Shown: piece by piece, positions 1 through 64,000 of the stretch
Layout: each line of letters opens with the position of its first letter
How positions within the stretch are numbered: position 1 is the stretch's first letter
Source of the DNA: a virus
DNA: 64,000 bases
Strand: one strand, 5' to 3'
Virus record (IMG/VR): IMGVR_UViG_3300026488_000013
Span: 1-64,000 of that record
Translations under genes and position numbers: made by a program
Notes under the pieces: generated by a model
The model's database searches: none
What the model was told of the DNA's origin: nothing
Seen by the model: only the letters and a program-made list of their open reading frames with translations

Positions 1-126
1 CAGATTGAAAAATAAGTTAAGGCTATCCGACCAAATTCTACCCGCTTCCAGCCTAAGCTCTTTGAGAATTGGATAATATTTAGCAGGAATTTTTTGAGTT
101 ATTACGTGGAAGCGGGTTATTTGCAT
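1..126 (-). CDS. tnpB: Probable TnpB (IS200/IS605 OrfB) N-terminus, truncated by the window edge
   Basis: ATG at 126 preceded by AGGAGG; reads MQITRFHVITQKIPAKYYPILKELRLEAGRIWSDSLNLFFNL, resembling TnpB N-termini; IS605-type end sequences lie immediately upstream. Not in the ORF track. Confidence 0.5.
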   Translation of the reverse strand, partial: MQITRFHVITQKIPAKYYPILKELRLEAGRIWSDSLNLFFNL

Positions 127-154
127 TTCTTTTGCCTCCTTAAAACAAATCCTC

Positions 155-408
155 GTGACCTCCTCCCCTCACTTTAGTGAGGGGCTTCCTGCTTCATTGT
201 GGGGTAGTCCCACTTCATGGGTAGGGCAGACTTTAAGGGGTCTGCCATCGCCTTTTTAAAACTTAAGCTCTGTGGGTTGCAGGGGAAAGCATCCCCTGCG
301 GTTATTCCCCTTTATGTTTAATTTTATACTACTTTTTCAAAAAGTCAATACATATCAGACGCCAGTCATCTCCTCATTAAAATGAGGAGTATTCTGGCGT
401 TTTAAATC
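155..408 (-). mobile_element. ORF-less IS200/IS605-derived element (family A) with omegaRNA-like 3' region
   Basis: Minus strand: preceded by TTTAC (409-413); left hairpin CTCCTCATTTTAATGAGGAG; TTGACT-N16-TAAAAT promoter (321-348); several stems; right end GAAGCCCCTCACTAAAGTGAGGGG...TCAC. Second copy at 10628-10822. Confidence 0.75.
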
Positions 409-473
409 GTAAACAGGCATTATTGTATTATCCTCCCTTTAAAATTTTTTTCTTTTGTTTTTATAAAAGAAAA

Positions 474-483
474 TACGGATAAT
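474..483 (+). promoter_or_regulatory. Phage promoter-like motif TACGGATAAT, 8 nt before ATG 492
   Basis: Same motif and spacing recur upstream of 17 genes. Confidence 0.75.
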
Positions 484-491
484 ACCGAAAC

Positions 492-908
492 ATGGTAGAA
501 ATAAGACTATCTTTCGAAATCAAAGTCGTAACAAAAAGCAATAATAGAGAATTTAAAGCAATATTTCAATTAAAAGACCAAAATAATAAAAAAATCAATA
601 TAAATAGACTAAAAAAAATATCAGGACTGACGAATACTGAAATAGTTAATATATTCTTGGAAACATTTAATATACATGATTTATTTCCATACAACATACA
701 ATACGACTATAATAAATTGAAAATAACAATTGATGGAATATTAGATGATGAGACATTAATAGAAGCTACATGTTTCTATATAAGTGGAAAATATAAAGAG
801 TTTATTAAGAGAATAAAAAATAAATCCGAGGAAATAAAAGAAAAAATAGAAATATTAAACGAAATAAAAGGTTATACAGACGATATGATATTAGAATACT
901 TCAATTAA
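492..908 (+). CDS. Hypothetical protein
   Basis: 138-aa ORF with the upstream promoter motif. Confidence 0.7.
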   Translation: MVEIRLSFEIKVVTKSNNREFKAIFQLKDQNNKKININRLKKISGLTNTEIVNIFLETFNIHDLFPYNIQYDYNKLKITIDGILDDETLIEATCFYISGKYKEFIKRIKNKSEEIKEKIEILNEIKGYTDDMILEYFN

Positions 909-999
909 TTCCTTTTATACATTATTTATTTTTAGGATTTTTATTAAAAAATAACTAAACACCTAACCCTGCCCCCTCTTCAAACTACCATATTAATCA

Positions 1000-1032
1000 G
1001 TCAACTACCCTGCATCCAAAATGCGGAGCCCC
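1000..1032 (-). repeat. Short IS605 right-end-like palindrome
   Basis: Minus strand GGGGCTCCGCATTTTGGATGCAGGGTAGTTGAC: hairpin followed by a GTAGTTGAC end. Confidence 0.5.
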
Positions 1033-1060
1033 GGGCGGTTTTTTTCTCGTAGAATTTTTG

Positions 1061-3133
1061 TTATTTATATATAAATAGATTACTTCCGGCATCGTAAATA
1101 ACTCTAAACCCATTCGAAAGGACATTTTCTAATTCAGTTAGATTATGATTATAATTCTCGAATAAATCCTTTAATTTGTGTTTTATGAAATACTGTCTAG
1201 GTAGCAATCTTATTTCCGAAACATCACATAATTTTGTAAAATAATAATAATTGGGATGGTTGGTTGTTTTATGAAATTTAAAATTATTTATTGTTAAATA
1301 ATTCTCTGTAAGAAGATTATTAATTCTCCTATCAATATAACTGTAAACAAAACTAATATTACTAATTTTATTTATAAAATGTCGAAACAATCTAGAAAAT
1401 GAACCTGGTATTACATAATCAATTCTATTTACAAACCGTATTATTTCATAAACACCTTCTTTATACTTTTGAAACCTGCCTTTTCCAATTATCAATCCTG
1501 AATAAATATCGTTATATTCATCCTCTAAAGTTAAATAAATTAAACCTGTATGAAAGCCGTGTAAGTGATTTAAATTAAAGAATTCCCTAATTTTATCATT
1601 AGGTTTATCGTAAATTTTTACATTCAATTTTCGTGCATAAATTTTATTATTAATAATTCCAAGCTTAGCTTTTATTATATTAATCCATATTTTTCTTTTT
1701 ATTTCATTATACCATTCGTTTTCAAAAATTTGCAAAAGAAGTATATTTTGCTTTGCTGCGGCACTGGCCTTTTTATAATGTTTCCATTTTAATAGGTTAA
1801 ATTCTTCTTCGTCATAATACTCAATCAACCCAGCACTATGAAAAAATATTCCATGTAATTCAACACCCAATTTTAAATTCGGTAAAAAAATATCTATTTC
1901 ATAATTCGAACCGGGTATTTTCCTAAGTTTCAATATTTCTCCTTTATACCCTATTTCGTTTCGTAATACTCTAACAAAATCGGATTCAAACTTTGAAGAA
2001 ATACATATAGGACAATAAATTCCATTTTCAAAAGTATTTACTGAAACTTCTACAGCACCATGTTTCGTACATATAACACTTATCCTATCATTAATGGACA
2101 ACGGAAAAGTTATTTTATTAAAGTCTAGATAAAATCTAGAATTATATTCATACTTATAAATTTTCTTTACCAGATTTTCTAAATCTCCTTTCGTTTGGTA
2201 TTTTTTCTGTTTGTCACCTGCAATAATTCGCCCACACTTAAAACATCCATTTCCCCTTACAAAATTTGTAATGTAACTTTCAAACTCACCGTGCAAAGGG
2301 CATACAACGGTAATTTTATCTTTATAAGATTTTTTACCATCAAAATACTTTATTTTATATTTTTCTCCATATAACCTTCTCGCAACCTCGACAATTTTTT
2401 CATATGTCCAATTTCTTCTTTCGTAATTCTTCTTTTTAATATCATTTTCTATACACATAACACATGGAATATTTCCCTTTCTTATATAAAGAAGATGATA
2501 CCATTTATATTGCTGTTTACCATGTTTAGGGCATAAAATAGTTACTTTTGCCTCTTTTACAGGTTTATCAAATTCCGTTTCATCTTCTATCAATTTATAT
2601 TTTTTATAATCAAACTTATTTTTGTAAATTTGAATCAATTCTTCCTTCGAAAATTTATTCTTAGATTTTATTTCCTTACGACATTCCGGACAATTTTCAA
2701 ATCTGTAAATTCCATTTTTATATGCTTCAATTTTATCATTTAAAAATAGCGAACCAGCAACAATATTAAAAATTTGATTGTGTTTCTTACAAACACATGT
2801 AATCTTACTCCGCAAATTCGTAAATTCCTCTTTTAATTTTGGAAATTTTAAATGTTTGTCCAATTTGTATTTTTTAACTAATTTTAAAAAATTATTTACT
2901 CCCAGCTCACAGTTTTTACATCTCTTTATTTTTCTATTATTCGTATGCAACAATCTGCGGGCTTCAACATAATATTCAGCACCACACTGTTTACATTTTA
3001 TTCGAATTTTTGTGGTTACTTTAAATTTATCTATTTCTTCAGGTTTCGTTACAATATCGAATTTCGAATTTATTTCTCTATTATCTTGGGAATAAAATTT
3101 GTCCAGAAAAACGAGAAATTTTTCCTTACTCAT
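1061..3133 (-). CDS. Free-standing homing endonuclease (Hef/Vsr-like PD-(D/E)xK, with CxxHG zinc repeats)
   Basis: Repeated CPKHG/CPLHG/CTKHG...CxxC modules; EIDIFLPNLKLGVELHGIFFH nuclease motif; C-terminal NHLHG...YDAG domain. ATG 3133 has a GGAGGG RBS. Confidence 0.75.
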   Translation of the reverse strand: MSKEKFLVFLDKFYSQDNREINSKFDIVTKPEEIDKFKVTTKIRIKCKQCGAEYYVEARRLLHTNNRKIKRCKNCELGVNNFLKLVKKYKLDKHLKFPKLKEEFTNLRSKITCVCKKHNQIFNIVAGSLFLNDKIEAYKNGIYRFENCPECRKEIKSKNKFSKEELIQIYKNKFDYKKYKLIEDETEFDKPVKEAKVTILCPKHGKQQYKWYHLLYIRKGNIPCVMCIENDIKKKNYERRNWTYEKIVEVARRLYGEKYKIKYFDGKKSYKDKITVVCPLHGEFESYITNFVRGNGCFKCGRIIAGDKQKKYQTKGDLENLVKKIYKYEYNSRFYLDFNKITFPLSINDRISVICTKHGAVEVSVNTFENGIYCPICISSKFESDFVRVLRNEIGYKGEILKLRKIPGSNYEIDIFLPNLKLGVELHGIFFHSAGLIEYYDEEEFNLLKWKHYKKASAAAKQNILLLQIFENEWYNEIKRKIWINIIKAKLGIINNKIYARKLNVKIYDKPNDKIREFFNLNHLHGFHTGLIYLTLEDEYNDIYSGLIIGKGRFQKYKEGVYEIIRFVNRIDYVIPGSFSRLFRHFINKISNISFVYSYIDRRINNLLTENYLTINNFKFHKTTNHPNYYYFTKLCDVSEIRLLPRQYFIKHKLKDLFENYNHNLTELENVLSNGFRVIYDAGSNLFIYK

Positions 3134-3213
3134 TGCTACTCCCTCCACAGTCAGTTACCCATCATCAAAATACAAGTCGACAACATTTTTATCGTAACAT
3201 TTTAATACTCATA

Positions 3214-4422
3214 TTAAAAATACCTTTCAAATTCTTTTTCAAAATCTACTTCTTCTCCAGCTGTCATACGATGGTGACTGATTTTCATGAGAAGATTAAG
3301 TCCTTTTACATAGTAGCTACCAGTGGCGTTAAGCCCAGCATGTTTTATATTTGCTTCCTTAGCTAAATCTCCATAACATGTTAAACAAATACCTCTCTCA
3401 GATTTACAATATAATGGTGACCTTAATTTAATAATCTTACCAATCAACTGATTAATATTACCCTCGGTTATTTTAACAAGCTCTTTTTTATTTTCATCAT
3501 AATAATATCTACCTAATATTGTTCCTGCAATTTCTTTAGTAACTTTTAATTCAAAATATTTATCTGTTCTGCAATCTTCTGTATCCCAATCTACATATAC
3601 GTCATTTAATGCGTTCCTTAGTATTATTGCTACATGTCCAGGTTTTGCAGAACCAACAGATTTAAAATATGCGGCGGTTATCGCCTTGTTAGCACCATAA
3701 TACATTTCTTCAGGTTTCATTCCTTCAAACAAACTATGTTTAACGGGCGGTGTTAAATTACCCTCACCATCCACACCATAACCCCAAGCAATAAACAATT
3801 GGATTAAATCATCAGCTTTACCTTTTGTTCCCGATTTAACCATATCGAAGAAAGATAACCCTTTCGATTCTAAATACTTTTGCAATTCCTCGTATATCTC
3901 ATATAGTTTTTTATCTATTTCGACCGGTGACATAGTTTCCATTTGGGACTGCAATTCCTCTTTCATTTTTTCTATATGTTCGGGTAATTCAAATTCTGTT
4001 AATTCAAATGTCGGAGACGCAATTGTTCCAATATCTAAAATATAAGTCTGCAATTTATGTAGAGTTTTAGAATATTCCTCAGGGCCATATTTATCGTATA
4101 TTTCTTTAAGAATATTATTTATTTTTTTCCTGTTTATTTCCTCATTTATAAATGGATAATCTTCCGGGAGACATAGATTAAAAATAATGCGCCCGATTGT
4201 AGTTTTTATTTTTTCATTATTTGTTTTCTTAGGATGTTTATAATATACATATGACCATAATGATAATTTCGATTTTTTTTCTTCTTCATCATCAGGAGTT
4301 TGAACTCTTATAAAGGAATCTAATATTTCTTCAATATCAGTAGATGTTATTAATATATTGGTATTTCTTTTATCTTCTGGGATTGTAAAAATTTTTTGGT
4401 TGAAGGATTGGTTGTTAGACAT
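3214..4422 (-). CDS. Phage RNA polymerase beta-prime subunit, C-terminal fragment
   Basis: TTIGRIIFN..LP, SGTKG, P.KHSLFEG, EDCRT and LRSPLYC...GICLTCYG match RpoC regions E-G; start probably MSNNQ. Confidence 0.85.
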   Translation of the reverse strand: MSNNQSFNQKIFTIPEDKRNTNILITSTDIEEILDSFIRVQTPDDEEEKKSKLSLWSYVYYKHPKKTNNEKIKTTIGRIIFNLCLPEDYPFINEEINRKKINNILKEIYDKYGPEEYSKTLHKLQTYILDIGTIASPTFELTEFELPEHIEKMKEELQSQMETMSPVEIDKKLYEIYEELQKYLESKGLSFFDMVKSGTKGKADDLIQLFIAWGYGVDGEGNLTPPVKHSLFEGMKPEEMYYGANKAITAAYFKSVGSAKPGHVAIILRNALNDVYVDWDTEDCRTDKYFELKVTKEIAGTILGRYYYDENKKELVKITEGNINQLIGKIIKLRSPLYCKSERGICLTCYGDLAKEANIKHAGLNATGSYYVKGLNLLMKISHHRMTAGEEVDFEKEFERYF

Positions 4423-4519
4423 AACAATTTTTAGAAACCATGATAAGAAAAGAAGAAAGTTGGTCAATGGCCATTAAAAATAGTGGACAGCGGCATTTTT
4501 ATCAAAGATGTGGAAAATA

Positions 4520-5398
4520 TCAAATATAGTTTAAAATGGTATTAACTGCATTTCTTAAATCAGACATTTCTACTTCCAATTCAACTATTCTATCTATTAT
4601 ATGATTTAGGGAGCCTATAATATCCACCTTGTTGTCTTCGGAATTGGTATCACCAAAATCTACAACCAAATTGGTTAACTTATTGTGAAGTTTTTCAATT
4701 TCTTTTTCTAATTTATCCAATCGTCTTTCGATATTTTCTATTTCTTTCAGTTTCACTAATTTATCCTCGATATTTTTTAATTTCCTATCAAATACATTTA
4801 TTTTCTCATTTACATATCTTATTTTCCTCTCTAATTTAGATAGGGGTGCACTATTTTCCGTTTTGTTTACATTTTTATCACTTGCATTTATATTAATTAA
4901 TTTGTTGTTCAATATATTAATACTTCTGCAGTTTTCCAACACGTTATAGCACTTTTCATTTTTCTGTATCAAATAAATAGCTATAATCGTTCCCACCAAA
5001 GTTCTTATGAAATCTGTCTTATTATTAAATATAGCCAATAGTTCTTTTTTATTTTTTTCGTAAAGACCTTCTATGAAATCTTTTGTTTCCTCGTCTATAT
5101 CAATAGTATATTTTGTTAATTTATTAGGATTATTTTCACACCCTTTAGAATTAACTTTGATTTCAGATATTAAATCGTGATAACATTCATTTATGAATTT
5201 GTTATAACATTCTTTTATCGCCCTCAATGTTTTAGTCATATTTGAATAATTCATATTTTCTAATATCTCTTTCTTAGCAAGATAAATTGCTCTTTTAAGT
5301 GCTGCGTGTTCGGAAATGTTTATACCATCCTCAATTAGCTTAGATACATATATTTTTGTCAGACATGCTGGCAAAGAAAATCTCACTCTAGACCTCAT
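4520..5398 (-). CDS. Hypothetical protein with C-terminal coiled coil
   Basis: 292-aa ORF with GGGAGG RBS; promoter motif at 5435-5444; heptad-rich C-terminus. Confidence 0.7.
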   Translation of the reverse strand: MRSRVRFSLPACLTKIYVSKLIEDGINISEHAALKRAIYLAKKEILENMNYSNMTKTLRAIKECYNKFINECYHDLISEIKVNSKGCENNPNKLTKYTIDIDEETKDFIEGLYEKNKKELLAIFNNKTDFIRTLVGTIIAIYLIQKNEKCYNVLENCRSINILNNKLININASDKNVNKTENSAPLSKLERKIRYVNEKINVFDRKLKNIEDKLVKLKEIENIERRLDKLEKEIEKLHNKLTNLVVDFGDTNSEDNKVDIIGSLNHIIDRIVELEVEMSDLRNAVNTILNYI

Positions 5399-5503
5399 GG
5401 TTAAAACCTCCCACTTTTGTTTTTAACATTTATTAATATCCATAATAAATTATATATACGAAGGAAAAAATCAAAGGGAAAGAAATTAAATTAATTATTG
5501 TTT

Positions 5504-5773
5504 TTACTTATCGTTGATTTCCAGATAAACATGTTTCTTATACCGCATTCCTATCTTTTTCAACAACTGTCGGATTGCATTGGCCACAGTTCCTCTTTTT
5601 CCAATTAAAATTCCCGTTTCTGTTTTATCCTTACCGGTAATAGATACTACAACTGTTTTATCCCCTTCGATAACTTTTGTTTCGAAGGTTTCAGGTTTCA
5701 TAGAAAATGCTTCAATAATTGCAGTAATAAGTTTTTTAATTTTTTGCTCTAATTTTAGGTTCTGCATTTGCAT
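5504..5773 (-). CDS. khpA: KH-domain RNA-binding protein, KhpA (UPF0109) family
   Basis: GILIGKRG...NAIRQLL KH GxxG motif; about 90 aa; AGGAGG before ATG 5773. Confidence 0.85.
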   Translation of the reverse strand: MQMQNLKLEQKIKKLITAIIEAFSMKPETFETKVIEGDKTVVVSITGKDKTETGILIGKRGTVANAIRQLLKKIGMRYKKHVYLEINDK

Positions 5774-5888
5774 TACCTCCTTTTCATTTTTCAGTTTCAT
5801 CTAATGAAGAAAATATCATATCTATAGTTAAAAAAATTAGAGAATAATTTAAAAAAAGAGAGAAAATTAATTTTTTAATTATTGTTTA

Positions 5889-6074
5889 TTAATACATTGA
5901 TTCTGGATTTTTTGTTAATTCATATATTCCTAATGCCAAATCCATATCGACGGATGGTTTAAATGATTTATATTTGACCGAAGATAACGCTCCCACTCTC
6001 GTCGATGGAGACAGATATTTCTTTAATTCTTCATTTGCTTTAGGTGTATGAACCGCATAAATATTAATTTGGTC
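5889..6074 (-). CDS. RNAP beta-prime (copy 1) exon 2
   Basis: DQINIYAVHTP...DMDLALGIYELT matches RpoC DQMAVHVP...QDMVLGLYYLT; joins in frame to exon 1 after intron removal. Confidence 0.9.
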   Translation of the reverse strand, partial: DQINIYAVHTPKANEELKKYLSPSTRVGALSSVKYKSFKPSVDMDLALGIYELTKNPESMY

Positions 6075-6267
6075 TTCTGTGTTCACACCGGCACGGGCCA
6101 TACCGGTGCCGCAGCATTACCCGCTGCCCCACGGTTTCCCGCAGGGGCCGGACTATATCTTCTCCGCCTCAGGGAATTAAATTAAGTTGTTATATAAATA
6201 AAAAAAGATATAACCTAAATAATAATTCTAAAATAGTTTTTTAATTTTGAAACTCATTAAATTTATT

Positions 6268-6400
6268 TATTTCTTTTTTTTGCTCAATTTGACTAAATGT
6301 TTCCATCTTTTAGCATTTCTTTTAAATTTATCGGGAGCATTTAATTCTTGTTTTTAATTTACTATCATAAAGATATTCATTAACCTTAATTATTATATTT
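6268..6400 (-). pseudogene. Possible decayed intron-endonuclease C-terminal remnant
   Basis: Frameshifted reading NIIIKVNEYLYDSKLK/QELNAPDKFKRNAKRWKHLVKLSKKKK* in the intron-sense direction within the P8 loop. Confidence 0.3.
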
Positions 6401-6437
6401 ATTCCATAAATCAATTTTAATATTAGAAGAATGGATT

Positions 6438-6447
6438 TATGGAAATA
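6438..6447 (+). promoter_or_regulatory. Phage promoter-like motif TATGGAAATA upstream of csx3
   Basis: Matches the recurrent motif; followed by AAGGAGG RBS and ATG 6477. Confidence 0.6.
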
Positions 6448-6476
6448 AAGAAATAAAAAAATTAAGGAGGTTGGAA

Positions 6477-6764
6477 ATGGTAAAATTTAAAACTACTTCT
6501 CAACAAAATTACACTCTCGTAGAATTTGAAATTGAAGGCGGTGTAATCGCTCCCGAGGAACTAAAACAGTTAACTCCTCCTAAAGTTGACCTGACAAAAC
6601 TAGTCGTATTAAGTGGTAGAGGCCCGATATGGTTGTACCTTTATCTGGCACATCATTATCATACCACTCCTGCACTGGCCAGCTACGACCCTAGAGTTGG
6701 AGGTGCAGTAATCACTCAAACTCACAGCCCTAAATATAAAATAGGAGAAATTGTACCTCTTTAA
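6477..6764 (+). CDS. csx3: Csx3/Crn3-family cyclic oligoadenylate ring nuclease, antisense inside the group I intron
   Basis: VVLSGRGPIWLY..LAH, YDPR.GGAV...H signature of Csx3; about 95 aa; AAGGAGG RBS. Confidence 0.9.
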   Translation: MVKFKTTSQQNYTLVEFEIEGGVIAPEELKQLTPPKVDLTKLVVLSGRGPIWLYLYLAHHYHTTPALASYDPRVGGAVITQTHSPKYKIGEIVPL

Positions 6765-6819
6765 CTTTTACTCTTTTTTTATTTTTCTTCTCACGATGGC
6801 ATAACTTAAATAGTCCTTT

Positions 6820-7160
6820 TATTTTATTTTCTTATTTACACATCATGTCGATAATTGTAATAAGACCATATATTTTATCCTTTAGTGTTTCCACTTAATA
6901 AGAATATAAAAGTATTGTTAAACCATCTGCACTGTAGATTTCAACATCAAAATCACTTTCATTATTTAAATATTCACAAATTCATTAATTACCTTTTATT
7001 TTGAAGAAAACGACTTCCTTAAATATCATTGATACTTTTACATAATTTTTATTCGGTCAAACTGTTTTAAGTAATTTAAACAATTTAATAGTATCTTCAG
7101 ATGCAAATCTCAACATTACATATACATTATCTACTTTATTATGTAAATCATTATTAATCT
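6820..7160 (-). pseudogene. Possible decayed LAGLIDADG-like intron ORF remnant
   Basis: Broken reading frames in the P8 loop, including ...DVEIYSADGLTI. Confidence 0.25.
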
Positions 7161-7431
7161 TCCTCTGAGGCAGAGCCCGGCGTTTCGTCCCGCCGTTATT
7201 GCCCATGACGGGACTACGGCTTAACGCCTAGTCTCTGAACCTTCCCCATAGGAGCTTTTAAAACTCCCTTAGGGGCTTGGCTGCGGGTTGTCCCCTTGAC
7301 TCCCCAACTTTTTACCATACCGGCAGCCATTACGCTACCGCCAGACAGGTATTTCCACCTGTCCTTGGTATCGGGAAGTTTTTGAGGAGTTTCCCGCAGT
7401 TAGCCGGGTTTAACGACGGCGACCAAAGGTT

Positions 7432-9348
7432 ACCGTCGCACTGTTTTTTAACATAACCGTATGCATCTACATATGTTCCGGTAATTAAAGTTGTAATATC
7501 CCATCCAATATTTTTATTTGCTGGTTCAACATTTATTATTTTTTTATAACCGTCCCTATGTAAAACTTTTTTACCTATTATTTCTTCGGACGGTTTCAAC
7601 AATTGTTTATTTTCGTCAATCAAATATTCCTTAGTAGTGGATGATATGAACTCAGTCCCATCTTCCATAATTATTTTTACCGTATTAATATTAGAATGCT
7701 CGTGCCAGAAAACAACTTTATCATAAACAAATTCATTCTTTTCCCTGTCGTATGCTAATATTTCTACTGGTTCTAATAATTCAAGAATTCTTACATGAAC
7801 TCCGTCCACTCTAGTATAGTTTTCTATTTCTCTGTGATTTACATATTTAGGTAAATCTTTAATATGGCATTTAATAAATCTATCATTATTAACTTTAACT
7901 TCTATTAAATCCCAATTGCAGTCTGCGCCGAGTGTTCCAAAGATTATTTGTGGTAATGATGCAACATACACATCTTCCTTATCGATAACTGGTTTCATTC
8001 CTATTGTTGAGTTATCATTTTCAACAGGGTGCCTTAATACTAAGACATATTTTTCATATCCATCGTATACACCATCTATGATTTCTTGCTCTAATTCAAT
8101 TAATTTTTCTTTTATTTGTTGTGGTACAGTCTTAGGATTTTTAACAATGTTATTTGTTAATTCTCTAAATGCACGGTCGGAAAATTTATCGCCTATTTGT
8201 GATTTAACCCATGTATAGATGTCAGAATATTTAGGATTTTTTGTTATATGATGAACAACGAATGGTTCATATAATTTAATTAAAAACATCCAAGGAACTT
8301 TTACTTCATTTGGTTTTAAATTTTTATCATGGGTCAAAACAAGTCTAACTGTATGGTCTAATCGTTTGGACAATTTAGCACTTCTTAATAGTTTTCCCTT
8401 TTGTCCAAAACCCAATATTCCTACTAATTCCAATGCTAATTTTTGCAACACTGGATGTATTTTTGAATAATAACTTTTTATCGGGTCTTCAGATATATCA
8501 GTCTTATTATCAGTAGCGGCACCAGAATCTGGTTCCTCATCTGATAAAAGGTTATTTAAATTCGATAAAACATTTTGAATATCTTCTGAATTGTTGTCAG
8601 ATTTATTATTTGTATTAATATCATTACCGGATTTGATAGTATGCTCTGGTTTGTTTTTATAATATAACTCCCTAATATTTTTATATTTATTTGAAATCCG
8701 TATAATTTCTTGGTATAACTGCGATATAGGGTTTTCTCTTAAAACTTTACCATCTTTAATAAATACATCTCTAAATGCGGCGGGCATTACCAAAAGTTTG
8801 TCTGTGAACAATGTATCTACTAATTCGATAAGAGTTTTTAAAATATCACCATTACCTTTGACAGTATTTACATAATTTTCCATTATCATAAATTCGTTAG
8901 TGTTTTTTTCATCCTTCAAGAAATGATAAAAATCCAGAGGGTATCTAAATTCCTTTATCGATTTTAGATTTTTCTCTTCATGAAACGGTTCTGTATAAAA
9001 TGAACCGTCTTCCATTAAATAAAACGGTTCCGATTGGAGAAATTTTTGATAAACAGATTTACCCAAAATAGAAGAAATTAATCCACCAGATACAAAATCA
9101 AATGTATATGGGTTTAAAACTGGTAAAGGTAGCTCAATATATGCAAATGTCTTTTTACGGCGGGATGAACCAATAGGTCCAAATATCTGCTCAGAATACA
9201 CTCCCTCGGGGTCTAATATTTTTTTACCACCTACTTTAATAACTGTTTTATCGGAGGTTATTTTTTTTAACTTATAACGTTTAATAAATTCGTTGTAATT
9301 TATGGGTTTTAGGTAAATTTGATTATTATTAATTTTTCCCTGTTCCAT
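7432..9348 (-). CDS. RNAP beta-prime (copy 1) exon 1, intein-containing
   Basis: DPEGVYSEQIFGP, LRSAKLSKRLDHTVRLV, LRHP, LGAD...CDG. The ORF track extension to 7330 is read-through into the intron. Confidence 0.9.
7441..7920 (-). mobile_element. 160-aa mini-intein, from Cys1 (CNWDL) to C-terminal Gln (GYVKKQ), +1 Cys
   Basis: Inserted between GAD and CDG; block F-like GWDITT..GTYVD..G; removal restores GADCDGD. Confidence 0.85.
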
Positions 9349-9606
9349 TCCTTCTTAATTTTTTTCTTAAAAAATAAGAAAAAATTTAATATTTAAAAAA
9401 TCTTCTACAGAAATAGAAAAATATGGTGGAATTGAATTTTAAAAATAAGATTCACTTGCTAATTTCAAGAAACATAATTAACATTAAAATTTTCAATATC
9501 GTTGGTATATTAGAAAGGAGGGGAAAACGGAAACAGAAATGGATTTTTGCTGTTTACACAATTAAAAAATCACAAACGTCAATTTAGCTCCTTTTTATTT
9601 TTTTAT

Positions 9607-9921
9607 AGAAAATCTGCGGGTAAAACCCTGTATCTATGGTGCAGGGATACAGCCCGACCGCCGTTAGGCGGTCGACAAATTTGAAATTTTGCATATAATT
9701 AAATTTTTAACATACCCGCCGATAGCGGGCACAAATAACAAAAATAAGCCCGCTATACCACCAACCTAAGGCGGGTATGTAGGCTAGAAGTAGCTCCACT
9801 ACCTACCTTCGGATAGGTAGGCAGGAGTAGGGGGAGCGTGAACCTCCCCGTGGTGGTAAGGCACCCCGTAGAGGGTGCAAACCCACCCGAAGCCTCGCAT
9901 CTATGATGCGGGGTAGTTCAC
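9607..9921 (+). mobile_element. ORF-less IS200/IS605-derived element (family B), copy 1, with structured RNA
   Basis: Follows TTTAT; left hairpin; TCGACA-N16-TATAAT; multiple stems; ends GAAGCCTCGCATCTATGATGCGGGGTAGTTCAC; homologous to 18232-18550. Confidence 0.85.
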
Positions 9922-10574
9922 TGTATGCCAACCAAATGTTTTAAAAATTCTATTACTTTTTCAAAGTCATTAGACCTATAAATTTCTTTTTTATCCTCAT
10001 TACCGGTATCATTTTTATCTGTTTGATTATCTATTATTCCTTCTTCTACTAACACAATTTCAATTGACTCTGTTTCATTACCATTTTCATTCAAAATTGC
10101 TTCATCGATATGAATAGGAACTTTTTCATCGCAATGCCACTTCTTGTATAATTCTTTTGCTTTCTCTGCAACTTTCTTATATTCTGGGTGTTTAAACATC
10201 CATTCGTTTGCTCTGTAATACGCCGCAACTACTAAGCCGCAATGTGGTTCGCATTTAACAACATTTCCCCTTTCATCTATAATAGGTGCCATTACAGGGA
10301 ATTTGGGATAAGGTTCTGCATCTGGAAGTAAAAATGCTTCTTTTCCACATGTCTGTAACATTTGTCGTCTCACAGATTTTCGCATTATCAACATTTTAAT
10401 TTCAGGTTCAACTAATCTTCTGGGTCTGGCGCCTTCTACAGTGGTTCGCCATTCTTTAATTATTTTCCCAACTACTTCTTTTCTGTATTCATCATTGTTT
10501 ATAAATTTATCTAAATTTACTTCTATAAATATTTCCTTCTTCGCCTTCCCACCATTACTGGTAATTTGTGACAT
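9918..10574 (-). CDS. Hypothetical protein with a Cys-containing CG..FL.P..FP..C..AAY.RA motif
   Basis: 218-aa ORF with GGAGG RBS; stop codon supplied by the element end. Confidence 0.75.
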   Translation of the reverse strand: MSQITSNGGKAKKEIFIEVNLDKFINNDEYRKEVVGKIIKEWRTTVEGARPRRLVEPEIKMLIMRKSVRRQMLQTCGKEAFLLPDAEPYPKFPVMAPIIDERGNVVKCEPHCGLVVAAYYRANEWMFKHPEYKKVAEKAKELYKKWHCDEKVPIHIDEAILNENGNETESIEIVLVEEGIIDNQTDKNDTGNEDKKEIYRSNDFEKVIEFLKHLVGIQ

Positions 10575-10627
10575 TATTAGACCTCCACTTAAACAGTTTT
10601 TAATTTTAAAAATTGTTTTCGATTAAA

Positions 10628-10822
10628 GCCAACTACCCCTCACTTCAGCAAGGGGCTTCCCGCTTCATCGTGGGCTAAGCCCACTCCACAGGCGTTACTT
10701 CCCTGCAGTCCACGGGTAGGACAGACTTTAAGGGGTCTGCTAGCCCTTTTAAAAAAACTTAAGCTCTGTGGGTTGCAGGGGATGCTTTCCCTGCAGTTAT
10801 TCCTCCTGGATAGTTTAATCTT
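10628..10822 (-). mobile_element. Family A element, copy 2 (left end missing)
   Basis: Aligns with 165-325; retains a GAAGTAACGCCTGTGGAG tnpB-tail-like segment. Confidence 0.75.
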
Positions 10823-10827
10823 ATAAA

Positions 10828-11682
10828 TTAAAAAATATTAATGTTGTTTAACAATTCTCTTAAATTAGTATGAATATCCGATAAAATATCATCTGTTCTT
10901 TTCGTGTTAATCTTCAATTCCTCATCATGGGTTAATAAATTAATCTGATATTTATCCGAAATATCAGATTTAACTATTTCAAATGTAAAGGGATATATAA
11001 ATTGATATTCATCGCCTTGGATAAATATAACCTTTCCCGTCCCGCTTAATTTATTAGTATTATCTATATTCATCTCCATCTCTATATTTTGACCATTATA
11101 TTTAAGTACTAATATATTATTGCTATCAACATTTATCATAAAATCCCGATTCTTCATTGACTCCAACGCTTTCCTGATAAATCTAGAAATTGAAGATAAG
11201 ATGATATATTCCAAATCAATAACTATATGATGCTTTTTATCTTTATTCTTTACACTTATAACCATAAAATTTCCATCTCCATCTGAAGCAACAACCTTAC
11301 CGTGTCTACATAAATTGGTCAACTTACTTTTATAATTGGAAATAAGTTGCTCAACAATTTCATTCACAACGGATGCATCTTCTATATCGCCGCACGAATA
11401 ATCTAATTCCTTAATTGTTTGGTTGCTTATCTTTTTATTCCTACTACAGTCCCATATAAATGCATCATTAAGTTTTAATTTTCCATTAATACATTCTAAT
11501 TCTATATACCCCAATGAATTCGAAATATTTCTTTTAAATAAAATCAAAACTGTTTTATCATCTTTTATTACATTAATATCGTTAATAAATATCTCACTCC
11601 AATTATTACATAATTTTTCAGCAAATCCCTTAATCATAGATTTAAATGCATCAATTACTTGAAGTTGTTTCATAAAACTCAT
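10828..11682 (-). CDS. Hypothetical protein
   Basis: 284-aa ORF with AGGAG RBS. Confidence 0.7.
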   Translation of the reverse strand: MSFMKQLQVIDAFKSMIKGFAEKLCNNWSEIFINDINVIKDDKTVLILFKRNISNSLGYIELECINGKLKLNDAFIWDCSRNKKISNQTIKELDYSCGDIEDASVVNEIVEQLISNYKSKLTNLCRHGKVVASDGDGNFMVISVKNKDKKHHIVIDLEYIILSSISRFIRKALESMKNRDFMINVDSNNILVLKYNGQNIEMEMNIDNTNKLSGTGKVIFIQGDEYQFIYPFTFEIVKSDISDKYQINLLTHDEELKINTKRTDDILSDIHTNLRELLNNINIF

Positions 11683-11708
11683 TTTCTCACCACTCCTTTT
11701 CGTAAGTT

Positions 11709-11777
11709 TAGGCCGTCCGGGCGGCCCTACCGCCCGTAAGGTGGGTGGGCCCCTCTTTTAAGAGGGGAAATTAGCCT
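11709..11777. repeat. GC-rich hairpin cluster, probable IS end remnant
   Basis: Includes CCCCTCTTTTAAGAGGGG, a palindrome similar to the family A end hairpins, in an otherwise AT-rich spacer. Confidence 0.4.
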
Positions 11778-11788
11778 GCAATATTAAA

Positions 11789-12490
11789 CTAGAAAAATAA
11801 CGGATTTGAAATAGTTGTTTGGCGGGACAATTCACTAATTATCTGCTGTTTTAATTGTTGTCCTTGTTGTATTAACAACTCTGCATTCGTCTGTATTTGG
11901 CCTATTGGTGTAGATAGTTGTTGGAATTTGGAACGGATATTTCCCAATAAAATTAAAATATCCGCATAACAGAAAGGTTTGAACCATCTGTAATATACTT
12001 CCGTTGGGATTGTTTGGGGAGATGTATGAGTTACTTTTAATTCTAAAAGAGCTGGCAAATATTTTTCTACTTCGGAAGAACTTATATTAAAAACTACCCT
12101 GTTAGAAGAGTTTTTATCTAATATTGGATATATTGGTGGATTTGTATTGGAGGTATCATTAAACCAAACGGAAATGACCGTCCCTATCGAGGAATCAAAT
12201 AGAGATGAACTATAATTGTCTGAGCTCGTATTAATCCTATGATACCACTCATATATATCTATTATCTCGAAATTCTCATCCTCAGGTATAGGAATTTCAT
12301 ATATGCCTAATTTATTATCCACAACGCAAGACCTATCTAAAATAACCCTATACCTGCGAGGAGCCCATATCGAAAATTCCTTTATTGTATGATTTTGTAG
12401 GTGTGTTAACATTTCAGCATCAGATAATTCTATTTCCTGATTAGTAAAATAGCTCTTAATGTAATTCAATATATCATTCCACGACTTCAT
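11789..12490 (-). CDS. Neck/head-completion protein (T4 gp13-like)
   Basis: C-terminal YADILILLGNIRSKF....PIGQIQTNAE resembles the gp13 family. Confidence 0.55.
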   Translation of the reverse strand: MKSWNDILNYIKSYFTNQEIELSDAEMLTHLQNHTIKEFSIWAPRRYRVILDRSCVVDNKLGIYEIPIPEDENFEIIDIYEWYHRINTSSDNYSSSLFDSSIGTVISVWFNDTSNTNPPIYPILDKNSSNRVVFNISSSEVEKYLPALLELKVTHTSPQTIPTEVYYRWFKPFCYADILILLGNIRSKFQQLSTPIGQIQTNAELLIQQGQQLKQQIISELSRQTTISNPLFF

Positions 12491-13476
12491 TATATCAGTT
12501 TTTCGATTTTATTCTTTAAATAAGAATTAACCCTTCTATTCGAAATTATCGTTTCGAAATCTACCAATTTAAAATTTTTTAAAATTAATTCTTTATATTT
12601 TTTTATTTCATCGATTTTTGAAAATATAATATTCCAATCCGGCTCTTTTAGTTCATTATCAGTCAAATTTTTCATTAATAAATTATAAAATGTTTTATAT
12701 CCAATTCTGGGAACAGATGGTATATTGTCAGACTTATCACCGCCCACAGATAAAAAATAACTTATCCAGTTAGAAACTAAATTTATTCTTTCATTTTTCC
12801 GCTTTTTCTTAATTAATTCATCTATTGCATTTTCGTTGTTAATTATTTTAGTTACGAATTTTCCGTTTTCTCTCTTATTAATAATTTGAATGATATTGTG
12901 CGGTGAAATTTTCATATTCTGGAACAAATCTTTGTCCGTAGATAAAATAATATTTAAATTCTCCGTGTCCAATAAATTTAAAAAGTTATTTTTTAAAAAA
13001 TAATACGGAATTATATCTGCTTCCTCATATTCTAAATAAACCGAAATAATATCATCGAATTTATTTAATTCTAATAATTTTTCAAAGGTATAATTTTTTA
13101 AATACTGAATTCCGTGTTTTAAATCTATTGAAAAATATTTATTTTTGGTTATTATGCCATATTCGTTTCTGTTTGATTTATATTCTGGATAAATTTCTAA
13201 ATGATACGAATAAACTCCTTTATCGTAAAAAAGAATAAATAACGGGTCATATTTTTTAAATTTGTTTTTTAACCATTCAATACAATTTATTATTTCATCG
13301 AACCATACATTTTTATAATTTAACAAAAAGGAATTGGAAATTATCTTGGAGGAGTATATGCCACGGCTAATGGAAGAAATATCCAAGAAAAAAGTTATAG
13401 TTTTAAACCTATTATTTTTTATTAATTCGAAAATAGGATTTAAATAAAAATAATACCGGACTATCTCATTTCTCAT
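12490..13476 (-). CDS. 5'-3' exonuclease / T4 RNase H-like (FEN family)
   Basis: YKSNR, EEADI, STDKDLFQ and GDKSDNIP motifs. Confidence 0.85.
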   Translation of the reverse strand: MRNEIVRYYFYLNPIFELIKNNRFKTITFFLDISSISRGIYSSKIISNSFLLNYKNVWFDEIINCIEWLKNKFKKYDPLFILFYDKGVYSYHLEIYPEYKSNRNEYGIITKNKYFSIDLKHGIQYLKNYTFEKLLELNKFDDIISVYLEYEEADIIPYYFLKNNFLNLLDTENLNIILSTDKDLFQNMKISPHNIIQIINKRENGKFVTKIINNENAIDELIKKKRKNERINLVSNWISYFLSVGGDKSDNIPSVPRIGYKTFYNLLMKNLTDNELKEPDWNIIFSKIDEIKKYKELILKNFKLVDFETIISNRRVNSYLKNKIEKLI

Positions 13477-14083
13477 CTTTTTTACTAGAATTATCTATAA
13501 TCCAATCTTTGGCTATTGAGGCAAAATCCGCCGCTAGGAGCAATAAAACCCAAGGAAAATATTTAGTTTCAAATAATTCTCCGCCACGTTGAATAAATGC
13601 ATCCTTATCGAAAGGTTTCAATTTTTCTTCAAAATTAATATGATGCCACCTAATTCCCAACTTAATTATCTGGTATATATCAGAATTTAGAAAATTCTTA
13701 AATTCATCTTTATCTTTATACTCTTTTTCAAATTCCGGTATAAATTCCTTTTCAAAATATTCGAGAGACCATTTTGCGTGGTCGTGTTGGTCTTTGCCAA
13801 AAAGTTTTCCATAATCATGAGCCAAACCTATTACTTTGAACAACCTGTAGAGATTTATATCTTTTATACCCAAAGTATTAAAAGCAATATCTGAAACTTC
13901 TAACGAATGTTCTAACAACCCGAATTTATTGGTATGATGTTGCCACAATCCTTCTACCTGTGCCGGACGCAGGTTTTCTTTATGTCTACGAAATAATTTC
14001 TCATACATCGCTTTTAAAATATTGCTATATCTATCCAACTCGCTTTTTATATCGTCGTAAGTTAAATATTTTTTGTTCTTCAT
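13466..14083 (-). CDS. HD-domain phosphohydrolase
   Basis: GLLEHSLEV, LAHDYGK, HH and AD metal ligands. Confidence 0.8.
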   Translation of the reverse strand: MKNKKYLTYDDIKSELDRYSNILKAMYEKLFRRHKENLRPAQVEGLWQHHTNKFGLLEHSLEVSDIAFNTLGIKDINLYRLFKVIGLAHDYGKLFGKDQHDHAKWSLEYFEKEFIPEFEKEYKDKDEFKNFLNSDIYQIIKLGIRWHHINFEEKLKPFDKDAFIQRGGELFETKYFPWVLLLLAADFASIAKDWIIDNSSKKDEK

Positions 14084-14189
14084 TCTTAAACTCCTTTCTA
14101 ATTAACGTTAAGCATAAGAAAAAAAATAAAGAAAAACATTTGAAACAGAAAATTGTATAAAATAGGTTTATTTATCTTATTTACTCTCC

Positions 14190-14924
14190 CTATTCTAACT
14201 CTAACTCGTCATTATCGTCACTGTCTTCATCTATTTCAAATTCGTCATCATCGATTATATCGCTATCCTTGTTGATATTTCTATTTTTGAGCGGCTTATG
14301 ACGCAAATTCTCTTCTAGTTCTTCATCTTCATCAATATCTGGTATCATATCTTCCGACTTCTTAGTATTTTTTATTTTTGTTATTTTTACACTATCATTA
14401 TCGATTTTCTTTTCTTTCTCTTTCCTAGGTCTGCCTCTTCTCCTTTTAGGTTTTTCTTCTATAGTCTCTGTATTGTTTTCAACTTCTATATCAGCCTTTC
14501 TATCTTTTTTATCGGATTTCCGTGCCGTTTTACTATCGACACATTCATCTCCAAATACACATAACATCCTTTCTATATCATCTTCCTCAGCTATTCCTTC
14601 GCCCTCTACATATATTTTTTTTAATTCTTCTATAATCTCTCTTATTATTTCTCTTTGATGTTTTATTAGCTCCTCAAATAATTCTTTATCCTCAGGATTA
14701 TTTTTCCTTATAACAACAGGTATCACTATATATTTGTCCTTATGATATTTTTCTAAATTTTCCAGGAATCCACAATCTTTTTTTATATTGTATGTTCCAA
14801 ATACATGCTTAAGTATTTCTTCCCTTTCGTTATCCAATTCAAATTCGGATATAAATTTTAGAATGTTTTTTATAAATGCCTTAACAACCTTTTCACAAGT
14901 TGTCTCAATTTTTTTTCTAGCCAT
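14190..14924 (-). CDS. Putative DNA-binding protein with AT-hook and acidic tail
   Basis: KRRRGRPRK; D/E-rich C-terminus; promoter motif at 14933-14942. Confidence 0.65.
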   Translation of the reverse strand: MARKKIETTCEKVVKAFIKNILKFISEFELDNEREEILKHVFGTYNIKKDCGFLENLEKYHKDKYIVIPVVIRKNNPEDKELFEELIKHQREIIREIIEELKKIYVEGEGIAEEDDIERMLCVFGDECVDSKTARKSDKKDRKADIEVENNTETIEEKPKRRRGRPRKEKEKKIDNDSVKITKIKNTKKSEDMIPDIDEDEELEENLRHKPLKNRNINKDSDIIDDDEFEIDEDSDDNDELELE

Positions 14925-15207
14925 ACTGATTGATTATCCATAAATATTTTTAAATTAAAAAATTAATACTCTGGTTTTCATAACTTCTCTATTTATTTTT
15001 TTCAAATAATTTATTTTACAATTGAAAAAATAATTTTGATTATCTTATAATTTCGATTTTAAAAAATAAAGTAAAAGAAATATTAATTTTTTTTGTTTAA
15101 AATATTTTTAACTTAATTTTTTTAAACTTTTTAAATCGATTTTTTATTTTAAATTTTGAAAAATAAAAACTCTTTATTTTTCAAGAAAAATAGAAAATAT
15201 ATTTTTC

Positions 15208-15340
15208 CACATAATTCTTAAATAAATGTTCTTTCAGAAATTAATTTATTCCACAAATATGTATCTTATATAATAGGTATCTCTTTTATTTATATCTTTA
15301 TCTGATGGATGTATAATTCCATTTGTTTTAGATATTAAAT
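15208..15340. repeat. About 130-bp noncoding repeat, copy 1, in a 1-kb AT-rich intergenic region
   Basis: Aligns with 47752-47878; a 35-bp sub-motif recurs at 15501-15535 and 15871-15905. Confidence 0.75.
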
Positions 15341-15969
15341 GTAGCTTGTTATTAATTTTTTTTCAAATAAATTTTCTTGAAAAGTAATATTTCTCTCTCT
15401 CTTAAAAAACTTTTATTCCAGTTGAATATATTGCTTCATATAATTATTTACAAAACTTTCTAAGTTAAAAGTAATAAATGTTATTCTTATACAAAGTACT
15501 CTCTTTTATAGTAGTTATATCCGATGGAAGTATATAATTAGTTGTGTGAAAACAAAATACTGTTTTATATAATATTTGCTTGTGATTTTGTAGATAATTA
15601 TTAAGTTATTTTAAATTTTTATTCACGTGCTATCTAATAATGATTTTAAATTATGGTTTTAAAAATAAATTATTTTTTTATTAAAAAAATTTCTGTATAG
15701 CCTTTCAAAAGACATTTAAATTTATTTTTTTAAATATTGTATCAATTGAAAAAATGGTCCTTTTTTATTGTTTAAAAAACTTTTAATTTTTGTTAAATCC
15801 GTAATATGAAACTTTTAGCTGTTAAACAGATTTAATAAAGTATAATACATTCTCCTATGTATAGTATTTTTCTTTTTATAAAGATTATATCCGATGGAAG
15901 TATATTAATGTTTTAGAGTATATACAATAGTATTTGTGTGATAAAAACGATTTACATGTGTAATGCTAA

Positions 15970-15979
15970 TATGGATAAT
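15970..15979 (+). promoter_or_regulatory. Phage promoter-like motif TATGGATAAT
   Basis: 8 nt before ATG 15988; no SD. Confidence 0.75.
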
Positions 15980-15987
15980 AGATTTGT

Positions 15988-17379
15988 ATGAACTTTATAA
16001 ATGTGGTAAGGAAAAAGAAATTTGAAGATTATCAAAAATACCACAATGGAAAGATTACGATAGAAAATTTTAGAGAGCATGATTATAGAAGAATGGATGA
16101 ATATATTGTAAATGTGTTTGAAGATTTCCAAAATTTAACCTTAAATGGCGGCGGAAGAACGATAGAATTTGAAATAATGGATTGGTGGAAATCGGATAAA
16201 TATTTTAGCCCATATGTGGATAAAACAGTAGTGGTTGAGTATGTCATAAAAGCTAATATCAAAACCAAATCACCCAAGACTGGAGAAATAAAATCTAATA
16301 ATGAAGCTACTCTTAAAATATTGGTTCCCAAATTAATGAATAAAAAATTATTTTATCTCTATGATAACATTTATATTCCAGTATTATATATGTTCGACAA
16401 TTTTGTCCGGATATATAAGAAAGGAATAAGAATAGATTTACCATTATACGGAATAAATTTAGATTTTGAGTCTAACAAGGTAACTTTACGGAATACAAAA
16501 TATAACCGCCCGCTAAATTTGACGGTATTTTTATACTTCATATTCGATGCTCATAAAAGCGAAAAAAACTATAGAATTTTTAAAAAAATAATGTTTAAAA
16601 ATTATGCAAAATATATAAATAACTCTAAGAAAGTTTCGCAACTTATAAGAAATTTTGATAAAAATTTAAATAAATGGGTCGAAAATGAAATAGAATATTT
16701 CAGATATTATTATATGATGAATTATCTTTGGATGGTAGATGAAGATTTGAAAATATTTGACGTAAAAATGGATTTTGGGAAAATGTTGAAAAAAATAATA
16801 GATACTTATCTATTAGGTTTTAGGATAAATAAGGAGTCGTTATATAGCGAGCTCCCTAAAGACATTGTTGATGGTGGGATTAAAAAAATACTTTTTTATC
16901 TAATTAAAAATTACATAATTACGGATGAAGATATAAATCAAGATTTTATAAACAATGTTAATTTGAAAAATAGAAGAATATTGTTTCTGGAAAATATGGT
17001 GCGTCCGCTTTATTGGAACTTGTTAAGATATATAAACGCTGTGAGCAGAGATACTAAATACGGATTTGAAATAGCGGATATAATTTATGATGGAAGCATT
17101 GTAAATGAATTCGTTTCTTCTCAGATAAAAAGATACAAAGGAAAATACTTATGGGATTTTCCTACCCCATATTGTGGTGTGCGAGCAGCCCAAATATTAA
17201 ATTATGATGGGGACGAAGATAAAATAAATTTAGATACAAGATTATTGCATGATTCTCAGTATAACATAATATGTCCTATTGCTACATCCAGTTCGCACCC
17301 GGGAATAGTTTTACATACTGTGCCGGAAACACCCCTAGATAAATATGGCCATTTTGTGGAAAAATTTGAAAAATATTAA
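15988..17379 (+). CDS. Phage RNA polymerase beta subunit, N-terminal fragment
   Basis: C-terminal RLLHDSQYNIICPIATSSSHPG matches RpoB RDVHxSHYGRICPIETPEGPN; N-terminal ILVPKL...FYLYDNIYIP. Confidence 0.75.
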   Translation: MNFINVVRKKKFEDYQKYHNGKITIENFREHDYRRMDEYIVNVFEDFQNLTLNGGGRTIEFEIMDWWKSDKYFSPYVDKTVVVEYVIKANIKTKSPKTGEIKSNNEATLKILVPKLMNKKLFYLYDNIYIPVLYMFDNFVRIYKKGIRIDLPLYGINLDFESNKVTLRNTKYNRPLNLTVFLYFIFDAHKSEKNYRIFKKIMFKNYAKYINNSKKVSQLIRNFDKNLNKWVENEIEYFRYYYMMNYLWMVDEDLKIFDVKMDFGKMLKKIIDTYLLGFRINKESLYSELPKDIVDGGIKKILFYLIKNYIITDEDINQDFINNVNLKNRRILFLENMVRPLYWNLLRYINAVSRDTKYGFEIADIIYDGSIVNEFVSSQIKRYKGKYLWDFPTPYCGVRAAQILNYDGDEDKINLDTRLLHDSQYNIICPIATSSSHPGIVLHTVPETPLDKYGHFVEKFEKY

Positions 17380-17454
17380 TTAGGCATATATAAACGTTTC
17401 CTTCCATATTAATTTTTGAAAGTTAAAGAAAAAGAATATGGATAATTAAAAAGT

Positions 17455-17661
17455 ATGAGGAAAAATGAGGTTTTTATGAGCTTGTGGGAAGCGATTGAAG
17501 ACTATTGTGAACGACATAATGCTCATCCATATGAGGTGAAATACATTATTCATAAAAAACCATGGTTCGATGGCGATACATACCAAATAAAAATTGGAAT
17601 AGAAAAAGACGGAGAAATATTCCTCCAAGATATAGAATATTATGAAGTTGAAGAGATTTGA
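17455..17661 (+). CDS. Small hypothetical protein
   Basis: Promoter motif 17437-17446 at 8 nt. Confidence 0.7.
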   Translation: MRKNEVFMSLWEAIEDYCERHNAHPYEVKYIIHKKPWFDGDTYQIKIGIEKDGEIFLQDIEYYEVEEI

Positions 17662-17807
17662 TTCTCTCTTTTTTATTTTTTAATATAACATAACGAAAAA
17701 AGAAATAACTTTAATTAAACTAAATGTAAAAGTATATAAAAGTTCGGCAAGTATGGTTGGCTCGGTCAAAAGAAATTCTGCAGATAAGTTGTCAAATTCA
17801 TTGGTAA

Positions 17808-18149
17808 TTATTTTTTATTTATCGATTGTGTTTTTTTGTGTTTATAAATTTTATATCCAATATATGTCAAAAAACCTAATATTGATAGTGTTGCTATCAA
17901 TATTAAATTGTTATTATAGTTCCTTTCGTTGTCTTTTTCACTATTTGTTGAATTATTAGTGTTTCCAGTAGTTCCCTTTGCATGCATATGATGTATAGCT
18001 ATGTTTTTATTGTTATCGTATGATATGTTTTCTTCTGTTATATGAGTATGATAGCTATGGTGACTATGGTGTCCGCCGTGTCCACCTTTTGCATAAGTAA
18101 TACCTATACATATGGAAAATAATGTTGCAACAACTGTCAATTTTTTCAT
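17808..18149 (-). CDS. Exported His-rich membrane-anchored protein
   Basis: Signal peptide, GGHGGHHSHHSYHTH and a C-terminal TM helix. Confidence 0.65.
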   Translation of the reverse strand: MKKLTVVATLFSICIGITYAKGGHGGHHSHHSYHTHITEENISYDNNKNIAIHHMHAKGTTGNTNNSTNSEKDNERNYNNNLILIATLSILGFLTYIGYKIYKHKKTQSINKK

Positions 18150-18231
18150 GCCTATCTCATATATATAAAAAAACGCATTAATATTAAATTTCTCTATTTA
18201 ATAATCTTCTAAAATCTTCTTCTGAATTTAT

Positions 18232-18550
18232 AGAAAATCTGCGGGGTAAAACCCCATATCTATGATGCGAGGATATAGCCTGCCCCACCGTTAGGCGGTG
18301 GACAAATTTGAAATTTTACATATAATTAAAATCTTAACATACCCGCCGATAGCGAGCCTAAATAACAAAAATAAGCCCGTTATACCACCGACCTAAGGCG
18401 GGTATGCAGGCTGAAAGTAGCTCCACTATCCCGCTGTATGGTGGGATAGGCAGGAGTAGGGGCGGTGTGAACCCGCCCGTGGTGGTAAGGCACCGCTTGG
18501 ACGGTGCAAACCCACCCGAAGCCTCGCATCATAGATGCGAGGCAGTTCAC
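18232..18550 (+). mobile_element. Family B element, copy 2
   Basis: Follows TTTAT, ends GTTCAC; colinear with 9607-9921, with compensatory changes in stems. Confidence 0.85.
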
Positions 18551-18602
18551 TTCCGGTCATATCAATTTTTCGACATAAAAATTTTATCTGAAAAAAACCG
18601 TT

Positions 18603-19265
18603 ATGGCACACTATTTAATTGGTGGAGTTAGCACTTTACACGCATCTAAGATTAAAGACATTTCTGACCTAATTGATGTTGATAAATATGGTTTTTATAA
18701 ATACAAAAACCATATTAAATTATATTTGGAGGACAAATATGCTAAAGGCGAGCCATTTTATTTAATTCCGTCTTTAACCAAGCTTAATTGTAGCAATAAT
18801 CTCGTTAAAATTTTTAATAAAAAAGTAAAATCTGGCACAGACGAATACAACATCGTTATATATGTATATAACATCGACAGAAATTTCATTGATAATTTTT
18901 ACAAAACTTATCTCACTTGTATTTATAAAACAATAGAAATTTTGCAAAGCAAATTAAATGATGAAAAGGTTATAAATTTATACCATGTTGTTGAAAATGC
19001 ATATAAATTTTTTATTCATCATATTGTTAACAACCGTAAATATCAATCAATAATATTGGATTATACTGATATGAATGCTTTTTCTATGGATGAAGATTAT
19101 AAGCTAAGAAGTGTTAAAGAGGAGTTTTGTAATCAACCCGGACACATCGAAAACTTAATATTGAAGTTAATAAAAGATTGTCAGGAAAAATATGATACGA
19201 TAGAAAATTTCGAGAAAAATACAAACATCTTATTTAAGTTTTTGTCTGGCCAGAGCAAACTATGA
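18603..19265 (+). CDS. Hypothetical protein
   Basis: 220-aa ORF. Confidence 0.65.
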   Translation: MAHYLIGGVSTLHASKIKDISDLIDVDKYGFYKYKNHIKLYLEDKYAKGEPFYLIPSLTKLNCSNNLVKIFNKKVKSGTDEYNIVIYVYNIDRNFIDNFYKTYLTCIYKTIEILQSKLNDEKVINLYHVVENAYKFFIHHIVNNRKYQSIILDYTDMNAFSMDEDYKLRSVKEEFCNQPGHIENLILKLIKDCQEKYDTIENFEKNTNILFKFLSGQSKL

Positions 19266-19491
19266 GATGATATTGAAAGAAATCATTACCAGTATTGATA
19301 AGATATACAAATTAATAGGTTATAGCATTAACGAAGTTATTTAATTGTTTTTGCTTTATAGAGAATTCTCAAAATGGAACTGGTTTAATGGGAGCGAGCC
19401 TATTTTCCCCAAAAATTTGATTGTTTTTTGCCACGAAGGTCTGAGAATGCATTAATAATCAGAATAAAAGAAAATAAAAAATAAAGTAAAT

Positions 19492-21246
19492 TCATAATAT
19501 AGACACAATATTATATTTGTCTTTTAAATTATCCAATATATCCTTCCAATATAAATACGTTTGTTCGTCATATTTTTTTATTTTCTCTATCATTTCTTCG
19601 CATTTTTCTATTATTTGTTCTTCGTTTATATCTCTAGTTTCCAACCACGCCTTATCTTTTAAAATGTTTAAATTTATTTTTAATATAGGAATTAAATCGT
19701 TTATTATTGTTTCTTTATTTTGAAAATCGGATTCAATATATTCTGTATAATCTTTTATAAAACCATATTCAATTATACTATCTGCTATTTTTAGTGGTTT
19801 GGGTCTTATGTTAAATTTTATATTTTTAATAGAGGAATCAATATTGCCCCATAATTCATCTGGTATTATGTCTATTACATATCTTAACAATTTTCTATAA
19901 TTTTTATTGTATTCTTCTTTTTCTTCTATGTATTCTTTAAGGTATTTATATAACTTCTCAATTTTTTCTATATGGTCTTCTATTTCGTGTTCAAATATTT
20001 CAGGATATGAATATTTTATTGCCTTTTCTTTATATTCACCTATTAAATCATATATATCTTTTCCTTCTATTGCATACTTAAATATATCCTTTACAGACAG
20101 TTTTATTTTTATTTCTATTTCTCTTATATTATAGGCTTTATATTCTTCTATTAACTGTAAATATCCCTTATAGTTCGTATATGCATATCTATCTCCTATA
20201 TCTGCGAAATATATATGCCCATCTATTTGAACATTTCCTATTTGGCGGCCTGCACGCCCCACTATTTGTATAAATTCTTTTTCTGTTAATAATCTTACAG
20301 TATTTCCATCGTATTTGTGCGTTTGTATAAATATTAGGTTTTCTATCGGGAAATTGGTTCCTGTGGTAAAGCTATCTGTTCCGATTATTAATTTTATTAG
20401 ATTTTTCTCCGCAAGAGTTATAGCTATTCTTTTTACTATGGTCGGAACTTTTGAATGTATCAAAACTATTCCTTTATCCAAATATTTTAAACTATCGAAT
20501 TTTTGTGTAACAAATTCTATATTCATGCCCAATATTTTTTCAATTTCCTTTATCTTATTATCTGGCAATCTATCTAATATATTACCAAATATTTCCATTA
20601 CACTATGCAATATTTTTCTATTGAATCCCACTATTGCAGTAATATGATTCGATTTTTTTATTATCTTAACAACATCATCTATATCTAATAATTCATCATG
20701 TAATTTTATTTTGTTTCCGATATTAGTATCGTCATACTCAATTATTTCCCACTCTCTATTTGATATTTTCTCTAGATATTTTTTAAAACTATCTGTTATT
20801 TTTATCGTTGCGCTTAACGCTACTATTGGATGGTTGTGTAATGTTTCTAAGTAGGCTAATGCCCTCTCAGGGGCGTCACCGATTATATGAAATTCGTCTA
20901 TTATTGTTAATTTTGATATATTTTGGTATTTATCCTTATATATCTCCTGAGTTGCAACTATAATAGGGCTATTTATTTTTATATCTTTATATTCCCCTGT
21001 TTCTATCCTAGGTTTTATTCCAAATATTTTTCTCATTTCATTAGCCTTTTGATACGTTAAAACCCTAAAGGGCGTAGTATATACTATAGGAGTAATATTG
21101 TATTTTAGTAATTTTTCTATTAGTTTATATACTATATACGATTTACCGGCCCCGGTAGGGGCAACTATTAGAATATTTTTATCATTTACTAAAGCTTCTT
21201 TTACCTTATTAAAAGCTTCTTTTTGCCAACCTCTTAGCTCTACCAT
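19492..21246 (-). CDS. SF2 DEAD/DEAH-box (Ski2-like) helicase
   Basis: APTGAGKS, DEFH, LSAT, QIVGRAGR. True start is likely 21246 (promoter motif 21255-21264 at 8 nt); the upstream ATG lies in a mini-element. Confidence 0.9.
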   Translation of the reverse strand: MVELRGWQKEAFNKVKEALVNDKNILIVAPTGAGKSYIVYKLIEKLLKYNITPIVYTTPFRVLTYQKANEMRKIFGIKPRIETGEYKDIKINSPIIVATQEIYKDKYQNISKLTIIDEFHIIGDAPERALAYLETLHNHPIVALSATIKITDSFKKYLEKISNREWEIIEYDDTNIGNKIKLHDELLDIDDVVKIIKKSNHITAIVGFNRKILHSVMEIFGNILDRLPDNKIKEIEKILGMNIEFVTQKFDSLKYLDKGIVLIHSKVPTIVKRIAITLAEKNLIKLIIGTDSFTTGTNFPIENLIFIQTHKYDGNTVRLLTEKEFIQIVGRAGRQIGNVQIDGHIYFADIGDRYAYTNYKGYLQLIEEYKAYNIREIEIKIKLSVKDIFKYAIEGKDIYDLIGEYKEKAIKYSYPEIFEHEIEDHIEKIEKLYKYLKEYIEEKEEYNKNYRKLLRYVIDIIPDELWGNIDSSIKNIKFNIRPKPLKIADSIIEYGFIKDYTEYIESDFQNKETIINDLIPILKINLNILKDKAWLETRDINEEQIIEKCEEMIEKIKKYDEQTYLYWKDILDNLKDKYNIVSIL

Positions 21247-21296
21247 GCTGGCGTTATTTCCATAGAAATTGAAAGTCTTGTTAAAAATTGATTTGA

Positions 21297-21346
21297 GTAA
21301 ACTGCCCCGCATCATAGATACAGGGGTTTTAGCCCGCAGTTTTTCT
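21297..21346 (-). mobile_element. Collapsed 50-bp family B element (left end fused to right end)
   Basis: TTTAT|AGAAAAACTGCGGGCTAAAACCCCTGTATCTATGATGCGGGGCAGTTTAC. Confidence 0.75.
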
Positions 21347-21408
21347 ATAAAAAGTTCTTCTAATTGTTAATTTATTTTTCTACTAATTGATACAGATAAT
21401 GAAATTAC

Positions 21409-21936
21409 ATGATTGTGAAAGCAATTTGGGAAATTGTTACCGATGAACTCAAAAACATATTGCCGGAAGAGCCATTTGATAATTTTAAATATATAAACAT
21501 CCACTATAAAAAAATCTTTGACTATTCTACCGATATAGAATTTGATATAATCCTCAGTAGGAACGAAATTAAATATTTGAAATTGAAATATTTAGATTAT
21601 TCATATCCAGGAACCAACCTCAATATTGAGGTATATACACCAAAAACAACCATTAGAAACGATATAAAGATTTTATATGAAGTGTATTATACATTCATAG
21701 ATTCGAAGAAGATAGATGTTGAAGTGATGGATTTGCAAATAAATGGAAGAACATATTATAAAGGAAAAATTGAAAGAAAATCTCGTAATAGGATTTATAG
21801 ACAGACATATTTAAATCATTGTATTAAAAAAATATATGATGTAAGTAGGGAGGATTTCAATTACACAATATCTAAAATAACAGACAAAATATTACAATTA
21901 ATTATAAACAATGTTAATAAATGTTTTATAATGTAA
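21409..21936 (+). CDS. Hypothetical protein
   Basis: Promoter motif 21391-21400 at 8 nt. Confidence 0.7.
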   Translation: MIVKAIWEIVTDELKNILPEEPFDNFKYINIHYKKIFDYSTDIEFDIILSRNEIKYLKLKYLDYSYPGTNLNIEVYTPKTTIRNDIKILYEVYYTFIDSKKIDVEVMDLQINGRTYYKGKIERKSRNRIYRQTYLNHCIKKIYDVSREDFNYTISKITDKILQLIINNVNKCFIM

Positions 21937-21998
21937 CTTTTTAACTCTATATTTTATTTTAAATATTCACCTAATATTTATATAGATAATACATAAGT

Positions 21999-22208
21999 AT
22001 GGTGAAATTAATTATCCTAATAATAGGTGCAATATTAATTACACTCATATGGAAAGGGCCGGATTATCTGAAGGAAATAAGAAAGGAAAAAGAGTTTAAA
22101 TTATTTACAATGGTTTTGCCTGCAGATTGTCAATTTAAAGAGATAAGAATTGGCAATAGATACAAAATAACAAAAGAACAAAAAGAAGAAAAAGAAGAAA
22201 CGAAATGA
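21999..22208 (+). CDS. Small membrane-anchored protein
   Basis: N-terminal hydrophobic helix; promoter motif 21981-21990. Confidence 0.65.
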   Translation: MVKLIILIIGAILITLIWKGPDYLKEIRKEKEFKLFTMVLPADCQFKEIRIGNRYKITKEQKEEKEETK

Positions 22209-22407
22209 AATGAAAAATAAAAATAAAAATAATCATTCATTCATTTTCAGCTTATTTTTTATTTTGTCGTTTCAATAATTACGTGCAAATTTATCTTGAT
22301 ATTTAATAATAAAAATTACATTAACCTATTATTAATTATTAACAAAATACAAAAATATAAAACAATAATTTTTATTCCCAATTTTAATAAATTGGAAAAG
22401 AAAATAT

Positions 22408-22797
22408 TTATAAATTCTCAACCCAAAATCCTCTCCATTTATTTTCATATAAGTCATACTCTGCTTTAAATACTCTATAATCTTCATAATAACCTCCGCC
22501 AAATTTCACATTTTTATCATATCTTGTATCTATCTCCAGTATTCCTTGAAACCATATATAGGGCTCTTCTGTTATTTCATCTATTCTTCTATCCAACTCT
22601 ACCCATCCACCCAGATTTATTTCTATATCTTCATTTTTACGACATAATTTTATTATTACTTCTTTACCTATTATATCTTCACCTTCGTCAATTATCTCTT
22701 CTCCGGTTAGTTCTATTTCATATTTTTCTTCTAGTTTTTCTATAGCTTTTTCTAACAATTCTATGGCTTTGTCTAAACCTAAAACTTTCTCTTCCAT
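22408..22797 (-). CDS. Hypothetical acidic protein
   Basis: Promoter motif 22806-22815. Confidence 0.7.
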   Translation of the reverse strand: MEEKVLGLDKAIELLEKAIEKLEEKYEIELTGEEIIDEGEDIIGKEVIIKLCRKNEDIEINLGGWVELDRRIDEITEEPYIWFQGILEIDTRYDKNVKFGGGYYEDYRVFKAEYDLYENKWRGFWVENL

Positions 22798-22897
22798 AAT
22801 TCCTTATTTTCCATATATAAAGCTAAAATATTAAATTAACTAACTATTGGAAACTATTTTTTTACATTTTATGTTGAAGTATGGTTAAAGAATAAAC

Positions 22898-23338
22898 ATG
22901 AAAAAGGAGTATTACCTCTATTGTAAGAAATGTAACAAAATATATCCTATTAAAGATTTTAAAATAGAATCGAGTTTAGATATTAGAATAATTCAATTGA
23001 TAGATGCCGAATATATATCTAAAACAGATATTAATGAGAATGGTTATAATATTATAACAGATTATGTGCAAAATTTTGGCGATATAAAAGAGGAGATATT
23101 AGAAGAAATATTGCATGAACAGCATTTCTTTAAATGTAAGAAATGCAGCACGACAGCAGCAGAAATAGAATACGATGGGTATGGTATAACATTTGAAGAC
23201 GCAACAATAGTAGTAATACCAGATATTAAGAAGATATACATTGGCACTGAATACGAAATATATTTGAAAAACAATGGATTATATGACAAAGTTATACAAA
23301 AATTAGAAGAAGAATTTAAAGGATACGAAATATCTTGA
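22898..23338 (+). CDS. Zn-ribbon protein (paralog of 34789-35211)
   Basis: Two CKKC pairs; shared C-terminal pattern. Confidence 0.7.
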   Translation: MKKEYYLYCKKCNKIYPIKDFKIESSLDIRIIQLIDAEYISKTDINENGYNIITDYVQNFGDIKEEILEEILHEQHFFKCKKCSTTAAEIEYDGYGITFEDATIVVIPDIKKIYIGTEYEIYLKNNGLYDKVIQKLEEEFKGYEIS

Positions 23339-23411
23339 AAAATAACACTTTTTCTGTAGTTTATTCTGACTTCTTATTTTTTTTATTCACAATTACGGAT
23401 ATTAGAATGAT

Positions 23412-24017
23412 ATGAAGCACTTAAATTTTGTTAAAAAGAATGAGAAAAATTTTGTAAATATCTTCTTGAATGGAGAGAACGGCTTTTATACTGAAACGTT
23501 AAATGTCAAAACAGATGATTTTGTAACTTTAAGAATATTTAATGAAACACGATATGTTGAAGAGTTTCCTAAATATTTAACTATAGGCGGTTATGTAGAA
23601 TTTTATAAAAATTATTTTAAATACATAAAATACAAAAACACAAAACCTGAAATAAAGAAAAAATACTATTCTATAGTGAAAGAAAAAGAAATTTACAAAG
23701 ATATAATAGATAGTCTGATAAATTTCATGGAAAGCATAATTAAAGGAAATAACAAAGTGCTTTATATAAAACATAATAAAAAAGAAAATACAATAGAAAC
23801 ATTAGACGGGAGAAAATTACGAAAGCTGCTAACAAATGACGAAATAACATTAAAAAGAACAGCAGCCGAAGCGGGATATAAGAATAAAGTATCTTTGATA
23901 AATCAGATTTACAAATATGATAGTATTGAAGATTTCATAACTAACGAAAAATATAAACCAGTAGGATTAATAGTAAGAAACAGATTAGAATATATCCCAA
24001 TTATATTAGTTACTTAA
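23412..24017 (+). CDS. Hypothetical protein
   Basis: Promoter motif 23394-23403. Confidence 0.7.
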   Translation: MKHLNFVKKNEKNFVNIFLNGENGFYTETLNVKTDDFVTLRIFNETRYVEEFPKYLTIGGYVEFYKNYFKYIKYKNTKPEIKKKYYSIVKEKEIYKDIIDSLINFMESIIKGNNKVLYIKHNKKENTIETLDGRKLRKLLTNDEITLKRTAAEAGYKNKVSLINQIYKYDSIEDFITNEKYKPVGLIVRNRLEYIPIILVT

Positions 24018-24048
24018 CTTTTATCTTTAATATCTTTATTTTTCTTTT

Positions 24049-24345
24049 TTATGACGAAAGCATCATGCTGTCCCCTGTTATTATTGTTCCAACAGGACAT
24101 CCTATGACAACATCTCCTATTCTGGCTTGAGATATATTGCTGGAGATTACTATTTCTGACCCACTTGTTATCATTCCAATATGTCCGCATGAAAATATTA
24201 CAATATCCGTCTTTCTGGCATTCAAACGACCATTGGATGATACAATATTTTGTGTAGATACTATTATTCCTATTGTTCCTACACAACCGCTATGGCAACA
24301 ACAAACTGCGGTAACTAAATCGCCTGTTCTTGAAACAGACCTCAT
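24049..24345 (-). CDS. PAAR-like spike tip protein (gp5.4-like)
   Basis: SRTGD, NARKTD, CGH and ARIGD repeats with Cys/His ligands; 98 aa. Confidence 0.8.
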   Translation of the reverse strand: MRSVSRTGDLVTAVCCCHSGCVGTIGIIVSTQNIVSSNGRLNARKTDIVIFSCGHIGMITSGSEIVISSNISQARIGDVVIGCPVGTIITGDSMMLSS

Positions 24346-24797
24346 TTTTTATAGACCTCTGCCAAATTATTTTTTAGTAGCTCGAAATTCAAACATTCTT
24401 TGAAGTCCGGTGATAATATCAAACCAAGGTATCTTCCATAATTTCCTTTTCTATCTCTTAATGTCATAAGTATACATTTATCGTTGTATTTCTTAAACCA
24501 TTCTTTAACAAAAACTTTCGCTTTTTCGCCTAACTCTTTTTCTTTTGGGTCTTTGGACTTTTTCCCGTGTATTTCGTGTGTATTGATAAATGCGGCACGT
24601 ATTGTTTGTATGTTAAACGTATTGAAACCCAAATCTATAATTAATATATAGGTATCACCATCAATAATTCGTTCCATTTTGCATAGATAAGTATAAAAAC
24701 AAATTTTGTTATTAAATAATTTGTTAATCTTATTTAATGTTTTTTTATCTATGTAACCTTTATAATTATTAATTAATTTTGTCAATTCTTTGTTCAT
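24342..24797 (-). CDS. Staphylococcal nuclease-like (thermonuclease)
   Basis: RIIDGDT...DLGF...IR...INTHE...YGRYLG. Confidence 0.85.
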   Translation of the reverse strand: MNKELTKLINNYKGYIDKKTLNKINKLFNNKICFYTYLCKMERIIDGDTYILIIDLGFNTFNIQTIRAAFINTHEIHGKKSKDPKEKELGEKAKVFVKEWFKKYNDKCILMTLRDRKGNYGRYLGLILSPDFKECLNFELLKNNLAEVYKK

Positions 24798-24892
24798 AAT
24801 AACTTTTTATGAATATTTTGCGTTAATATATTACTATTTTAATATTTACTTTGTTTCTTATTTTTTTATTTTATTTATAGATATTAAATAGT

Positions 24893-25540
24893 ATGAGCAT
24901 GCAAAAAATGCTGGGTCCTACGGAATTAGATAAAATATTAATACTTTCAATATTGAGAGCTGCAGAAGAATACTTGCTGGATGAAGAATATGTAGAATAT
25001 ATAAAAAAAATATTAAAAGAAAACAATATTAAGAAAGATATAAAAGAGGCCCTTAGATTGATAAAAATGGAAAAATATAAGGATTTTAAAATGTTAATAG
25101 CTTATATGGGAGATTATCAAGGAGATATTATTGCTATGATTCAAATAGATAATAGCTATAAATTTCTATATATACAATTAGTATATGGAAGTTGCGAAGG
25201 TTGTGACCCAATAAGACGATACATGAAAGACTACCATGAATATCTAGATAATGATACTAAATCAGAAAATATACCTGACGAATTGATAGAAAGAATAGCT
25301 AATGAATTGATAAAACCAGCCATTATAGAAGATAATAGAGATAAATTAATAAATAGAACGATAGGATTGGGTTCGTTAATATGTTATACCAGAGAGAGAA
25401 TAAAAAATGGAAGAATATCGATGCTAGAAGATAATTTAAATGACATATGGAAAATTATTGAAATAGATAATTACAATGATGTGGTAATATATAAACCCAT
25501 ACATACAACCCTATTTGAGGAAGAGGAAAACAAAGATTAG
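24893..25540 (+). CDS. Conserved phage hypothetical protein (YGSCxGCD motif)
   Basis: DYQG...YGSCEGCD. Confidence 0.65.
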   Translation: MSMQKMLGPTELDKILILSILRAAEEYLLDEEYVEYIKKILKENNIKKDIKEALRLIKMEKYKDFKMLIAYMGDYQGDIIAMIQIDNSYKFLYIQLVYGSCEGCDPIRRYMKDYHEYLDNDTKSENIPDELIERIANELIKPAIIEDNRDKLINRTIGLGSLICYTRERIKNGRISMLEDNLNDIWKIIEIDNYNDVVIYKPIHTTLFEEEENKD

Positions 25541-25673
25541 ATAAATGAATAATAAATGAATAATAAAAAAACATTTTCTTAGAATAATTTTTCTCTTTAT
25601 TTTTTTGGGAATATTTAATATATATATCCAAATCTCCTTTTCATGAAAATAAAAAATAGGAAAAAAGCGAATA

Positions 25674-25985
25674 TTACTTTAAGAGAATTTCTCTCAAACT
25701 AAATCCTTCGTTTTTGGTGTCTCGATTCTTTGACTCTGTTTTCCTTTTTTCATATTCTTCACTGTCATCGACAAACCAATCTCCTGGAATAGTAATATAT
25801 ATTTTTGTGTAAGGTTTATTAACTTTTTTCTGCAATTTTATCTCCACAGGGAAATGATAATTTAGTTTACTGTTCATTATCATCTCCTTTTTAATTAGTT
25901 TTGCGACTTCTTTTACATATTCTCTTTTAACAGGCTTTGGTAACGACACATAAGCGATTATATGTATTCTGGCAGGTATCTTCAT
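25674..25985 (-). CDS. Hypothetical protein
   Basis: AGGAGG RBS; promoter motif 26017-26026. Confidence 0.7.
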   Translation of the reverse strand: MKIPARIHIIAYVSLPKPVKREYVKEVAKLIKKEMIMNSKLNYHFPVEIKLQKKVNKPYTKIYITIPGDWFVDDSEEYEKRKTESKNRDTKNEGFSLREILLK

Positions 25986-26166
25986 TTTTTAACCTCCTTA
26001 AGTATTTTTGAATTTTTATTTCCGTATTTTTGACTTTTTAATATTAAAAAGTAATTATAATAATTGAAGTATTTTCATTACATTAACTGACGGGAAATTA
26101 AAAGTCCAAACATTAAATCCTTCCTTTGTCAGGTTTATTTTATTTTTATGTAGATATTTATTATTT

Positions 26167-26202
26167 GTCAACCACCCGCTGTTTTAATGGCGGGCTTAAC
26201 TT
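26167..26202 (-). repeat. Short palindromic IS605-end-like element (family C)
   Basis: AAGTTAAGCCCGCCATTAAAACAGCGGGTGGTTGAC; similar to 33047-33082. Confidence 0.6.
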
Positions 26203-26247
26203 ATTCTATTTTTATTTTTTAATTTATTCTATGGAAATTACCCAAGA

Positions 26248-26658
26248 ATGGACAAAAACAAAATGTATGTCCGCCCAAAAAGATATAAATATGTTGTTAA
26301 ATTCGTTGAATATTTTGAAGCATATACAAATAGTAAAATAAATATAATAGATGCAATAGAAGCTGAAAAAGGTTTGAATGAAATTTCGAGCCAATGCATG
26401 CAATTTGGCGGAGCTATCCTAAAACGACATGTTATACAAACGATAATACCATCGACCAAACTTAAAGAAATAAATATAAAAAATTATGATATTTATCCAT
26501 TTATTAACGAGGACGATGAAAATGATTTTTATGGCTTTATTGAAAGTCTAATAAGAAGTGTTAAAGATAAAAATGTTCCAATGATAAAAATAATAGAAAA
26601 AATAAACGATGGTAAAGATGGAATTGATAAACGTATAGTGACATATTACTTCGTTTAA
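26248..26658 (+). CDS. Hypothetical protein
   Basis: Promoter motif 26230-26239 at 8 nt. Confidence 0.7.
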   Translation: MDKNKMYVRPKRYKYVVKFVEYFEAYTNSKINIIDAIEAEKGLNEISSQCMQFGGAILKRHVIQTIIPSTKLKEINIKNYDIYPFINEDDENDFYGFIESLIRSVKDKNVPMIKIIEKINDGKDGIDKRIVTYYFV

Positions 26659-26811
26659 TTTAATCTTTTCCTTTTATTTTTTTATTTCATTTCATTGATT
26701 CAAAGTTTAAATGAAATATAGTATATAGATTAATACACCATATTTCTTCTTAATTATTTTTAAAACATATGGATATTATGAAAATAAGTTTCAGATTCAA
26801 CATATAGACCT

Positions 26812-27279
26812 TTAAGCAATAACACGAAATATTCTGTTTTTTTTAATCAAATCAAACAATTTATAATTAATGTTATCATGACTGTCTTTCACAAATTTTT
26901 TAACCGACATAGCATAAGAATTCGTTGAATTAATATAGATTGTCATCATTTTATCTGTATAACTAACAATAGCGGTTATCATGGTTCCCAAACCCGGTAA
27001 ATTTAAATCCATTCTTATATTATCATTATACTCAAGAGAAATTATTATTTCTTTTTTAATTATGGCCGCCTTTGTTCTCTTGTAATTCAATTTAATATCA
27101 CTACTATTTATAAAATGGTCAAAATTTCGAATAAAATCATCTAAAATTTTAGATATAAGTTCAATTATATCTTCCCATTTGACATAACATTTAAATTCTA
27201 TTACATCTCCTAAATCTTTAAATGTTTTAGGAGTTATATTATCAAATGTATTTTTAAGGGTTTCGTAGTTCTTTTCCAA
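26812..27279 (-). CDS. Hypothetical protein
   Basis: 155-aa ORF with TTG start. Confidence 0.6.
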   Translation of the reverse strand: MEKNYETLKNTFDNITPKTFKDLGDVIEFKCYVKWEDIIELISKILDDFIRNFDHFINSSDIKLNYKRTKAAIIKKEIIISLEYNDNIRMDLNLPGLGTMITAIVSYTDKMMTIYINSTNSYAMSVKKFVKDSHDNINYKLFDLIKKNRIFRVIA

Positions 27280-27336
27280 AAATATCAGTTCCGTCTTCTT
27301 AACCCTCCTTAGAAACGGTTTTTTTTAGTAAAAAAG

Positions 27337-29052
27337 TTAAATAGGAAACTTCCATTCATCTTGGTTGAAAGATAGTTCCGATAATTTGGGACCTATTGGT
27401 GATTGTCTTCTTTTAAATTCATATTTTAGAATTCTTTTGTTTATACTAGTTATTCTTCTTTCTTTTATTAACATAATTAAATGTCTATCTAAAGTTTCAT
27501 ATGTTGCACCAAGTTGTTCTTCGTCACTTATGTCATTTACAAATAATTCGGCAGTAGGTTTTCTTTTTATTATAAATCTAGGCACACCTAAATACTCGGC
27601 TAATCCAAATACTTCAGTTTTTAATATATCTTTGAGCGGGGCATATCCACCTTCGCTATCCCCACCTAAAGTATAATACCCATATGCCAATTCAGTTTTA
27701 TTACTACATGTTAGTAATATAGCATTCAATTCGTTGGCTTTTGTTAGTAAGAAATTAGCTCTTAATCTCGCTTGCAAGTTTGCCAACGCAATTATTTCAT
27801 TTATGTTAAACAGGTTTTTGGAATTATTAAATATTTCCGTTAAATCGACGGTCTCAATACTAACACCTGAATCCTTTTTTATAATTTCTATCGCTCTATA
27901 AGTTTCATCTTTAGTAAATGGTCTTATAGGCAGAAAATATGCATGTATGTTAATGTTAGGAATATCTTTTATTAGATATAAAACGGTAGCACTATCTATT
28001 CCTCCGGATATACCGATAATAACGTCTTTAAATCCTGTTTTCATCAAATATGTTTCTATATTGTTTCTAATAACTCTAGCGTATTGTTCATATTTCGTTT
28101 GTTTAGTATTTATAGTATAGGAGTTTAGCTTAGATATATATTCACTTCTAATTATATCATCGTTTGTAGTATCATATGTTTCATAACAATACCCCATTAC
28201 AGGTTTATTGGGTTTAACATCTTTTATTAATTCGTCCACATTTTTTACAATCTTTTCATATTCGCTATTTTGAATATTTAAAATTTTACTCCGATAAATC
28301 GAATTCTTATATAAAGCTAAATATTTTATATTTTCAATCACATTTCCATCTTCGGTTATAAAGAAACTATTTCCATCAAATGTCACCTCGTCGAAAGTGC
28401 CACTATAATTAACATAGAGTAAAGGAACGTTAACGTCTTTAACGTATTCAATAAACATTTTAATTTTATTTTCAAGCTTCCCATATTCATACGGGCTGGC
28501 ATTTAAAGAAATTATTAAGTCAATTTTTCCCTCGCTATTTATCATTTCTTTCCAATTTTCGAAATACCATCCATCTTCACAGATTAATACCCCGATGTTA
28601 AAACCTTTGATATTCAATACCCCATATGGTTTACCATCATGAGACGAAAAGTATCTTTTCTCATTAAATACTCCATAATTCGGTAGGTATTTTTTTACAC
28701 CAAGTATTTTATTGCTTCTTAACAACACGGACGCATTAACTAGGGCGCCGTTATTTAAAAATAACGGAAGAGTTGTTAAAACTTCAGTTTTATGATTATC
28801 ATATAAAAATTTTAATACTTCATCTCTGAACTTTTTATTAAGTTTTTCCACCTCCTCGGGATACAGATATATATCCTTTATATAGTATCCAGTACTTGCC
28901 AATTCGGGTAAAACAACTAAATCGGGTTTATAACAAACATAATCAGTTATAGTAACTCCACCAAATTTAAATACTGGATGAAATTTTGGGATGAAAATTT
29001 CCAATGTGTTATTAGTTGCCTTGGTTTTAGTTCCAACCTTGTATTCGACCAT
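27337..29052 (-). CDS. nadE: Glutamine-dependent NAD+ synthetase
   Basis: CN-hydrolase triad motifs (LPEL, KKYLPNYGVFNEKRYF, LICED) plus GISGGIDS, NLQARLR, NKTE..GYYT.GGD and PTAEL. Confidence 0.95.
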   Translation of the reverse strand: MVEYKVGTKTKATNNTLEIFIPKFHPVFKFGGVTITDYVCYKPDLVVLPELASTGYYIKDIYLYPEEVEKLNKKFRDEVLKFLYDNHKTEVLTTLPLFLNNGALVNASVLLRSNKILGVKKYLPNYGVFNEKRYFSSHDGKPYGVLNIKGFNIGVLICEDGWYFENWKEMINSEGKIDLIISLNASPYEYGKLENKIKMFIEYVKDVNVPLLYVNYSGTFDEVTFDGNSFFITEDGNVIENIKYLALYKNSIYRSKILNIQNSEYEKIVKNVDELIKDVKPNKPVMGYCYETYDTTNDDIIRSEYISKLNSYTINTKQTKYEQYARVIRNNIETYLMKTGFKDVIIGISGGIDSATVLYLIKDIPNINIHAYFLPIRPFTKDETYRAIEIIKKDSGVSIETVDLTEIFNNSKNLFNINEIIALANLQARLRANFLLTKANELNAILLTCSNKTELAYGYYTLGGDSEGGYAPLKDILKTEVFGLAEYLGVPRFIIKRKPTAELFVNDISDEEQLGATYETLDRHLIMLIKERRITSINKRILKYEFKRRQSPIGPKLSELSFNQDEWKFPI

Positions 29053-29097
29053 CCTACAATACCTCCATTCGAAAAAGTAAATTAGAGAAAGATATAT

Positions 29098-29643
29098 TTA
29101 AAAAATTATTTCAAATTGCTTATCAAATTTATCCTTCAATTTTTTATACAATTTTCTTGCCTCATTGTCATTAATACTTTTGATTTTATCAATATGAAGG
29201 AATACTTTGTATCCGTTTATTAGTCCTTGTAATGCAGTCCAATAAACACAGTAATCCCCGGCAACACCCACAATATGAAGTTCTTTTATTCCTCTCAATT
29301 TTAAAATCTTATCCAAACACGGCTCTCCTTCAAATGCACCATAATTCTCAAAATCATACATCCCTTTTTTAATAAATACACTATCTGCAGGTTTAGGTAT
29401 ATCCACAACGATTTCGGCTCCCTTGGTATTCTGAATACAATGTTCTGGCCATTGGTTAAAAATTTTACTATCTTTCTTATGCCAATCTTGTGTATAAATA
29501 ATCAGCTGATTTTCATTGACAAACTGATGGATAAGGTTATTAATAGGTTCTATTAAATTTTCTGCGTTTAAAACATAAAGCGAACCATTAGGATTGACAA
29601 AATCATACTGCATATCGACAACGATTAAAGCTTTATCGAACAT
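29098..29643 (-). CDS. pncA: Nicotinamidase
   Basis: VDMQYDF..GSL, QDWH, WPEHC, KKG, GVAGDYCV. Confidence 0.92.
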   Translation of the reverse strand: MFDKALIVVDMQYDFVNPNGSLYVLNAENLIEPINNLIHQFVNENQLIIYTQDWHKKDSKIFNQWPEHCIQNTKGAEIVVDIPKPADSVFIKKGMYDFENYGAFEGEPCLDKILKLRGIKELHIVGVAGDYCVYWTALQGLINGYKVFLHIDKIKSINDNEARKLYKKLKDKFDKQFEIIF

Positions 29644-29665
29644 TTTACATCACCTCCGTTTATTA

Positions 29666-30640
29666 TTAAAAATTTTCTTCGACAAATTTAATCAGTTTAA
29701 AATGGGACTCGAATCTAAATAGTCTTTTATTTTTGTCATAAATGTTTTTCAATTCTTTGAAACTAAATTTTAATATGTTTGATACCTCATTCACATCCTT
29801 AAAATTACCCATATTTGCTGAATTATCTACATATACCAAATACGGAATTACGGTAACCATATTTATCTCGACAAAAGGAGCCAGTTGGTTATGTTCTATA
29901 ATATCATTTCTACACAAACCCAATTCTTCTTCCAGTTCCTTAAATAACACCTTTTCTATTGAATGCTCATCTATAAAGCCTCCGGGCAATGCAATTGTAT
30001 TTGTCGGTTTGTGTTTTATCATTATATATTCGCCGGTATCTATATTCTTAACTACCGCCAAAACAGCACTCAGAGCAACATTATCAGGTAATGTTATATA
30101 TCTCGGATTTTTTATAAGTTTTTCTTTTATTCTATTTCTTATTAAAGTTCCACTATAAAAATGTTTAAATTCATCATTTATTTCAATACAATTATATTCC
30201 AAGATTATTTCGTCTCCAAATATTTTTGTAACTTCTTTATTATTCCTCTTTATCACAATTATGTTTTTAGTTCTTAGAACATCTTTAAGTCTATCGAAAT
30301 TCTTCCATTGATTAATCGTATTGTATGAATCACTACCAAACAGAATGTCTGTTACATAACTTTTATTTTTGATTAAATGATAAAAACTTTCATCATAAGA
30401 TACATCAACATGTACCTTATCTAAAATTTCGGATTTATACCCTTCAACCATATCATAGATTAAATTTCTAATAAATTCGGGGGCAAACATCCTTTTGTGA
30501 TTCCTATATTTATAATTATGAATCACTATTTCTATATTATCATATTTAAATTTATTTATAGCGGAAAATAAAATACAAAGATGAGATAAATGAAAAGGGT
30601 CAAAAGTTCCGGCAAACAGCAGTGTTCTTTCATTTCCCAT
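29666..30640 (-). CDS. nadD: Bifunctional NaMN/NMN adenylyltransferase-Nudix hydrolase
   Basis: GTFDPFHLSH, GSD..W and SGTLIR, plus a Nudix-like PGG...KELEEELG. Confidence 0.85.
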   Translation of the reverse strand: MGNERTLLFAGTFDPFHLSHLCILFSAINKFKYDNIEIVIHNYKYRNHKRMFAPEFIRNLIYDMVEGYKSEILDKVHVDVSYDESFYHLIKNKSYVTDILFGSDSYNTINQWKNFDRLKDVLRTKNIIVIKRNNKEVTKIFGDEIILEYNCIEINDEFKHFYSGTLIRNRIKEKLIKNPRYITLPDNVALSAVLAVVKNIDTGEYIMIKHKPTNTIALPGGFIDEHSIEKVLFKELEEELGLCRNDIIEHNQLAPFVEINMVTVIPYLVYVDNSANMGNFKDVNEVSNILKFSFKELKNIYDKNKRLFRFESHFKLIKFVEENF

Positions 30641-30659
30641 TCTAAAACCTCCTTTCTTT

Positions 30660-31745
30660 TTAATACACAGCAGTATCGTTGGGAAAGGGACTTAATTTAG
30701 GTTTCAATTTGTTTTCGATATAATCATAGTATTTAACTCCCTCTATTTGTTTTTTACCAGGAGCTAATTTTTTGACAGGTATCCATTTTCCATTTTTATA
30801 AATTCCTGTGAGTTTGTATACAATGGACAATGGCTTTGTATTGTTAACTATTTGTGTTCCTCCCGCAATACCTATTACTTTGTTCCGATATTCTTCCTCC
30901 AAATTTTCACCTACATATTTCACTTTGTCAATATCATAATCGCCAGATAAAATATATTTAACATCTATTAGAGTATTTATTTTCGCTATCTCTTTAATAA
31001 GTTCAACGTGGTCACCAGAATCTAATCTAATCTTTACGCCTCTAATCTTATTAGGGTCAAGAACAGGTAATAGTTTTTTCAACAGCACTATAGTGTCTAT
31101 AGTATCTGGTAAGATTGTATCTGTCAGGTTATTTTCTAATAAATACTTCCATAATTGAACCTCATTTTCATACTCACCGCTGAATAAACCATATTGAATG
31201 AATGCATGAGGCAATGTTCCCGTAATTTTTTCACTATATTTATCATACAGCATCATATTAGAAGTCAAATACCCTAATTTTGCAGCTATTTCCGAAATTC
31301 TGTATGCTAATTTAATATCGGGTGCTCGCCTTAAACCAAATTCTAATACTTTAGCACGTGGGAAATATTTTTTAATCACATTTTTAAATTCCAATAGTCG
31401 TGTAGTATAAAATAGTTCTCTTTGTGTTACATTCAATAATAAACTTTCCAATACTATAGGTTCTAATCCATGTCCAATTACTTGAATAATAGGTTGAAAT
31501 TCTTTTACCTCCATCAATCCTTTATTTTTATATTTTCCCAATATCCGAATTTCGAACTTATCATTCACATCATAAAAATATTTATTTAGAGTTTCTTCTA
31601 TTACAGTCGGAAAATCTGGCGATGTGTAATATTTTCCTTTGCGTATAAAGAGTGTGAAGCAAGTTTTGTATTGATTTTGAAACACAACCTTAGAAATATT
31701 CCTTGTGAACATATGATAGAAATCCATTGGATTGTATTGGTTCAT
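30660..31745 (-). CDS. pncB: Nicotinate phosphoribosyltransferase
   Basis: EFGLRRA, TSN, GTLPHAF, DT.D, IRLDSGD and VYKL, which fit the NAPRT type rather than NAMPT. Confidence 0.85.
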   Translation of the reverse strand: MNQYNPMDFYHMFTRNISKVVFQNQYKTCFTLFIRKGKYYTSPDFPTVIEETLNKYFYDVNDKFEIRILGKYKNKGLMEVKEFQPIIQVIGHGLEPIVLESLLLNVTQRELFYTTRLLEFKNVIKKYFPRAKVLEFGLRRAPDIKLAYRISEIAAKLGYLTSNMMLYDKYSEKITGTLPHAFIQYGLFSGEYENEVQLWKYLLENNLTDTILPDTIDTIVLLKKLLPVLDPNKIRGVKIRLDSGDHVELIKEIAKINTLIDVKYILSGDYDIDKVKYVGENLEEEYRNKVIGIAGGTQIVNNTKPLSIVYKLTGIYKNGKWIPVKKLAPGKKQIEGVKYYDYIENKLKPKLSPFPNDTAVY

Positions 31746-31753
31746 ACTTATTC

Positions 31754-31763
31754 ATTATCCATA
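31754..31763 (-). promoter_or_regulatory. Promoter-like motif TATGGATAAT heading the NAD operon
   Basis: 8 nt before the pncB ATG. Confidence 0.75.
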
Positions 31764-31791
31764 ATAAAAAGAAAAAAATAAATCAAGAAAA

Positions 31792-32112
31792 TTATAATAC
31801 AGTATTTATATACTCATTTATCTTTAATTTCACAAATTTACCAAGCTGCGAATCGCATTTAATTATGGTTTCCCATTTATCTTTTATTAATATTTTTATA
31901 ACTTCTTTTCTAACTTTCTCGCAAAAAGGATTTTTAAATTTTATTTTATTTAAAAATTTGTAAAAAGCACATATGTTATAATCTTCTACAGGTGAGGAAC
32001 TTTTAAACAAATGAACTAATAACATTACATTTATATATTCCTCTATTTTATCTTCCGATAATCCCTTTATAGTTATCAAATTTATTTCTCTAATACAATC
32101 TGTATAGCCCAT
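31792..32112 (-). CDS. Hypothetical protein
   Basis: Promoter motif 32121-32130. Confidence 0.65.
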   Translation of the reverse strand: MGYTDCIREINLITIKGLSEDKIEEYINVMLLVHLFKSSSPVEDYNICAFYKFLNKIKFKNPFCEKVRKEVIKILIKDKWETIIKCDSQLGKFVKLKINEYINTVL

Positions 32113-32263
32113 GCACTTTTATTATCCGTATAAATTAATCTAACAACAAAAAAATAATGTTAATATGATATATATAATATATTAAACTGTGTTTATCTTT
32201 AAAAATTAAAACTCGACATTTATGGATATAATAAAGTAACAAAAAGACTTTGGAGGTGGAAAA

Positions 32264-32404
32264 ATGTTGATGTGCGAGAAAAATCACAGGTTTAAGACAA
32301 TTGTGTTCTACGTTAAGCCAGATAAGAAGAAATTAAAAAAATACAAAGAAAAAGGATGGAAAACGTTCTATAGAAACAAGAAAGGACTAATAGTGCCTAT
32401 TTGA
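32264..32404 (+). CDS. Small basic protein (46 aa), not in the ORF track
   Basis: Promoter motif 32221-32230, GGAGG RBS, MLMCEKNHRFKTIVFYVKPDKKKLKKYKEKGWKTFYRNKKGLIVPI. Confidence 0.65.
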   Translation: MLMCEKNHRFKTIVFYVKPDKKKLKKYKEKGWKTFYRNKKGLIVPI

Positions 32405-32567
32405 TTTTTATCCTTTTATTTTTCTTATTTATTTATGAAAATTAAATAATTATACAAACAAAAAGAGACACCCTCATTTTAACAAATATTCAAATTCTTC
32501 AACCGCATTACAGCAGGCCGGTCTTAATCGCAATATTCCAAAAAAACGAAAAATGGAAAAGTATTTT

Positions 32568-32979
32568 TTAAATTGAAATACATTTCGAATATTTTTGCGG
32601 ATATTTTTTATCTATCATTGTTTTAATCTCTTTTATTTCTTTAATTAATTTTTCAATGACTTCAATGATTTTTTGTGGCTCCATAGGAACATTATATTTG
32701 AATTCCTCATCGAAATATATGAGGTCAATATTTTCTTCTTTATACTTAATACCTAATCCTGTTGAAAACCTTTTATCTATTTTAATACTTTTCTCGATGC
32801 ACTTTTTTAACAATCCATTCAATTATCGGATGAATAAAGTCTCTGAATTTCCTTCTACATAATTCGCAATCTATTTTCCCAGTGATTTCTATAGTGTCAA
32901 TTTCTTTTTTGTTTTTAATACATCTCAAAATAGCTCTATAATCCGAATAATTTTCCCTAACTATTTCGATTTCTAGCAT
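32568..32979 (-). pseudogene. Hypothetical gene, possibly frameshifted (ORFs 32782-32979 and 32568-32822)
   Basis: First part has the promoter motif at 32988-32997; second part overlaps it, starts TTG and has no RBS. Confidence 0.4.
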
Positions 32980-33046
32980 ACTGTTCTATTATCCGTATTT
33001 GAATTTGAAAATTTAAAACACACTATGAAGAATAAGAGTAAAACTA

Positions 33047-33082
33047 AAGTCAAACCCGCCATTAAAATGGTGGGTAGTTGAA
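33047..33082 (+). repeat. Short palindromic element (family C)
   Basis: AAGTCAAACCCGCCATTAAAATGGTGGGTAGTTGAA. Confidence 0.6.
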
Positions 33083-33142
33083 CCATATTAATTTAATAAT
33101 TATTGATGAAAAAAACAGAATATTAAGACAAACCAACACAAA

Positions 33143-34675
33143 TTAATTTGACCATTTGCTGCCCGGTTTCAAATTATTTATATCGATGATTTGTTCGATT
33201 GTAATATCTTCTGCGGAATAATCATAGTATGTTCCATTATTTAGCACAATTAACCAATGAGTATTTCCGTTCTTTACATATTTAATAATAGTTTTAATCG
33301 TTGATTCATGAATTTTAGAATCTTCTGTTTTGCCATTTTTACCTAAAAGAAATTTTTTATACAAATATTTATTATCGAAAATCAAAACATTCCCGTCTTT
33401 TGAATTAACTAATGTTATTTTAGCTATTCCCGCCCCGTTTTTGGGAATAACTATATATCTCCAATATAATTTATCGCCTTTAACGATAGGTAGAGGTTCC
33501 ACTATTTCAAATCTATTCCAATCAAAAGTTGGTAATGCTTTCTCTACATATAGTTTACCTTTCTCGGGGCCTATATGTGGAACTTTAAATTTATACTTGT
33601 ATAGTTTTCCTTCCATTGACGCAACAAATATTGTGGAAATACCATATGCTTTTCCAAATGGCTCAACAGCGAATAACCAGTATAATTTTTTATTCGACAT
33701 AATTAAATAGGGTTGCTTGTTCAAACAATTTGAATCACAATCTGGAAGTTCTATCATATCTTCATGATAGAACAATATATTCATAATATTAGAAAATACC
33801 CCATCCTTCCAATAGTTCTGTGACTCTATTATTTCCCTAGCTAGTTCCATCGGATATATTGGAGCGTCCTTAAATTCGGTTAAAAGTTCTTCAGGTTTAT
33901 AATGTTTAATATTTCCTTTCTCGTCTATCACTACCGCACCGGCCCAATACGGAACAGTGTAAAACCATTTAAATCTATATTTAATCTGAGGAACTATAAT
34001 ATATATGTGCTTATTTTTAATAACAACTCTAGGTTGACCATAATCTGCGAAATAATCGAATTTATAAAGCTTCCAATATAGATTATCTGTTATCAATTGA
34101 CCAGGACTATATTCCAATTTACGCATATCACTAATTATTTCCCTATCAACCGTATCTACGGGCACCAGAAATACTCCTTTCGACTTCAATATAAAAGAAT
34201 TTATTAACCCATCCGGTTCTATAAAACTATACCAATAGATTCTATCATTGAAAGCAGTTATATTAACATTATCTATGGTATACCTGGGAAAGTCTATAGA
34301 CGTAATCAAATATGCATATGCTACTTTCCTTGGCAATATTCTAATAGGGTCTTTTTTCGTTATTGTTAATTCGTTTATATTATTTAAATGTTTAGGAGCA
34401 TTAATTTTATATAATTCATGCTTAGTTAAAACATTCGCTACTACTAATAATATAATCCCCACAGGTATCAAAATGAAAGTGGTGAAAAAAGCATCAAAAC
34501 CATCAATTTTGCCAATAATGCTTAAAATAGTTATTAGTGTTAGAATGATGGCACCATACAACAGTATTGGATTTTTATAAAGTAGTATTACAATGGGGTG
34601 GAAAATTGGTGATAATACAAATAGTGCCGCAAAAACTACCATAATAAATACCAAGAGAAACAGTTTTTGCTTCAT
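33143..34675 (-). CDS. Membrane protein with three N-terminal TM helices and a large soluble domain
   Basis: Hydrophobic N-terminus; GGAGG before ATG 34675. Confidence 0.75.
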   Translation of the reverse strand: MKQKLFLLVFIMVVFAALFVLSPIFHPIVILLYKNPILLYGAIILTLITILSIIGKIDGFDAFFTTFILIPVGIILLVVANVLTKHELYKINAPKHLNNINELTITKKDPIRILPRKVAYAYLITSIDFPRYTIDNVNITAFNDRIYWYSFIEPDGLINSFILKSKGVFLVPVDTVDREIISDMRKLEYSPGQLITDNLYWKLYKFDYFADYGQPRVVIKNKHIYIIVPQIKYRFKWFYTVPYWAGAVVIDEKGNIKHYKPEELLTEFKDAPIYPMELAREIIESQNYWKDGVFSNIMNILFYHEDMIELPDCDSNCLNKQPYLIMSNKKLYWLFAVEPFGKAYGISTIFVASMEGKLYKYKFKVPHIGPEKGKLYVEKALPTFDWNRFEIVEPLPIVKGDKLYWRYIVIPKNGAGIAKITLVNSKDGNVLIFDNKYLYKKFLLGKNGKTEDSKIHESTIKTIIKYVKNGNTHWLIVLNNGTYYDYSAEDITIEQIIDINNLKPGSKWSN

Positions 34676-34788
34676 CCTAAAACCTCCCTGAAGCATAATA
34701 AAGTTTATATTACCCATAAACAAAAGTTTAACAACAAAAATAATTACATAAAAAAGAAAAAAAATATAAAAATAACTAAGCGAAAATT

Positions 34789-35211
34789 TTATTTTATTAT
34801 TATTCCATATCCGTTTATTGTCTCATATCCATTATATCCTTTAATAAAATATTCAACAATACCACAAATTTGAATTACTAATAATTTAGGTATAATTATT
34901 CTTTTGTTTTCATCGTCTATTTTAATTATTACATCATCAATTGTAATATCATTATTTAATTCTATTATTTTTCTCCCACATTTTTTACATCTTATAATTG
35001 ATTTTATCATATTTGGAACCTCATCTAATTCATCAGCTATCAACGAACCTGCTGAGCAGTTGTATTCACCAACAGTTTCGTCATCGTCAATGTCTTCATT
35101 TTCTAAATCTATTGTTTTCTTTCCTTTATATTTCATACAATATACTTCTTCATAATATGTTTCAATTTCATTTATTTCTTTACATTTCGGACAATAAAAC
35201 ATTTTCTCCAT
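34789..35211 (-). CDS. Zn-ribbon protein (paralog of 22898-23338)
   Basis: YCPKC...RCKKCG; promoter motif 35220-35229. Confidence 0.7.
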   Translation of the reverse strand: MEKMFYCPKCKEINEIETYYEEVYCMKYKGKKTIDLENEDIDDDETVGEYNCSAGSLIADELDEVPNMIKSIIRCKKCGRKIIELNNDITIDDVIIKIDDENKRIIIPKLLVIQICGIVEYFIKGYNGYETINGYGIIIK

Positions 35212-35325
35212 GTTATATAATTATCCGTATTTAGTTAAAAAAAATGCAGCTTATGAAGTTATTTTAATTCGCTTATTTTAATTAACTCTGGCTACAAGTT
35301 TTTTATCTCAATAAGAAAATTAAAA

Positions 35326-37341
35326 TTATTTAAAAAATTCTATCCACAGGGAAATTGTTATAACAATTGGTTTATTACTTTTGAAATACTCTAGTATTTC
35401 ATCTTTACTTATCTTGACAAATTTACCGTTAATATATAAATGCGGCGCCGCCTTTGCATCAAAAATAACATTAAAATTTGGGATTATGGGTTTTAAATTA
35501 TTCAACCTTCCGGATATTGCAAACTTAATATTCGGTTTAGAAATTATTTCTTTTAGTAATTCTTTAATCTTTCTAATACACTTTGTATATATGTTGTTAA
35601 CAATTAAATCTTTCCTAATTGTTTGTCTTACAATAGTTGCAGTATCATTTTCAATATTAACCCGAACTATATAAGACATTGCTAAATTTCCGCCTTTATC
35701 ATATCCATTTAATACATACAAATTTCTCCCCTTTTTAAAGAACGCACCGGTTAGATTATTAACTTCATGGAATTTAATCATATCCTCAGACGCTTCGTAT
35801 TCACCAATCTCAAAATACAATTCATCACATGAGATTATTTTGAATAATTCGGATAACAATTTCTGATTTTTAGTTTCTTTTAAAATATACCGTATAATCA
35901 AATTTTTCCATAATTCCTTTTTATGTTCATTTTTCCATTCAGCATCAAATATTTTAAATGTTCGCATTTTATTTTTTCTTTCGAATTTTAGTTTAACATC
36001 AGCTCTCTTTAACAATGTTTCTAAAACTTCAATTGTATTGGCGCCGTATTTATCCGCCCACAGTGTTGAGTGCCAAAATATACTATCATATTCTACTGCC
36101 AATTTTAATTCGGGAATGTATAAATCCCAGCTATAAGTTTTATTCCCAATAACAAATTTCTTTTCCGAGACGAATGTTAAATTAAATTGTTTTCCTATTA
36201 TTTCCTTAATAGTATCGGTTATTTCTGCAATTACTAAATTTTGTTCAACTGATTTTCCTTTAGAGATTTTTTTCATGCAAATTGGACAACCGAATAATTC
36301 CTCCGGCATGGCATTAAAAACTTTCCATTTATAAAAATTTTCCAAACTTAATGGTCTATATTTCGTATAAGTTATTCCATGGCGATTACATTTCATTTTA
36401 ACCGATTTACCATAATATCGTTTAATGTAATCTAAAATATTTTTTATATTTATAAATTTGTATCCATTTTTTAATGCATATTCATATAACAGCTTATCAA
36501 ATTTAATTAACTCATCCGCAGGAACATTATATTTATCTAACAGTTCAGAAACAATTTTCCTATGTTTTACAGAATTAACCAATTTGGGGTTGAGAACTTT
36601 GTTAGAGATTAACAATTTCTTTCTTAGTTCGATTATTTTATCGTAAGAATTTCTATTCTCTCTCATTTTGACAGATTTAATTTTTCTTATATGTTCAGAG
36701 TTATTTGGGTTATTTTCTCTAAAATATTTAGTGGTTTGTTCGATATATTTTTTATAATAATCTGGGAAAAATATTTTAACGGGATAATTTTTAATTTTCT
36801 TATAACAGCCGCCGCAGGAATAATCGAGTATATACCTGTTAAATCTAGAAATATTTCTTCCGCATATTTTACATCTATATTTTTCCTTATTTTCTATCCT
36901 ATCAATAAAAGTATCCGTAAGCATCAAATATATCAAATGTCTAACGGTGAATTTCTTGCCAGAAATAAAATTTTTTCTTATTTTTGTCAGCACTTCTCTA
37001 TTAATATTAAATTGTTTTAATATCTTTTCCAATTCGTCAATATCTAAAGCACTTAATGAATTTTTATTCGCCTCGTAATTTGAAATTTCTGGATTGATTT
37101 CTCTTTCAATAAATGAATAGTATTTTTTAAATAAAAATTTTGGCGTAATAATAAAAGCACCGCAGGTTTCACATAGAATTTTTTCTTTATTTATGAATGT
37201 ATTTCTATCAATTTTTAATTCAGCACCACAATCCCAACAACTAATTTTATAAGACATAGGGAATTTCAATTCTTTAGGATGAAGTATCTCTAACTCATCC
37301 ATTTTATTTAACTCTTTCGTCAGCTTTCTCTCTTCCACCAT
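35326..37341 (-). CDS. Free-standing homing endonuclease (Hef/Vsr-like)
   Basis: Multiple CxxC, CNRHG, and WDLYIPELKLAVEYDSIFWH; related to 1061-3133; promoter motif 37350-37359. Confidence 0.7.
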   Translation of the reverse strand: MVEERKLTKELNKMDELEILHPKELKFPMSYKISCWDCGAELKIDRNTFINKEKILCETCGAFIITPKFLFKKYYSFIEREINPEISNYEANKNSLSALDIDELEKILKQFNINREVLTKIRKNFISGKKFTVRHLIYLMLTDTFIDRIENKEKYRCKICGRNISRFNRYILDYSCGGCYKKIKNYPVKIFFPDYYKKYIEQTTKYFRENNPNNSEHIRKIKSVKMRENRNSYDKIIELRKKLLISNKVLNPKLVNSVKHRKIVSELLDKYNVPADELIKFDKLLYEYALKNGYKFINIKNILDYIKRYYGKSVKMKCNRHGITYTKYRPLSLENFYKWKVFNAMPEELFGCPICMKKISKGKSVEQNLVIAEITDTIKEIIGKQFNLTFVSEKKFVIGNKTYSWDLYIPELKLAVEYDSIFWHSTLWADKYGANTIEVLETLLKRADVKLKFERKNKMRTFKIFDAEWKNEHKKELWKNLIIRYILKETKNQKLLSELFKIISCDELYFEIGEYEASEDMIKFHEVNNLTGAFFKKGRNLYVLNGYDKGGNLAMSYIVRVNIENDTATIVRQTIRKDLIVNNIYTKCIRKIKELLKEIISKPNIKFAISGRLNNLKPIIPNFNVIFDAKAAPHLYINGKFVKISKDEILEYFKSNKPIVITISLWIEFFK

Positions 37342-37365
37342 ATTTAAAAATTATCCATAAAGGTA

Positions 37366-37387
37366 GCATTCAATGCAGACTTTGATG
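37366..37387 (+). promoter_or_regulatory. Inverted mimic of an RNAP catalytic-site coding sequence (candidate endonuclease operator)
   Basis: GCATTCAATGCAGACTTTGATG translates as A-F-N-A-D-F-D-(G); intergenic, 6 nt from the endonuclease promoter. Confidence 0.55.
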
Positions 37388-37464
37388 TAAATGTCAAATA
37401 AAAACTTGACAAAAAATAAATAGATAAGCGGAAATACAGATAGAACAAGGACTTTAGGAATGGT

Positions 37465-39411
37465 TTAATGCGGATTTAGATGTAATATGATGGAACTCAT
37501 ATCCGCAAATTCAATAATGACACGGGCTTGCGAAACGCTATCACCATCATAATCAGCGTTAAAACTTTCAACTATCAATGGGTGTATTTTTAAAGTATAA
37601 TCTTCTTTATTAGTATTTATTTTTGCATCGTAAACTATCATCGATGGCTCCCATAGAGTTGGTTGCCTATTTATAAAGGAATATAGTTTTATTCTTCCTT
37701 TATTAACATTATACGCAAACAAATCGAACAGAAATTCTATATCTTCCAATATTTGTTCATCCGTTATATCCAGCTCTTTGGGGCTTTTTGCACCATATTC
37801 TAATTCCTGATATATCAGTTTTATTAAATATGTAAAATATTTACCATTATCTTTTAATTTGATTTTATTTAATTTCTTAATCATCGATTTCGGTGCGACA
37901 GGTTTCTGAACTATTACATCACATGGAGTAAACTTTTTATATTTAAATAGTGTATATAATCTTCTAAGAAATATCAAAAATTCCATTTTGAATATTTGTC
38001 TGGCTGTATAATATGAAACCAATATTTCATATGGTTTAACCTCTAATGTTGGAGTAATTACATTTCTGGCGGAAAAATCTATAGTTTTTCCTATTAGAAA
38101 CTGTCTCACCAAACCTTCCTTTTTACCTAATTCGGAATCTAATAATTTTGAGACATATTTTATATACCATTGTTGAAGTAAATTAACTTGTCGTTCCTGC
38201 GTAAATATTTCTGGTATGGTTAGATTTTCTAAGTTTTTATCCAGATATTCTTTATTTTCTTGACAATATTCAAATAATGTATAGACGCCGCCGTGGTGTG
38301 CGTATCTGTAATAATACTCTGAATATTGATTATAAGTTATAAACGGTTTATAAATAAACCTATCAAATTGGCTAGAAATTTGTTCGGTATTTGTTTCATG
38401 ATTTTTTTTACCATCTGAAGTGGGAATGTTTATAGATACAGATAACTTATGAGGATTATCTGTTAATTTCTCAAATTTCTCATTCATTATCACTATTTGT
38501 GTTAATATTCTATCATAATCACTTCTATATAATTCGTCCCCCACTATCATAAATTTTCTAAGCTCCGCAGTTATCACCGGAATAATTATAGTTATCGAAT
38601 TTATCAAGTGTGTAGGGTATTTAAATTTTAGAATATATTCGTTAAAAATTTCTTCGTTAGACAATATCGCATATATCAATGTATATAAACCGAACGCAGG
38701 TTTTGATAAAACATAGGTGTCCTTATAATATTCCCAAGTATATTTTTCATTATCTTTAATTAGGTCATATTGTAATGCAAATTCGTAAAATTTATTGAAA
38801 AAATCCTTATAACTGGTTTCTGCTATTAATTCTTCATACTTTTCCTTTATTTTATTATTTCCGCTTATTAGATAAAACTTTATTCCTTCGGGCGGCTCAA
38901 ATCTTTTCTTTTTTCTATTAAACAGCAAAAATTGATAATCTAAAATTATTTTATTCATTAATGACATAAATGTTTGTTTTCCGCCTTTTAATATTCGGTA
39001 TATCTCGCTGAGTATCAACGGATTAAATACAGGATAATTTAAATTTATAAATCCGTGATTTCTGGAGATATTTTGTTTATAATCCATTACTACGCCGCAA
39101 ACTTTGCATTTCTTTCCATATCCCCTTGTTAAACCACACAAACAAGTTTTGGAAGTAGTTCCGAATATAGACCACGAATGCAATCCTTTAGGGTTAGGTA
39201 TATTTTTACCAAATCTCTTTTCAATATTTTCTACTATTTTATCTTTGAGTGTAGGGTCTTTTATTTTCTCAAAAAACTCCAATTCATTAACATCTTCTAT
39301 TAATATCTTCGAAGATTTTATTATCTTGCTCGATTCATATTTCTTATATGGGTTAGAAAACAATGAATATAGGAGCTCTAACTTTTCCAACTTAGTTTCA
39401 AATTCCATCAT
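37465..39411 (-). CDS. RNAP beta-prime (copy 2) N-terminal part, ending in an intein-like tail
   Basis: GLHSWSIFG, CLCG..CKVC zinc domain, GKTIDFSARNVI, NRQPTL and FNADYDGD, then 24 aa and a stop; promoter motif 39420-39429. Confidence 0.92.
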   Translation of the reverse strand: MMEFETKLEKLELLYSLFSNPYKKYESSKIIKSSKILIEDVNELEFFEKIKDPTLKDKIVENIEKRFGKNIPNPKGLHSWSIFGTTSKTCLCGLTRGYGKKCKVCGVVMDYKQNISRNHGFINLNYPVFNPLILSEIYRILKGGKQTFMSLMNKIILDYQFLLFNRKKKRFEPPEGIKFYLISGNNKIKEKYEELIAETSYKDFFNKFYEFALQYDLIKDNEKYTWEYYKDTYVLSKPAFGLYTLIYAILSNEEIFNEYILKFKYPTHLINSITIIIPVITAELRKFMIVGDELYRSDYDRILTQIVIMNEKFEKLTDNPHKLSVSINIPTSDGKKNHETNTEQISSQFDRFIYKPFITYNQYSEYYYRYAHHGGVYTLFEYCQENKEYLDKNLENLTIPEIFTQERQVNLLQQWYIKYVSKLLDSELGKKEGLVRQFLIGKTIDFSARNVITPTLEVKPYEILVSYYTARQIFKMEFLIFLRRLYTLFKYKKFTPCDVIVQKPVAPKSMIKKLNKIKLKDNGKYFTYLIKLIYQELEYGAKSPKELDITDEQILEDIEFLFDLFAYNVNKGRIKLYSFINRQPTLWEPSMIVYDAKINTNKEDYTLKIHPLIVESFNADYDGDSVSQARVIIEFADMSSIILHLNPH

Positions 39412-39514
39412 CTAATTCTATTATCCGTAATTGAAATATAAAGTAATAATGATAATTGTTGGCAAGTAATTCAAATAAAAAATAAAATTTGAAAACAAAA
39501 AGTATTTCGTTTAA

Positions 39515-40096
39515 TTAATGTTTGGGTCGTATTATAAATTTAATTTTGAATTGTTCTGTATTAATGTTGCGTCGAGTTATTTTGGCTCTAGGGTCAAGTA
39601 TAATTGTTTTATCGTCAAATTTATCAATATTGAACACTAATTTATACAATTTGTTAATTTCAATGTCTCCTATAATATATCCATTCTTTGTTTCAGGGGT
39701 GGAAATCAACAACAGCATTGTTTCGTGAATAACTAATTGTTCAACATTAGTTGGGTGTTTTTGTAAAACAGGTTTTATAAAATCTCCTGTTTGTTTCCTA
39801 TATATAGTAACACAATCCTTTTCAATAAGTTCTTTCAACGAGTATTCAACTATTTTTTCATCACCGTTTTGTTTAGATTCGGTTTTGGTTTCCCTATTAA
39901 ATCCAACCTCCTCTTGTCCTTCTTTTGTTACTTGTTCTTTTTCTGTCATGTTTTCAACCTCCCTCTTTTGATAATCGTTATAATTTTTGTCTTGTTGAAC
40001 TATATCTTCTAATTGTAAATCTTGAAATTCTTGCGATTTTTCCCTACTTTCAACTATAACTTCTGTATTTTTTCTCTTGCGACCTCTTTTTGCCAT
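39515..40096 (-). CDS. Hypothetical protein
   Basis: 193-aa ORF with AGGAG RBS. Confidence 0.7.
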   Translation of the reverse strand: MAKRGRKRKNTEVIVESREKSQEFQDLQLEDIVQQDKNYNDYQKREVENMTEKEQVTKEGQEEVGFNRETKTESKQNGDEKIVEYSLKELIEKDCVTIYRKQTGDFIKPVLQKHPTNVEQLVIHETMLLLISTPETKNGYIIGDIEINKLYKLVFNIDKFDDKTIILDPRAKITRRNINTEQFKIKFIIRPKH

Positions 40097-40157
40097 TTAA
40101 AACTCCTTTTAATTATTACTGCTTTTTGAAACTTTTTATATATTTGTTTCATCATCT

Positions 40158-40841
40158 TCACACAAAATAACTTTTTATAAAATTGAGTTTGTTTATATCT
40201 GTCACAATTATTTCGGAATTAGGAATTTTCCTTAACAACTCATGTTTTGGGAAAATATTCGGCTTACTTATAAAATTAAGTATTTCATAATCATAATATG
40301 TCTGACGTGGGATTAAATTATTTCGAATTTTATTGCTCAAATATACATTAAACCTTTTTACTGTATCATTATTAAATTTTAAAACTCTATTTTTTAAATA
40401 AACTAAGTTAGTTATAGTATAAACATGTTTGCAAACCCAAGGGATTTGATGCGGATTTTTCTTTTTGGGTGGAATATTTAAAAAAGGGGATAAAAATAAT
40501 TCGTGATACAATATTGAATTTAATTTATTATGTAATACATATGCAAATGTATATCTGAAATCCGGACATGAACAATATACTTTCAATTTTTGGTTAGGTT
40601 TAGTTAGCATATCACTGTTTTTATCCATTAAAGATATTGAGGTGTAATAATGTGAGCCGAAATTCTCTTCAGAATAAACGATGAAATTCAATGCATTATA
40701 TTGTTTGTTATATGAAAACAAATACACTGCATGTTTCAATCTCAGAAATGACTCATAAGGATGCCTATTCGTATTTTTTCTATTAACAAAATATGATGGT
40801 ATTGTTAATATACTTGATAATTTAATACCGCCGCCGGTCAT
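40158..40841 (-). CDS. SWIM-type zinc finger protein
   Basis: YCSCPDF...VCKH. Confidence 0.7.
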   Translation of the reverse strand: MTGGGIKLSSILTIPSYFVNRKNTNRHPYESFLRLKHAVYLFSYNKQYNALNFIVYSEENFGSHYYTSISLMDKNSDMLTKPNQKLKVYCSCPDFRYTFAYVLHNKLNSILYHELFLSPFLNIPPKKKNPHQIPWVCKHVYTITNLVYLKNRVLKFNNDTVKRFNVYLSNKIRNNLIPRQTYYDYEILNFISKPNIFPKHELLRKIPNSEIIVTDINKLNFIKSYFV

Positions 40842-41728
40842 TTAGTTAAATCGGAAGGTAATAATATCTCATTTCTGAAATATTTATAAAACCTTTCCAA
40901 TTTTAAAAAAACTTCTTTTACGTCAGAAGGCCGTGATACAATATATGGATACCCATTTATCATTAGATACTTGTTAATATACTTAGTAAAATCTCGAAAT
41001 ACTTCATAAACCGAAACTTTACCATTTATATCAATATCAAAGTAATTTTTTATTACTCTTGATAACTTGCCGCCTTTTTCATAAACATGTGTATGAATTA
41101 AATAAAAATGAATCTTTCTATCCGCTATTGTTGGAGCATTTGTTAATCTATAACCTCCGATAGCAAAGTTCTCATATATTTCGTATAGAAAAACTTCATA
41201 CAATTCGGGTGGAATATTCGAGTCATTATTTTCAAAATATGAACTTATAACATCTGCCGATTTTTTATTTGTTAAAAAGTTTAATAATAAACCAGGGTTT
41301 AAAATTTTTGTTACCATTTGTTCCATTCCATTTATAACCGATATTTTGAATTTATATGTTTGTTCGTCATAAACATCTTTCTTATTTTCTATTTTCTCCT
41401 TTTCAATCTCAATATATTCTTGGAAAGATTTTTTAAGATTTAATACCGTATCATCAATATCACTGACCAACTGTTTATCAATTTTTTCGCCATTTAAAAT
41501 TCTTCTTTCTAATTGTTTTATTAAATCCGAAATAACATCAAACATTTTAAACAATTTATCCCTGGAATTGGGCGGCGGGAATAACACTGGCTGAATATTT
41601 GTTATTTTCTGCGATGTGTTCACATATATCTTGTTCTTGTAAACATGCGGGGAAACTGAAATAAGCATTTGTAATTGATTATCTTTTAAAATAAAAAATT
41701 TGTTAAAAATTTCTGTCTGCTGTAACAT
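40838..41728 (-). CDS. Hypothetical protein
   Basis: 296-aa ORF; ATGA overlap with the next gene. Confidence 0.7.
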   Translation of the reverse strand: MLQQTEIFNKFFILKDNQLQMLISVSPHVYKNKIYVNTSQKITNIQPVLFPPPNSRDKLFKMFDVISDLIKQLERRILNGEKIDKQLVSDIDDTVLNLKKSFQEYIEIEKEKIENKKDVYDEQTYKFKISVINGMEQMVTKILNPGLLLNFLTNKKSADVISSYFENNDSNIPPELYEVFLYEIYENFAIGGYRLTNAPTIADRKIHFYLIHTHVYEKGGKLSRVIKNYFDIDINGKVSVYEVFRDFTKYINKYLMINGYPYIVSRPSDVKEVFLKLERFYKYFRNEILLPSDLTK

Positions 41729-41873
41729 CGAAATCCTCCTTCAAAACGGATTTTTATTTTTGTAAAATTAAAGAAAAATTGAAAAAAATAACAAAACTTT
41801 ATTTTTATTTTAATTTATAGCGAGGGTTGTAGCTGACTATTATACAATTTATTTCCATATTAAAAATAACAGG

Positions 41874-44800
41874 TTAGTCAACATAATACTTTTCAGAATA
41901 GTCTGAAATATCAATTACTGAATGGTTCATAACTTTTTCTATCAGTCTGTCAAACATTAAATCTGATTTATCATTAACAACTGCGGCGGTTACAGTATTA
42001 GATATTGCAGAAATTGCGGCGGTTGTGTTTTTAGTAATTTCGGTAGCCGTTTCCTTAACACTCTCTCTCATTTTATCCACTACATTGTTAAATGATTTAT
42101 TTAATTCCTTAACATTTTTCTCAATAGATGATGATATTTTCTCAGATACAACCGTGGTATAAGTGGAAAATTTAGCTTTAACGCTTTGAATATATCTTTC
42201 TTCCAATTTTTCGTCATTAACAGTGTTAGAATTTTGAACAGGAGACCTCATAACTTCTTCTTTGTATTCGGGTGCGGTTTCGTCAGTAATTTCGTTCGAT
42301 AATATATTCGGGACCAGGTTTTTATTGTTACCCTGTTTTAGATATTTTTCTAATTTAACATATTTTTGTGTTATAGATTTAGCATGAATTTCTTTTCCTA
42401 AAGCAGCAGATATTGATTTGCTAATATCTGATTCTTGTTTTTGAATAAGTTGTTTTATTTCTTTTATATAACCACCATACCCGGCGCCCTTTAGTGAAAG
42501 CAACAATATAGTAATTGCATCAGATTTTACTAAATTATCCGGGATATTAGTTATATTTTTATCAGAAATTTCTTTAATCCGTCTGTTAATTATAGACGCA
42601 GAAATTATTGCAATCTCGTTTATTAATTTTTCAAAATTGATATTCCTCAATTCAGAATATTCTTTTTTAAGTGCGGCCGTTCTTATTAAAGTTAAATATC
42701 CTTCAATATAATTGTTTATATTTTCTACATATTGTTTAATAGCATTATTCCTTGTAACTTCCGCATGTGAAATTGCGCTTTGAATCACAGAGTTATATTT
42801 AACATTTTCTTTCAATTCTTCACCAGTTTTTTTCAAATTAACTATCGTCATTAGTTCTGGGTTGCGTCGCATAAATTCCTTAGCTATTTTTTTACCAACA
42901 AAAGGAATTGATGTAACAAATTTAACAAATTTATATTCAATCTCTACAACAACCTTGTGAATATATTCCGTAATTTTATTCACAATATCCGATAGAATTT
43001 CCTTGAACCATTTTACAGCAGAAATTATTGGCTCTAATATTCTTGAAAATATTTCCTTAATTTTTTCTACAAACTGAACAATAAAATCTCCTATTTTTTC
43101 CAACGGCGTAAGAATATTACCAATAAACCTTAATATTACATTATCAGATTCTTTTAACTCTTTTATTGTTTCGGTAAGGGCACCCCATAAAATTTCCAGA
43201 ATATTTAACGGATTAATAAAATTAATAATTTTTAAAATAACATTTCCAATTTCCTTAATAATGTCCCAGATAAATTTTCCTACAGACTTAACAATACTCC
43301 ATATTTTCGAAAGAATTGGTTTTCCAATATCATAAATTAAAAACGGAGCGTTTATTAATCTATCAAGCAACATATTCAATCCATCGATAAATCCTTCAAC
43401 AATCCCTTTACCCAACCCATAAATAAAATCTGCTATAGCGGTAATAACAGCTCTCGGTAAATCCCAAAATATAAATTTAAAAATCCATTTTATAACATCT
43501 ATTGCGTATCCAATAATAGTAAAAATTAAATTATCTTGTTCACCCTCTATTTCTTTTTTATGTTTTTCACTTTCTGCTACAAATAAATTTTTAATGAATT
43601 CTAATACACCATTAATTATTGTTATTGGAAGTGATATGATAAACATAAAAGCTTTTGTTAGATAGCTGGAAACGGTTTCTCCCAATGCTTCGGCAACAGA
43701 AGACGATTGAGCTTGTATTTCTTTGTGTATTTTATTTTCATCTTTAGAACCAAAAATATGGCTGTAAACATTTTCAATAAAATCTGCCAGTTTTAATCCT
43801 AAAGAAGCTCCAATTGGTGATAATATCATTGAGAGAATTAACCCCGGTAAACCGCCAAACGCCCCGCCAACAACAGCACCAACTCCACCACCCACCAATG
43901 CACCAATTGTTCCGAGGATTTTATGCAACATATCGGTATTTTCATCAAATGTGAAAAATGTTAGAACTGCATTCAACAATGAACCTACTCCGAAACCACC
44001 AACAAAACTGTTTTTAATTATTTGTGTTGTTTTTGAGAATATACCTTTAGCTATTTCCTTTTTACTTACATTTTTTCCGTCTCCGCCACCGAAACCTAAT
44101 AAACCAGATAACCAGTCCCAAATGGAACTCCCGGTGCCTGAAATAGTTGAAATAGCAGATGTTAATCTATCTGTCATAAACTTAACAGTATCAGTAAATG
44201 ATTTCTTAAGTATATTAAATCCACCAACAATATGTGTATCCAGTGAATATACACCTTTAGATATTTCGCCGAGCAGTTTTACCATTTTTTCAATATTGGA
44301 ATAGAATTTTTCTCTTAATATTTTTTCTTCTCTTTCTTTCACAGTAATTACCGAATCTTCTTCTTTTACACTTTTAAGAGATTTTATTTTTTTCAAATCA
44401 TGAATAATTAATGAACCAATTTTCTCCAGAATGATTTTTTCATTTTTATCCAAAATAAACTCTTTTTTCAAATATTCGTCTGCAACTTTAACTAAGCTGA
44501 TAGTATTAATAATCAATTCACTGACATTTTTTATTTGGTCTTTATTTAAAACAATTTCGCCGGGCGACAACATCGCAACAACAGTATCTTTATACTTATA
44601 TATGTCTGATTTGGATGCTTTTAAAGATGTAGTTTTATTGAAAGTGTTTTCTTCTACAATACCGCCTGTAGAAAAATGAGGTGCACCATGTCTCAAAGAA
44701 CTAAACACTGTATATACAGTATTTCCAACTGCAATCGGGACAGAATTTATTATTTCATTAATAACAGTCTGAGGTAAATATATATTCTCCTGTCGTTCTA

Positions 44801-47135
44801 CTTGTTCTATAGCTTGATTAAGGTTTCGTTGAATATTGGATATAAGATAATCCTGTCCAACAATCATTTTACCAATATTTATTTCCTCCGCTTCGGGTGC
44901 AGCTACAATATATTCCGGTTCAGGAGCAGCAAATATTGTAGATGGAACAACACTATTAATATTGGTTAAAAATAATAATGCTTTCTCACTCGATGTTAAA
45001 ACCTGGGGCGGTGTTATTGTAGGTAAATCTTTTCTATTTATAAATTCCTCCAACAATTCATGAATTTTCCTAAGATATACTAAATATTCCAGATAAGCCA
45101 TATACGATGCAACAATTTCATAATTCATTAATACAGAGTTATCAATTTGTTTCAAAATATTCATTATTTCTTCATTTATTATTGTTTGGGTAGATATAAA
45201 TTCTGGGGAGCGGTTTACAAAAAATTCTTCTATATCTGTTTCTGCCATCAATTGCCGCTGATATTTCCTTTCTTCATAATTCATTTGCCAATCCTCTATT
45301 TTTAGTAATAGCCTATCTAACAGCGACAATTCTTGCTCCACAGTTTGTATATTTTGGTTGTCCTTTTTAATAGTTTTTACTATTAAATCTGTTAGAGATA
45401 CTAATTTTTCACCTAAGATAGCCCATGTATAAATAATCGGTAGTTGTTTTAATTCATAATAAATCTCCGATTTTGCAACTTCCGATATTCCCTTAACAGT
45501 TCCCTTTATTAAACCTTCTTCTAATACTTTTGTTGATATATTCGATACCAATGCCGCACCTACATTTCCTAATTTGTTAGGAATATCGATTAACATAGTA
45601 GTCAATCTATCAAATAAATTCATCCCCTGTTCTTCCTCGGGCAATTGAATCATAAATGATTGTGCAATACCCATCGCATTTCGTATAGCGGTTAATTCAC
45701 TAAGTTGCATTCTTAAAACATCATATATCGCACTCAATAATACAACCATTTTCACAATAGGGTCATCTATGCCTCCAATTAATTCGTCAGATGTAGTATA
45801 AACAGCTTTAATGTGTTCCATAGATACACCATATTTTCTAGATAGCTCATTTATTACATTGGCACGGCGTTCCTCTATGTATCTATTCCTTAACCATTGA
45901 GCCGGCGTTATACCTCTAAATAAAAATTCAGTTAACTGCATAACAGGATTGGTTAAAAACATGAATTCTTCCATTTTATCCATCATTTTATCAATAAAGC
46001 TTCTTTGTTCAAATCTATATCCTTCATATAAAGTCTCTTGAACTCTTCTTTCTCCAGCATCATAAGATTCAAATTTCTGTGCTTCAATCTTATTTTGAAG
46101 CAGGTTATAAATCAATGGAATTATGGATGTGTGCGATTCTATCATCATAAGTGTTTCCAAAATTAACATGTCATAAGGAGAAACTTGTTTTACTAAATCC
46201 GGGTCAGACAATATCCTAATAACATATGGACGCAAATATCTGGAAGACGATGTTTCATTCTCTATTTCATATGCATTTAAAAAATTAGGTTTTCTATCTC
46301 CCGCACTAACTATTTGTTTTAAAAATCCAATTGGTATTTTGAACAGGCCCATATAAGCCAGATAACCAATTAATGCTGGAGTTATTAGGGGAATCCAGCT
46401 CAATGATGATGCTATACCTGAAAGCGCTCCTCCCAAAACAGGAGCCGATAACATTAAACCGCCCAAAATATTTGTCGGATTAAATAGCATTGTTAATGGA
46501 GATATAAACGGTGTTAACGAATGCATTCCAAGAACATTAAACATTGCTGGAAGTGTATATATACTCAGGGTCAACTTTTCTATTCTATCCAAGAATTGGC
46601 TAGTCCTAATCGCCGCATGTCCCAATGCACCAAATCTAGGCTCCTCTAGCCCTTTTGAATACATTTCCCTTTCTTTTATGCTTTGTTTAAACATTGCACT
46701 TTGTTGGATTAGATACAATGCTGAAAATATTCCATTAATTAAAGGTATATATGGATTTAACATTGCTATATTGGATAAAAATGGAACCCCTTTCCCGGCC
46801 GCAGCCATAGACCCAAATATTCCAACTCCAATTTTCGAAACAACTCCCAATAAAGGATTTGTCCTTCCAATAATATCAAATATTCGATTATAAAATTTTT
46901 CCATAAAATTATCTTTATACCTGTTTTCTATTCGCTCTTTAATATCTTTATAATAATTATTGTTGCCATAAAATTCCTTATGATACCCCGTCGCATATTT
47001 TATATTTTCGTCAAGTTCCAACTGCTTATATTTTAATTCTTCCAAATCTTTTAAAATATTTTCAAATATATCTATCTTTTTATAATGTTCACTCTCATCG
47101 TAAGTTTTATTTTTAAAATTATTTTTTTCCTCCAT
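41874..47135 (-). CDS. Tape-measure-like tail protein
   Basis: 1753 aa, helical, Gly-rich TM-like segments, W/F-periodic repeats, FSTGGIV...DTVVAMLSPGEIVLN motif. Confidence 0.7.
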   Translation of the reverse strand: MEEKNNFKNKTYDESEHYKKIDIFENILKDLEELKYKQLELDENIKYATGYHKEFYGNNNYYKDIKERIENRYKDNFMEKFYNRIFDIIGRTNPLLGVVSKIGVGIFGSMAAAGKGVPFLSNIAMLNPYIPLINGIFSALYLIQQSAMFKQSIKEREMYSKGLEEPRFGALGHAAIRTSQFLDRIEKLTLSIYTLPAMFNVLGMHSLTPFISPLTMLFNPTNILGGLMLSAPVLGGALSGIASSLSWIPLITPALIGYLAYMGLFKIPIGFLKQIVSAGDRKPNFLNAYEIENETSSSRYLRPYVIRILSDPDLVKQVSPYDMLILETLMMIESHTSIIPLIYNLLQNKIEAQKFESYDAGERRVQETLYEGYRFEQRSFIDKMMDKMEEFMFLTNPVMQLTEFLFRGITPAQWLRNRYIEERRANVINELSRKYGVSMEHIKAVYTTSDELIGGIDDPIVKMVVLLSAIYDVLRMQLSELTAIRNAMGIAQSFMIQLPEEEQGMNLFDRLTTMLIDIPNKLGNVGAALVSNISTKVLEEGLIKGTVKGISEVAKSEIYYELKQLPIIYTWAILGEKLVSLTDLIVKTIKKDNQNIQTVEQELSLLDRLLLKIEDWQMNYEERKYQRQLMAETDIEEFFVNRSPEFISTQTIINEEIMNILKQIDNSVLMNYEIVASYMAYLEYLVYLRKIHELLEEFINRKDLPTITPPQVLTSSEKALLFLTNINSVVPSTIFAAPEPEYIVAAPEAEEINIGKMIVGQDYLISNIQRNLNQAIEQVERQENIYLPQTVINEIINSVPIAVGNTVYTVFSSLRHGAPHFSTGGIVEENTFNKTTSLKASKSDIYKYKDTVVAMLSPGEIVLNKDQIKNVSELIINTISLVKVADEYLKKEFILDKNEKIILEKIGSLIIHDLKKIKSLKSVKEEDSVITVKEREEKILREKFYSNIEKMVKLLGEISKGVYSLDTHIVGGFNILKKSFTDTVKFMTDRLTSAISTISGTGSSIWDWLSGLLGFGGGDGKNVSKKEIAKGIFSKTTQIIKNSFVGGFGVGSLLNAVLTFFTFDENTDMLHKILGTIGALVGGGVGAVVGGAFGGLPGLILSMILSPIGASLGLKLADFIENVYSHIFGSKDENKIHKEIQAQSSSVAEALGETVSSYLTKAFMFIISLPITIINGVLEFIKNLFVAESEKHKKEIEGEQDNLIFTIIGYAIDVIKWIFKFIFWDLPRAVITAIADFIYGLGKGIVEGFIDGLNMLLDRLINAPFLIYDIGKPILSKIWSIVKSVGKFIWDIIKEIGNVILKIINFINPLNILEILWGALTETIKELKESDNVILRFIGNILTPLEKIGDFIVQFVEKIKEIFSRILEPIISAVKWFKEILSDIVNKITEYIHKVVVEIEYKFVKFVTSIPFVGKKIAKEFMRRNPELMTIVNLKKTGEELKENVKYNSVIQSAISHAEVTRNNAIKQYVENINNYIEGYLTLIRTAALKKEYSELRNINFEKLINEIAIISASIINRRIKEISDKNITNIPDNLVKSDAITILLLSLKGAGYGGYIKEIKQLIQKQESDISKSISAALGKEIHAKSITQKYVKLEKYLKQGNNKNLVPNILSNEITDETAPEYKEEVMRSPVQNSNTVNDEKLEERYIQSVKAKFSTYTTVVSEKISSSIEKNVKELNKSFNNVVDKMRESVKETATEITKNTTAAISAISNTVTAAVVNDKSDLMFDRLIEKVMNHSVIDISDYSEKYYVD

Positions 47136-47207
47136 CTTTCACTTAATCACTTAAAATAAAAAAATAAAAAAAAATAATTAAAATTTGAAAAGCAATTCTG
47201 ATAATTT

Positions 47208-47537
47208 TTATTTTAAAAATTCATAAATTGATTTTTTTATTTTTAAAATTTTGTTCCCCGAGATTTTATTCTCTCCATATTTTTCTTTCAATTTCAAAAT
47301 TAGATTATAAAGTTTTAAATAATTTAATTTCCTCTTTTTTAAGTTAATTATATTTTTATTTTCATCATATGCTTCAACAATACATAAATTTTTAATATAA
47401 TCAAAATAGGGAATTAATAATTTTTTATCTATTTTCTCTTTTGAATTATTTAAATTTCCTATAATTAATTTTTCTCCAAAATAGGTTAAAATTATTTTTC
47501 CATTAACGAATTTAATTTCAAATTTATTAATTTTCAT
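47208..47537 (-). CDS. Hypothetical basic protein
   Basis: 109-aa ORF; TATGGTTAAT 9 nt upstream. Confidence 0.5.
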   Translation of the reverse strand: MKINKFEIKFVNGKIILTYFGEKLIIGNLNNSKEKIDKKLLIPYFDYIKNLCIVEAYDENKNIINLKKRKLNYLKLYNLILKLKEKYGENKISGNKILKIKKSIYEFLK

Positions 47538-47751
47538 AATTTAAAAATTAACCATATAAGATTTAAAAATATTAAATTATAATTTTTTATTTTTAAGTTT
47601 CACTTTTTAGGTTATAAATAACTTTATCATTAATTAGATTTTTCTGTCCAAAATTTTTTATTATGAAATTTTAAACTGAAAAATTCCAAATTAAAAATTA
47701 AATAAATTTTTATTTTATTCTTTTTAGTTAAAAAAAATGAAATATAGTTCT

Positions 47752-47878
47752 CACATAATTCTTAAATAAATATTCTTTCAGGAATTAATTTGTTCTATAT
47801 ATTTTATATAACAGGTATCTCTTTTATTTATATATTTATCCAATAGATGTATAATTCCATTTGTTTCAAATATTAAAT
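47752..47878. repeat. About 130-bp noncoding repeat, copy 2
   Basis: Aligns with 15208-15340; sub-motif recurs at 48038-48070. Confidence 0.75.
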
Positions 47879-48085
47879 AAAATTTTTGTTTTGATTAAAT
47901 CAGTTTAAATGAATTTAGTTCCAATTCACTGAATTCCTTTAACTTGGAATGATAAATAGTAGATATATGAGTTGACAAAATTAAAACGTCAGGCTAAAAT
48001 TTGTTTCTTATATGATGTATCATATATAGTAGTAGTTTCTTTTATAGTAATTATACCCAATAGATATATAGTTTTATTTGTGTTG

Positions 48086-49954
48086 TTAAAAAATGATATT
48101 TTCATTGAGTAATGATTCAAAAGTCTGTAATAAGGATTTTTGTTCGTTGTAATTGGTTGGAGAATTTAGAAAGCTAAAAAGATTGACAGCTCTATTAATC
48201 GAATCCTGAATTATTTGTTGTTCTTTAGCTAAATCCTTATCGATATATTCCATTAGTTTGGGTGGGATTTTTCTTTGACGCCGCAGCAATTCCATTCCGT
48301 AATGAGATAAACACGATGCCATAAATAAGTCATCGTGGTGTCCTTTAGCCGCCTCTATCTTTCCAGAAGGTTTGTATTCAATAGCAAACATTTCAGAAAT
48401 TAATTCATTTGAATGAATAATATAAGGGTTGTTTACTACTTTTGAATAAAAAATATTTACCATTTCTTTTTTTGTTTCTCTATTCGTATTTATTCCATAT
48501 CTTTTTTCACCAGTAGTTCTTTTTATAGTAGATATAATTTTTGATTCAAAATTATATCCTGAATGAATTAGTAATTTTTCCACTACTTGCTGCCCATATG
48601 AGTTATTTTCAATTGCTAAATAAAAATTATCTCTTAATCCATATTTGTTTTGGAGTATTCCTAAAGCCTCTAAAATATTGTCGATAAAATATGATACCAT
48701 TCCGTATCTATTTTTAAATTCCGCTATTTGCTCGCCCGTTTTTAATGAATATATTTCAAATGCTGAGTAGTCTCCTCTTAATTGTGCTGCGGTATCTACT
48801 CCAATAACATATAAATCGTTATAATCGAATTTATCTATCCAAAGTTTTAATTCCGTAGCATAAGATAATTTTTCAATGTGTTTGGGCGGTATAGCTTTTA
48901 ATTGTTCCAATACTTCATCAGGGAATAATGAATTCTCACTTCCTAAAAATAGAAGTTCATATTCTTGATACCATCTGCGGCGGCCCTCATAAGAGTTATA
49001 ATATCCCAATTCTCTTTTCCTTTCCTCAGCCCATTTTTCATCTCTATATGGAAATTCTGACCAATGAATTTTTATTCCAATAAATCCGTTATAAGAATTA
49101 TCTTGTGAATTCAATAGTTCGTAGTATAACTTTTCAGGCGGATTAGATTTCCATTTATGATTTTCTAAATCATATAGCAAATCAATAGGAATTGAATTTA
49201 TCCAGTTTTCATAATATCCTTTACCAATACCCTCTCTACCGTTAGGTGTAGAGGTTAAAAGGAAGAAATATGGAAATCCTAAATTTTTAACTTGTCTGAC
49301 TGCATCTTCATGCGCAGGTAATAGTGAACCGGAGATTACGTCATAATTTATAAATGCTGCTTCGTCAATATAAACGATAGGAACATTTCCACCTCTGGCA
49401 ACCATCTCAGGGTTTCTCATTGCGGAATAACCATCTATCCTCGAACCATTAGCAAACTCGATATAAGTTTTTGTCTTTTGACATTGTGTTGTCATAGGAA
49501 ATAATTCCTTTAATATTTCTGGTAGAAAATTATACATTTTACAGATATTTTGAAGAATATCTTTTTTAACAGTATTCTCTTTGTATGTTATTACCGCTGC
49601 GTTTAGGTTTGAAAAGAACATAGTTGAATACAAAACCATTTCAGATGCTATCGTTGTTTTTCTTGAACGTCTGGATGCTAAATGGTTATGTTTATCAAAA
49701 CGCATTAACGATTTAATTAGAGCTATTTGTTTAGGAATAAAATCGGATGGCTTTACTTTAGTAGGAACACCCGCCGTAGGAACCCAAATATATTTCACAA
49801 TAAAATAAAAAGGATTTTTAGTTATTAGCTTTATTTCTCTTTCAATATCATCGGATGTTAATTTATCTGGAAAATATAAAATTCCTAAATTATCTTTCTC
49901 CTTTTCAATAAGTTCCTTAGGTAATTTTGTTGCTATATCTGATTTTTTCGCCAT
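48086..49954 (-). CDS. terL: Terminase large subunit
   Basis: SRRSRKTT (variant Walker A), YIDEAAF, STPNG, GVDTA, IENN, HDDLFMA. Confidence 0.92.
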   Translation of the reverse strand: MAKKSDIATKLPKELIEKEKDNLGILYFPDKLTSDDIEREIKLITKNPFYFIVKYIWVPTAGVPTKVKPSDFIPKQIALIKSLMRFDKHNHLASRRSRKTTIASEMVLYSTMFFSNLNAAVITYKENTVKKDILQNICKMYNFLPEILKELFPMTTQCQKTKTYIEFANGSRIDGYSAMRNPEMVARGGNVPIVYIDEAAFINYDVISGSLLPAHEDAVRQVKNLGFPYFFLLTSTPNGREGIGKGYYENWINSIPIDLLYDLENHKWKSNPPEKLYYELLNSQDNSYNGFIGIKIHWSEFPYRDEKWAEERKRELGYYNSYEGRRRWYQEYELLFLGSENSLFPDEVLEQLKAIPPKHIEKLSYATELKLWIDKFDYNDLYVIGVDTAAQLRGDYSAFEIYSLKTGEQIAEFKNRYGMVSYFIDNILEALGILQNKYGLRDNFYLAIENNSYGQQVVEKLLIHSGYNFESKIISTIKRTTGEKRYGINTNRETKKEMVNIFYSKVVNNPYIIHSNELISEMFAIEYKPSGKIEAAKGHHDDLFMASCLSHYGMELLRRQRKIPPKLMEYIDKDLAKEQQIIQDSINRAVNLFSFLNSPTNYNEQKSLLQTFESLLNENIIF

Positions 49955-49981
49955 TTTGTTTTATAAAAAAAAAGAAAAAAA

Positions 49982-52609
49982 TTAAACGATGATAATCTTA
50001 ATATTATCAATATTAAAATTAAAGTATGGCGGCGAATATTGTAGTGGTGCTAATTTATTTCCTTTATCAATTTGACTTTTTAACCAGTCATATTCAAATG
50101 ATACATTTGAATATAGTGATACAGCTGGATATTCTACTTTCACATCAAAAATTGAACTTGGATTAGAAACAGATTTCTTAACGATGTTAATTATATCTGA
50201 CTGGGGCAAATTTATTTTATAACCTTGTTTACTCAATAAATATTTAGCTAATTCGGATTTTATGGATAAAATATCATCTTCAGTTATTACCGCATCTTTA
50301 CTTTTACTAATTTTTATTTTTAATGAAATAGGAAATTCTAAATAATCTATTGAACAATTTTTACTATCGGATTGAGGGGTTAGGAAATATTCTGGTTCAC
50401 GAAGCTCTATTGTATTTGGAAATGTTAGCTTGGTTTCTTTACCAACAAGGCGGGTTATATTTTGGTTTAGCCCGTTCAGCAGCGAGGATAATGTTGATGT
50501 AATTACATCTTTGAAATTATCAAAATCTCCCTTAGAAATAAATGGGATAAATGTTATTAAAGGATTTGAAGAATCCTTAGGGTTATTCAATATTTGAAGA
50601 TTAATAGAATCTGATACATCCTTTAAATAAGCTGTATTTAAACTACCACCAAATATAAACTCGCCGGTTGTTCCGTTATACACATCAAACTCTAAATTAA
50701 TATTTTTCATAATATCAGATGCCTGTAATGCTGTCAATGAATCAGTATCTCCTGTCAACAATTCTTTAACAGGAATATTTGTTGAATAACCATTATTTTT
50801 ATTTAATTCATGCACCGAACCGGACGGTGTTTTAATTTTTATCAATGGTGAGTATTCTAAATTAGCATTATTAGATATTACCGCATTTATTGAAAAGTAA
50901 TAATTACCATCCGAATTATCATAATAAAAATTATTAATTTCAAAAATAACACTTGGAGACAAATCTGTGTTATAGTTATTATTCACATTAATAATATTCA
51001 CTGTAAAAGACGATTTATCAATCATATAACCTTTATACTTATTTCTAAGCCTGTCTTTAACATATATAAACGGACTAATTAATTCTATTTTTCTATTTTC
51101 ATATTTATAAATTTGTGTTCTATTTACCAAATTATTTCGAAGCGGCGGGTCAATAGTTATAGTTTTGTCAGTTTCATCAATGTCAACAATAGTATATTCA
51201 GACCCATTTATCAACAATGTGTCGCCAATATTTAAATCCGATACGGTATCCAATTGAATGGTATCTGAACCAGCTAAATAATCATTTTGAACAATATATT
51301 GGGTTGTTGTTTCTTTAGCTTTCATAACATATATATATGTGGGATAGACAACCAAATCTTCATCGGATGGATTAAATTGAGATTCTTCAAGAGTTAAAGT
51401 TGTAGATTTTACGGGCAAATTATTATCCAACTTGATAGGTACAAATAATATTGTATCTGCTCCCGGAAAACCGACAACATTATAGAAATATAAATCTTCA
51501 TCAGATAGATTTCCAAAGTCTATATAATCTTGTTTAGTTATTAGTGTATTATTCGTCCTTATTAACTTAATAACTTCGGTTTTAATTTCCTCAAAATTTT
51601 TAACATCTTTACCAGATGTTAAATTTTGGGTTGAATATAGTTGAACCGTATTAGAATCTGTAATTATCTCATTATCAATATAAATATTGGTATCTAAGGT
51701 ATTTTGGAGAACAAGGCCCTGTGAAATATTGCCCCCACTACCCAATGTTAAATCCAATATTATTTTTAGTTCGGTTCCGCTGGGTAGATACATCCCGTAA
51801 TTGCCGTCGGGTAATACCAGTTCGTATTTATTCAAATCTGTTTGATTTATAAACACAACTAAATCGTTAGGAGTATAAATATATCTCAAACTATCTATTT
51901 TTGCAGCTTTATATTCAGTTTCGTTTGGTAGTTTAATATAGACCCTTATGTTTGAAATTTGGTATTTATTTGAATCATAAAAATCGATGGGTATTTTATA
52001 TGTTGTGCCGTAATTATAAAATGGAACTGTTAATTCATATGTTAATCTTTCCAACTGATAAATATTGTATGCGGGGATTCCAATACAAACATGCTGGCCT
52101 GTGCTTTCTATAACTCCGCCGTATTTTGTTGTGTATGTATTGCTTGTCTTATCGTAATATATACCGACGACAAAACCATTTGATTTGTTATATTTAACCG
52201 TTAAATCTGTATCCACTAATGTAAAAACTATATCATTATATATAAACTTTGTTCCATCTGGAATTTGAATTTTAATTTCCGAATCTTCGGAGTTTTCTAT
52301 TATATACACAGGAACATAAATTTTTATTATCCCGATAAACTCGGCCGGGGTTGCAAATATAACAGGATAGCCAAATAATTTAGCCCATTTTAAAAGGGCG
52401 GGAATAGTTTTGGCAGTGGTGGGTATCGACTCAGAATATAGAAAATCAAAATATCTTTTTGCATCTTCCTGTAAATAGGCCAAGGCATATAAGATATATC
52501 CGATTACACCACTTTTACTGGGTGTTATATTGACTAACCCGAATTTCTCCTTTGCTATGTTGTAAAGTTCTTCAAAAATTTTATCTGCCGTTTTAAGTTG
52601 GTTTACCAT
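49982..52609 (-). CDS. Baseplate wedge protein (T4 gp6 / baseplate J-like)
   Basis: ES...TAK...L..AK.FGY, DGNYG, TLGSGGN and LITKQDY motifs. Confidence 0.75.
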   Translation of the reverse strand: MVNQLKTADKIFEELYNIAKEKFGLVNITPSKSGVIGYILYALAYLQEDAKRYFDFLYSESIPTTAKTIPALLKWAKLFGYPVIFATPAEFIGIIKIYVPVYIIENSEDSEIKIQIPDGTKFIYNDIVFTLVDTDLTVKYNKSNGFVVGIYYDKTSNTYTTKYGGVIESTGQHVCIGIPAYNIYQLERLTYELTVPFYNYGTTYKIPIDFYDSNKYQISNIRVYIKLPNETEYKAAKIDSLRYIYTPNDLVVFINQTDLNKYELVLPDGNYGMYLPSGTELKIILDLTLGSGGNISQGLVLQNTLDTNIYIDNEIITDSNTVQLYSTQNLTSGKDVKNFEEIKTEVIKLIRTNNTLITKQDYIDFGNLSDEDLYFYNVVGFPGADTILFVPIKLDNNLPVKSTTLTLEESQFNPSDEDLVVYPTYIYVMKAKETTTQYIVQNDYLAGSDTIQLDTVSDLNIGDTLLINGSEYTIVDIDETDKTITIDPPLRNNLVNRTQIYKYENRKIELISPFIYVKDRLRNKYKGYMIDKSSFTVNIINVNNNYNTDLSPSVIFEINNFYYDNSDGNYYFSINAVISNNANLEYSPLIKIKTPSGSVHELNKNNGYSTNIPVKELLTGDTDSLTALQASDIMKNINLEFDVYNGTTGEFIFGGSLNTAYLKDVSDSINLQILNNPKDSSNPLITFIPFISKGDFDNFKDVITSTLSSLLNGLNQNITRLVGKETKLTFPNTIELREPEYFLTPQSDSKNCSIDYLEFPISLKIKISKSKDAVITEDDILSIKSELAKYLLSKQGYKINLPQSDIINIVKKSVSNPSSIFDVKVEYPAVSLYSNVSFEYDWLKSQIDKGNKLAPLQYSPPYFNFNIDNIKIIIV

Positions 52610-52634
52610 TTTTTAATTTTCTTTTATTTTTTTC

Positions 52635-53510
52635 TTAGAAATTTGTATAAATGTTAATTATTTGATTTAATTTTTCTAACCAAGGATGGCCGTTAGGTTC
52701 TTGAAGAGTATATCCACGTGCCGCAAGTTCGTAATAAGTAAATTCTGTATATGTAAAAAAGTTATATGAAATAGATACAATTTTTATGTCATTATTATTA
52801 GATAGTGGTTTAACAATATCATTAGGGTTCCTAACATTGGGAATTAAACCAACCATATAACCTAAATATTTCAATTCAAGTATTTGGTCAAATTTAAGGA
52901 TAAACGCTCCGCCAGCGTAATCGATAAATCCATATTTCCACGCAATTTCGTCGGGCATTATCTTTCCCATCTTAACATCTTCGATATAGTCCATCCAAAT
53001 TTTATGAAAAGTATATACCATTAATTCGTTTGTTTCATAATACTCAACAGTTGTAGCGTTAGATACACTAATTTCTTCTATTTTAGGTATCGAACCGTTT
53101 ATTAATTTATCTTCATCTACTTTGGCGGAAAACTGGGGAAGTTGGAAATTGGACACAACAAACGGCAGAGATTTGATTAACGTGAAAAAGAATTTTTGTT
53201 CCTCGTTTTCAGGGGTTTCGAATGGAACACCAAATAATTCTTTATATGGCGGTGCAGATAAATATGGAGGGATTAATATAAATAATGTTAAACCGCCCCA
53301 ATCAGGAGAGAAATATAATCTGTCGGAATAATAATTAAATAAAAATTTTTCAAAGGAATTCCTAAGCTCGTTTTGTGCGAATTTATCTTTCCTGTATTTT
53401 TCTAAATCGTATTTCGAGAATATATACCAAATATTATTAAAAAGTTCGCCTATGTAAGCGTTTCTAATTCTTTCTGTAATATTATCTAAAATAGAACTCA
53501 TTTTATACAA
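52635..53510 (-). CDS. Tail tube / baseplate hub-like structural protein
   Basis: Beta-rich; YYE...VY.F...W pattern of tube-fold proteins; structural gene context. Confidence 0.5.
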   Translation of the reverse strand: MYKMSSILDNITERIRNAYIGELFNNIWYIFSKYDLEKYRKDKFAQNELRNSFEKFLFNYYSDRLYFSPDWGGLTLFILIPPYLSAPPYKELFGVPFETPENEEQKFFFTLIKSLPFVVSNFQLPQFSAKVDEDKLINGSIPKIEEISVSNATTVEYYETNELMVYTFHKIWMDYIEDVKMGKIMPDEIAWKYGFIDYAGGAFILKFDQILELKYLGYMVGLIPNVRNPNDIVKPLSNNNDIKIVSISYNFFTYTEFTYYELAARGYTLQEPNGHPWLEKLNQIINIYTNF

Positions 53511-53556
53511 TTGTTATTTGTGATAAAATAAAAAGGAATGAAAAGGTAACTCAATA

Positions 53557-54852
53557 TTAATATTCTTCATTTTCAGCATGTTCGCAAATATATTTCTGGA
53601 TATAATATGCGATGACAAAATTTATAGCTCTCAAAATATTAATTTGAGAAACTTTAGACATGTTCTCAAAACGTGGTTCTATTATTTTAGCAATTTCGGT
53701 TAATACTTCTTTATAGTATTTAATATCTGGGTTATTTTTACTTCGAATTAAGCTATCGGCATAGATATAAAACTGCGGCGAACACACGATTTTTTTATTC
53801 TCCAATAGATTAAGTTTCCTTATCATTAAAGCTATAACATCCGATAAGTTAACTATAATATCGGGATTTTTCATTTCTAAGGGAATTTTATTAATGACAT
53901 CTTTGCGTATTTTCGTTTTAACATAAATTAGCCGGAATAGTTTTTCTGGGATTTCCGTTTCATCTGTTAACATTATGAAGTGTTTAATTTTGTCTGCAAG
54001 TTCAGAAATAATTGCATCTTGCGATTGCATTAATGAAAGGTTAATATCTTCATCCTCAGAGGGTGTTTGTTCTGATGACGAACATTCTTTATTTTCGTAT
54101 GCCTCATAGTATTTAACTGCCAATCCGCCACGCTTTCCTGACCACAAGAATATTTGGTCTATTCTATTCCAACTTTGTTTAAATAGAGCTTTCAATTTTT
54201 CAACATCCAATGTTTTATAAAATTCTAATGCATATTTAGAAAATAACGTCGGAACAAAATACATTGTTATAAGCTCTAAAGGATTATCATACTTTTTTAA
54301 GAGAGATTTCTCTGATAGTTTATTTTTAATAACACATTTCATTATTTGAGGATTACATTTGACAGTGAAATATCTTTTTAATCTCCCATTCCACAATTTT
54401 ACCAATATTAGAAATAATGGAATTTGAGCCATTTGGATATATAACTTTCTTTTTTGAGGGTCTTGCTCCTTTTTAGCAAGATATAAAAGGGCCGCAATTA
54501 CAGCTAAATTAAAAATATAATAAGGGTCGGAGTGCATTATGTTAGTAGCCTGTTTCTCACCTTTCTTTGTCTTTAACACTAAGTCAGGTTTTAAACCGAA
54601 TAACTTGGCACCTATAACGCTCAATTCGGCCGGGTCTTCTATCCCTATCTTTTTAGCTAATCTTAATACATAATCCAGCGGAGTTCGAAATGTTCCGCAA
54701 TATCCCTGTGTTTTTATTAGTCCAGATTGTGACCTCACCACTCCCAAAATATGTTTAAGTCTTGTAAAAAAATCGTCAGGATTTTTTTCTATATAATCTG
54801 CAATCTTATACACAAGGATTTTAAATTCTTCCGGAGCATTTTTAATTTCCAT
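53557..54852 (-). CDS. Hypothetical protein
   Basis: 431-aa ORF. Confidence 0.75.
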   Translation of the reverse strand: MEIKNAPEEFKILVYKIADYIEKNPDDFFTRLKHILGVVRSQSGLIKTQGYCGTFRTPLDYVLRLAKKIGIEDPAELSVIGAKLFGLKPDLVLKTKKGEKQATNIMHSDPYYIFNLAVIAALLYLAKKEQDPQKRKLYIQMAQIPLFLILVKLWNGRLKRYFTVKCNPQIMKCVIKNKLSEKSLLKKYDNPLELITMYFVPTLFSKYALEFYKTLDVEKLKALFKQSWNRIDQIFLWSGKRGGLAVKYYEAYENKECSSSEQTPSEDEDINLSLMQSQDAIISELADKIKHFIMLTDETEIPEKLFRLIYVKTKIRKDVINKIPLEMKNPDIIVNLSDVIALMIRKLNLLENKKIVCSPQFYIYADSLIRSKNNPDIKYYKEVLTEIAKIIEPRFENMSKVSQINILRAINFVIAYYIQKYICEHAENEEY

Positions 54853-54913
54853 AATTTACAACCCCCTCTAACGAGAGAAAAAAATAAAAGTTGAAACAGC
54901 CAAAATTCAATTT

Positions 54914-55648
54914 TTATTCTATACTATATTTATCCGTATATGAAAACAACTCTTGTGCAAATTCGTTTAAAGCACATATTGTTTCCAAAGCAACACTATC
55001 AACTTCTTCAATTTTAGTATCATTATTTTGTTCTTTATTAGATTTATTATTTTCTTTCTTTTTTCTCCTTTTATAAGCTTCCATTAATGAAATTATTTCG
55101 GGTGCTCCCAAAAATTGTTCCATCACAAATACCGTAAATACATCTGCTTTAATTTTGGATTTAAATCTATTTAAGTTATCAGCTTCAAAAATTTTCTCAA
55201 TATCTTCTCCTAATTCACTATATATTTTTTTTACTATTTCTGCTGCCTCTTCTAAATATTCTTTCACAATTTGCCTTTTTATATTTTCAAACATAAAATC
55301 ATCGCTGTGAGGATACAACTCTGATACTATTATTTTAAATACATTTATAGGCATTTGATTTTCAGCTATTGTCCTTTCATGTATTAAATTTGCCAAATAT
55401 GATAATGCATAATCTTTCTTATTATTTAAAGACTCTATTATTTGTTCGGGTATTTCTTCTATTATTTTTTTGCCTATCAATATATTCACTGCCTCATTTA
55501 AAATATCTGACAGAACATCTATAAATGCTTCATCAATAGGTTCTATTATATCATCAAAATTTTTGCTGGATAATTCCTCCTTATTCTCAAACAAGGGAGA
55601 ATTGAAAAAGTTGTAGAGTGTGGTTATTTGTCTCATTAGATAATTCAT
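54914..55648 (-). CDS. Hypothetical protein
   Basis: 244-aa ORF with GGAGG RBS. Confidence 0.7.
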   Translation of the reverse strand: MNYLMRQITTLYNFFNSPLFENKEELSSKNFDDIIEPIDEAFIDVLSDILNEAVNILIGKKIIEEIPEQIIESLNNKKDYALSYLANLIHERTIAENQMPINVFKIIVSELYPHSDDFMFENIKRQIVKEYLEEAAEIVKKIYSELGEDIEKIFEADNLNRFKSKIKADVFTVFVMEQFLGAPEIISLMEAYKRRKKKENNKSNKEQNNDTKIEEVDSVALETICALNEFAQELFSYTDKYSIE

Positions 55649-55686
55649 CCTTCATTAACCTCCCTTTTTCTTTTTTCTAATGTTAA

Positions 55687-58179
55687 TTATTTTTTAAATT
55701 GTTCAAATAGAGGAATTTTTAAAAATTCCTCTATTGTTTTAATTTTTGTTTTTTGTGCTTTATTCATGAAAGGCATAATATACAAAACACTACCATCGCT
55801 ATGATTGTATGTAATTATTGATGAAAACTTAAATATTCTATTTAAGACTGTAACAACATATTTTTTATTTTGCTGGGAGAAATCCAATTTTTTATCGGGC
55901 GGCGCTTCCTCAAAATCTTCTCCCAATATTTCTATAACTTTTTCACACTCGGGGTCAGATATGTTATCAGGTTTATTTTTACATTCTAAATATTTATCAA
56001 TAAGTATTTTGGTGTAAAAGGTATTTATGAAATTTAGAACCCTATCATCGAAAATAAGAACATAGTTTAGTTTAAGTTCTTTATTCATTTTCTCAAATAT
56101 TGAAGTAAAATCAATGTGTTCCTCAGCTTTTTCCTTATAATATTTGAACGCATCGGGGAAGTTCGTTATTATTAAGTAAAGCATCAAAACTCTATAAAGA
56201 TATAACGATAATAATAATAAAAACATAAATTCATATAACACTTTTACATTCTTAATAGATAATTCAATTATTTCTCTTATAGAATCTTTTATAGATGAAA
56301 TTAGAAAAGGTTCGGTTCTCAACAACCTCTTAATTCTTTCATCGGCCAATACTTCATTTATTAGCTGATTTGTTAATTTATTTCTTATTTCCCCATCTAC
56401 ATAATTTTGATAAAATTCTCTAACCTTCCTCTTATATTCCGAATAAATTTTTATAAAGACATTTCTGAGTGCAGAATCTATTAATTCTGTATTAAATTCT
56501 ATCGGTATGTTTTTATTGTTGGAAATTTTTCTATTTATCTCTTTGGTCACAGTTAAAAAAACTTCCTTAAAAACACCGTAGGGGTCTTTAACAGTTAACA
56601 TTTTATTATCTATTACTGAATTTATAGTATCTTTGAGTATGTCTGCAAGTACTGCACCAAATTCTTTGTCAGTTTGCTTTAGATAACTTAAACAATTCTC
56701 TATCAGCATATTTAGCAATGTATCACCATTATTTCTTCCCAAAAATATTTTTACCTCAGAATGCGACTTAAATAGATTTTTAAATACCCTTGATATATCA
56801 GCAAAAGAAATATTCGTTATGGGGTCAACAACATCCTTTTTCCAATCAGAATGGATAAAATTGCTTAACGAATTTCTACTATCGTATTCCTTAATTAATT
56901 CAAAGATTTGATACCTCAAATTTTCATACAATGCATCATCTATAGTAAATATCGAGCATAGTATTGTAGATAACAATGCGTTATACGAATTATCAAGTAG
57001 GTAAACAATTTTATTTATCATATCGGCCGGCGATAATCCTCCTGCAGTTGTCATAGGTAATATTAATCTTACAATTCTTTCAGCTATCAAATCTTTCTCC
57101 ATTTTTTTAACAATCAACATTACATTATCGATTAGATATTTTTTATCAATTTTCAAAAGTCTAAATATATCTTCATGTTCAGAATATAACTGTTCGGCCA
57201 ACCGCTGAACGATATATTCGATAACTTTGTTTCTTATTATACTTTCAATTTCCTCCTTACTTAAGGGTTTTTGGTTGGTATTTTTTAACATTCCGAGAGA
57301 TTGATGGATAAAGTCGCTCATAACTAATTTCAATTGATTAAGTGCGTTTTGGATTTTTTGGTCTAAAAGAACCGCATATTTAAATATTTCATTCTGTTCG
57401 TCTACAGTTACATATGCATATTGTTTATCTACCAGATACTTTGATATAAACTCCCTTAAATCATCATACGACGGTTTGTCTGTTTTCTTCATAAATTCCG
57501 CAAACTCATATACAAAACCCCTTTTAATAATATCTTCTATTTCGTTAAGAGATTTCACATCCATTATAGGTTTATCAATTAACAAAGCAATAAGAAGAAT
57601 TATTCCTAATGCATCATCATCTGCTTGGAACTTTTTGGTTCCCACAAATACCGGAAATAAAATTCCTTTATATAAATAAAACCCAGCTTCAATTTTATAT
57701 TGTTCGTAATATGGGTCTTTATTTACTATTTTTTCTACGGTTTTATATAATTTTTTTATAGTATCTTGTATTCCATTCAGTTCGTTATCCGATAATGTTA
57801 TTATAGGGATAGTTGTTGAAGAAAGAGCTATAGTTCTATAAAAAGAAATTAATCTATCTATCTTTTCATCGTCAATGTTATTTATTTTATTCTTTAATAC
57901 GTTTTCTATACCAGATATTACATTACTCTTAATTGTGTTAAATTTCTCTAAGTCTGCCAATAATTCATCAAATGTTTCATCAAAATTTTGCATGAATAGT
58001 TCTTTTATTAGTGATTTGGCAAAGAAGCGGCGAAGTTTTTCTTCTACCTCGCCATCATTCGCAATAGACTGTGAAATAAGTGCAGGATATATAAACACAA
58101 TATTTTTAAACACGCTCGACAATTTATTAATATCGGTAGTTAATAATTTCTCTACATTTCCGACCGACTTGACGCCCAT
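55687..58179 (-). CDS. Large helical hypothetical protein, possibly virion-associated
   Basis: 830-aa ORF in the structural cluster. Confidence 0.7.
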   Translation of the reverse strand: MGVKSVGNVEKLLTTDINKLSSVFKNIVFIYPALISQSIANDGEVEEKLRRFFAKSLIKELFMQNFDETFDELLADLEKFNTIKSNVISGIENVLKNKINNIDDEKIDRLISFYRTIALSSTTIPIITLSDNELNGIQDTIKKLYKTVEKIVNKDPYYEQYKIEAGFYLYKGILFPVFVGTKKFQADDDALGIILLIALLIDKPIMDVKSLNEIEDIIKRGFVYEFAEFMKKTDKPSYDDLREFISKYLVDKQYAYVTVDEQNEIFKYAVLLDQKIQNALNQLKLVMSDFIHQSLGMLKNTNQKPLSKEEIESIIRNKVIEYIVQRLAEQLYSEHEDIFRLLKIDKKYLIDNVMLIVKKMEKDLIAERIVRLILPMTTAGGLSPADMINKIVYLLDNSYNALLSTILCSIFTIDDALYENLRYQIFELIKEYDSRNSLSNFIHSDWKKDVVDPITNISFADISRVFKNLFKSHSEVKIFLGRNNGDTLLNMLIENCLSYLKQTDKEFGAVLADILKDTINSVIDNKMLTVKDPYGVFKEVFLTVTKEINRKISNNKNIPIEFNTELIDSALRNVFIKIYSEYKRKVREFYQNYVDGEIRNKLTNQLINEVLADERIKRLLRTEPFLISSIKDSIREIIELSIKNVKVLYEFMFLLLLSLYLYRVLMLYLIITNFPDAFKYYKEKAEEHIDFTSIFEKMNKELKLNYVLIFDDRVLNFINTFYTKILIDKYLECKNKPDNISDPECEKVIEILGEDFEEAPPDKKLDFSQQNKKYVVTVLNRIFKFSSIITYNHSDGSVLYIMPFMNKAQKTKIKTIEEFLKIPLFEQFKK

Positions 58180-58196
58180 TTCTTAACCCCACTATT

Positions 58197-58397
58197 TTAA
58201 AACTTATTTCGTTTTAACTTATGCAATGGTATCATAAAGTCGCAATAAAAATGATTATCCAGATGATTGTTATTTACTGAATTAGGATTTGTATTATCGG
58301 CTATTTTCTTACCAAAATTTTGTTTTTTATTAATATCCGTATTAGACTCTAAATCGGAAGAAAGTGTAAAAATATCAAAATTTCGGATGCTACTCAT
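58197..58397 (-). CDS. Small hypothetical protein
   Basis: 66-aa ORF, co-oriented with neighbours. Confidence 0.45.
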   Translation of the reverse strand: MSSIRNFDIFTLSSDLESNTDINKKQNFGKKIADNTNPNSVNNNHLDNHFYCDFMIPLHKLKRNKF

Positions 58398-58457
58398 ATT
58401 TGAAAATAACTCTTTAATTTTGCAAAATTAAAGAAGGGAAGGAAAATATTAAAGATT

Positions 58458-58703
58458 TTAAATCAAGTCATTTTTTCCTATTTTCATATGAATACCTCTT
58501 TCTTTCATTCTTTTGATAACCGCTTCTGCATACTTCATAAGTATTTTTCTTTTTAGTTCCTTAGCCTTTTCCATATACATTTTATATTGGTCATATAGAG
58601 GGTCGCCCTGCGATTTCGCCATTTTAATAGCTAGCGCCGATACCAAAGCTTTTTGTTTTACTTCGGGAGTAAGAGTTCTTTTGGTAGTATTGTCTATCGC
58701 CAT
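58458..58703 (-). CDS. Small hypothetical protein
   Basis: 81 aa with AGGAGG RBS. Confidence 0.7.
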   Translation of the reverse strand: MAIDNTTKRTLTPEVKQKALVSALAIKMAKSQGDPLYDQYKMYMEKAKELKRKILMKYAEAVIKRMKERGIHMKIGKNDLI

Positions 58704-58753
58704 AATTATTTAACCTCCTTCTTAATTAGTTATAAATTTGAAAATTTTTTAAA

Positions 58754-59767
58754 TTATTTAGATTTTTTGGAATTCCTTTTACTGTTTTCTTTATCTTTCT
58801 TTAATTTTTCCAATTTTTTATTGTAATCTGATACAATACCTAAAATTACATCTTTCAATTTTTCCCTATAGTCATATAAAACATCTTTTTCATCTTTATA
58901 CACATTTTCAACTAATATAATATAAAGCTTGACTAAATCACCGAAAGTTTTATAAAATTCGTTGCAATTACTGCTACTGGCTTTTGTAATAGTCACTATC
59001 GATATAACATCTGGATTAGTGGCAAGTTCTCCCAATTTATTTATGTCACTTATCAAACTCATAAATTCTTTATTATCTAATAAACATTTCAAATAAAAAT
59101 CTAAGTTTATTTTGATTGATTCGAGTAAATATCTAAGTAAACATTTTATAACTGCGGAATTCTTAATGGATTCAATATTATATGTAGATAATGGTATGTG
59201 AGACAAGAATTGATGTTTAATGGCGGCGGTTCCTAATTCGGTATCGATGTTGGATTTATTAATACCCATTATTGTGCCAAATACTAATTTCGTGATGCCT
59301 TTAAAATCCTTTTCTATAAACAGCAATCTACATTGTTTTGGGAGCATATCAAACGCTCTTTCGAAAGCGACGGTCAATTCGGTATTTTTGCGTATTCTAT
59401 TTGCAATATTATTAAGAATTACTACCAAATGTCTTTTTAATTCATTATATGCTTTTAAAACGAAAGGTAGTGTGGCAAGGATACTATAAAAAATGAGCCC
59501 CTCTTCTATTATTTCATTTTCTTCATTCAAATTTGCATTTACACCTAAATGTTTTTTTCCAAGATAGTTAATTAATTTCTCATGGTCGTAATTTTCATTT
59601 ACAATAACATTATATAAATCCGATTTTGTAAAGTTATCCTCTATATAAACTTTTAATAAAAAATTCTCTATTTGCTCTATAGATTCTAAATTTAAATAAG
59701 AAGAAAAATAATTCCGTAAAAAATCGTTAATTATCTCTTGATTCTTCGTATTATCTGTTATCATCAC
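58754..59767 (-). CDS. Hypothetical protein
   Basis: 337-aa ORF. Confidence 0.7.
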   Translation of the reverse strand: MMITDNTKNQEIINDFLRNYFSSYLNLESIEQIENFLLKVYIEDNFTKSDLYNVIVNENYDHEKLINYLGKKHLGVNANLNEENEIIEEGLIFYSILATLPFVLKAYNELKRHLVVILNNIANRIRKNTELTVAFERAFDMLPKQCRLLFIEKDFKGITKLVFGTIMGINKSNIDTELGTAAIKHQFLSHIPLSTYNIESIKNSAVIKCLLRYLLESIKINLDFYLKCLLDNKEFMSLISDINKLGELATNPDVISIVTITKASSSNCNEFYKTFGDLVKLYIILVENVYKDEKDVLYDYREKLKDVILGIVSDYNKKLEKLKKDKENSKRNSKKSK

Positions 59768-61136
59768 TATCTGGCTCCGCAGTTGAGTTTATTAATTCGT
59801 TATTTTCTGAGGATTTTACTATCCCTAGCTCTTTCATTTTGCTATAAAACTCAGAATTAGGATTGAGCCAGCTATCAATTCTTTCTTTTATCGATATTTC
59901 CAAAACCTTATCAAAATATTCTCTAAATTCTTCATCTTCTAGATATTTCTTATAAATATCAGCTTTACTTCTAAACGAATATTGAATGTCTGGTAGCTTG
60001 GGATGGAATATTTTATTTCCCTGAATGGGTAAAGGGGCGGATTCTTCATACAGTTTTCTTATTTGTGCAGGAACATCTGTTTTGTTCAACAATTTATTTT
60101 CATATGGCATTCTGTTTGATAGGAAATGATAGTGCGACCAGAAAGAATTTAACCCTGTTAGTTTATCAAATACAACTTCTATTGTTAATCCTGAAGCGGG
60201 GGTTAATTTAGATTTATCCAATGATATTTTCAATATCCAACCCATTATTCCCGGATATTTATGTATTATTTCTTCCCCTTTCTCCATAAACAACCACTGT
60301 CTGCCTTTGTGTTCTATAGCTTTTGCTGATGTAGCAGTTTTTAAATCTTTATGTTGGACTGTTGTTTTGGAAGATGCTCCCCTCGGGGAAATTTGAATAT
60401 TTGCTCTAACTTGGTCTAGCAGTATTAGTCCTGTGTTAGTTTGTTCACATTCATATACTATAGCTGATAGATACTCTTGAAGAGTATATGCTTTCACACC
60501 CTTTTGTTTTATCAACTCTTTGTTTTCCTTTAAATACATATACATTTCATCTGGAATGGATTCTGCTAAACTATCCCAAATTAACAACGCCGGGACGGGC
60601 TCTTTATTGTTTGCTTTTTCAGTTTCTGTTTTTCTTTTTAATATCTCTGAAATCACATCGTATATCTTAGACAATAACTTTATACCGGGCAAATAAATAA
60701 ACCTTTTCCTGTATTTCGGGTCGTTGATATTTATTCCGAACTGAGCCAATCTTTTAATAACCAAATAATCATTCAGGGATTTGTTAATGAGGGGCGGATT
60801 TTCCACATCTAAATATATTACGATTGCTTCTGGGTGTTCTTTCAGCAGTCTGGCGGCAACTTGCAGTGATATAGTAGATTTTCCTGTTTCGGGCGGTGAT
60901 GTTAATGCAGATACCATTCCGGTTACAAAACCACCCCCTAACAACGCATCCAATGTTCTAACACCTGTTGAAATATAAACAGGTTCATATGTATTAACCA
61001 TTTTTGAATAAATTTCACTATAAACAAAATCGTATAAAGAATCAGCTATAGCGTCCGTGTTAGATGTAACGTTATTTTTTTCTTCTTCAATAATTTTCTC
61101 TATATTTTCCTTAACTCTTTTCTTTTTTCTAGCCAT
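59751..61136 (-). CDS. uvsX: UvsX/RecA-like recombinase
   Basis: ISTGV..LDALLGGG, PPETGKST, YLDVE, WDSLA, LDQVR. Confidence 0.85.
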   Translation of the reverse strand: MARKKKRVKENIEKIIEEEKNNVTSNTDAIADSLYDFVYSEIYSKMVNTYEPVYISTGVRTLDALLGGGFVTGMVSALTSPPETGKSTISLQVAARLLKEHPEAIVIYLDVENPPLINKSLNDYLVIKRLAQFGININDPKYRKRFIYLPGIKLLSKIYDVISEILKRKTETEKANNKEPVPALLIWDSLAESIPDEMYMYLKENKELIKQKGVKAYTLQEYLSAIVYECEQTNTGLILLDQVRANIQISPRGASSKTTVQHKDLKTATSAKAIEHKGRQWLFMEKGEEIIHKYPGIMGWILKISLDKSKLTPASGLTIEVVFDKLTGLNSFWSHYHFLSNRMPYENKLLNKTDVPAQIRKLYEESAPLPIQGNKIFHPKLPDIQYSFRSKADIYKKYLEDEEFREYFDKVLEISIKERIDSWLNPNSEFYSKMKELGIVKSSENNELINSTAEPDSDDNR

Positions 61137-61166
61137 TATAGTGGTATATAATTTCCATAGATGAAA

Positions 61167-61757
61167 TCAAATCGATTTCATTTCGTCCGGTAAATCAATA
61201 TCTTCTATTAGTTCATCATTTTTATCATACCCCTGGTTATCCATTATTAAAGAATCATCAGAATTTTTTTGTGCCTGATGTTGAATTGTGGAACCTTGAG
61301 CAGAAATTTTTAATATAAATTCGTTAAGAATATCTTTAATGGACGAATCGTCTTTTTCTTTACTCAATTCTTTATAGGTTTTTATCATTTGGTCTATATA
61401 TTTTATTTGGTAATTTGCTATCATCTCATAATATTTCTGCAAAATAGCTTCTATATCTGCTCGTGATTCATAAAGTTTTTTTACCAAATCTATCCTATTG
61501 GCTATATTTCTTCTTAAAACATTATACAATGAATGGTTCTTTTTTCTTTTTGCGTCTTCGGCAGCCAATCTCAGTTCATCTATTTCACTATTCAGCATTT
61601 CAATCTTCTCACTTATGTTGTTCAACTCTTTTACGGTATCTTTAATTCTATTGAACAATTCAATATCAAATAAACCATCTAAATTATTTTTAACTTCTTT
61701 GAGTGTATCTAAAATTTGCTCCGGAGTTAATTGAATTTTATTTTTTTCTTTACTCAT
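61167..61757 (-). CDS. Coiled-coil hypothetical protein
   Basis: 196-aa ORF. Confidence 0.65.
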   Translation of the reverse strand: MSKEKNKIQLTPEQILDTLKEVKNNLDGLFDIELFNRIKDTVKELNNISEKIEMLNSEIDELRLAAEDAKRKKNHSLYNVLRRNIANRIDLVKKLYESRADIEAILQKYYEMIANYQIKYIDQMIKTYKELSKEKDDSSIKDILNEFILKISAQGSTIQHQAQKNSDDSLIMDNQGYDKNDELIEDIDLPDEMKSI

Positions 61758-61793
61758 TTTCCCTAATTTCCCTTTTTGTTATTTCTCTATCTA

Positions 61794-62810
61794 TTACGAT
61801 TGAACTCTTAAAAGTGTATTAAATATTTTCCTGGTTTTAGGCGGAGTATAAATATATTCAAAATCGCCCTCAAATAAATCTGTGGTAAAATCTATTTCTG
61901 TAGATGGGTGAATGGTATTTAAGTCTTCAAGAAAATTTTCTTCCAATTTACTGGTAATTTTTTCATAATCCGCCGCTTTTCGAGCTTTAGTCTTCTTACT
62001 CATGACTATAACCGAATATATATATGTTTGTTTAAACCCCATACGAACAAATGTTACAAAATTTTGAACATAAATTATATCGATTGCAAATAATAAATTT
62101 GAAAAAAATTTATTAAGTGCTTCATTAACAATAATTTCCTCATTTACATTCAAAGATTTATTCGTCGCATTCAGGGCAATATTTATTGCTTTTTTCTCTT
62201 TGATATAATCAAACAGATTTTGATAAATAATTAGAAATATTTTTGAATATACTTTTTTAAATAAATTCGAATTCTCTACCAATAAATTAAAAATAGTGCC
62301 CCGTATTACATTTTTATTTTTACTGGAAATAAACCTTAATTTTTTAATTATCTTTTCGCTTAAATACTTATACGCAAAAATATATACTCTTTCTAAAACA
62401 TAATTGTCATTATAGTCTTTAACGATGCGTTTTTCTCTTTTTAAAAACTCCGAAATTTCGCTATCAATAATTTCTATTATTTTTTCATTTAAAAACTCTT
62501 TAATTGCATTTTCTATTATTATTTTAATTTTTTCCCTCAATATTTTTTTATTATTTTTTTTAGCAGAAATTTCCGAATAATACTCTAAAACCTTATTATA
62601 AATTTTTTCTGTTATTTCATACTTTTTATCAATTCTATCAATTATATCTTTAATTTTATCTTCCACCCATTTTGCCTTGAAATTAAAATACGTAATAGAT
62701 TTAATTTTTGATTTTTTATTATACATTTCTAACAATTTTTTATATTCTCTTTTTGCTTCCGAATATTTTTTCAAAATATCTTTATTACTAATTTCTAATT
62801 TCGCCACCAT
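61794..62810 (-). CDS. Hypothetical protein
   Basis: 338-aa ORF; TACGGATAAA 14 nt upstream. Confidence 0.65.
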   Translation of the reverse strand: MVAKLEISNKDILKKYSEAKREYKKLLEMYNKKSKIKSITYFNFKAKWVEDKIKDIIDRIDKKYEITEKIYNKVLEYYSEISAKKNNKKILREKIKIIIENAIKEFLNEKIIEIIDSEISEFLKREKRIVKDYNDNYVLERVYIFAYKYLSEKIIKKLRFISSKNKNVIRGTIFNLLVENSNLFKKVYSKIFLIIYQNLFDYIKEKKAINIALNATNKSLNVNEEIIVNEALNKFFSNLLFAIDIIYVQNFVTFVRMGFKQTYIYSVIVMSKKTKARKAADYEKITSKLEENFLEDLNTIHPSTEIDFTTDLFEGDFEYIYTPPKTRKIFNTLLRVQS

Positions 62811-62854
62811 AATAAAAATATTAATTTATCCGTATCGCAATTTTAAAAAGTGTT

Positions 62855-63529
62855 TTAAATCTTATTTAACTGAAACCCATTAGTATTTAAAAATGATAAC
62901 TTTGAATATAGATGTTCTGGAACAAACAAAACATTAGATTTATTTATTCCTGCAGAATAATTCACCATTTTAATATAATTGTAGAATTCCTCAATCAAAT
63001 TAATAAGAATATTTCTTAAAGATTTATCAAAGATTTGGGTGTCATACCTACCTAATATAACAATATGAATTTTATTTCTTAATTTATCAATTGTAGATTT
63101 ATTGTTATCGTTTGGCGCTGGAATTATTGGTTGGATGGTAAAGGGGCGTGTTAAGAGGATAACCCACTGATTTTCTAAATACTCTATATACAAATGGAAA
63201 GGAAGATATTCATCATTTAACAAATACGAAAAATAATTTTTCTCGAACTCATTCACATATTGAGGGAACTCAAATTTGTAAGTGTCGTTTATTATCTTTT
63301 TTACAGGAAAAGTAAAATACGAATATGTGTCTGAGATAAATATTCCATCTGGAACAAATATACTATTTCTTTTTCTATTATTAAACAAATTTTCATTTAA
63401 TAATAATGAGAAAATATTGTCTGTATCTATAAACTCTATATCATCTTCAGTTATTATAATATTTTGGGAAGATTTTCTATTTCCGATGATACCAATTTTG
63501 TAAGGTTTATTGTTTTGGTTGTTATACAT
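62855..63529 (-). CDS. Hypothetical protein, possibly a degenerate amidase_2/PGRP fold
   Basis: LPFHLYI...IHIVILGRYD resembles amidase_2 strands; catalytic residues not evident. Confidence 0.4.
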   Translation of the reverse strand: MYNNQNNKPYKIGIIGNRKSSQNIIITEDDIEFIDTDNIFSLLLNENLFNNRKRNSIFVPDGIFISDTYSYFTFPVKKIINDTYKFEFPQYVNEFEKNYFSYLLNDEYLPFHLYIEYLENQWVILLTRPFTIQPIIPAPNDNNKSTIDKLRNKIHIVILGRYDTQIFDKSLRNILINLIEEFYNYIKMVNYSAGINKSNVLFVPEHLYSKLSFLNTNGFQLNKI

Positions 63530-64000
63530 GTGTTGATTTTGAATGAATTTATTCTATCTAATAGGTCTTTAAAAATAGCGCCGTTTAAAGATATATGGAA
63601 CCCTATGTTTAAAGTTAATAGCTGAGCTATTAATAGTTTGATTTGATTAATTAGTTTTATTATAGAATTAATTAAATCGACTATAGGTTTTAGCACCTTA
63701 TCCGTTAAGATTTTTAGTAAAATGTCTAAAAAACTTTCATTTGTATTTGGAATAACAATATTAAGCCCATATGAAAATGCGAATTTTTTGCACGGGTCAA
63801 AATCTACACAAGCGCCGCCGAAAAAAGTGGCGTCTTTCGATAATTCACTGAGATTTTTCAGTTCTAATAACGGTATTTGTTCTATTAACCAATCTGGTAG
63901 TCTAATATCCAGACCGAAGTTAAAATCTATGTTCAAAGCGAAGTTAGATAAATCTTCTAATAAGCTACATATCACATTGTTATATTCTACCTCTACTGCC
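63454..64000 (-). CDS. Hypothetical protein, probably starting beyond the window
   Basis: Frame is open to the window edge. Confidence 0.55.
   Translation of the reverse strand, partial: AVEVEYNNVICSLLEDLSNFALNIDFNFGLDIRLPDWLIEQIPLLELKNLSELSKDATFFGGACVDFDPCKKFAFSYGLNIVIPNTNESFLDILLKILTDKVLKPIVDLINSIIKLINQIKLLIAQLLTLNIGFHISLNGAIFKDLLDRINSFKINTCITTKTINLTKLVSSEIENLPKIL

Follow-up and report, generated by a model that had tools for sequence, protein, structure and literature searches.

A phage group I intron that probably ends in A within the catalytic motif of an RNA polymerase beta' gene

Introduction

In the textbook two-step mechanism of group I intron splicing, one pocket of the ribozyme binds a free G and then the terminal G of the intron. 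This terminal nucleotide (omega) is among the very few nearly invariant nucleotides of these introns, and the G at this position is described as universally conserved. The locus analysed here raises the question of where a phage group I intron ends when the base that precedes the frame-restoring exon is an A. We addressed it in a window of 64,000 nucleotides, the whole stretch of DNA that was analysed (positions 1 to 64,000 of the IMG/VR record IMGVR_UViG_3300026488_000013, which is 167 kb long and estimated to be about 60% complete).

Results

A polymerase gene interrupted twice

The window carries on its minus strand an RNA polymerase beta'-like gene (ORF 9348..7330, with a weak match to Pfam Rpb1 domain 2) that is broken twice within nine bases, first by an intein and then by a group I intron. 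Judging from the sequence, it is likely that 7431..6075 is a functional intron and that its exons are joined between A6075 and G6074. The searched collections contained two complete copies of this lineage, the window and the metagenome contig L010, and the relative L011 carries its 5' half. The features of the locus are as follows.

About 7923..7442, minus strand: intein, C...KKQ/CDG (the other copies lie at 1-243 in L010 and at about 2780-3966 in L011)
7432..7438, minus strand: last 7 nt of exon 1, CGACGGU, the P1 5' strand; 5' splice site after U7432
7431..6075, minus strand: probable group I intron, inside the catalytic motif of the phage RNA polymerase beta' gene
7414..7427, minus strand: internal guide, P10 strand UUUGGUC (7427-7421) followed directly by P1 strand GCCGUCG (7420-7414)
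7175..7411, minus strand: ribozyme core with P3, P4-P6, the P7 5' strand and a P7.1/P7.2-type insert; Rfam RF00028
7408-7403 with 7181-7176, minus strand: P3
Within 7175..7411, minus strand: P4-P6 with an extended P5 domain
7235-7229, minus strand: P7 5' strand, with the G-binding G7233
About 7228-7186, minus strand: P7.1/P7.2-type insert
6164..7173, minus strand: P8 region, whose loop carries an antisense Csx3 gene
7173-7165 with 6172-6164, minus strand: P8 stem closing the loop of about 1 kb; covaries with L010
6471-6764, plus strand: Csx3 gene in the P8 loop (PF09620, 1e-28)
6150..6163, minus strand: J8/7 (GAAGAUA) and P7 3' strand UAGUCC (6155-6150); second, weak RF00028 piece
6085..6147, minus strand: P9 with a GAAA loop, and hairpins P9.1 and P9.2, the latter two with A-U pairs exchanged for G-C when the window is compared with L010
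6075..6084, minus strand: unpaired 3' tail GAACACAGAA; A6075 is the probable last intron nucleotide (omega)
5889..6074, minus strand: exon 2, which encodes DQINIYAVH... and ends with the stop codon; P10 is formed by the initial 7 nt, GACCAAA (6074-6068); dN/dS about 0.17 against L010

The last residue of the intein is Gln (VKKQ/C) and not the usual His-Asn end, a feature kept in all three relatives (window, L010 and L011). The L011 intein is about 200 amino acids longer and shows a faint LAGLIDADG match. Both self-splicing elements of the beta' gene would thus end in a non-canonical way, the intein in its last residue and the intron in its last base. The polymerase gene is followed by a gene for a small RNA-binding protein with a KH domain (KhpA/B-type, 5504-5800, minus strand), which occupies the same position in intron-less relatives (L012 2545-2889; L013 4218-4490).

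Pairing of the guide with both exon ends

Read directly on the minus strand, exon 1 ends with tgc gac ggt at 7432, the intron starts with aacc followed by tttggtc (7427-7421) and gccgtcg (7420-7414), and exon 2 starts at 6074 with gaccaaa, encoding DQINIYAVH.... The guide pairs contiguously with both exon ends, as claimed in the preliminary description. P1 has 7 bp (CGACGGU with GCCGUCG), is closed by the U7432-G7420 wobble and was recovered by RNAalifold, and P10 has 7 perfect bp (6074-6068 with 7421-7427) and adjoins P1 on the guide without a gap. The U-G wobble at the 5' splice site is kept in L010 and L011. The guide reads AUUGGUC-GCCGUCG in L010, where P10 has 6 bp and is again contiguous with P1, and UUUGGUU-GCCGUCG in Aeromonas phage AerS_266.

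The join after T7432 and before G6074 yields GADCDGDQINIY, which is identical to the peptide of an uninterrupted metagenomic orthologue. Three orthologues with neither intein nor intron were retrieved by protein search, P0005 (TLGADCDGDQINIYALHTPKAN), P0006 (GADSDGDQINIY) and P0007 (GADNDGDQLNIY); their junction reads GAD[C/S/N]DGDQ[I/L]NIY, and none of the three contains an inserted residue. With the intein removed and splicing at 7432/6074, the predicted product is TLGAD-CDG-DQINIYAVHTPKAN. It matches P0005 exactly through the junction, where extra residues have no room.

The junction codons of the intron-bearing alleles, TGC GAC GGT / GAC CAA AT (window 7432-7440 and 6066-6074), match the guide, and those of an intron-less orthologue (L012 1724-1744) are TGT GAT GGT GAC CAG ATA. 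This difference suggests that synonymous codon choice tracks the P1/P10 pairing.

The ribozyme core and its split P7

The core matched RF00028 at 7411-7175 with 68.1 bits (E 1e-16; cut-off 50 bits), and a second, weak piece at about 6165-6151 aligned with the J8/7-P7 consensus GAAGAUAUAGUC. Rfam at the gathering threshold gave no match over the whole window because the 1-kb P8 insert splits the core; the intron was found in E-value mode and in the genome search. The helices follow each other in the order P3, P4-P6, P7, P3', P8, P7', which is the P3/P7 pseudoknot order of the conserved RF00028 core.

The sequence UAGUCC is present twice on the minus strand, at 7216-7211 and at 6155-6150. The functional P7 3' strand is the distal copy, which follows the consensus J8/7 beyond the 1-kb P8 insert; on this detail the preliminary description may need correcting. 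We rejected the proximal copy in this role: it belongs to the P7.1/P7.2-type insert, violates the order P7, P3', P8, P7' and overlaps the covarying P7.2 stem. The canonical G-binding site described earlier stands with the distal copy, as the pair G7233-C6151 with a bulged A7234, a closing pair G7235-C6150 and the same arrangement in L010.

At a distance of 13 nt from the P7 5' strand, downstream of it, lies the proximal GUAGUCC (region 7211-7235, minus strand), which all three relatives keep. Its UAGUCC could form a local GACUA/UAGUC hairpin, which may be a placeholder protecting the P7 strand during transcription of the 1-kb P8 insert.

An independent copy and the selection acting on the intron and exon 2

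A search with the small ORF spanning the intron tail and exon 2 gave a single relative, P0002 (67% identity), encoded by L010, a 1362-bp metagenome contig from a different JGI sample. L010 has the same intein end (VKKQCDG), core and 5' junction (ggt followed by aaccattggtcgccgtcg) as the window. Its 3' end reads gtgaactcagta followed by gaccaaatc, with the intron tail GAACUCAGUA. The last intron base before GACCAAA (...CAGUA) is again A, though L010 and the window disagree at two of the ten final intron positions. Protein searches found the complete intron only on L010 and its 5' half only on L011, and searches of viral_contigs and metagenome_contigs with four protein and DNA patterns found no further relatives. 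The P8 cargo differs between the two complete copies: the window carries the antisense Csx3 gene and L010 an ORF of 122 amino acids (703-1071) in the sense of the intron without a Pfam match. Neither product can be recognised as a homing endonuclease.

Between the window and L010, synonymous divergence in exon 2 is near saturation (pS 0.65) with a dN/dS of about 0.17, which indicates that the two phages are old relatives and that exon 2 is translated in frame in both lineages. For the intein end, dN/dS was about 0.08. Compensatory changes were found in P1, the P5 extension, P6, P7.2, P8, P9.1 and P9.2 (A-U to G-C in the last two). Comparison of three sequences gave 10 such pairs in the 5' half, and comparison of two gave 3 in the 3' half. 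The P1 pair, between an exon codon and the guide, changes from C-G to U-A in L011. The ribozyme fold thus appears to be under selection. Since L010 is diverged yet ends in A, with compensated helices and an exon 2 under purifying selection, sequencing error and pseudogene decay are unlikely sources of the terminal A.

These data bear on the best-surviving alternative, in which splicing is incomplete and the gene is dead or dying, or its halves are separate polypeptides with exon 2 started at the ATG at 6101. The lack of omega-G and of a visible P9.0 would agree with it, and the frame initiated at this ATG (MARAGVNTEDQ...) is kept in L010. However, the ATG falls within the 11-bp P9.2 stem and lacks a Shine-Dalgarno sequence, compensatory changes keep the ribozyme helices paired, and the dN/dS of exon 2 is low. 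We also know of no precedent for a DxDGD triad split over two chains without an intein. We thus consider this alternative unlikely.

The choice of the 3' splice site

The preliminary description had placed an A at 6075, just before GAC, and had held that only GGT/GAC rebuilds the catalytic motif while the nearest G choices give frameshifts or an NTE insertion. All three points were borne out. The base at 6075 on the minus strand, read directly, is A (acagaa/gacc), so that the intron lacks the omega-G of group I introns, and the homologous base of L010 is also A. We enumerated as alternative intron ends each G in the interval that reaches 45 nt upstream and 1 nt downstream, and all produced a frameshift or a stop except G6084 (which inserts NTE) and G6099 (which inserts ARAGVNTE). 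In L010, ending the intron at the G two bases before the terminal A creates an immediate in-frame UAG, and ending it at the first exon G creates a frameshift. The enumeration and the orthologues without inserted residues agree in leaving GGT/GAC as the only join that rebuilds the motif. GACCAAA occurs 11 times on both strands of the 64 kb, against 8.4 expected, so its presence at the sole frame-restoring position is not attributable to chance.

Comparing ten sequences by eye, we found no convincing P9.0 partner for the dinucleotide that precedes A6075, G6077 or G6084, with only a weak GC/GU match for G6084. Splicing at G6084, the nearest in-frame G, right after the P9.2 stem, would retain nine extra bases and give GADCDG-NTE-DQINIY. 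It has in its favour that a canonical pocket prefers G, that both copies keep the site in frame (NTE in the window, NSV in L010), and that in a large mutational library of an IStron published in 2026 every alternative 3' site used was G-ended and lay within about 10 nt (PMC13521648). Against this, AACACAG cannot form P10, the insertion would fall in the invariant DGD and displace the third catalytic Asp, no insertion is seen there in the three uninterrupted orthologues, and the added residues change non-conservatively from one copy to the other (E vs V). Use of G6084 therefore seems quite improbable to us. A variant with the intein boundary moved to ...CDGN/T or ...CDGN/S was also rejected, as it would give GAD-TED or GAD-SVD, unlike the orthologues.

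Shifting both splice sites appears less probable still. The 5' site would then follow G7434 with omega G6077 (CD-E-D), or G7433 with omega A6076. Group B IStrons splice after G instead of U (PMC4227781), so U need not be the last base of a 5' exon. However, the first version replaces the invariant Gly by E in the window and by V in L010, the second loses the U-G wobble and gives an omega that is A in the window and U in L010, and both conflict with the contiguous register of P1 and P10. Another combination, with the 5' site one base downstream and G6077, was rejected, as it would add a K to the window protein and an I to that of L010 and abolish the U-G wobble. Finally, although the window is a metagenome-derived assembly, we give hardly any credit to the idea that the A at 6075 stems from faulty sequencing or assembly, or from a rare defective variant of a phage that really has G, because an independent contig from another sample has the homologous A while neighbouring bases differ.

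Related introns of cultured jumbo phages

Related introns were present at the identical site in eight cultured jumbo phages (AerS_266, pAEv1810, ACP1, FishSpeaker, D3, VP4B, Miami and HHBS8_1). In the window and in all eight, the insertion lies between the Gly and the third Asp codon, after GGT and before GAY. The homing target of this intron family is the set of DFDG^D codons in multisubunit RNA polymerase beta' genes of phages, and the eight introns at an identical GGT^GAY site fix the DNA boundaries of the element. These phiKZ-like jumbo-phage introns resemble the window in the guide and P1-P3 (84% over 56 nt in AerS_266), and have in common with it the core, the J8/7-P7 consensus, the insert between P7 and P3' and the GAAA-capped P9. 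P7 covaries across the family (GACUA/UAGUC vs GAUCA/UGAUC).

The two groups differ at the 3' end. Omega is G in all eight jumbo phages and A in the window lineage. The terminal G follows a conserved ACAAUG by 4-7 nt, and in five to six of the eight the two bases before it form P9.0 with the last two of J7/9, in several covarying combinations (AA/UU, GC/GC, UA/UA, AG/CU, AC/GU). Neither the window nor L010 shows this arrangement: where the jumbo phages have AACAAUG, their tails read AACACAG plus AA and AACUCAG plus UA, respectively, without P9.0. The window lineage also has different P9.1 and P9.2 hairpins and the extended P5 domain. It looks as if the final part of the tail, with the ancestral terminal G, was lost in the window lineage, which would now rely on P10 alone for placing the 3' splice site.

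AerS_266 (L002, OR496884.1) carries tandem group I introns in its phiKZ-like RNA polymerase gene, at 2590-2939 and about 3007-3378 (RF00028, 43 and 61 bits), both unannotated in the record. As a result, the annotated polymerase CDS stops short and exon 2 appears as a hypothetical protein; the other seven jumbo-phage records have the same annotation gap.

Discussion

A natural intron with a terminal A

The canonical G-C binding pair strongly prefers G in the ribozymes that have been studied, as known from work on Tetrahymena. An engineered Tetrahymena ribozyme (G264A:C311U with G414A), associated with Michel in 1989 and with Been and Perrotta in 1991, reportedly has an altered nucleotide specificity. 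It indicates that the final step is possible with a terminal A in a group I intron, as we propose for the phage intron, but its binding pair was changed to A-U to accept A whereas the pair of the phage intron is an unchanged G-C.

The earlier statement that group I introns almost always end in G holds in general, with a documented exception in the hexacoral ND5-717 introns (PMC8146996, PMC6545197). In the mitochondria of sea anemones and mushroom corals, these introns have a terminal A and their exons are precisely ligated in vivo. In the literature searched, in which journals were partly covered, the hexacoral cases were the only natural ones, and no natural non-G terminal nucleotide was found in a phage or bacterial intron. 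The window combines, as omega-A introns do, a terminal A with a canonical core. Like the phage intron, ND5-717 has a very large gene-carrying P8 insertion and sits in an essential host gene that needs exact ligation. The likeness is one of features. ND5-717 belongs to a eukaryotic organelle and another gene and is strictly vertically inherited, whereas the phage intron occupies a homing site common to mobile relatives. ND5-717 has also been classed as an obligatory, host-factor-dependent intron (PMC3679873). A terminal A is thus rare and not unprecedented, and the phage intron is a further variant beside the hexacoral introns. The preliminary description had already proposed a natural intron with omega-A in a gene for which splicing must be accurate, and this view gained support from L010, the compensatory changes, the selection on exon 2 and the orthologue junctions.

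A possible splicing mechanism

The first step would be ordinary, with an exogenous guanosine bound at G7233-C6151 in P7 attacking after U7432 in the U-G wobble. In the second, the freed exon 1 would attack the A6075-G6074 bond; this bond would have to be used because only that join rebuilds GADCDGD-QINIY, which makes omega an A and not a G. The main determinant of the 3' splice site would most likely be P10, which is unusually long (6-7 bp) and directly adjoins P1 on the guide. The A could be accommodated through weak occupancy of the G pocket compensated by the long P10, with the help of a protein factor, or by splicing of low efficiency that is still sufficient. We infer from the sequence both the use of this bond and the manner in which A would be accommodated. 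The unchanged G-C pocket, the exclusively G-ended alternative sites of the IStron library (PMC13521648), the lack of a detected P9.0, the small number of complete copies (two) and the G-ended introns of all eight cultured-phage relatives are points against the acceptance of A.

For ND5-717, the Johansen group proposed that the terminal A prevents the 3'-site hydrolysis and circularisation that compete with ligation (PMC8146996), an idea that fits the phage intron because both carry a large P8 cargo. More speculatively, we can envisage a reading with three parts, which as a whole we regard as possible and rather doubtful. The lineage might ligate at its terminal A unaided, with an unchanged G-C pocket and without P9.0, by means of a long P10 contiguous with P1. 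Jointly with this, the A might block hydrolysis at the 3' site and circularisation of the intron as long as it carries the 1-kb P8 cargo. As a third, equally tentative part, the A and the C-terminal Gln of the intein may act as two slow steps that throttle the polymerase subunit.

Significance

The natural exceptions found in the literature come from the mitochondria of corals and sea anemones, systems that are difficult to manipulate and thought to be host-factor dependent. A phage omega-A intron would be far easier to study, given its canonical pocket, essential gene, omega-G relatives at the same site and removable P8 insert. It would let the recognition of a non-G 3' splice site be tested, and likewise the terminal A as a suppressor of 3'-site hydrolysis and circularisation. 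Annotation tools that demand a terminal G would misplace the intron boundary and mistranslate the polymerase. If unaided ligation at A is true, this lineage would represent a naturally evolved, protein-independent selection of a non-G 3' splice site.

What the first reader, a model, noticed from the sequence alone, without database searches (positions are those of the whole stretch)
6075..7431. Group I intron in an essential RNAP gene carries an antisense Csx3 ring nuclease where a homing endonuclease normally sits
Seen: the intron core (P/Q/R at about 7170-7420, S at about 6150) is split by a P8 stem whose 1-kb loop holds an intact csx3 ORF (6477-6764) on the opposite strand. The ORF has its own AAGGAGG RBS and the phage promoter motif (6438-6447), and is flanked by broken intron-sense frames. 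Known: Csx3/Crn3 degrades cyclic tetra-adenylate; the known viral anti-type-III ring nuclease AcrIII-1 belongs to a different family; intron loops usually carry endonucleases. Inferred: the phage captured a host ring nuclease as an anti-CRISPR and uses a self-splicing intron as a neutral cargo site, so the intron may be retained for its anti-defence cargo.
Basis: partly seen in the sequence, partly recalled or inferred. Interest (0 to 1): 0.92.

Follow-up and report, generated by a model that had tools for sequence, protein, structure and literature searches.

The report
Phage intron carrying a Csx3 gene
A self-splicing intron that splits the catalytic motif of a large phage's RNA polymerase gene carries, backwards in one of its loops, an intact copy of Csx3, the enzyme cells use to destroy the cyclic tetra-adenylate alarm of type III CRISPR. 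It is probably a phage counter-defence gene parked in a spot where insertions do no harm.

Summary
A subgroup-IA group I intron on the minus strand (7431..6075) splits the NADFDGD codons of a phage RNAP beta' gene. Its 983-nt P8 loop holds an intact 95-aa Csx3/Crn3 gene on the plus strand (6477-6764). This gene scores 101 bits on TIGR02579 and E=1e-24 against AfCsx3, keeps every catalytic and cA4-binding residue, and has an AAGGAGG RBS and a weak copy of the phage's promoter motif.

Intronless relatives read GAD-C-DGD-QINIY, which fixes the splice junction. A relative (L136) has the same intron at the same site with all helices kept (11 compensatory pairs, 0 broken). It has no csx3. It carries two small sense ORFs instead, and the window keeps a frameshifted remnant of one of them. 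So csx3 replaced older cargo in a variable loop, and the intron is not there because of csx3.

The anti-type-III role is inferred, not shown. Host, expression and activity are all unknown. No phage Csx3 appears in 50,697 GenBank phages or in a published survey, but four IMG/VR contigs carry one. This scan has noted phage Csx3 before on other DNA, never in an intron.

One oddity is unexplained: the intron ends in A, not the canonical G.

The parts
7432..9348 (-). Exon 1 of the RNAP beta' N-terminal subunit gene. It ends ...GAD-[intein]-CDG.
   Evidence: ORF. Homologues P0042-P0045 are 41-58% identical. Weak Pfam RNA_pol_Rpb1_2 hit.
7441..7920 (-). 160-aa mini-intein (CNWD...KKQ) inside the NADFDGD motif, followed by Cys+1.
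   Evidence: Absent from P0043/44/45, which read GAD(C/S/N)DGDQ. P0042 has the same insertion with a LAGLIDADG domain. The fold was not confirmed (AF2 pLDDT 33).
6075..7431 (-). Group I intron, subgroup IA-like, with P7.1/P7.2 and an extended P5, 1357 nt long.
   Evidence: RF00028 at 68.1 bits. P1 and P10 read by hand. Against L136: 120 pairs, of which 96 are unchanged, 13 changed on one side, 11 compensatory and 0 broken.
7398..7411 (-). Internal guide UUUGGUC-GCCGUCG. It is complementary to the ligated exons CGACGGU-GACCAAA, with U.G at the 5' splice site.
   Evidence: Sequence. P1 co-varies in L009 (UGACGGU/GCCGUCA).
6177..7159 (-). P8 terminal loop, 983 nt, 21% GC outside csx3. This is the cargo bay.
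   Evidence: The P8 stem 7175-7160 / 6176-6162 closes it. Composition.
6477..6764 (+). csx3/crn3 gene, 95 aa, antisense to the intron.
   Evidence: PF09620 E=9.7e-29. TIGR02579 at 101 bits. PDB 6vjg E=1.4e-24 with S-G-R-G-P-I-W, H..H, D-P-R and the distal H all aligned. All 12 invariant columns of a 40-sequence alignment are kept.
6464..6470 (+). Shine-Dalgarno AAGGAGG, 6 nt before the ATG.
   Evidence: Sequence.
6438..6447 (+). Promoter-like motif TATGGAAATA, a variant of the phage's TATGGATAAT.
   Evidence: Motif statistics. Function not shown.
6258..6378 (-). Frameshifted remnant of the older intron-sense ORF (C-terminal ~40 aa of the L136-type winged-helix ORF).
   Evidence: tblastn E=4e-6 and 5e-5 in two frames. 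DNA homology of window 6414..5896 to L136 905-1362.
5889..6074 (-). Exon 2 (DQINIYAVHTPKAN... to the stop codon).
   Evidence: Contiguous with exon 1 in intronless P0043/44/45. 67% identical to P0048.

Best explanation
The window comes from an uncultivated, AT-rich large phage: a 167-kb IMG/VR record with a CheckV completeness estimate of 60%. One of its RNAP beta' genes is interrupted twice within the codons for the catalytic NADFDGD motif. A mini-intein is removed at the protein level. Nine nucleotides downstream, a group I intron is removed at the RNA level.

The intron is an old resident of this site. The long terminal loop of its P8 helix tolerates insertions as long as the P8 stem still forms. 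In this phage a small expression cassette (promoter-like motif, strong RBS, csx3) sits in that loop on the opposite strand. It has overwritten most of an earlier pair of sense-strand ORFs.

The product is a complete Crn3/Csx3 ring nuclease. By homology it should form head-to-tail dimers of dimers around cyclic tetra-adenylate and cleave it in a Mn-dependent reaction. A phage making it early in infection would remove the cA4 made by Cas10 of a type III CRISPR system. That would keep effectors such as Csx1, Csm6, Can1/2 or Cam1 switched off, so the protein would act as an anti-CRISPR.

Shown here: the anatomy, family membership, residue conservation, intron integrity, and the comparative history of the loop. 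Inferred: expression, enzymatic activity, the anti-CRISPR role, and that the intron location is simply a permissive site rather than functionally coupled to csx3.
For: Csx3 identity and intactness.

Selection on csx3:
- 95 open codons in a 21%-GC loop whose other frames are all broken.
- GC3 of 0.27 matches the phage's genes (0.24 +/- 0.03), while GC at positions 1 and 2 (0.46) exceeds every large phage ORF. The high GC is therefore protein constraint, not fresh foreign DNA.
- The neighbouring older ORF has decayed.

The nearest cellular homologue (61%) lies directly after Csx1 in a Cmr locus, which ties this clade to cA4 signalling.

No Cas10 and no second csx3 occur in the 167 kb.

Stand-alone csx3 occurs in four other IMG/VR contigs: next to primase/RecA/RNR, terminase/KilA-N/lysin, or a Tad2-like gene. 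The nearest protein by tree path (P0021) sits among ArdC-N and UvrD genes on a probable mobile element.

Intron functional and older than the cargo. Same-site introns in cultured jumbo phages.

Promoter motif family.
Against: - There is no expression data.
- The promoter copy is a weak variant, and no terminator was predicted.
- The host is unknown, so it is unknown whether it has a cA4-signalling type III system.
- Csx3 turnover is not known to be fast enough for an anti-CRISPR role.
- csx3 transcription runs head-on into an essential gene, and its mRNA is complementary to the intron RNA. This could limit expression, or it could mean something regulatory.
- This is a single assembly with one copy (P0001: 1 member, 1 contig).
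- One near-invariant Gly (consensus KGVV) is Leu here.
Confidence: 0.6

Rival explanations
1. csx3 is a silent or nearly neutral passenger. It landed in the one place where an insertion is harmless and has no role in infection.
For: The loop is demonstrably a dumping ground: older ORFs decayed there. The promoter match is weak. The arrangement has been seen only once.
Against: The frame is fully open with every invariant residue kept, in a 21%-GC context where other frames are broken. Third codon positions match the phage's composition, which suggests long residence under selection. The RBS is strong.
Confidence: 0.12
2. The Csx3 protein acts on something other than type III cA4. It might degrade or sequester another cyclic oligonucleotide (CBASS-type signals), or act as the RNA deadenylase first described for AfCsx3.
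For: Other ring nucleases such as Csx15 also cut CBASS signals (bioRxiv 10.64898/2026.10.26.761840). AfCsx3 was first reported as an RNA deadenylase (PMC7371418).
Against: All cA4-contacting residues of AfCsx3 are conserved. Crn3 is described as cA4-specific (PMC7371418). The nearest cellular homologue is next to Csx1.
Confidence: 0.1
3. The location is functional. Either the antisense csx3 transcript and the intron RNA regulate each other (timing of RNAP subunit splicing against csx3 expression), or the intron serves as a vehicle that moves csx3 between co-infecting phages by homing or co-conversion.
For: There is perfect complementarity between the csx3 mRNA and the excised intron. Intron-containing alleles of this site are spread across very distant jumbo phages. 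Free-standing HNH or Zn-ribbon nucleases lie beside beta' genes in relatives and in this genome. An intron endonuclease mediates phage competition in PhiPA3 (PMC11620839).
Against: No second csx3-bearing intron was found in viral or metagenome contigs. The intron itself holds no endonuclease. Relatives keep the intron without csx3.
Confidence: 0.12
4. Assembly artefact: csx3 was joined into the intron by misassembly of a metagenome.
For: Single contig. Reads could not be examined.
Against: The insert lies exactly inside a loop closed by an intact 15-bp stem. Its flanks are phage-like AT-rich DNA carrying the phage's own promoter motif, an RBS, and a remnant homologous to the relative's loop. 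GC3 matches the phage. A chimera would need two breakpoints within 1 kb.
Confidence: 0.03

Closest known systems
Crn3/Csx3 of Archaeoglobus fulgidus AF1864 (PDB 6VJG, 6YUD, 3WZI; PF09620, TIGR02579)
   Same: About 50% identity over 91 residues. Same length class. Every residue named as catalytic or cA4-binding is conserved: S44, G45, R46, I49, H57, H60, D69, R71, H80 (PMC7371418).
   Different: Encoded by a phage, not beside cas genes. It lies inside an intron on the antisense strand. Activity and oligomeric state are untested.
Viral ring nucleases: AcrIII-1 (DUF1874/Crn2 family), viral SAVED, proposed viral Csx15, and Csx16/Csx20 in a few phages
   Same: The same predicted strategy: a small virus-encoded enzyme that destroys the type III second messenger.
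   Different: An unrelated fold and family. A survey of 28,114 phage genomes listed AcrIII-1, Csx20 and Csx16 and reported no Crn3 (PMC12409355). tblastn against 50,697 GenBank phages found none, and there is no PHROG for it.
PhiPA3 gp210 intron (group I intron in a jumbo-phage RNAP gene carrying an HNH homing endonuclease; PMC11620839)
   Same: A group I intron inserted next to catalytic aspartates of a jumbo-phage multisubunit RNAP gene, with a cargo gene that benefits the phage.
   Different: That intron is in the beta subunit, and its cargo is a sense-strand homing endonuclease used against competing phages. Here the intron is in beta', and the cargo is an antisense ring nuclease with no endonuclease.
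Same-site ORF-less introns in the RNAP beta' genes of cultured jumbo phages (Aeromonas AerS_266 and pAEv1810, Shewanella FishSpeaker)
   Same: Same insertion point (after GACGGU of D-F-D-G), same guide logic, homologous core.
   Different: They are compact (about 350 nt), carry no cargo in P8, and end in the canonical G. The window's intron is 1357 nt and ends in A.
T4 td / nrdB / sunY introns (subgroup IA with endonuclease ORFs looped out of peripheral helices). This comparison is from my own knowledge.
   Same: Phage IA-type introns in essential genes, with an ORF that has its own expression signals in a peripheral loop.
   Different: The T4 ORFs are sense-strand homing endonucleases.

Membership tests
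Crn3/Csx3 ring nuclease (PF09620 / TIGR02579) | Profile score above the curated cut-offs | tested here: met
   PF09620 at 99.5 bits (cut-off 21). TIGR02579 equivalog at 101 bits (cut-off 55.4).
Crn3/Csx3 ring nuclease (PF09620 / TIGR02579) | cA4-binding face: S-G-R-G-P-I-W loop and the D69-x-R71 pair | tested here: met
   Aligned residue for residue to 6vjg. Invariant in the 40-sequence alignment.
Crn3/Csx3 ring nuclease (PF09620 / TIGR02579) | Metal/catalytic face: H57, H60, H80 | tested here: met
   LAHHYH and QTHS align to LAHKYH and QSHS of AfCsx3.
Crn3/Csx3 ring nuclease (PF09620 / TIGR02579) | Head-to-tail tetramer sandwiching cA4; Mn-dependent cleavage | not testable with these tools
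   Needs biochemistry.
Crn3/Csx3 ring nuclease (PF09620 / TIGR02579) | Genomic association with a type III CRISPR locus | tested here: not met
   No Cas10 in the 167-kb record. The gene lies in a phage intron. This bears on its role, not on family membership.
Group I intron (RF00028), subgroup IA-like | Conserved core P3-P8 with the P7 pseudoknot, above Rfam's gathering score | tested here: met
   68.1 bits against a gathering score of 50 for the 5' core, plus the J8/7-P7'-P9 segment. The whole-window scan with default filters missed it, because the model is split by the 1-kb loop.
Group I intron (RF00028), subgroup IA-like | P1 with a U.G wobble at the 5' splice site and an adjoining P10 | tested here: met
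   A 14-nt guide is complementary to the ligated exons. P1 co-varies in L009.
Group I intron (RF00028), subgroup IA-like | Structure maintained by compensatory change | tested here: met
   11 double-sided and 13 single-sided changes, 0 broken pairs of 120, against L136 at 80% identity.
Group I intron (RF00028), subgroup IA-like | 3'-terminal guanosine (omega-G) | tested here: not met
   The junction fixed by P10 and by intronless homologues puts A at 6075. L136 also ends in A. AerS_266, pAEv1810 and FishSpeaker end in G.
Group I intron (RF00028), subgroup IA-like | Precise excision restores a conserved reading frame | tested here: met
   Predicted product GAD-C-DGD-QINIYAVHTPKAN equals intronless P0043. 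Splicing itself was not observed.
Anti-CRISPR (type III, ring-nuclease class) | Encoded by a virus or other mobile element | tested here: met
   IMG/VR virus record with two RNAP sets, inteins and phage genes.
Anti-CRISPR (type III, ring-nuclease class) | Inhibits CRISPR immunity in vivo; expressed early | not testable with these tools
   No reads were obtainable. The promoter evidence is indirect.
Intron-encoded homing endonuclease | LAGLIDADG, GIY-YIG, HNH, His-Cys or PD-(D/E)xK domain in the intron ORF | tested here: not met
   No such domain in any frame of the loop, nor in the cargo of L136.
Intein (the neighbouring insertion in beta') | In-frame insertion absent from homologues, Cys1 and Cys+1, HEG-bearing variant at the same site | tested here: met
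Intein (the neighbouring insertion in beta') | Block B TxxH, C-terminal His-Asn, Hint fold | tested here: inconclusive
   It reads TKEY and ends KKQ. Profile hits are below cut-off. The single-sequence model was unusable (pLDDT 33).

The most novel reading that the evidence does not exclude
The long P8 loop of this widespread RNAP-site intron is an exchangeable cargo bay. Promoter-led cassettes, here an anti-CRISPR ring nuclease, swap in and out of it and are carried between co-infecting jumbo phages when the intron is copied into intronless alleles. In addition, this lineage would be a natural group I intron that completes exon ligation with a 3'-terminal adenosine instead of the universal guanosine.
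Probability: 0.2. Interest if true: 0.85.

Novelty: new variant of a known kind. Interest (0 to 1): 0.64.

Why it matters
Type III CRISPR senses RNA, so it can still see phages that hide or modify their DNA. Viral enzymes that erase its cyclic-oligoadenylate signal are therefore key counter-measures.

The papers I could search describe viral ring nucleases of the AcrIII-1, SAVED, Csx15, Csx16 and Csx20 kinds, but none of the Crn3/Csx3 kind. This gene, together with four more in IMG/VR and several earlier notes of this scan, points to Csx3 as a further, untested viral anti-CRISPR family.

The setting is new. It shows that a self-splicing intron in an essential gene can serve as a safe harbour for non-endonuclease, opposite-strand cargo, and that such cargo turns over while the ribozyme stays under selection.

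The adenosine at the intron's 3' end, conserved in two diverged copies that otherwise keep every helix, bears directly on how strictly group I ribozymes need their terminal G. It can be settled with one RT-PCR.

Tried and rejected
- A whole-window Rfam scan at gathering threshold found nothing. Only a local E-value scan found the intron.
- Single-protein scans of IMG/VR for beta' and for Csx3 found no relatives.
- A 17-nt intron-core pattern gave 7 viral and more than 118 metagenome hits. All but none were chance: blastn kept only L009. No further copy of the loop could be surveyed.
- Nine stop-free fragments of the loop gave no Pfam or PHROG hit.
- No sigma-70-type promoter or intrinsic terminator stood above shuffles.
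- Repeat search in the loop gave only AT-rich low-complexity pairs, apart from an inverted pair of promoter-like motifs at 6390-6416 / 6430-6456 on the homology border.
- The right flank of csx3 has no copy elsewhere in the genome.
- The Csx3 tree (138 rows, 104 columns) is unresolved. The five viral copies are scattered, but independent capture is not proven. The careful search did not finish, so a quick tree was used.
- A chimallin search in the 167 kb found nothing. This is inconclusive: one query, and the record is about 60% complete.
- The mini-intein fold failed.
- The L136 cargo ORF folds as a winged-helix-like protein, but no PDB match reached significance, and the Atlas gave only unnamed archaeal clusters.
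- MAFFT did not support my by-eye match between the 5' side of the two loops, so I dropped it.
Full report
**What is in the sequence**

The region lies in an AT-rich virus record of 167,050 bp (28% GC), rated about 60% complete by CheckV. About five sixths of its genes are on the minus strand.

The large minus-strand ORF 9348..7330 is the N-terminal part of a multisubunit RNAP beta' subunit. A local Rfam scan places a group I intron core on the minus strand at 7411..7175 (68.1 bits, gathering score 50). It also places the J8/7-P7'-P9 segment near 6175..6128. This is the only RF00028 match in the record. The whole-window scan with default filters missed it, because 1 kb of loop splits the model.

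**Splice sites**

On the minus strand, exon 1 ends ...UGC GAC GGU. The intron begins AACCUUUGGUC GCCGUCG.
- GCCGUCG pairs with the exon end CGACGGU, with a U.G wobble at the junction. This is P1.
- The seven bases just 5' of it, UUUGGUC, are complementary to GACCAAA at 6074..6068. This is P10.
- The guide therefore reads as a continuous 14-nt complement of the ligated exons.

Three intronless homologues from metagenomes read GAD(C/S/N)DGDQ(I/L)NIYA..., which is exactly the predicted product.

These homologues also lack 160 residues that the window has between GAD and CDG. A fourth homologue (P0042, locus L009) has the same insertion enlarged by a LAGLIDADG domain. That insertion is therefore an intein (7920..7441), beginning with Cys and followed by Cys. 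The catalytic NADFDGD motif is thus interrupted twice within 12 nucleotides: once at the protein level and once at the RNA level.

**Is the intron alive?**

Two relatives carry the same intron at the same site.
- L009 breaks off inside P3', but it shows a compensatory change in P1 (UGACGGU with GCCGUCA).
- L136, a 1362-bp contig, holds a complete copy of 935 nt.

With the P8 loops removed, the two introns are 80% identical. Of 120 predicted pairs, 96 are unchanged, 13 changed on one side, 11 changed on both sides and none is broken. This supports continued selection on the fold, including P9, P9.1 and P9.2.

The helices between P7 and P3 (P7.1/P7.2) and the J8/7-P7 sequence are those typical of phage IA introns. 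That statement rests on the Rfam alignment and my own knowledge of the subgroup.

The same site (after GACGGU of D-F-D-G) is occupied by compact, ORF-less homologous introns in cultured jumbo phages. Examples are Aeromonas AerS_266 and pAEv1810 and Shewanella FishSpeaker, with weaker matches in Klebsiella Miami, Pseudomonas and Vibrio phages. A group I intron in a jumbo-phage RNAP gene is therefore ordinary. A published example in the beta subunit of PhiPA3 carries an HNH endonuclease used in phage competition (PMC11620839).

**An unexplained detail**

The junction fixed by P10 and by the homologues makes the last intron base an A, at window 6075 (...CAGAA|GACC). L136 also ends in A (...CAGUA|GACC). 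AerS_266, pAEv1810 and FishSpeaker end in the canonical G directly before the Asp codon. The P7 helix that forms the guanosine pocket looks normal.

The only reading that keeps a terminal G (6077) and the reading frame moves the 5' site two bases upstream, onto a G-C pair. That would turn DGD into DED here and DVD in L136. I rate the terminal-A reading about 70% and the shifted reading about 25%. One RT-PCR decides.

**The cargo**

The P8 stem (7175-7160 with 6176-6162, 15 pairs and one bulge) closes a 983-nt loop that is 21% GC outside one island. That island is a plus-strand ORF from ATG 6477 to 6764, 95 codons, preceded by AAGGAGG six bases upstream.

It is Csx3/Crn3:
- PF09620 E=9.7e-29.
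- TIGR02579 equivalog at 101 bits against a cut-off of 55.
- E=1.4e-24 and about 50% identity to the solved A. fulgidus enzyme.

The residues shown by mutagenesis and structure to bind cA4 or to be needed for cleavage are S44, G45, R46, I49, D69, R71 on one face and H57, H60, H80 on the other (PMC7371418). All of them align. All twelve invariant columns of a 40-member alignment are kept. The one departure is Leu for a near-invariant Gly in KGVV.

**Is it under selection, or fresh junk?**

- 95 open codons have a probability of about 3e-3 at the ORF's own composition and 3e-4 at the loop's composition. No other frame in the loop exceeds 48 codons.
- Its third-position GC (0.27) matches the phage's genes (0.24 +/- 0.03).
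- Its first and second positions (0.46) are more GC-rich than those of any large phage ORF. The GC island therefore reflects the Gly/Pro/Arg/His-rich conserved protein, not unameliorated foreign DNA.

**History of the loop**

L136 has no csx3. Its loop holds a sense-strand cassette:
- the phage-type motif TACGGATAAT eight bases before an ATG;
- a 50-aa hydrophobic peptide;
- a Shine-Dalgarno site and a 108-aa ORF that folds as a winged-helix-like protein (pLDDT 82) with only weak MarR/PadR-like matches.

Window 6414..6190 is homologous to the end of that ORF but is broken by a frameshift and stops. Window 7160..6415, which holds csx3, its RBS and its promoter-like motif, has no counterpart in L136. 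So csx3 arrived in a loop that already held other cargo and displaced most of it.

The border of homology coincides with an inverted pair of promoter-like motifs (6390-6416 / 6430-6456). This hints at recombination between promoter copies, but that is speculation.

**Expression signals**

The genome has a clear motif, TA(T/C)GG(A/T)TAAT. More than a dozen copies sit exactly 18 nt before an ATG with no Shine-Dalgarno site, a leaderless-type spacing. A second class lies 30-60 nt upstream of an SD plus ATG. Of 45 TATGGAWAWW hits, 24 are intergenic, against 12% non-coding DNA.

The csx3 copy (TATGGAAATA, 39 nt upstream) belongs to the second class and is a weak match. It ranks 43rd of 334,054 positions, about a 1% chance in a 60-nt window. 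No sigma-70-type promoter or intrinsic terminator stands out.

All neighbouring genes are on the other strand, so csx3 needs a promoter of its own. Its transcript would run head-on into beta' transcription and would be complementary to the intron RNA.

**Context for the anti-CRISPR reading**

- The nearest cellular homologue (61%) sits immediately after Csx1 in an archaeal Cmr locus.
- The phage record has no Cas10 and only this one csx3.
- tblastn finds no Csx3 in 50,697 GenBank phage records, and there is no PHROG for it.
- A survey of 28,114 phage genomes found AcrIII-1, Csx20 and Csx16 and listed no Crn3 (PMC12409355).
- Later papers add a viral SAVED protein and viral Csx15 (PMC12751052; bioRxiv 10.64898/2026.10.26.761840).

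A profile-guided scan of IMG/VR does find four stand-alone csx3 genes in viral contigs of 80-273 kb. One lies between a primase and RecA/RNR genes. One is next to terminase, KilA-N and a lysin. One is near a Tad2-like gene. One lies directly behind a hammerhead ribozyme. The protein nearest by tree path lies among ArdC-N and UvrD genes.

This scan's earlier notes list at least seven other phage Csx3 genes on other DNA, none in an intron. Phage Csx3 is therefore a recurrent but unpublished candidate anti-CRISPR family. The tree is too poorly resolved to say whether the viral copies were captured independently.

**Verdict**

The anatomy is real and well supported. The best explanation, at about 0.6, has three parts:
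- csx3 is an expressed Crn3-type ring nuclease that blunts cA4 signalling by a host type III system.
- It is lodged in a permissive intron loop.
- The intron is much older than its cargo and does not depend on it.

The rivals are a silent passenger, another substrate, functional coupling with the intron, and misassembly. They are listed with their tests. The host, the transcript, the enzyme activity and the actual splice product are all untested.

Noticed in passing
window 6075 (and L136 1187): The intron's 3'-terminal nucleotide is A, not the canonical G, in two diverged copies. Same-site introns in AerS_266, pAEv1810 and FishSpeaker end in G.
   Followed up: partly
window 7441-7920 (minus): A 160-aa mini-intein sits inside NADFDGD, 9 nt upstream of the intron. 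It ends in Gln rather than Asn, and block B reads TKEY. A relative (P0042/L009) has the same intein with a LAGLIDADG domain, and three relatives lack it.
   Followed up: partly
window 9600-9935 and 18227-18551: A GC-rich, strongly structured ~330-nt element (fold z = -5 and -7) with no Rfam match. A second copy is 85.5% identical, and fragments occur at 21305-21353 and at genome position 123851-123893. It is absent from relative L009, where the upstream gene abuts beta'.
   Followed up: partly
whole genome, e.g. window 14942, 15970, 17437, 22815, 26230, 31763, 37359: The promoter-like motif TA(T/C)GG(A/T)TAAT lies exactly 18 nt before ATG codons with no Shine-Dalgarno site, which suggests leaderless transcripts. 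A second class lies 30-60 nt upstream of an SD plus ATG.
   Followed up: partly
L003 7937-8004: A Hammerhead_II ribozyme (51 bits) lies immediately upstream of a stand-alone csx3 in a 92-kb IMG/VR contig.
   Followed up: no
L140 (Aeromonas phage AerS_266, OR496884.1 ~115080-115880): Two unannotated group I introns (60.7 and 43.3 bits) flank a tiny exon that encodes MADFDG in the PhiKZ-like RNAP gene. Exon 2 is annotated as a separate hypothetical protein. Anti-CBASS and anti-Thoeris genes lie just downstream.
   Followed up: partly
L002 3489-4088: A Tad2-like (Thoeris anti-defence) domain protein lies 4 kb from csx3 in a 272-kb viral contig.
   Followed up: no
window 1061-3148 (minus): A 695-aa protein with repeated Zn-ribbon/DUF723 units lies directly downstream of the beta' C-terminal gene. 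It may be a free-standing nuclease. Relative L009 has an HNH endonuclease beside its beta' gene.
   Followed up: no
L136 565-1071: The cargo of the relative's intron loop is a promoter motif, a 50-aa hydrophobic peptide and a 108-aa winged-helix-like ORF of no known family.
   Followed up: partly

Follow-up and report, generated by a model that had tools for sequence, protein, structure and literature searches.

Several phage pathways restore NAD+ against NADase defences. NARP1 comprises Adps and Namat; NARP2, from Vibrio phage KVP40, consists of Nampt and a bifunctional Nmnat-Nudix enzyme and defeats Thoeris and DSR2 (Osterman et al., bioRxiv 10.1101/2024.02.11.579819); and NARP3, consisting of PnuC and NadR, defeats Sir2-HerA (PMC13464706). 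Metagenomic work additionally places Preiss-Handler clusters (pncB-nadD-nadE), e.g. Kuafu_71, in 'NAD-jumbo phages', and likewise mentions phage pncA (Li et al., 2024, Microbiome, PMC11662467). The locus described here lies in the first 64,000 nucleotides (the window) of IMG/VR virus record IMGVR_UViG_3300026488_000013. An original prediction read it as four co-oriented genes, pncB, nadD-Nudix, pncA and glutamine-dependent nadE, behind a single promoter motif, and proposed them as a new, third phage route to NAD+. While the gene set is confirmed by open reading frames, Pfam/NCBIfam searches and motifs, the claim of a new pathway does not stand, as the name NARP3 already denotes PnuC with NadR, Preiss-Handler phage clusters and phage pncA were reported in 2024 (PMC11662467), and the four-function set turned up on many large viral contigs in our survey.

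The operon resembles the Kuafu-type clusters in that deamidated-route genes are clustered on a large phage genome, both being known from sequence only. It differs in that PncA lies within the operon, and therefore the route starts at nicotinamide, in that NadD is fused to a Nudix domain and the phosphoribosyltransferase (PRTase) is a short, very divergent NAPRT, and in the record itself, an uncultivated-virus contig of 167 kb, 28% GC and an estimated completeness of about 60%, with split RNA polymerases. Because Shine-Dalgarno (SD) sites are in use here, the host is probably not among the Bacteroidota predicted for the Kuafu clade. With NARP2 the operon shares classical salvage from nicotinamide and PRPP and an adenylyltransferase-Nudix fusion; however, NARP2 is an amidated route of two enzymes (Nam to NMN to NAD+), whereas the present operon has two extra steps, catalysed by PncA and NadE, a NAPRT-like PRTase and an adenylyltransferase of the NadD instead of the NadM type. 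NARP3 (nicotinamide riboside uptake) and NARP1 (ADPR-PP) use other substrates and enzymes, and none of their genes was found here. The bacterial PncA-PncB-NadD-NadE route (Preiss-Handler plus nicotinamidase) matches it in all four reactions as well as in catalytic motifs and folds, but here the enzymes are phage-encoded as one operon with roughly 20-35% identity to cellular proteins, NadD carries a Nudix domain, and the NAPRT lacks PF17956.

The four genes are tightly spaced on the minus strand, with gaps of 19, 22 and 45 nt (Table 1), and the chance that four consecutive steps of one pathway cluster by accident is negligible. Gene 1 has no SD and is the only one of the four preceded by the start motif, which has 14 matches in the window (at most one mismatch) against 0.83 expected from shuffles, keeps a fixed distance to the ATG, and stands before the first genes of blocks without an SD. 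It is probably a promoter giving a leaderless or very short-leader mRNA. Neither another copy of the motif nor a hairpin resembling a terminator occurs inside the four genes, and genes 2-4 each have an SD, in line with the single promoter and internal ribosome-binding sites first proposed. The four genes would thus form one phage-encoded transcript, probably turned on together with the phage non-structural genes via the TAYGGATAAT-N8-ATG promoter class. A downstream co-oriented open reading frame is possibly a fifth operon gene, although its membership is uncertain: it has no match in Pfam, NCBIfam or PHROG and only unnamed clusters in the ESM Atlas (at most 0.82), and a AAGGAGGG site 23 nt 5′ of its first candidate start is too distant for a normal SD.

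Table 1. Positions in the window of the operon genes, their domains and their expression signals.
Feature	Position	Strand	Detail
Start motif TATGGATAAT-N8-ATG before gene 1	31743..31763	-	phage-specific; sequence there TATGGATAATGAATAAGTATG
Gene 1, short NAPRT-type PRTase	30660-31745	-	361 aa
SD AAGGAGG of nadD-Nudix gene	30648..30654	-	7 nt 5′ of ATG
Gene 2, NadD-Nudix fusion	29666-30640	-	324 aa
NadD-type (bacterial) NaMN adenylyltransferase domain, aa 1-186	30083..30640	-	GTFDPFHLSH 11-20, SGTLIR 163-168
Nudix hydrolase domain, aa 187-324, candidate ADP-ribose pyrophosphatase	29669..30082	-	PF00293 match
SD GGAGGTG of pncA	29651..29657	-	7 nt 5′ of ATG
Gene 3, PncA nicotinamidase	29098-29643	-	181 aa
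SD GGAGGT of nadE	29061..29066	-	8 nt 5′ of ATG
Gene 4, glutamine-dependent NadE	27337-29052	-	571 aa
NadE glutaminase domain	about 28153-29052	-	CN_hydrolase PF00795
NadE synthetase domain	about 27340-28152	-	NAD_synthase PF02540
Downstream co-oriented ORF	26812..27279	-	TTG start, 155 aa

Gene identities were assigned by Pfam and NCBIfam searches, motif alignment to solved homologues and fold matching. All catalytic motifs checked in the four proteins are intact; all four score far under the curated NCBIfam cut-offs, and because of this their specificities could have drifted. Gene 1 matches the NAPRTase family weakly in Pfam (PF04095, 23.6 bits) and nine NAPRT models in NCBIfam, all far under cut-off (best E = 3.6e-20 among NAPRT-family matches), and the NAMPT models of these databases give no match. 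It carries D8/Y10, FGLRRAP 136-142, TSN 161-163 (an ATSN-type loop), GTLPHAF with H180, and RLDSGD 240-245, and is without the C-terminal NAPRT domain. The AF2 model (pLDDT 89) is closest to E. faecalis NAPRT (4MZY, Z = 24.4, 21% identity), compared with Z = 21.7-22.4 and 15-16% identity for NAMPT folds. Were the enzyme NAMPT-like or Namat-like instead, using nicotinamide with PRPP or ADPR-PP, the cassette would be a NARP2/NARP1 hybrid, and the common fold, the gap of only about 2 Z and the weak Pfam score lend this some substance. It is nevertheless very improbable, as every sequence relative and NCBIfam match is a NAPRT, the approximately 20-residue, GTDT-carrying insert of KVP40 NadV is absent, a PRPS-like Adps was not found in the 167 kb, and the pairing with PncA and NadE in one operon, both here and on a distant metagenome contig (L003), fits only a deamidated product. 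By sequence and model, gene 1 therefore looks NAPRT-like rather than NAMPT-like, as originally predicted, which would set the cassette apart from NARP2.

In gene 2, the N-terminal domain belongs to CTP_transf_like, is matched by NCBIfam nadD models, and folds like S. aureus NadD (2H29, Z = 15.4), with B. subtilis 1KAQ also matched. Over the whole protein, which is modelled with high confidence, the best fold matches are the NadM-Nudix enzymes (NMN adenylyltransferase/ADP-ribose pyrophosphatase; Synechocystis slr0787 2QJO, Francisella 2QJT/2R5W), which share its two-domain logic. In contrast to these, the N-terminal domain is of the bacterial NadD and not the archaeal NadM type, and the domain orientation is not the same (rmsd of about 15-17 Å over both domains). 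The Nudix box (220-242) keeps K234-E235-L-x-E238-E239-x-G-L, conserved in relatives P0125-P0128, but is atypical in that His and Lys replace the first Glu and Arg; the domain is predicted to be catalytically competent. By small margins only, it is most closely related to Nudix domains that bind or hydrolyse ADP-ribose: the best PDB sequence match is the Nudix (ADPRase) half of 2QJO, and by fold the ADP-ribose-bound NrtR Nudix domain ranks first (3GZ8, Z = 17.3, rmsd 1.7), with many Nudix subfamilies nearly tied at Z = 14-17. Another substrate, such as NADH, NAD-capped RNA, dinucleoside polyphosphates or an ADPR-derived immune signal, is doubtful but far from negligible; NudC, NUDT12, Dcp2 and Ap4A hydrolases lie within 2-3 Z of the top match, the box is atypical, and a 2026 preprint describes phage proteins that degrade ADPR-based Thoeris signals (10.64898/2026.05.28.727677). 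Against it stand the two top matches just given and the Nudix half of another viral NadD-Nudix protein (L037), which matches NadM-Nudix and ADPR-responsive repressor models with E = 1e-15 to 1e-22. Most likely, then, the domain would cleave ADP-ribose to yield AMP and ribose-5-phosphate, and host Prs could convert the latter back to PRPP.

Gene 3 is an isochorismatase/nicotinamidase (PF00857, E = 1e-24) that matches P. horikoshii PncA (1IM5, E = 1e-35); D10, K93 and C132 align with their counterparts in 1IM5, as do the residues that bind the metal, D53, H55 and H68. Gene 4 matches NAD+ synthase PRK13981 (E = 1e-90) and A. baumannii 5KHA (E = 3.5e-54), and conserves E50, K120, C158 and the SGGIDS loop (349-354). 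From these identities, which support the chemistry first predicted, PncA would hydrolyse nicotinamide to nicotinate, the short NAPRT-type enzyme would join nicotinate and PRPP into NaMN, probably with ATP stimulation through phospho-His180, the NadD-type domain would adenylate NaMN to NaAD, and the two-domain NadE would amidate NaAD to NAD+ with ammonia channelled from glutamine. The same net result would follow from the Francisella order, in which NaMN is first amidated by NadE, and the resulting NMN is the substrate from which the adenylyltransferase makes NAD+. Such an order finds an echo in the whole-protein fold matches of gene 2 and in three viral cassettes (L019, L020 and L038) in which PncB, PncA and NadE are accompanied by true NMN adenylyltransferases of the NadM-Nudix kind. 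We regard it as quite unlikely, however, since the adenylyltransferase domain here is NadD-type in sequence and fold, the NadE includes a glutaminase domain, as is typical of enzymes that amidate NaAD, and the Francisella NMN synthetase 3FIU is single-domain and a weaker match than 5KHA (E = 1.3e-20). Substrate preferences being judged from homology, the operon is likely a complete deamidating nicotinamide salvage route on a single transcript.

The operon is flanked by phage genes (split RNAP subunits, homing endonucleases, helicase and TerL), and its GC content is 29.4% against 28.2% for the genome. The nearest cellular relatives of NadE and the NAPRT are about 30% identical. The divergence of the proteins from cellular enzymes and the near-genomic GC indicate that the operon is not a recent host acquisition. 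Host flanks can occur in IMG/VR records, and some surveyed loci, e.g. L018, have NAPRTs that score like cellular ones; but with phage genes on both sides, the phage's own start motif in use, a matching GC content and no close cellular relative found, it is extremely unlikely that the region derives from host DNA or from a chimeric assembly.

Surveying viral genomes for the cassette, we find all four functions co-oriented within 7 kb in 9 of 30 IMG/VR viral loci that encode NadE, on contigs of 47-578 kb, several with an adenylyltransferase-Nudix fusion. The four functions are also co-oriented on the 4.7-kb contig L003 (pncA-nadE-nadD-shortPRT), whose proteins are 23-37% identical to those of the window. 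By contrast, in a related phage of 147-162 kb (L001/L002) the short PRTase is retained, but nadE and pncA were found neither near it nor elsewhere in the partial record, which counts against the operon reading. The 735-kb 'uncultured phage' LR756501.1 has three of the functions (NAPRT, NadE and PncA-like) on one strand, within an island of NAD genes at about 423-431.5 kb; that island differs in its canonical 406-aa NAPRT, its NH3-type single-domain NadE, its additional PnuC, NadR-like protein and TonB-dependent receptor, and its lack of NadD-Nudix. LR756501.1 is a published phage genome whose record is unannotated. Specific to the operon described here are the NadD-type (not NadM-type) Nudix fusion, the small clade of short NAPRTs and the leaderless-type promoter.

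Making one NAD+ in this way consumes PRPP, glutamine and two to three ATP (the ATP of NAPRT being facultative), and the operon would maintain or increase NAD+ in the infected cell. This could be a purely metabolic auxiliary function without an evolved role against NADase defences, supplementing NAD+ where a large phage has a lengthy and expensive infection cycle or where the host lacks salvage. Such clusters have been taken as a general NAD+ supply complementing host pathways (PMC11662467), NARP2 increases NAD+ also when no defence system is present (10.1101/2024.02.11.579819), the route, in contrast to NARP1, draws on PRPP and is constantly active, and a recognised anti-Thoeris or other NAD-related gene was not found beside the operon. 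We nonetheless hold a purely metabolic role to be rather unlikely, as a pathway that begins at nicotinamide and has an ADP-ribose-type Nudix takes up exactly the two NADase products, and an NAD+-dependent ligase, which would create a special phage demand, was not found. Metabolic and counter-defence roles are not mutually exclusive. The speed of salvage may be insufficient, since most hosts run the same route yet do not withstand NADase effectors, and we raise only tentatively the possibility that the operon gives a phage measurable protection from an NADase system. Because its inputs are both products of TIR, SIR2 and SEFIR NADases, the operon would be expected to blunt NAD+-depleting defences, which would resemble the action of NARP2 and NARP3, and a counter-defence role for this phage operon is plausible.

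The source record is linear, 167,050 bp long, ~60% complete by CheckV estimate and has a GC content of 28%, with the window as its first 64 kb. Analogues of pncB, nadD and nadE are clustered on this phage genome at 27337-31763, where four minus-strand ORFs, pncA among them, follow one another with intergenic gaps of 19, 22 and 45 nt. Their Pfam and NCBIfam identities agree with the co-oriented NAD+ salvage genes of the original prediction, and the span it gave is exact, with the nadE stop codon at one end and, at the other, the 5′ end of a 21-nt motif before gene 1. The flanking genes are of large-phage type (split multisubunit RNA polymerase subunits, HNH/homing endonucleases, a helicase, TerL and a UvsX-like recombinase), and the cassette has a GC content of 29.4% compared with 28.2% for the genome and uses a start motif that belongs to this phage. 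It has no close cellular relative, cellular NAPRTs being ~30% identical, and the region had no megablast match among 50,697 phage records. A co-oriented 155-aa ORF without an assigned family comes after nadE; neither this ORF nor a 106-aa ORF upstream matched a family in Pfam or NCBIfam searches, and an ESM Atlas search with the 155-aa ORF returned unnamed clusters only.

Coordinates of the operon genes, of example start-motif copies and of sites in compared loci
Feature	Sequence	Coordinates	Strand	Length
Gene 1, NAPRT-type PRTase	window	30660-31745	minus	361 aa
Gene 2, NadD-Nudix fusion	window	29666-30640	minus	324 aa
Gene 3, PncA	window	29098-29643	minus	181 aa
Gene 4, NadE	window	27337-29052	minus	571 aa
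TAYGGATAAT-N8-ATG, example copies	window	31743-31763, 32110-32130, 32977-32997, 35209-35229, 37339-37359, 39409-39429	minus	
TAYGGATAAT-N8-ATG, example copies	window	474-494, 15970-15990, 17437-17457	plus	
Region of the AAGGAGGG site and next ORF, 3′ of the nadE stop	window	26812-27310	minus	
NadD-like match (L006)	related 147-kb virus record	G001:C1:77790-78314		
NrtR-type regulator	IMGVR_UViG_3300045988_170943 (420 kb)	L028:8814-9647		
NAD island (L010)	LR756501	418000-435000 (ORFs 5002-13475)	minus	

Gene 1 belongs to the NAPRTase family (Pfam) and is matched by nine NCBIfam nicotinate-PRTase models, the best at E = 3.6e-20 and all far below cut-off; no NCBIfam NAMPT model and no NAMPT homologue matches its protein. 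It falls in a small, metagenomic clade of 350-400 aa proteins that are 36-74% identical to it (72-74% for the closest, P0006 and P0007) and that are without the C-terminal NAPRT domain, and outside this clade its relatives are canonical NAPRTs of 450-490 aa at ~25-32% identity. The clade keeps D8-x-Y10, equivalent to the canonical TDxY motif, together with FGLRRAP, an ATSN-type loop (T161-S162-N163) and RLDSGD, and the phospho-histidine motif GTLPHAF (H180) resembles GTLAHSF of human NAPRT. In the database, this protein is called as P0005 (350 aa) from Met12, 11 codons late, without the conserved D8, Y10 and H11 of the N-terminal NAPRT motif; the ATG at 31745, to which the start motif is coupled, is preferable. 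An AlphaFold model (pLDDT 89) best matches the E. faecalis NAPRT 4MZY (Z = 24.4, 21% identity), with the Pyrococcus NAPRT-like 2I14 at Z = 22.3 (22% identity) and bacterial NAMPTs at Z = 21.7-22.4 (15-16% identity). We aligned the PRTase with KVP40 NadV, using the sequence from the annotated phage record, and a ~20-residue NadV insert carrying GTDT is absent from it, as from all NAPRTs. In NAMPT, the Asp responsible for choosing nicotinamide lies in this GTDT motif. A residue-for-residue counterpart of NAMPT Asp219 was also sought with MAFFT and HHalign, where the loop aligns ambiguously, and our claim is therefore limited to the missing GTDT-bearing insert. With relatives that are all NAPRTs and the NadV insert missing, gene 1 is predicted to encode a type II PRTase of NAPRT type, with nicotinate as its substrate. 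A PRTase using nicotinamide or ADPR-PP is a minor alternative, for which the fold matches to bacterial NAMPTs would speak and against which the missing insert and the NAPRT-only relatives would count.

In the gene 2 product, a NUDIX domain comes after a cytidylyltransferase-like domain that nadD models match. The adenylyltransferase motifs are present, namely GTFDPFHLSH, with an HxGH-like FHLSH at 16-20, and an SxTxxR-type SGTLIR at 163-168, and in a model of pLDDT 90.7 the N-terminal fold is that of bacterial NadD (2H29, Z = 15.4; 1KAQ). This domain is of the NadD adenylyltransferase type and is predicted to prefer NaMN. The best two-domain fold matches are the NadM-Nudix enzymes of Synechocystis and Francisella, in which the domain orientation differs, and NadM-Nudix models match the protein only marginally (E = 3e-4 to 7e-4). 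While those enzymes have an archaeal-type NadM domain, the N-terminal domain here matches nadD models and NadD structures, so a Francisella-type order of steps, to which the two-domain fold match would point, is a minor alternative. Among 1.8 billion representatives searched exhaustively with HMMER, three proteins only (P0126-P0128) span both domains at E <1e-10, and the ~90 weak matches that follow are nearly all NadD-sized. The closest relatives, P0125 and P0126, are 59% identical.

The Nudix box (220-242), G-x5-H-x7-K-E-L-E-E-E-L-G-L, retains the REUxEE glutamates and is conserved in the few relatives. From these kept catalytic glutamates and the conservation of the box, the Nudix domain looks catalytically active, in contrast to the degenerate boxes of NrtR regulators. 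Its sole sequence match in the PDB is the ADPRase half of 2QJO, and its best fold match is an NrtR Nudix domain with ADP-ribose (3GZ8, Z = 17.3, rmsd 1.7 Å), with many Nudix subfamilies within 2-3 Z. On the strength of the 2QJO and 3GZ8 matches, ADP-ribose is our best guess for the candidate substrate. The Nudix domain of NadM-Nudix enzymes is an ADP-ribose pyrophosphatase, whereas for the domain studied here the closeness of so many subfamilies leaves another substrate as a minor alternative to ADP-ribose.

Gene 3 encodes an isochorismatase-fold protein that matches the nicotinamidase PRK11609 and is closest to P. horikoshii PncA (1IM5, E = 1e-35), with which it shares, in the alignment, the Asp-Lys-Cys triad (D10, K93, C132) and the Asp/His/His metal site (D53, H55, H68). 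Gene 4 encodes CN_hydrolase and NAD_synthase domains (PRK13981, E = 1e-90), and its product is closest to the glutamine-dependent enzyme of Acinetobacter (5KHA, E = 3.5e-54). The glutaminase motifs PELxxxGY, LPNYGVFxEKRYF and ICED are kept, with E50, K120 and C158 invariant in alignment A4, as is the PP-loop SGGIDS at 349-354; identity is at most 38% to any protein except one metagenome relative, P0217, at 57%. Together, the four products would convert nicotinamide to nicotinate, NaMN, NaAD and NAD+, while the fused Nudix domain would split ADP-ribose into AMP and ribose-5-phosphate, and the operon would hold up NAD+ in the infected cell. We consider it likely that the phage operon runs this deamidated salvage of nicotinamide and keeps up NAD+, with the Nudix domain probably cleaving ADP-ribose.

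The arrangement of one motif before the first gene and ribosome-binding sites on the internal genes is borne out. Shine-Dalgarno sites AAGGAGG, GGAGGTG and GGAGGT lie 7-8 nt 5′ of the ATG of genes 2, 3 and 4, respectively, while gene 1 is without one and is preceded by TATGGATAAT, then exactly 8 nt, then ATG. The corresponding motif, TAYGGATAAT-N8-ATG, occurs in 14 copies in the window (≤1 mismatch) against 0.83 expected, spanning 474-39429 on both strands. Each copy points into a gene, at a fixed distance from its start codon and without a Shine-Dalgarno site, and copies are found before non-structural genes only, including an RNA polymerase subunit gene, and are absent before the structural block. 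The 8 nt between the end of the GATAAT core and the ATG would fit a −10-like element with, we infer, a transcript beginning at or beside the start codon, and the motif appears to be a class of phage promoter yielding leaderless mRNAs. Neither a further copy of it nor a terminator-like hairpin lies within the four-gene operon; a sigma-70 promoter scan was uninformative (61 sites versus 53 expected), as was a terminator scan. A separate AAGGAGGG site lies 3′ of the nadE stop, with the first ATG, GTG or TTG of the next ORF 23 nt further downstream, which would mean an unusual start codon for this ORF or another role for the site.

No relatives came up when IMG/VR was scanned with the PRTase or NadD-Nudix as single queries; they were reached by alignment-based scans. 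A tblastn search of phage records with the PRTase yielded a single weak match. On a 4.7-kb metagenome contig (L003), the order is pncA-nadE-nadD-short PRTase gene, with products 28%, 34%, 23% and 37% identical, respectively, to those of the window. As so divergent a locus has the same genes reordered, their linkage is, from sequence comparison, old and selected. In a related 147-162-kb phage (L001/L002), the short PRTase gene stands alone beside a topoisomerase gene with a NadD-like gene elsewhere, and the partial record holds no nadE and no pncA. A strong NadD-like match in a related 147-kb virus record (L006, E = 2e-28) has one in-frame TGA, which could mean that the gene is broken, that there are two genes or that the codon is recoded.

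The original prediction had proposed surveying phage genomes for the cassette. Scanning IMG/VR with a NadE alignment gave 30 viral loci, whose ORFs were searched with HMMs built here, and a PRTase, an adenylyltransferase, PncA and NadE are co-oriented within ±7 kb in nine of them (contigs of 47-578 kb), a count that includes one locus too many, as the fourth match of L028 is an NrtR-like Nudix regulator, not an adenylyltransferase, and one, L023, whose fourth match is a Nudix domain only (Pfam). Several further loci hold three of the four functions; some surveyed loci may contain host flanks, and L018 scores like a cellular gene. Three loci (L019, L020 and L038, on contigs of 70, 578 and 152 kb) combine a true NadM-Nudix of the NMN type with canonical PncB, PncA and NadE, which would call for an NMN synthetase step as in Francisella or for a NadM of dual specificity. 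L029 and L037 carry a NadD-type transferase plus Nudix, as in the window, and the Nudix half of L037 matches NadM-Nudix and ADPR-responsive-repressor models. In L028, the NrtR-type regulator (Nudix plus NrtR winged helix) directly follows PRT-NadE-PncA, which suggests that a phage NAD operon is controlled by ADP-ribose sensing, or that this is host flank. An unannotated NAD island, all on one strand, is also present in the published 735-kb phage LR756501; it holds a NAPRT (406 aa), orf170, NH3-type NadE, a TonB-dependent receptor, orf205, PnuC, a NadR-like protein, orf116 and a PncA-like protein. For an island of NAD salvage and uptake, a TonB-dependent outer-membrane receptor encoded by a phage is an odd member.

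Depletion of NAD+ ranks among the commonest strategies of bacteria against phages. Three phage NAD+ rebuilding pathways have been proven experimentally, none via the deamidated route: NARP1 (Adps and Namat) and NARP2 (Nampt and Nmnat of KVP40), which overcome Thoeris, DSR and SIR2-HerA, in a study that also notes other NAD-salvage genes in phages (bioRxiv 10.1101/2024.02.11.579819), and NARP3 (PnuC and NadR; PMC13464706). NARP2 has a NadV-type Nampt, whereas the PRTase of the window has no NAMPT match and NAMPT folds rank below NAPRT. The NARP2 adenylyltransferase is of NadM/NatV type, often with Nudix; the window fusion has a Nudix domain, but its transferase domain is of NadD type. In NARP1 a PRPS-like Adps accompanies Namat, unlike the window operon, which has no PRPS-like gene, and PF13793 (PRPS-like) has no match in the ~60% complete 167-kb record. 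NARP3 differs in that PF04973 (PnuC) has no match in the operon or in the same partial record. When this ~60% complete record was searched in six frames by family, neither a NAD+-dependent ligase nor a PRPS-like Adps, Macro or PnuC came up; the search also missed PF00293, though hmmscan finds the Nudix domain in NadD-Nudix (25.6 bits), and these negatives are therefore soft, and unreliable for weak domains.

The claim that the pathway is new does not hold, as the principle is already published and common in large phages. Li et al. (2024) described 174 jumbo phages in which a salvage or Preiss-Handler pathway is complete, including pncB-nadD-nadE clusters, and mentioned phage pncA (PMC11662467). 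The window shares the pncB, nadD and nadE clustering of these 'NAD-jumbo phages'; their genomes exceed 200 kb, and the record here measures 167,050 bp at ~60% completeness. What is new is the architecture: the NadD-type Nudix fusion, the short NAPRT clade and the leaderless-type promoter. A full-text literature search found no paper testing a phage nicotinamidase or the deamidated route as counter-defence. That the operon measurably rescues a phage from an NADase defence system is conceivable, at somewhat less than even chances. More tentative still is a fourth kind of phage NAD+ reconstitution, in which NadD-Nudix would couple ADP-ribose breakdown (towards PRPP) to re-synthesis from nicotinamide and, with early leaderless expression, overcome TIR, SIR2 and SEFIR NADases. 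The operon may instead have evolved as a general NAD+ supply only, and the sequence fits either origin.

Since the idea is already in print, the deamidated salvage operon is of value for its variant architecture and as a clean, testable example rather than for a new principle. For biochemists, the 361-aa NAPRT and the NadD-Nudix fusion of this copy provide compact and very divergent enzymes, and the survey suggests that the deamidated cassette sits in many large phages. If such cassettes work, the commonest bacterial salvage route would be a phage weapon too.

Follow-up and report, generated by a model that had tools for sequence, protein, structure and literature searches.

The closest described counterpart of the locus presented here is the operator of I-TevI, the homing endonuclease of the td intron of phage T4 (Edgell et al.). 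This operator shares 15 of 20 positions with the homing site and overlaps the promoter; it is bound as tightly as the homing site itself and is cut about 100-fold less, the cleavage determinant being missing (PMC2988022). In common with I-TevI, the locus described below carries a homing-site-like sequence at the promoter of the nuclease itself. I-TevI is an intron-encoded GIY-YIG enzyme, whereas the nuclease considered here is a predicted free-standing Vsr/Hef-like enzyme belonging to a split intein. Furthermore, the target-like sequence occurs in two copies, 95 bp apart and both inverted relative to the real site. It adjoins the promoter motif instead of lying over it, one of the copies doubles as coding sequence, and binding and repression are predicted.

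The second related system is the fractured gene described by Dassa, London, Stoddard, Schueler-Furman and Pietrokovski (2009; PMC2677866). In both cases the gene of an essential enzyme is broken within an intein in a phage setting, and a free-standing Vsr-like endonuclease, which brings its own control elements, follows the N-terminal half. The gene affected here is that of the beta' subunit of a multisubunit RNA polymerase (RNAP), broken at the catalytic Asp triad, and is absent from the list in that paper. In addition, the C-terminal half is found 78 kb away and not in the adjacent position, the N-terminal intein fragment (IntN) is very short with 24 residues, and the control element is a target mimic instead of a hairpin hiding the ribosome binding site (PMC2677866). 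Within the model of Dassa et al. the present layout corresponds to the later "uncoupled" step, but the endonuclease has been retained.

With respect to the nuclease itself, I-Bth0305I is the prototype of the EDxHD enzymes (Taylor et al., 2011) and likewise has a Vsr-like catalytic domain (E, D, H, D and FWH) within a multidomain protein. Its target lies in codons for residues critical to function, to which the target proposed here can be likened, and the specificity of homing endonucleases tracks the coding degeneracy of their targets (PMC3239194). The enzyme of our locus, known from its sequence, is much larger (671 aa), carries zinc ribbons, is free-standing and not intron-encoded, and matches I-Bth0305I at the level of the fold only. 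The best annotated relatives of its nuclease domain are Hef of the T4-related phage U5 and Hef-like enzymes, with 25-33% identity over 20-30% of the protein. Hef-type enzymes are free-standing as well and cut close to their own genes (reviewed in PMC2988022). Their genes lie between intact genes (nrdA/nrdB and others) and not in an intein. To our knowledge, target mimics have never been described for Hef-type genes.

Split intein in the beta' gene of RNA polymerase copy 2

The analysed stretch of 64,000 nucleotides, here called the window, is part of a phage record of 167,050 bases with a G+C content of 28%. As a record of this size is only about 60% complete, the virus is a jumbo phage. It carries two RNAP sets, and the gene at 37465-39411 (minus strand) belongs to copy 2. 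It encodes the N-terminal part of beta' (beta' N, 648 aa), with matches to Pfam RNA_pol_Rpb1_2 (PF00623, 1.3e-12) and PF04997 and with relatives P0004-P0006. The phage's own catalytic-loop codons, TTT AAC GCT GAT TAT GAT GGT GAT for FNADYDGD, are located at 37540-37563 on the minus strand. The original prediction had described this motif as containing Tyr and differing in its codons from the 22-base element treated below, which agrees with our reading. This sequence, termed copy A in the following, represents the end of the N-extein and the left half of the intein insertion site. It is followed by the 24 residues of the N-fragment, counted from Ser1, and a stop codon (37465-37539, minus strand), as indicated by comparison with relatives and by complex prediction.

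In distant relatives the beta' ORF continues for about 600 residues beyond NADFDGD, DGD being followed directly by T(M/V)A(L/I)Y. Beta' N of the window and of five closer relatives (L076, L080, L081, L078, and L079) ends 24-33 residues past DGD, and the residue following DGD is always Ser. The C-terminal part of beta' copy 2 was found at G000 113643-116135 (minus strand; locus L119:1144-3636), 78 kb from beta' N and directly after a helicase-like gene, with an intein C-fragment (IntC) fused in frame. About 170 residues of IntC match the Pfam intein splicing domain PF14890 at positions 17-153 of 155 (E 3.9e-6, which is below the curated cut-off), and it is just positions 1-16 of the model that are missing. 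IntC contains block B (SGDHSL) as well as blocks F and G, which end in NFTFVANDIVVQD followed by T. Its terminal residue is Asp (Gln-Asp) rather than Asn, and Thr occupies position +1. After the final VVQD of IntC the sequence proceeds with TMAQYAI, which is the exact point where the unsplit homologues (DGD followed by TMA.Y) resume.

Prediction of a complex between the beta' N tail and IntC resulted in a score of 0.78, compared with 0.00 for the best control, with residues 625-636 and 640-647 at the modelled interface. The runs shared at least 65% of their contacts and the pLDDT of the partner was at least 53. The mark of 0.78 is attained by 51 of 78 solved complexes and by 2 of 108 mismatched pairs; passing it signifies likeness and not proof, split inteins being common among solved structures. 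Block A alone is present on the N-fragment, together with Ser1, and blocks B, F and G with Thr+1 are present on the C-fragment, which is the distribution of an atypical split with a short N-fragment. Most likely, the active site of the polymerase is completed by trans-splicing of such an atypically split intein, which has Ser1 on an N-fragment of 24 residues, Thr+1, and Asp at its C-terminal end. If so, the catalytic Asp loop of a phage multisubunit RNAP can be assembled by trans-splicing of the products of genes 78 kb apart, by means of a cysteine-free intein. A full-text literature search for intein together with NADFDGD gave no result. Inteins with such a short N-fragment are useful for protein ligation.

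With a split-intein N-fragment at the end of beta' N and an adjacent 671-aa ORF for a predicted free-standing homing endonuclease of the Vsr/Hef-like type, the locus conforms to the fractured genes described by Dassa et al. (2009; PMC2677866), apart from the relocated C-terminal half. A conserved gene is divided in two and has the halves of a split intein at its broken ends. The endonuclease is not placed between both halves at one locus, the C-half being 78 kb off.

A predicted Vsr-like homing endonuclease

The 671-aa ORF (35326-37341, minus strand) is separated from the beta' N gene by 123 bp, the distance that had been claimed beforehand. The protein matches PHROG 559 and 3339 (homing endonuclease), and the syntenic protein of L079 matches PHROG 3339 at 2.4e-31. 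In tblastn searches, genes annotated as "Hef-like homing endonuclease" from Campylobacter and T4-like phages were obtained. Around residues 390-470 there is a nuclease domain of the Vsr-like (EDxHD/Hef-like) type, in addition to an N-terminal zinc ribbon and further Cys pairs. In a full-length alignment of four syntenic homologues, Cys pairs are invariant, as are E417, D419, H424, and D466 around AVEYDSIFWHS (FWH motif), and six relatives have an intact nuclease in which the catalytic residues are conserved. For an AF2 model of residues 310-510 (mean pLDDT 67.5) the best folds were PvuRts1I/AbaSI (probability 0.97-0.98), I-Bth0305I (3R3P; TM 0.65, E 0.39) and Vsr (TM 0.55), the E-values of these fold matches being weak (0.02-0.9). 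Among solved structures, 3R3P included, no sequence-level match to the 671-aa protein was detected, and no further copy of the nuclease is present in the record. Based on the PHROG and tblastn matches, the catalytic residues and the fold model, the protein is predicted to be a free-standing Vsr-like (EDxHD/Hef-like) homing endonuclease, and the original assignment of the neighboring ORF to this type of enzyme is thereby backed.

A helix-turn-helix resembling sigma region 4 was considered for the nuclease and rejected: phmmer gave hints at E 0.1-0.6 alone, and the N-terminal model matched zinc ribbons alone.

Endonucleases of the same family (21-22% identical) follow directly after a short intein N-fragment in L078:3054-4892, L079:5333-7081, and L081:1063-1644. 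The beta' N of these phages is just 38-41% identical to that of the window, and the genes downstream of the nuclease differ. The occurrence of the same nuclease after IntN in such diverged phages indicates that beta' N and the nuclease have long formed a stable pair, an unusual trait for a selfish gene. The locus offers a testable case of a selfish nuclease that is kept after its homing route was broken.

Target-like sequences at the gene junction

The motif TAYGGATAAT-N8-ATG occurs at 10 exact sites in the window (474, 14922, 15970, 17437, 31743, 32110, 32977, 35209, 37339, and 39409), compared with 0.04 expected, and each of them lies directly before an ORF start. In front of the endonuclease gene it reads TATGGATAAT (37350-37359, minus strand), 8 nt before the ATG. 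TAYGGATAAT is probably the promoter of the phage; the short distance of 8 nt to the start codon makes leaderless mRNAs probable. The promoter call on which the original prediction relied is therefore sound. At the same place, TACGGATAGT is found in L076 and TATAGATATT in L080.

Upstream of this promoter, the plus strand carries the 22-mer GCATTCAATGCAGACTTTGATG at 37366-37387, which encodes AFNADFD and then V. The 22-mer reads exactly as had been claimed, including its distance of 6 nt from TATGGATAAT and its position beside TGTCAA-N8-TTGACA (37392-37411); its distance to the downstream start codon of the endonuclease gene is 25-49 nt. Allowing up to three mismatches, it is unique in the window and in the whole record of 167,050 bases, and 0.00 matches were expected from shuffles. 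The degenerate pattern TTYAAYGCNGAYTNNGAYG has exactly three matches in the record, all within 200 bp: the own motif of the phage (copy A, minus strand), the 22-base element (copy C, 37369-37390, plus strand) and a further sequence at 37464-37485 (copy B, plus strand). The shuffles and the confinement of the pattern to this junction rule out a chance origin of the 22-mer. An antisense ORF at this position was likewise discarded, the frame being shut by stop codons on both sides and having no start codon. A general regulatory motif of the phage was rejected as well, as TCYGCATTRAA, TTGACATTTA and related words are found solely at this junction when the whole record is searched.

Copy C agrees with the degenerate codon consensus in 18 of 19 specified positions and copy B, TTTAATGCGGATTTAGATGTAA, in 17 of 19, the latter reading FNADLDV in antisense. 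Both are direct repeats of each other (18/22) and are inverted with respect to copy A. On the gene strand, copy B constitutes the last six codons (LHLNPH) and the stop codon of the beta' N/IntN ORF. In both copies the resemblance to the putative target ceases after GATG, which is followed by TAA, and no copy of the right half-site is present anywhere in the 167-kb record. We read copies B and C as imitations of the left half of the predicted intein-less homing site without its right half. The original prediction had treated the 22-mer as a single element; copy C stands, and the second copy and the split intein had been overlooked.

Together with the TTGACA box, copy C forms a conserved spacer block (37366-37397, minus strand), which reads TTGACATTTACATCAAAGTCTGCATTGAATGC on the gene strand and is a candidate operator or homing half-site mimic. 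The right arm (gene strand) of the dyad at 37392-37411 lies within this block; L076 and L080 also have the left box, but in another orientation or form. Neither a sigma-70 promoter based on the TTGACA box nor a terminator is present, and no Rfam family matches the window or its relatives.

The same layout, with a gap of 123-124 bp, was found in L076, a hydrothermal-vent contig with a nuclease 51% identical to that of the window, and in L080 (53% over 190 residues), and both of them retain both copies at the same distances. In all three pairwise alignments the best-conserved 30-column window of the spacer is copy C with the adjoining TTGACATTTA; the relatives that proved informative numbered three. 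Between the window and L076, 26 of 30 positions are identical in this block and 53 of 97 elsewhere, and the spacer is otherwise nearly saturated. Copy C of L076 reads TTTAATGCAGATTTTGGTGTAA. Copy B of L076 is identical in 21 of 21 positions, with identical codons in 6/6 cases compared with 21/38 in the preceding codons for the same residues. In L080, copy B reads FNADYDG in antisense and matches the consensus in 19/19 positions, the sense strand reading HHNLH, and copy C is decayed (13/19). Among the more distant relatives, L078 shows 15/19 and 14/19 at the equivalent places, L081 shows 14/19, and nothing is left in L079. The anticipated decoys before homologous nucleases are hence present in L076 and L080, reduced to weak traces in L078 and L081, and absent from L079. 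An excess of antisense third-position changes was not significant by parsimony (4/7, P=0.17; 7/15, P=0.20), and a post-hoc count, according to which 5-6 of 7 changes retain a natural variant of the motif, is suggestive only. DNA scans of viral and metagenome collections with the conserved block gave no further relatives; word-based protein searches gave one nuclease homolog and no more, and blastn against GenBank phages gave none.

Two further features were observed. The sequence GCATTCAATGC at 37366-37376 (codons A-F-N-A) is a perfect 11-bp palindrome, which occurs in this phage alone and is not kept in L076 or L080; I-Bth0305I reportedly prefers a pseudopalindromic core. The gene-strand core shared by copies B and C, CTGCATT, is also seen just past the endonuclease gene at 35243-35249 (minus strand), 13 nt upstream of the next promoter, TACGGATAAT (35220-35229), the corresponding spacing in copy C being 12 nt. 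This heptamer could be the decayed remnant of a third copy at the opposite end of the cassette or could be due to chance, and after the endonuclease gene of L076 no equivalent was found.

Proposed operator function and alternative explanations

The natural target of the nuclease, as judged from the position of the intein, should be the intein-less beta' allele of related phages, in which the NADFDGD codons would be joined to the TMA.Y codons. Since the intein is inserted immediately behind the imitated codons, these should form the left half of the expected target. We propose, with a probability of roughly 0.45, that copies B and C are operators of the I-TevI type, which are bound but left uncut by the nuclease. 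The enzyme would bind the half-sites via its DNA-binding modules and would be unable to cut them. Binding at copy C, 6 bp upstream of its own promoter, would lower the transcription of the nuclease gene and result in autorepression as in the case of I-TevI. Copy B, located 95 bp upstream where the beta' N ORF ends, could represent a second operator or a roadblock to read-through. As with I-TevI, a sequence resembling the putative homing site lies next to the endonuclease promoter, the homing site being deduced from the intein position. Consistent with an operator, copy B stays target-like while the encoded peptide changes (HHNLH in L080 with a perfect antisense FNADYDG), and other mobile elements hit the same codons (L082 and beta' copy 1, see below), which makes the target plausible. 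Against an operator, copy B encodes part of the intein at the modelled interface, so that constraint on the protein could explain some of the conservation, and the invariant core of the block, TTGACATTTA, is not target-like. The decay of the mimics in lineages with an intact nuclease implies that any function is dispensable. In the fractured PolB gene of phage MIJ3 (PMC6892783) no target mimic was found (best match 15/18, null range 13-15), and its nuclease ORF lacks a separate spacer; hence the device is not universal. Immunity of the phage's own gene does not require its Tyr residue or its codon differences, since the site is already interrupted by the intein. Among the three alternatives of the original prediction, an operator resembling the homing site fits best, with a conserved block and one half of the target copied. 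Should the nuclease bind the mimics, sequence alone would disclose what an uncharacterised Vsr-like homing endonuclease targets, and self-repression in the style of I-TevI would extend to free-standing nucleases in fractured genes.

The main rival, considered less likely, is that both copies are scars of recombination left by the entry of the endonuclease cassette into the intein and are not bound by the nuclease: short fragments of the cleaved target, with the cut (GATG) at their end, would have been captured or copied in inverted orientation at the upstream end of the cassette and then duplicated. Copy B would persist as the tail and stop codon of the intein N-fragment, and copy C only because of its proximity to the promoter. 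Copy B does lie exactly at the fracture point, where intein-derived sequence ends, and the two copies share their break point to the base, as a single cut would produce. The acquisition of short coding tails from the cassette is known for fractured genes (PMC2677866). The copies decay (copy C of L080; L078, L081, and L079) though the nuclease persists, and the wobble-position signal is not significant. However, a scar does not account for the retention of 26/30 positions around copy C amid a nearly saturated spacer, as the top window in 3/3 comparisons, nor for the shift of copy B in L080 towards the target consensus despite non-conservative changes of the peptide, and the flanks of copy A are not duplicated, so that a simple fold-back fails to explain the layout. 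Being antisense to the NADFD codons, copies B and C could alternatively act as RNA, pairing either in cis with the own motif, with effects on stability or translation of the mRNA, or with host or competing-phage beta' mRNAs in trans. The count of 16 of 19 pairable positions with the phage's own mRNA, on which a cis role had been based, is correct on recount; 15-17 of 21 positions are pairable with the own motif, the minimum-energy fold of a 271-nt RNA pairs copy A with copy B, and regulatory hairpins are common before endonuclease ORFs of fractured genes (PMC2677866). Yet cognate pairs (14-17/21) are no better than non-cognate ones (15-18/21), compensatory changes are missing, and the centroid fold lacks the helix between A and B. 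The folding z-scores of the spacer are -1.5, +0.3, and +0.5, and that of the 271-nt region is -0.66. If mRNAs start at the promoter motif, copy C lies upstream of the endonuclease transcript, and no match to an Rfam family was obtained. With neither covariation nor significant folding energies for cis pairing, and no evidence found for a guide or antisense RNA, a role at the RNA level appears highly improbable.

That rpoC of the host is the target of the nuclease, which would then serve as a weapon for host shutoff, is hardly credible, even though such a strategy would be open to a phage that brings two RNAP sets of its own. AFNADFDG is encoded with these exact codons in about 69 bacterial rpoC genes, but the species concerned are spread over many phyla, the matches extend into the flanks by 0-1 base, and any gene coding for NADFDG gives such matches, so that no particular host is indicated and this part of the original prediction is not supported. 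Moreover, homing between phage alleles is classically recognised by a nuclease that resides, as here, within an intein at the homologous position of a phage gene (PMC2677866). The recent transfer of a longer rpoC fragment was excluded on the same grounds, none of the 70 bacterial and 1 viral exact matches exceeding 0-1 flanking base. The viral match is an unrelated contig (L005:6576-8558, minus strand), in which a beta'-like gene with the eukaryote/archaeon-style motif NADFDGDEMN contains the exact 22-mer without similarity in the flanks. A further reading, distinctly unlikely, is that the mimics give a read-out of the recognition code of a Vsr-like endonuclease specialised on the DNA for the catalytic loop of RNAPs, a universally conserved element, with the GATG end marking the cut. 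Because the intein halves are 78 kb apart, the enzyme would no longer drive ordinary homing and would be kept as a weapon against uninterrupted beta' genes of co-infecting jumbo phages. The mimics would then be under codon-like constraint and would never be translated.

Further insertions were noticed at or near the catalytic loop. In L082:6001-6630, a beta' N fragment (50% identical) is interrupted after FNADF (GACTT) by a highly folded, G+C-rich sequence (-63 kcal/mol, z -4.6), the start of which pairs with the exon end in a P1-like manner. The insert resembles a group I intron placed within the Phe codon; as it is cut off by the end of the contig after 130 nt, no Rfam family matches. The upstream genes in L082 are of bacterial type (TetR, TonB-dependent receptor), and the contig may be chimeric. 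In beta' copy 1 of the window (7330-9348, minus strand, especially 7432-7920), TLGAD is followed by CNWDLIEV, and 160 residues ending in YVKKQ precede CDG, after which a G+C-rich structured sequence begins at 7431. These residues, which gave no intein match in Pfam, may represent a mini-intein after GAD, and the structured sequence may be a group I intron after CDG (TGC GAC GGT). The exon end CGACGGU is pairable with GCCGUCG just inside the insert, again P1-like and including a U-G wobble.
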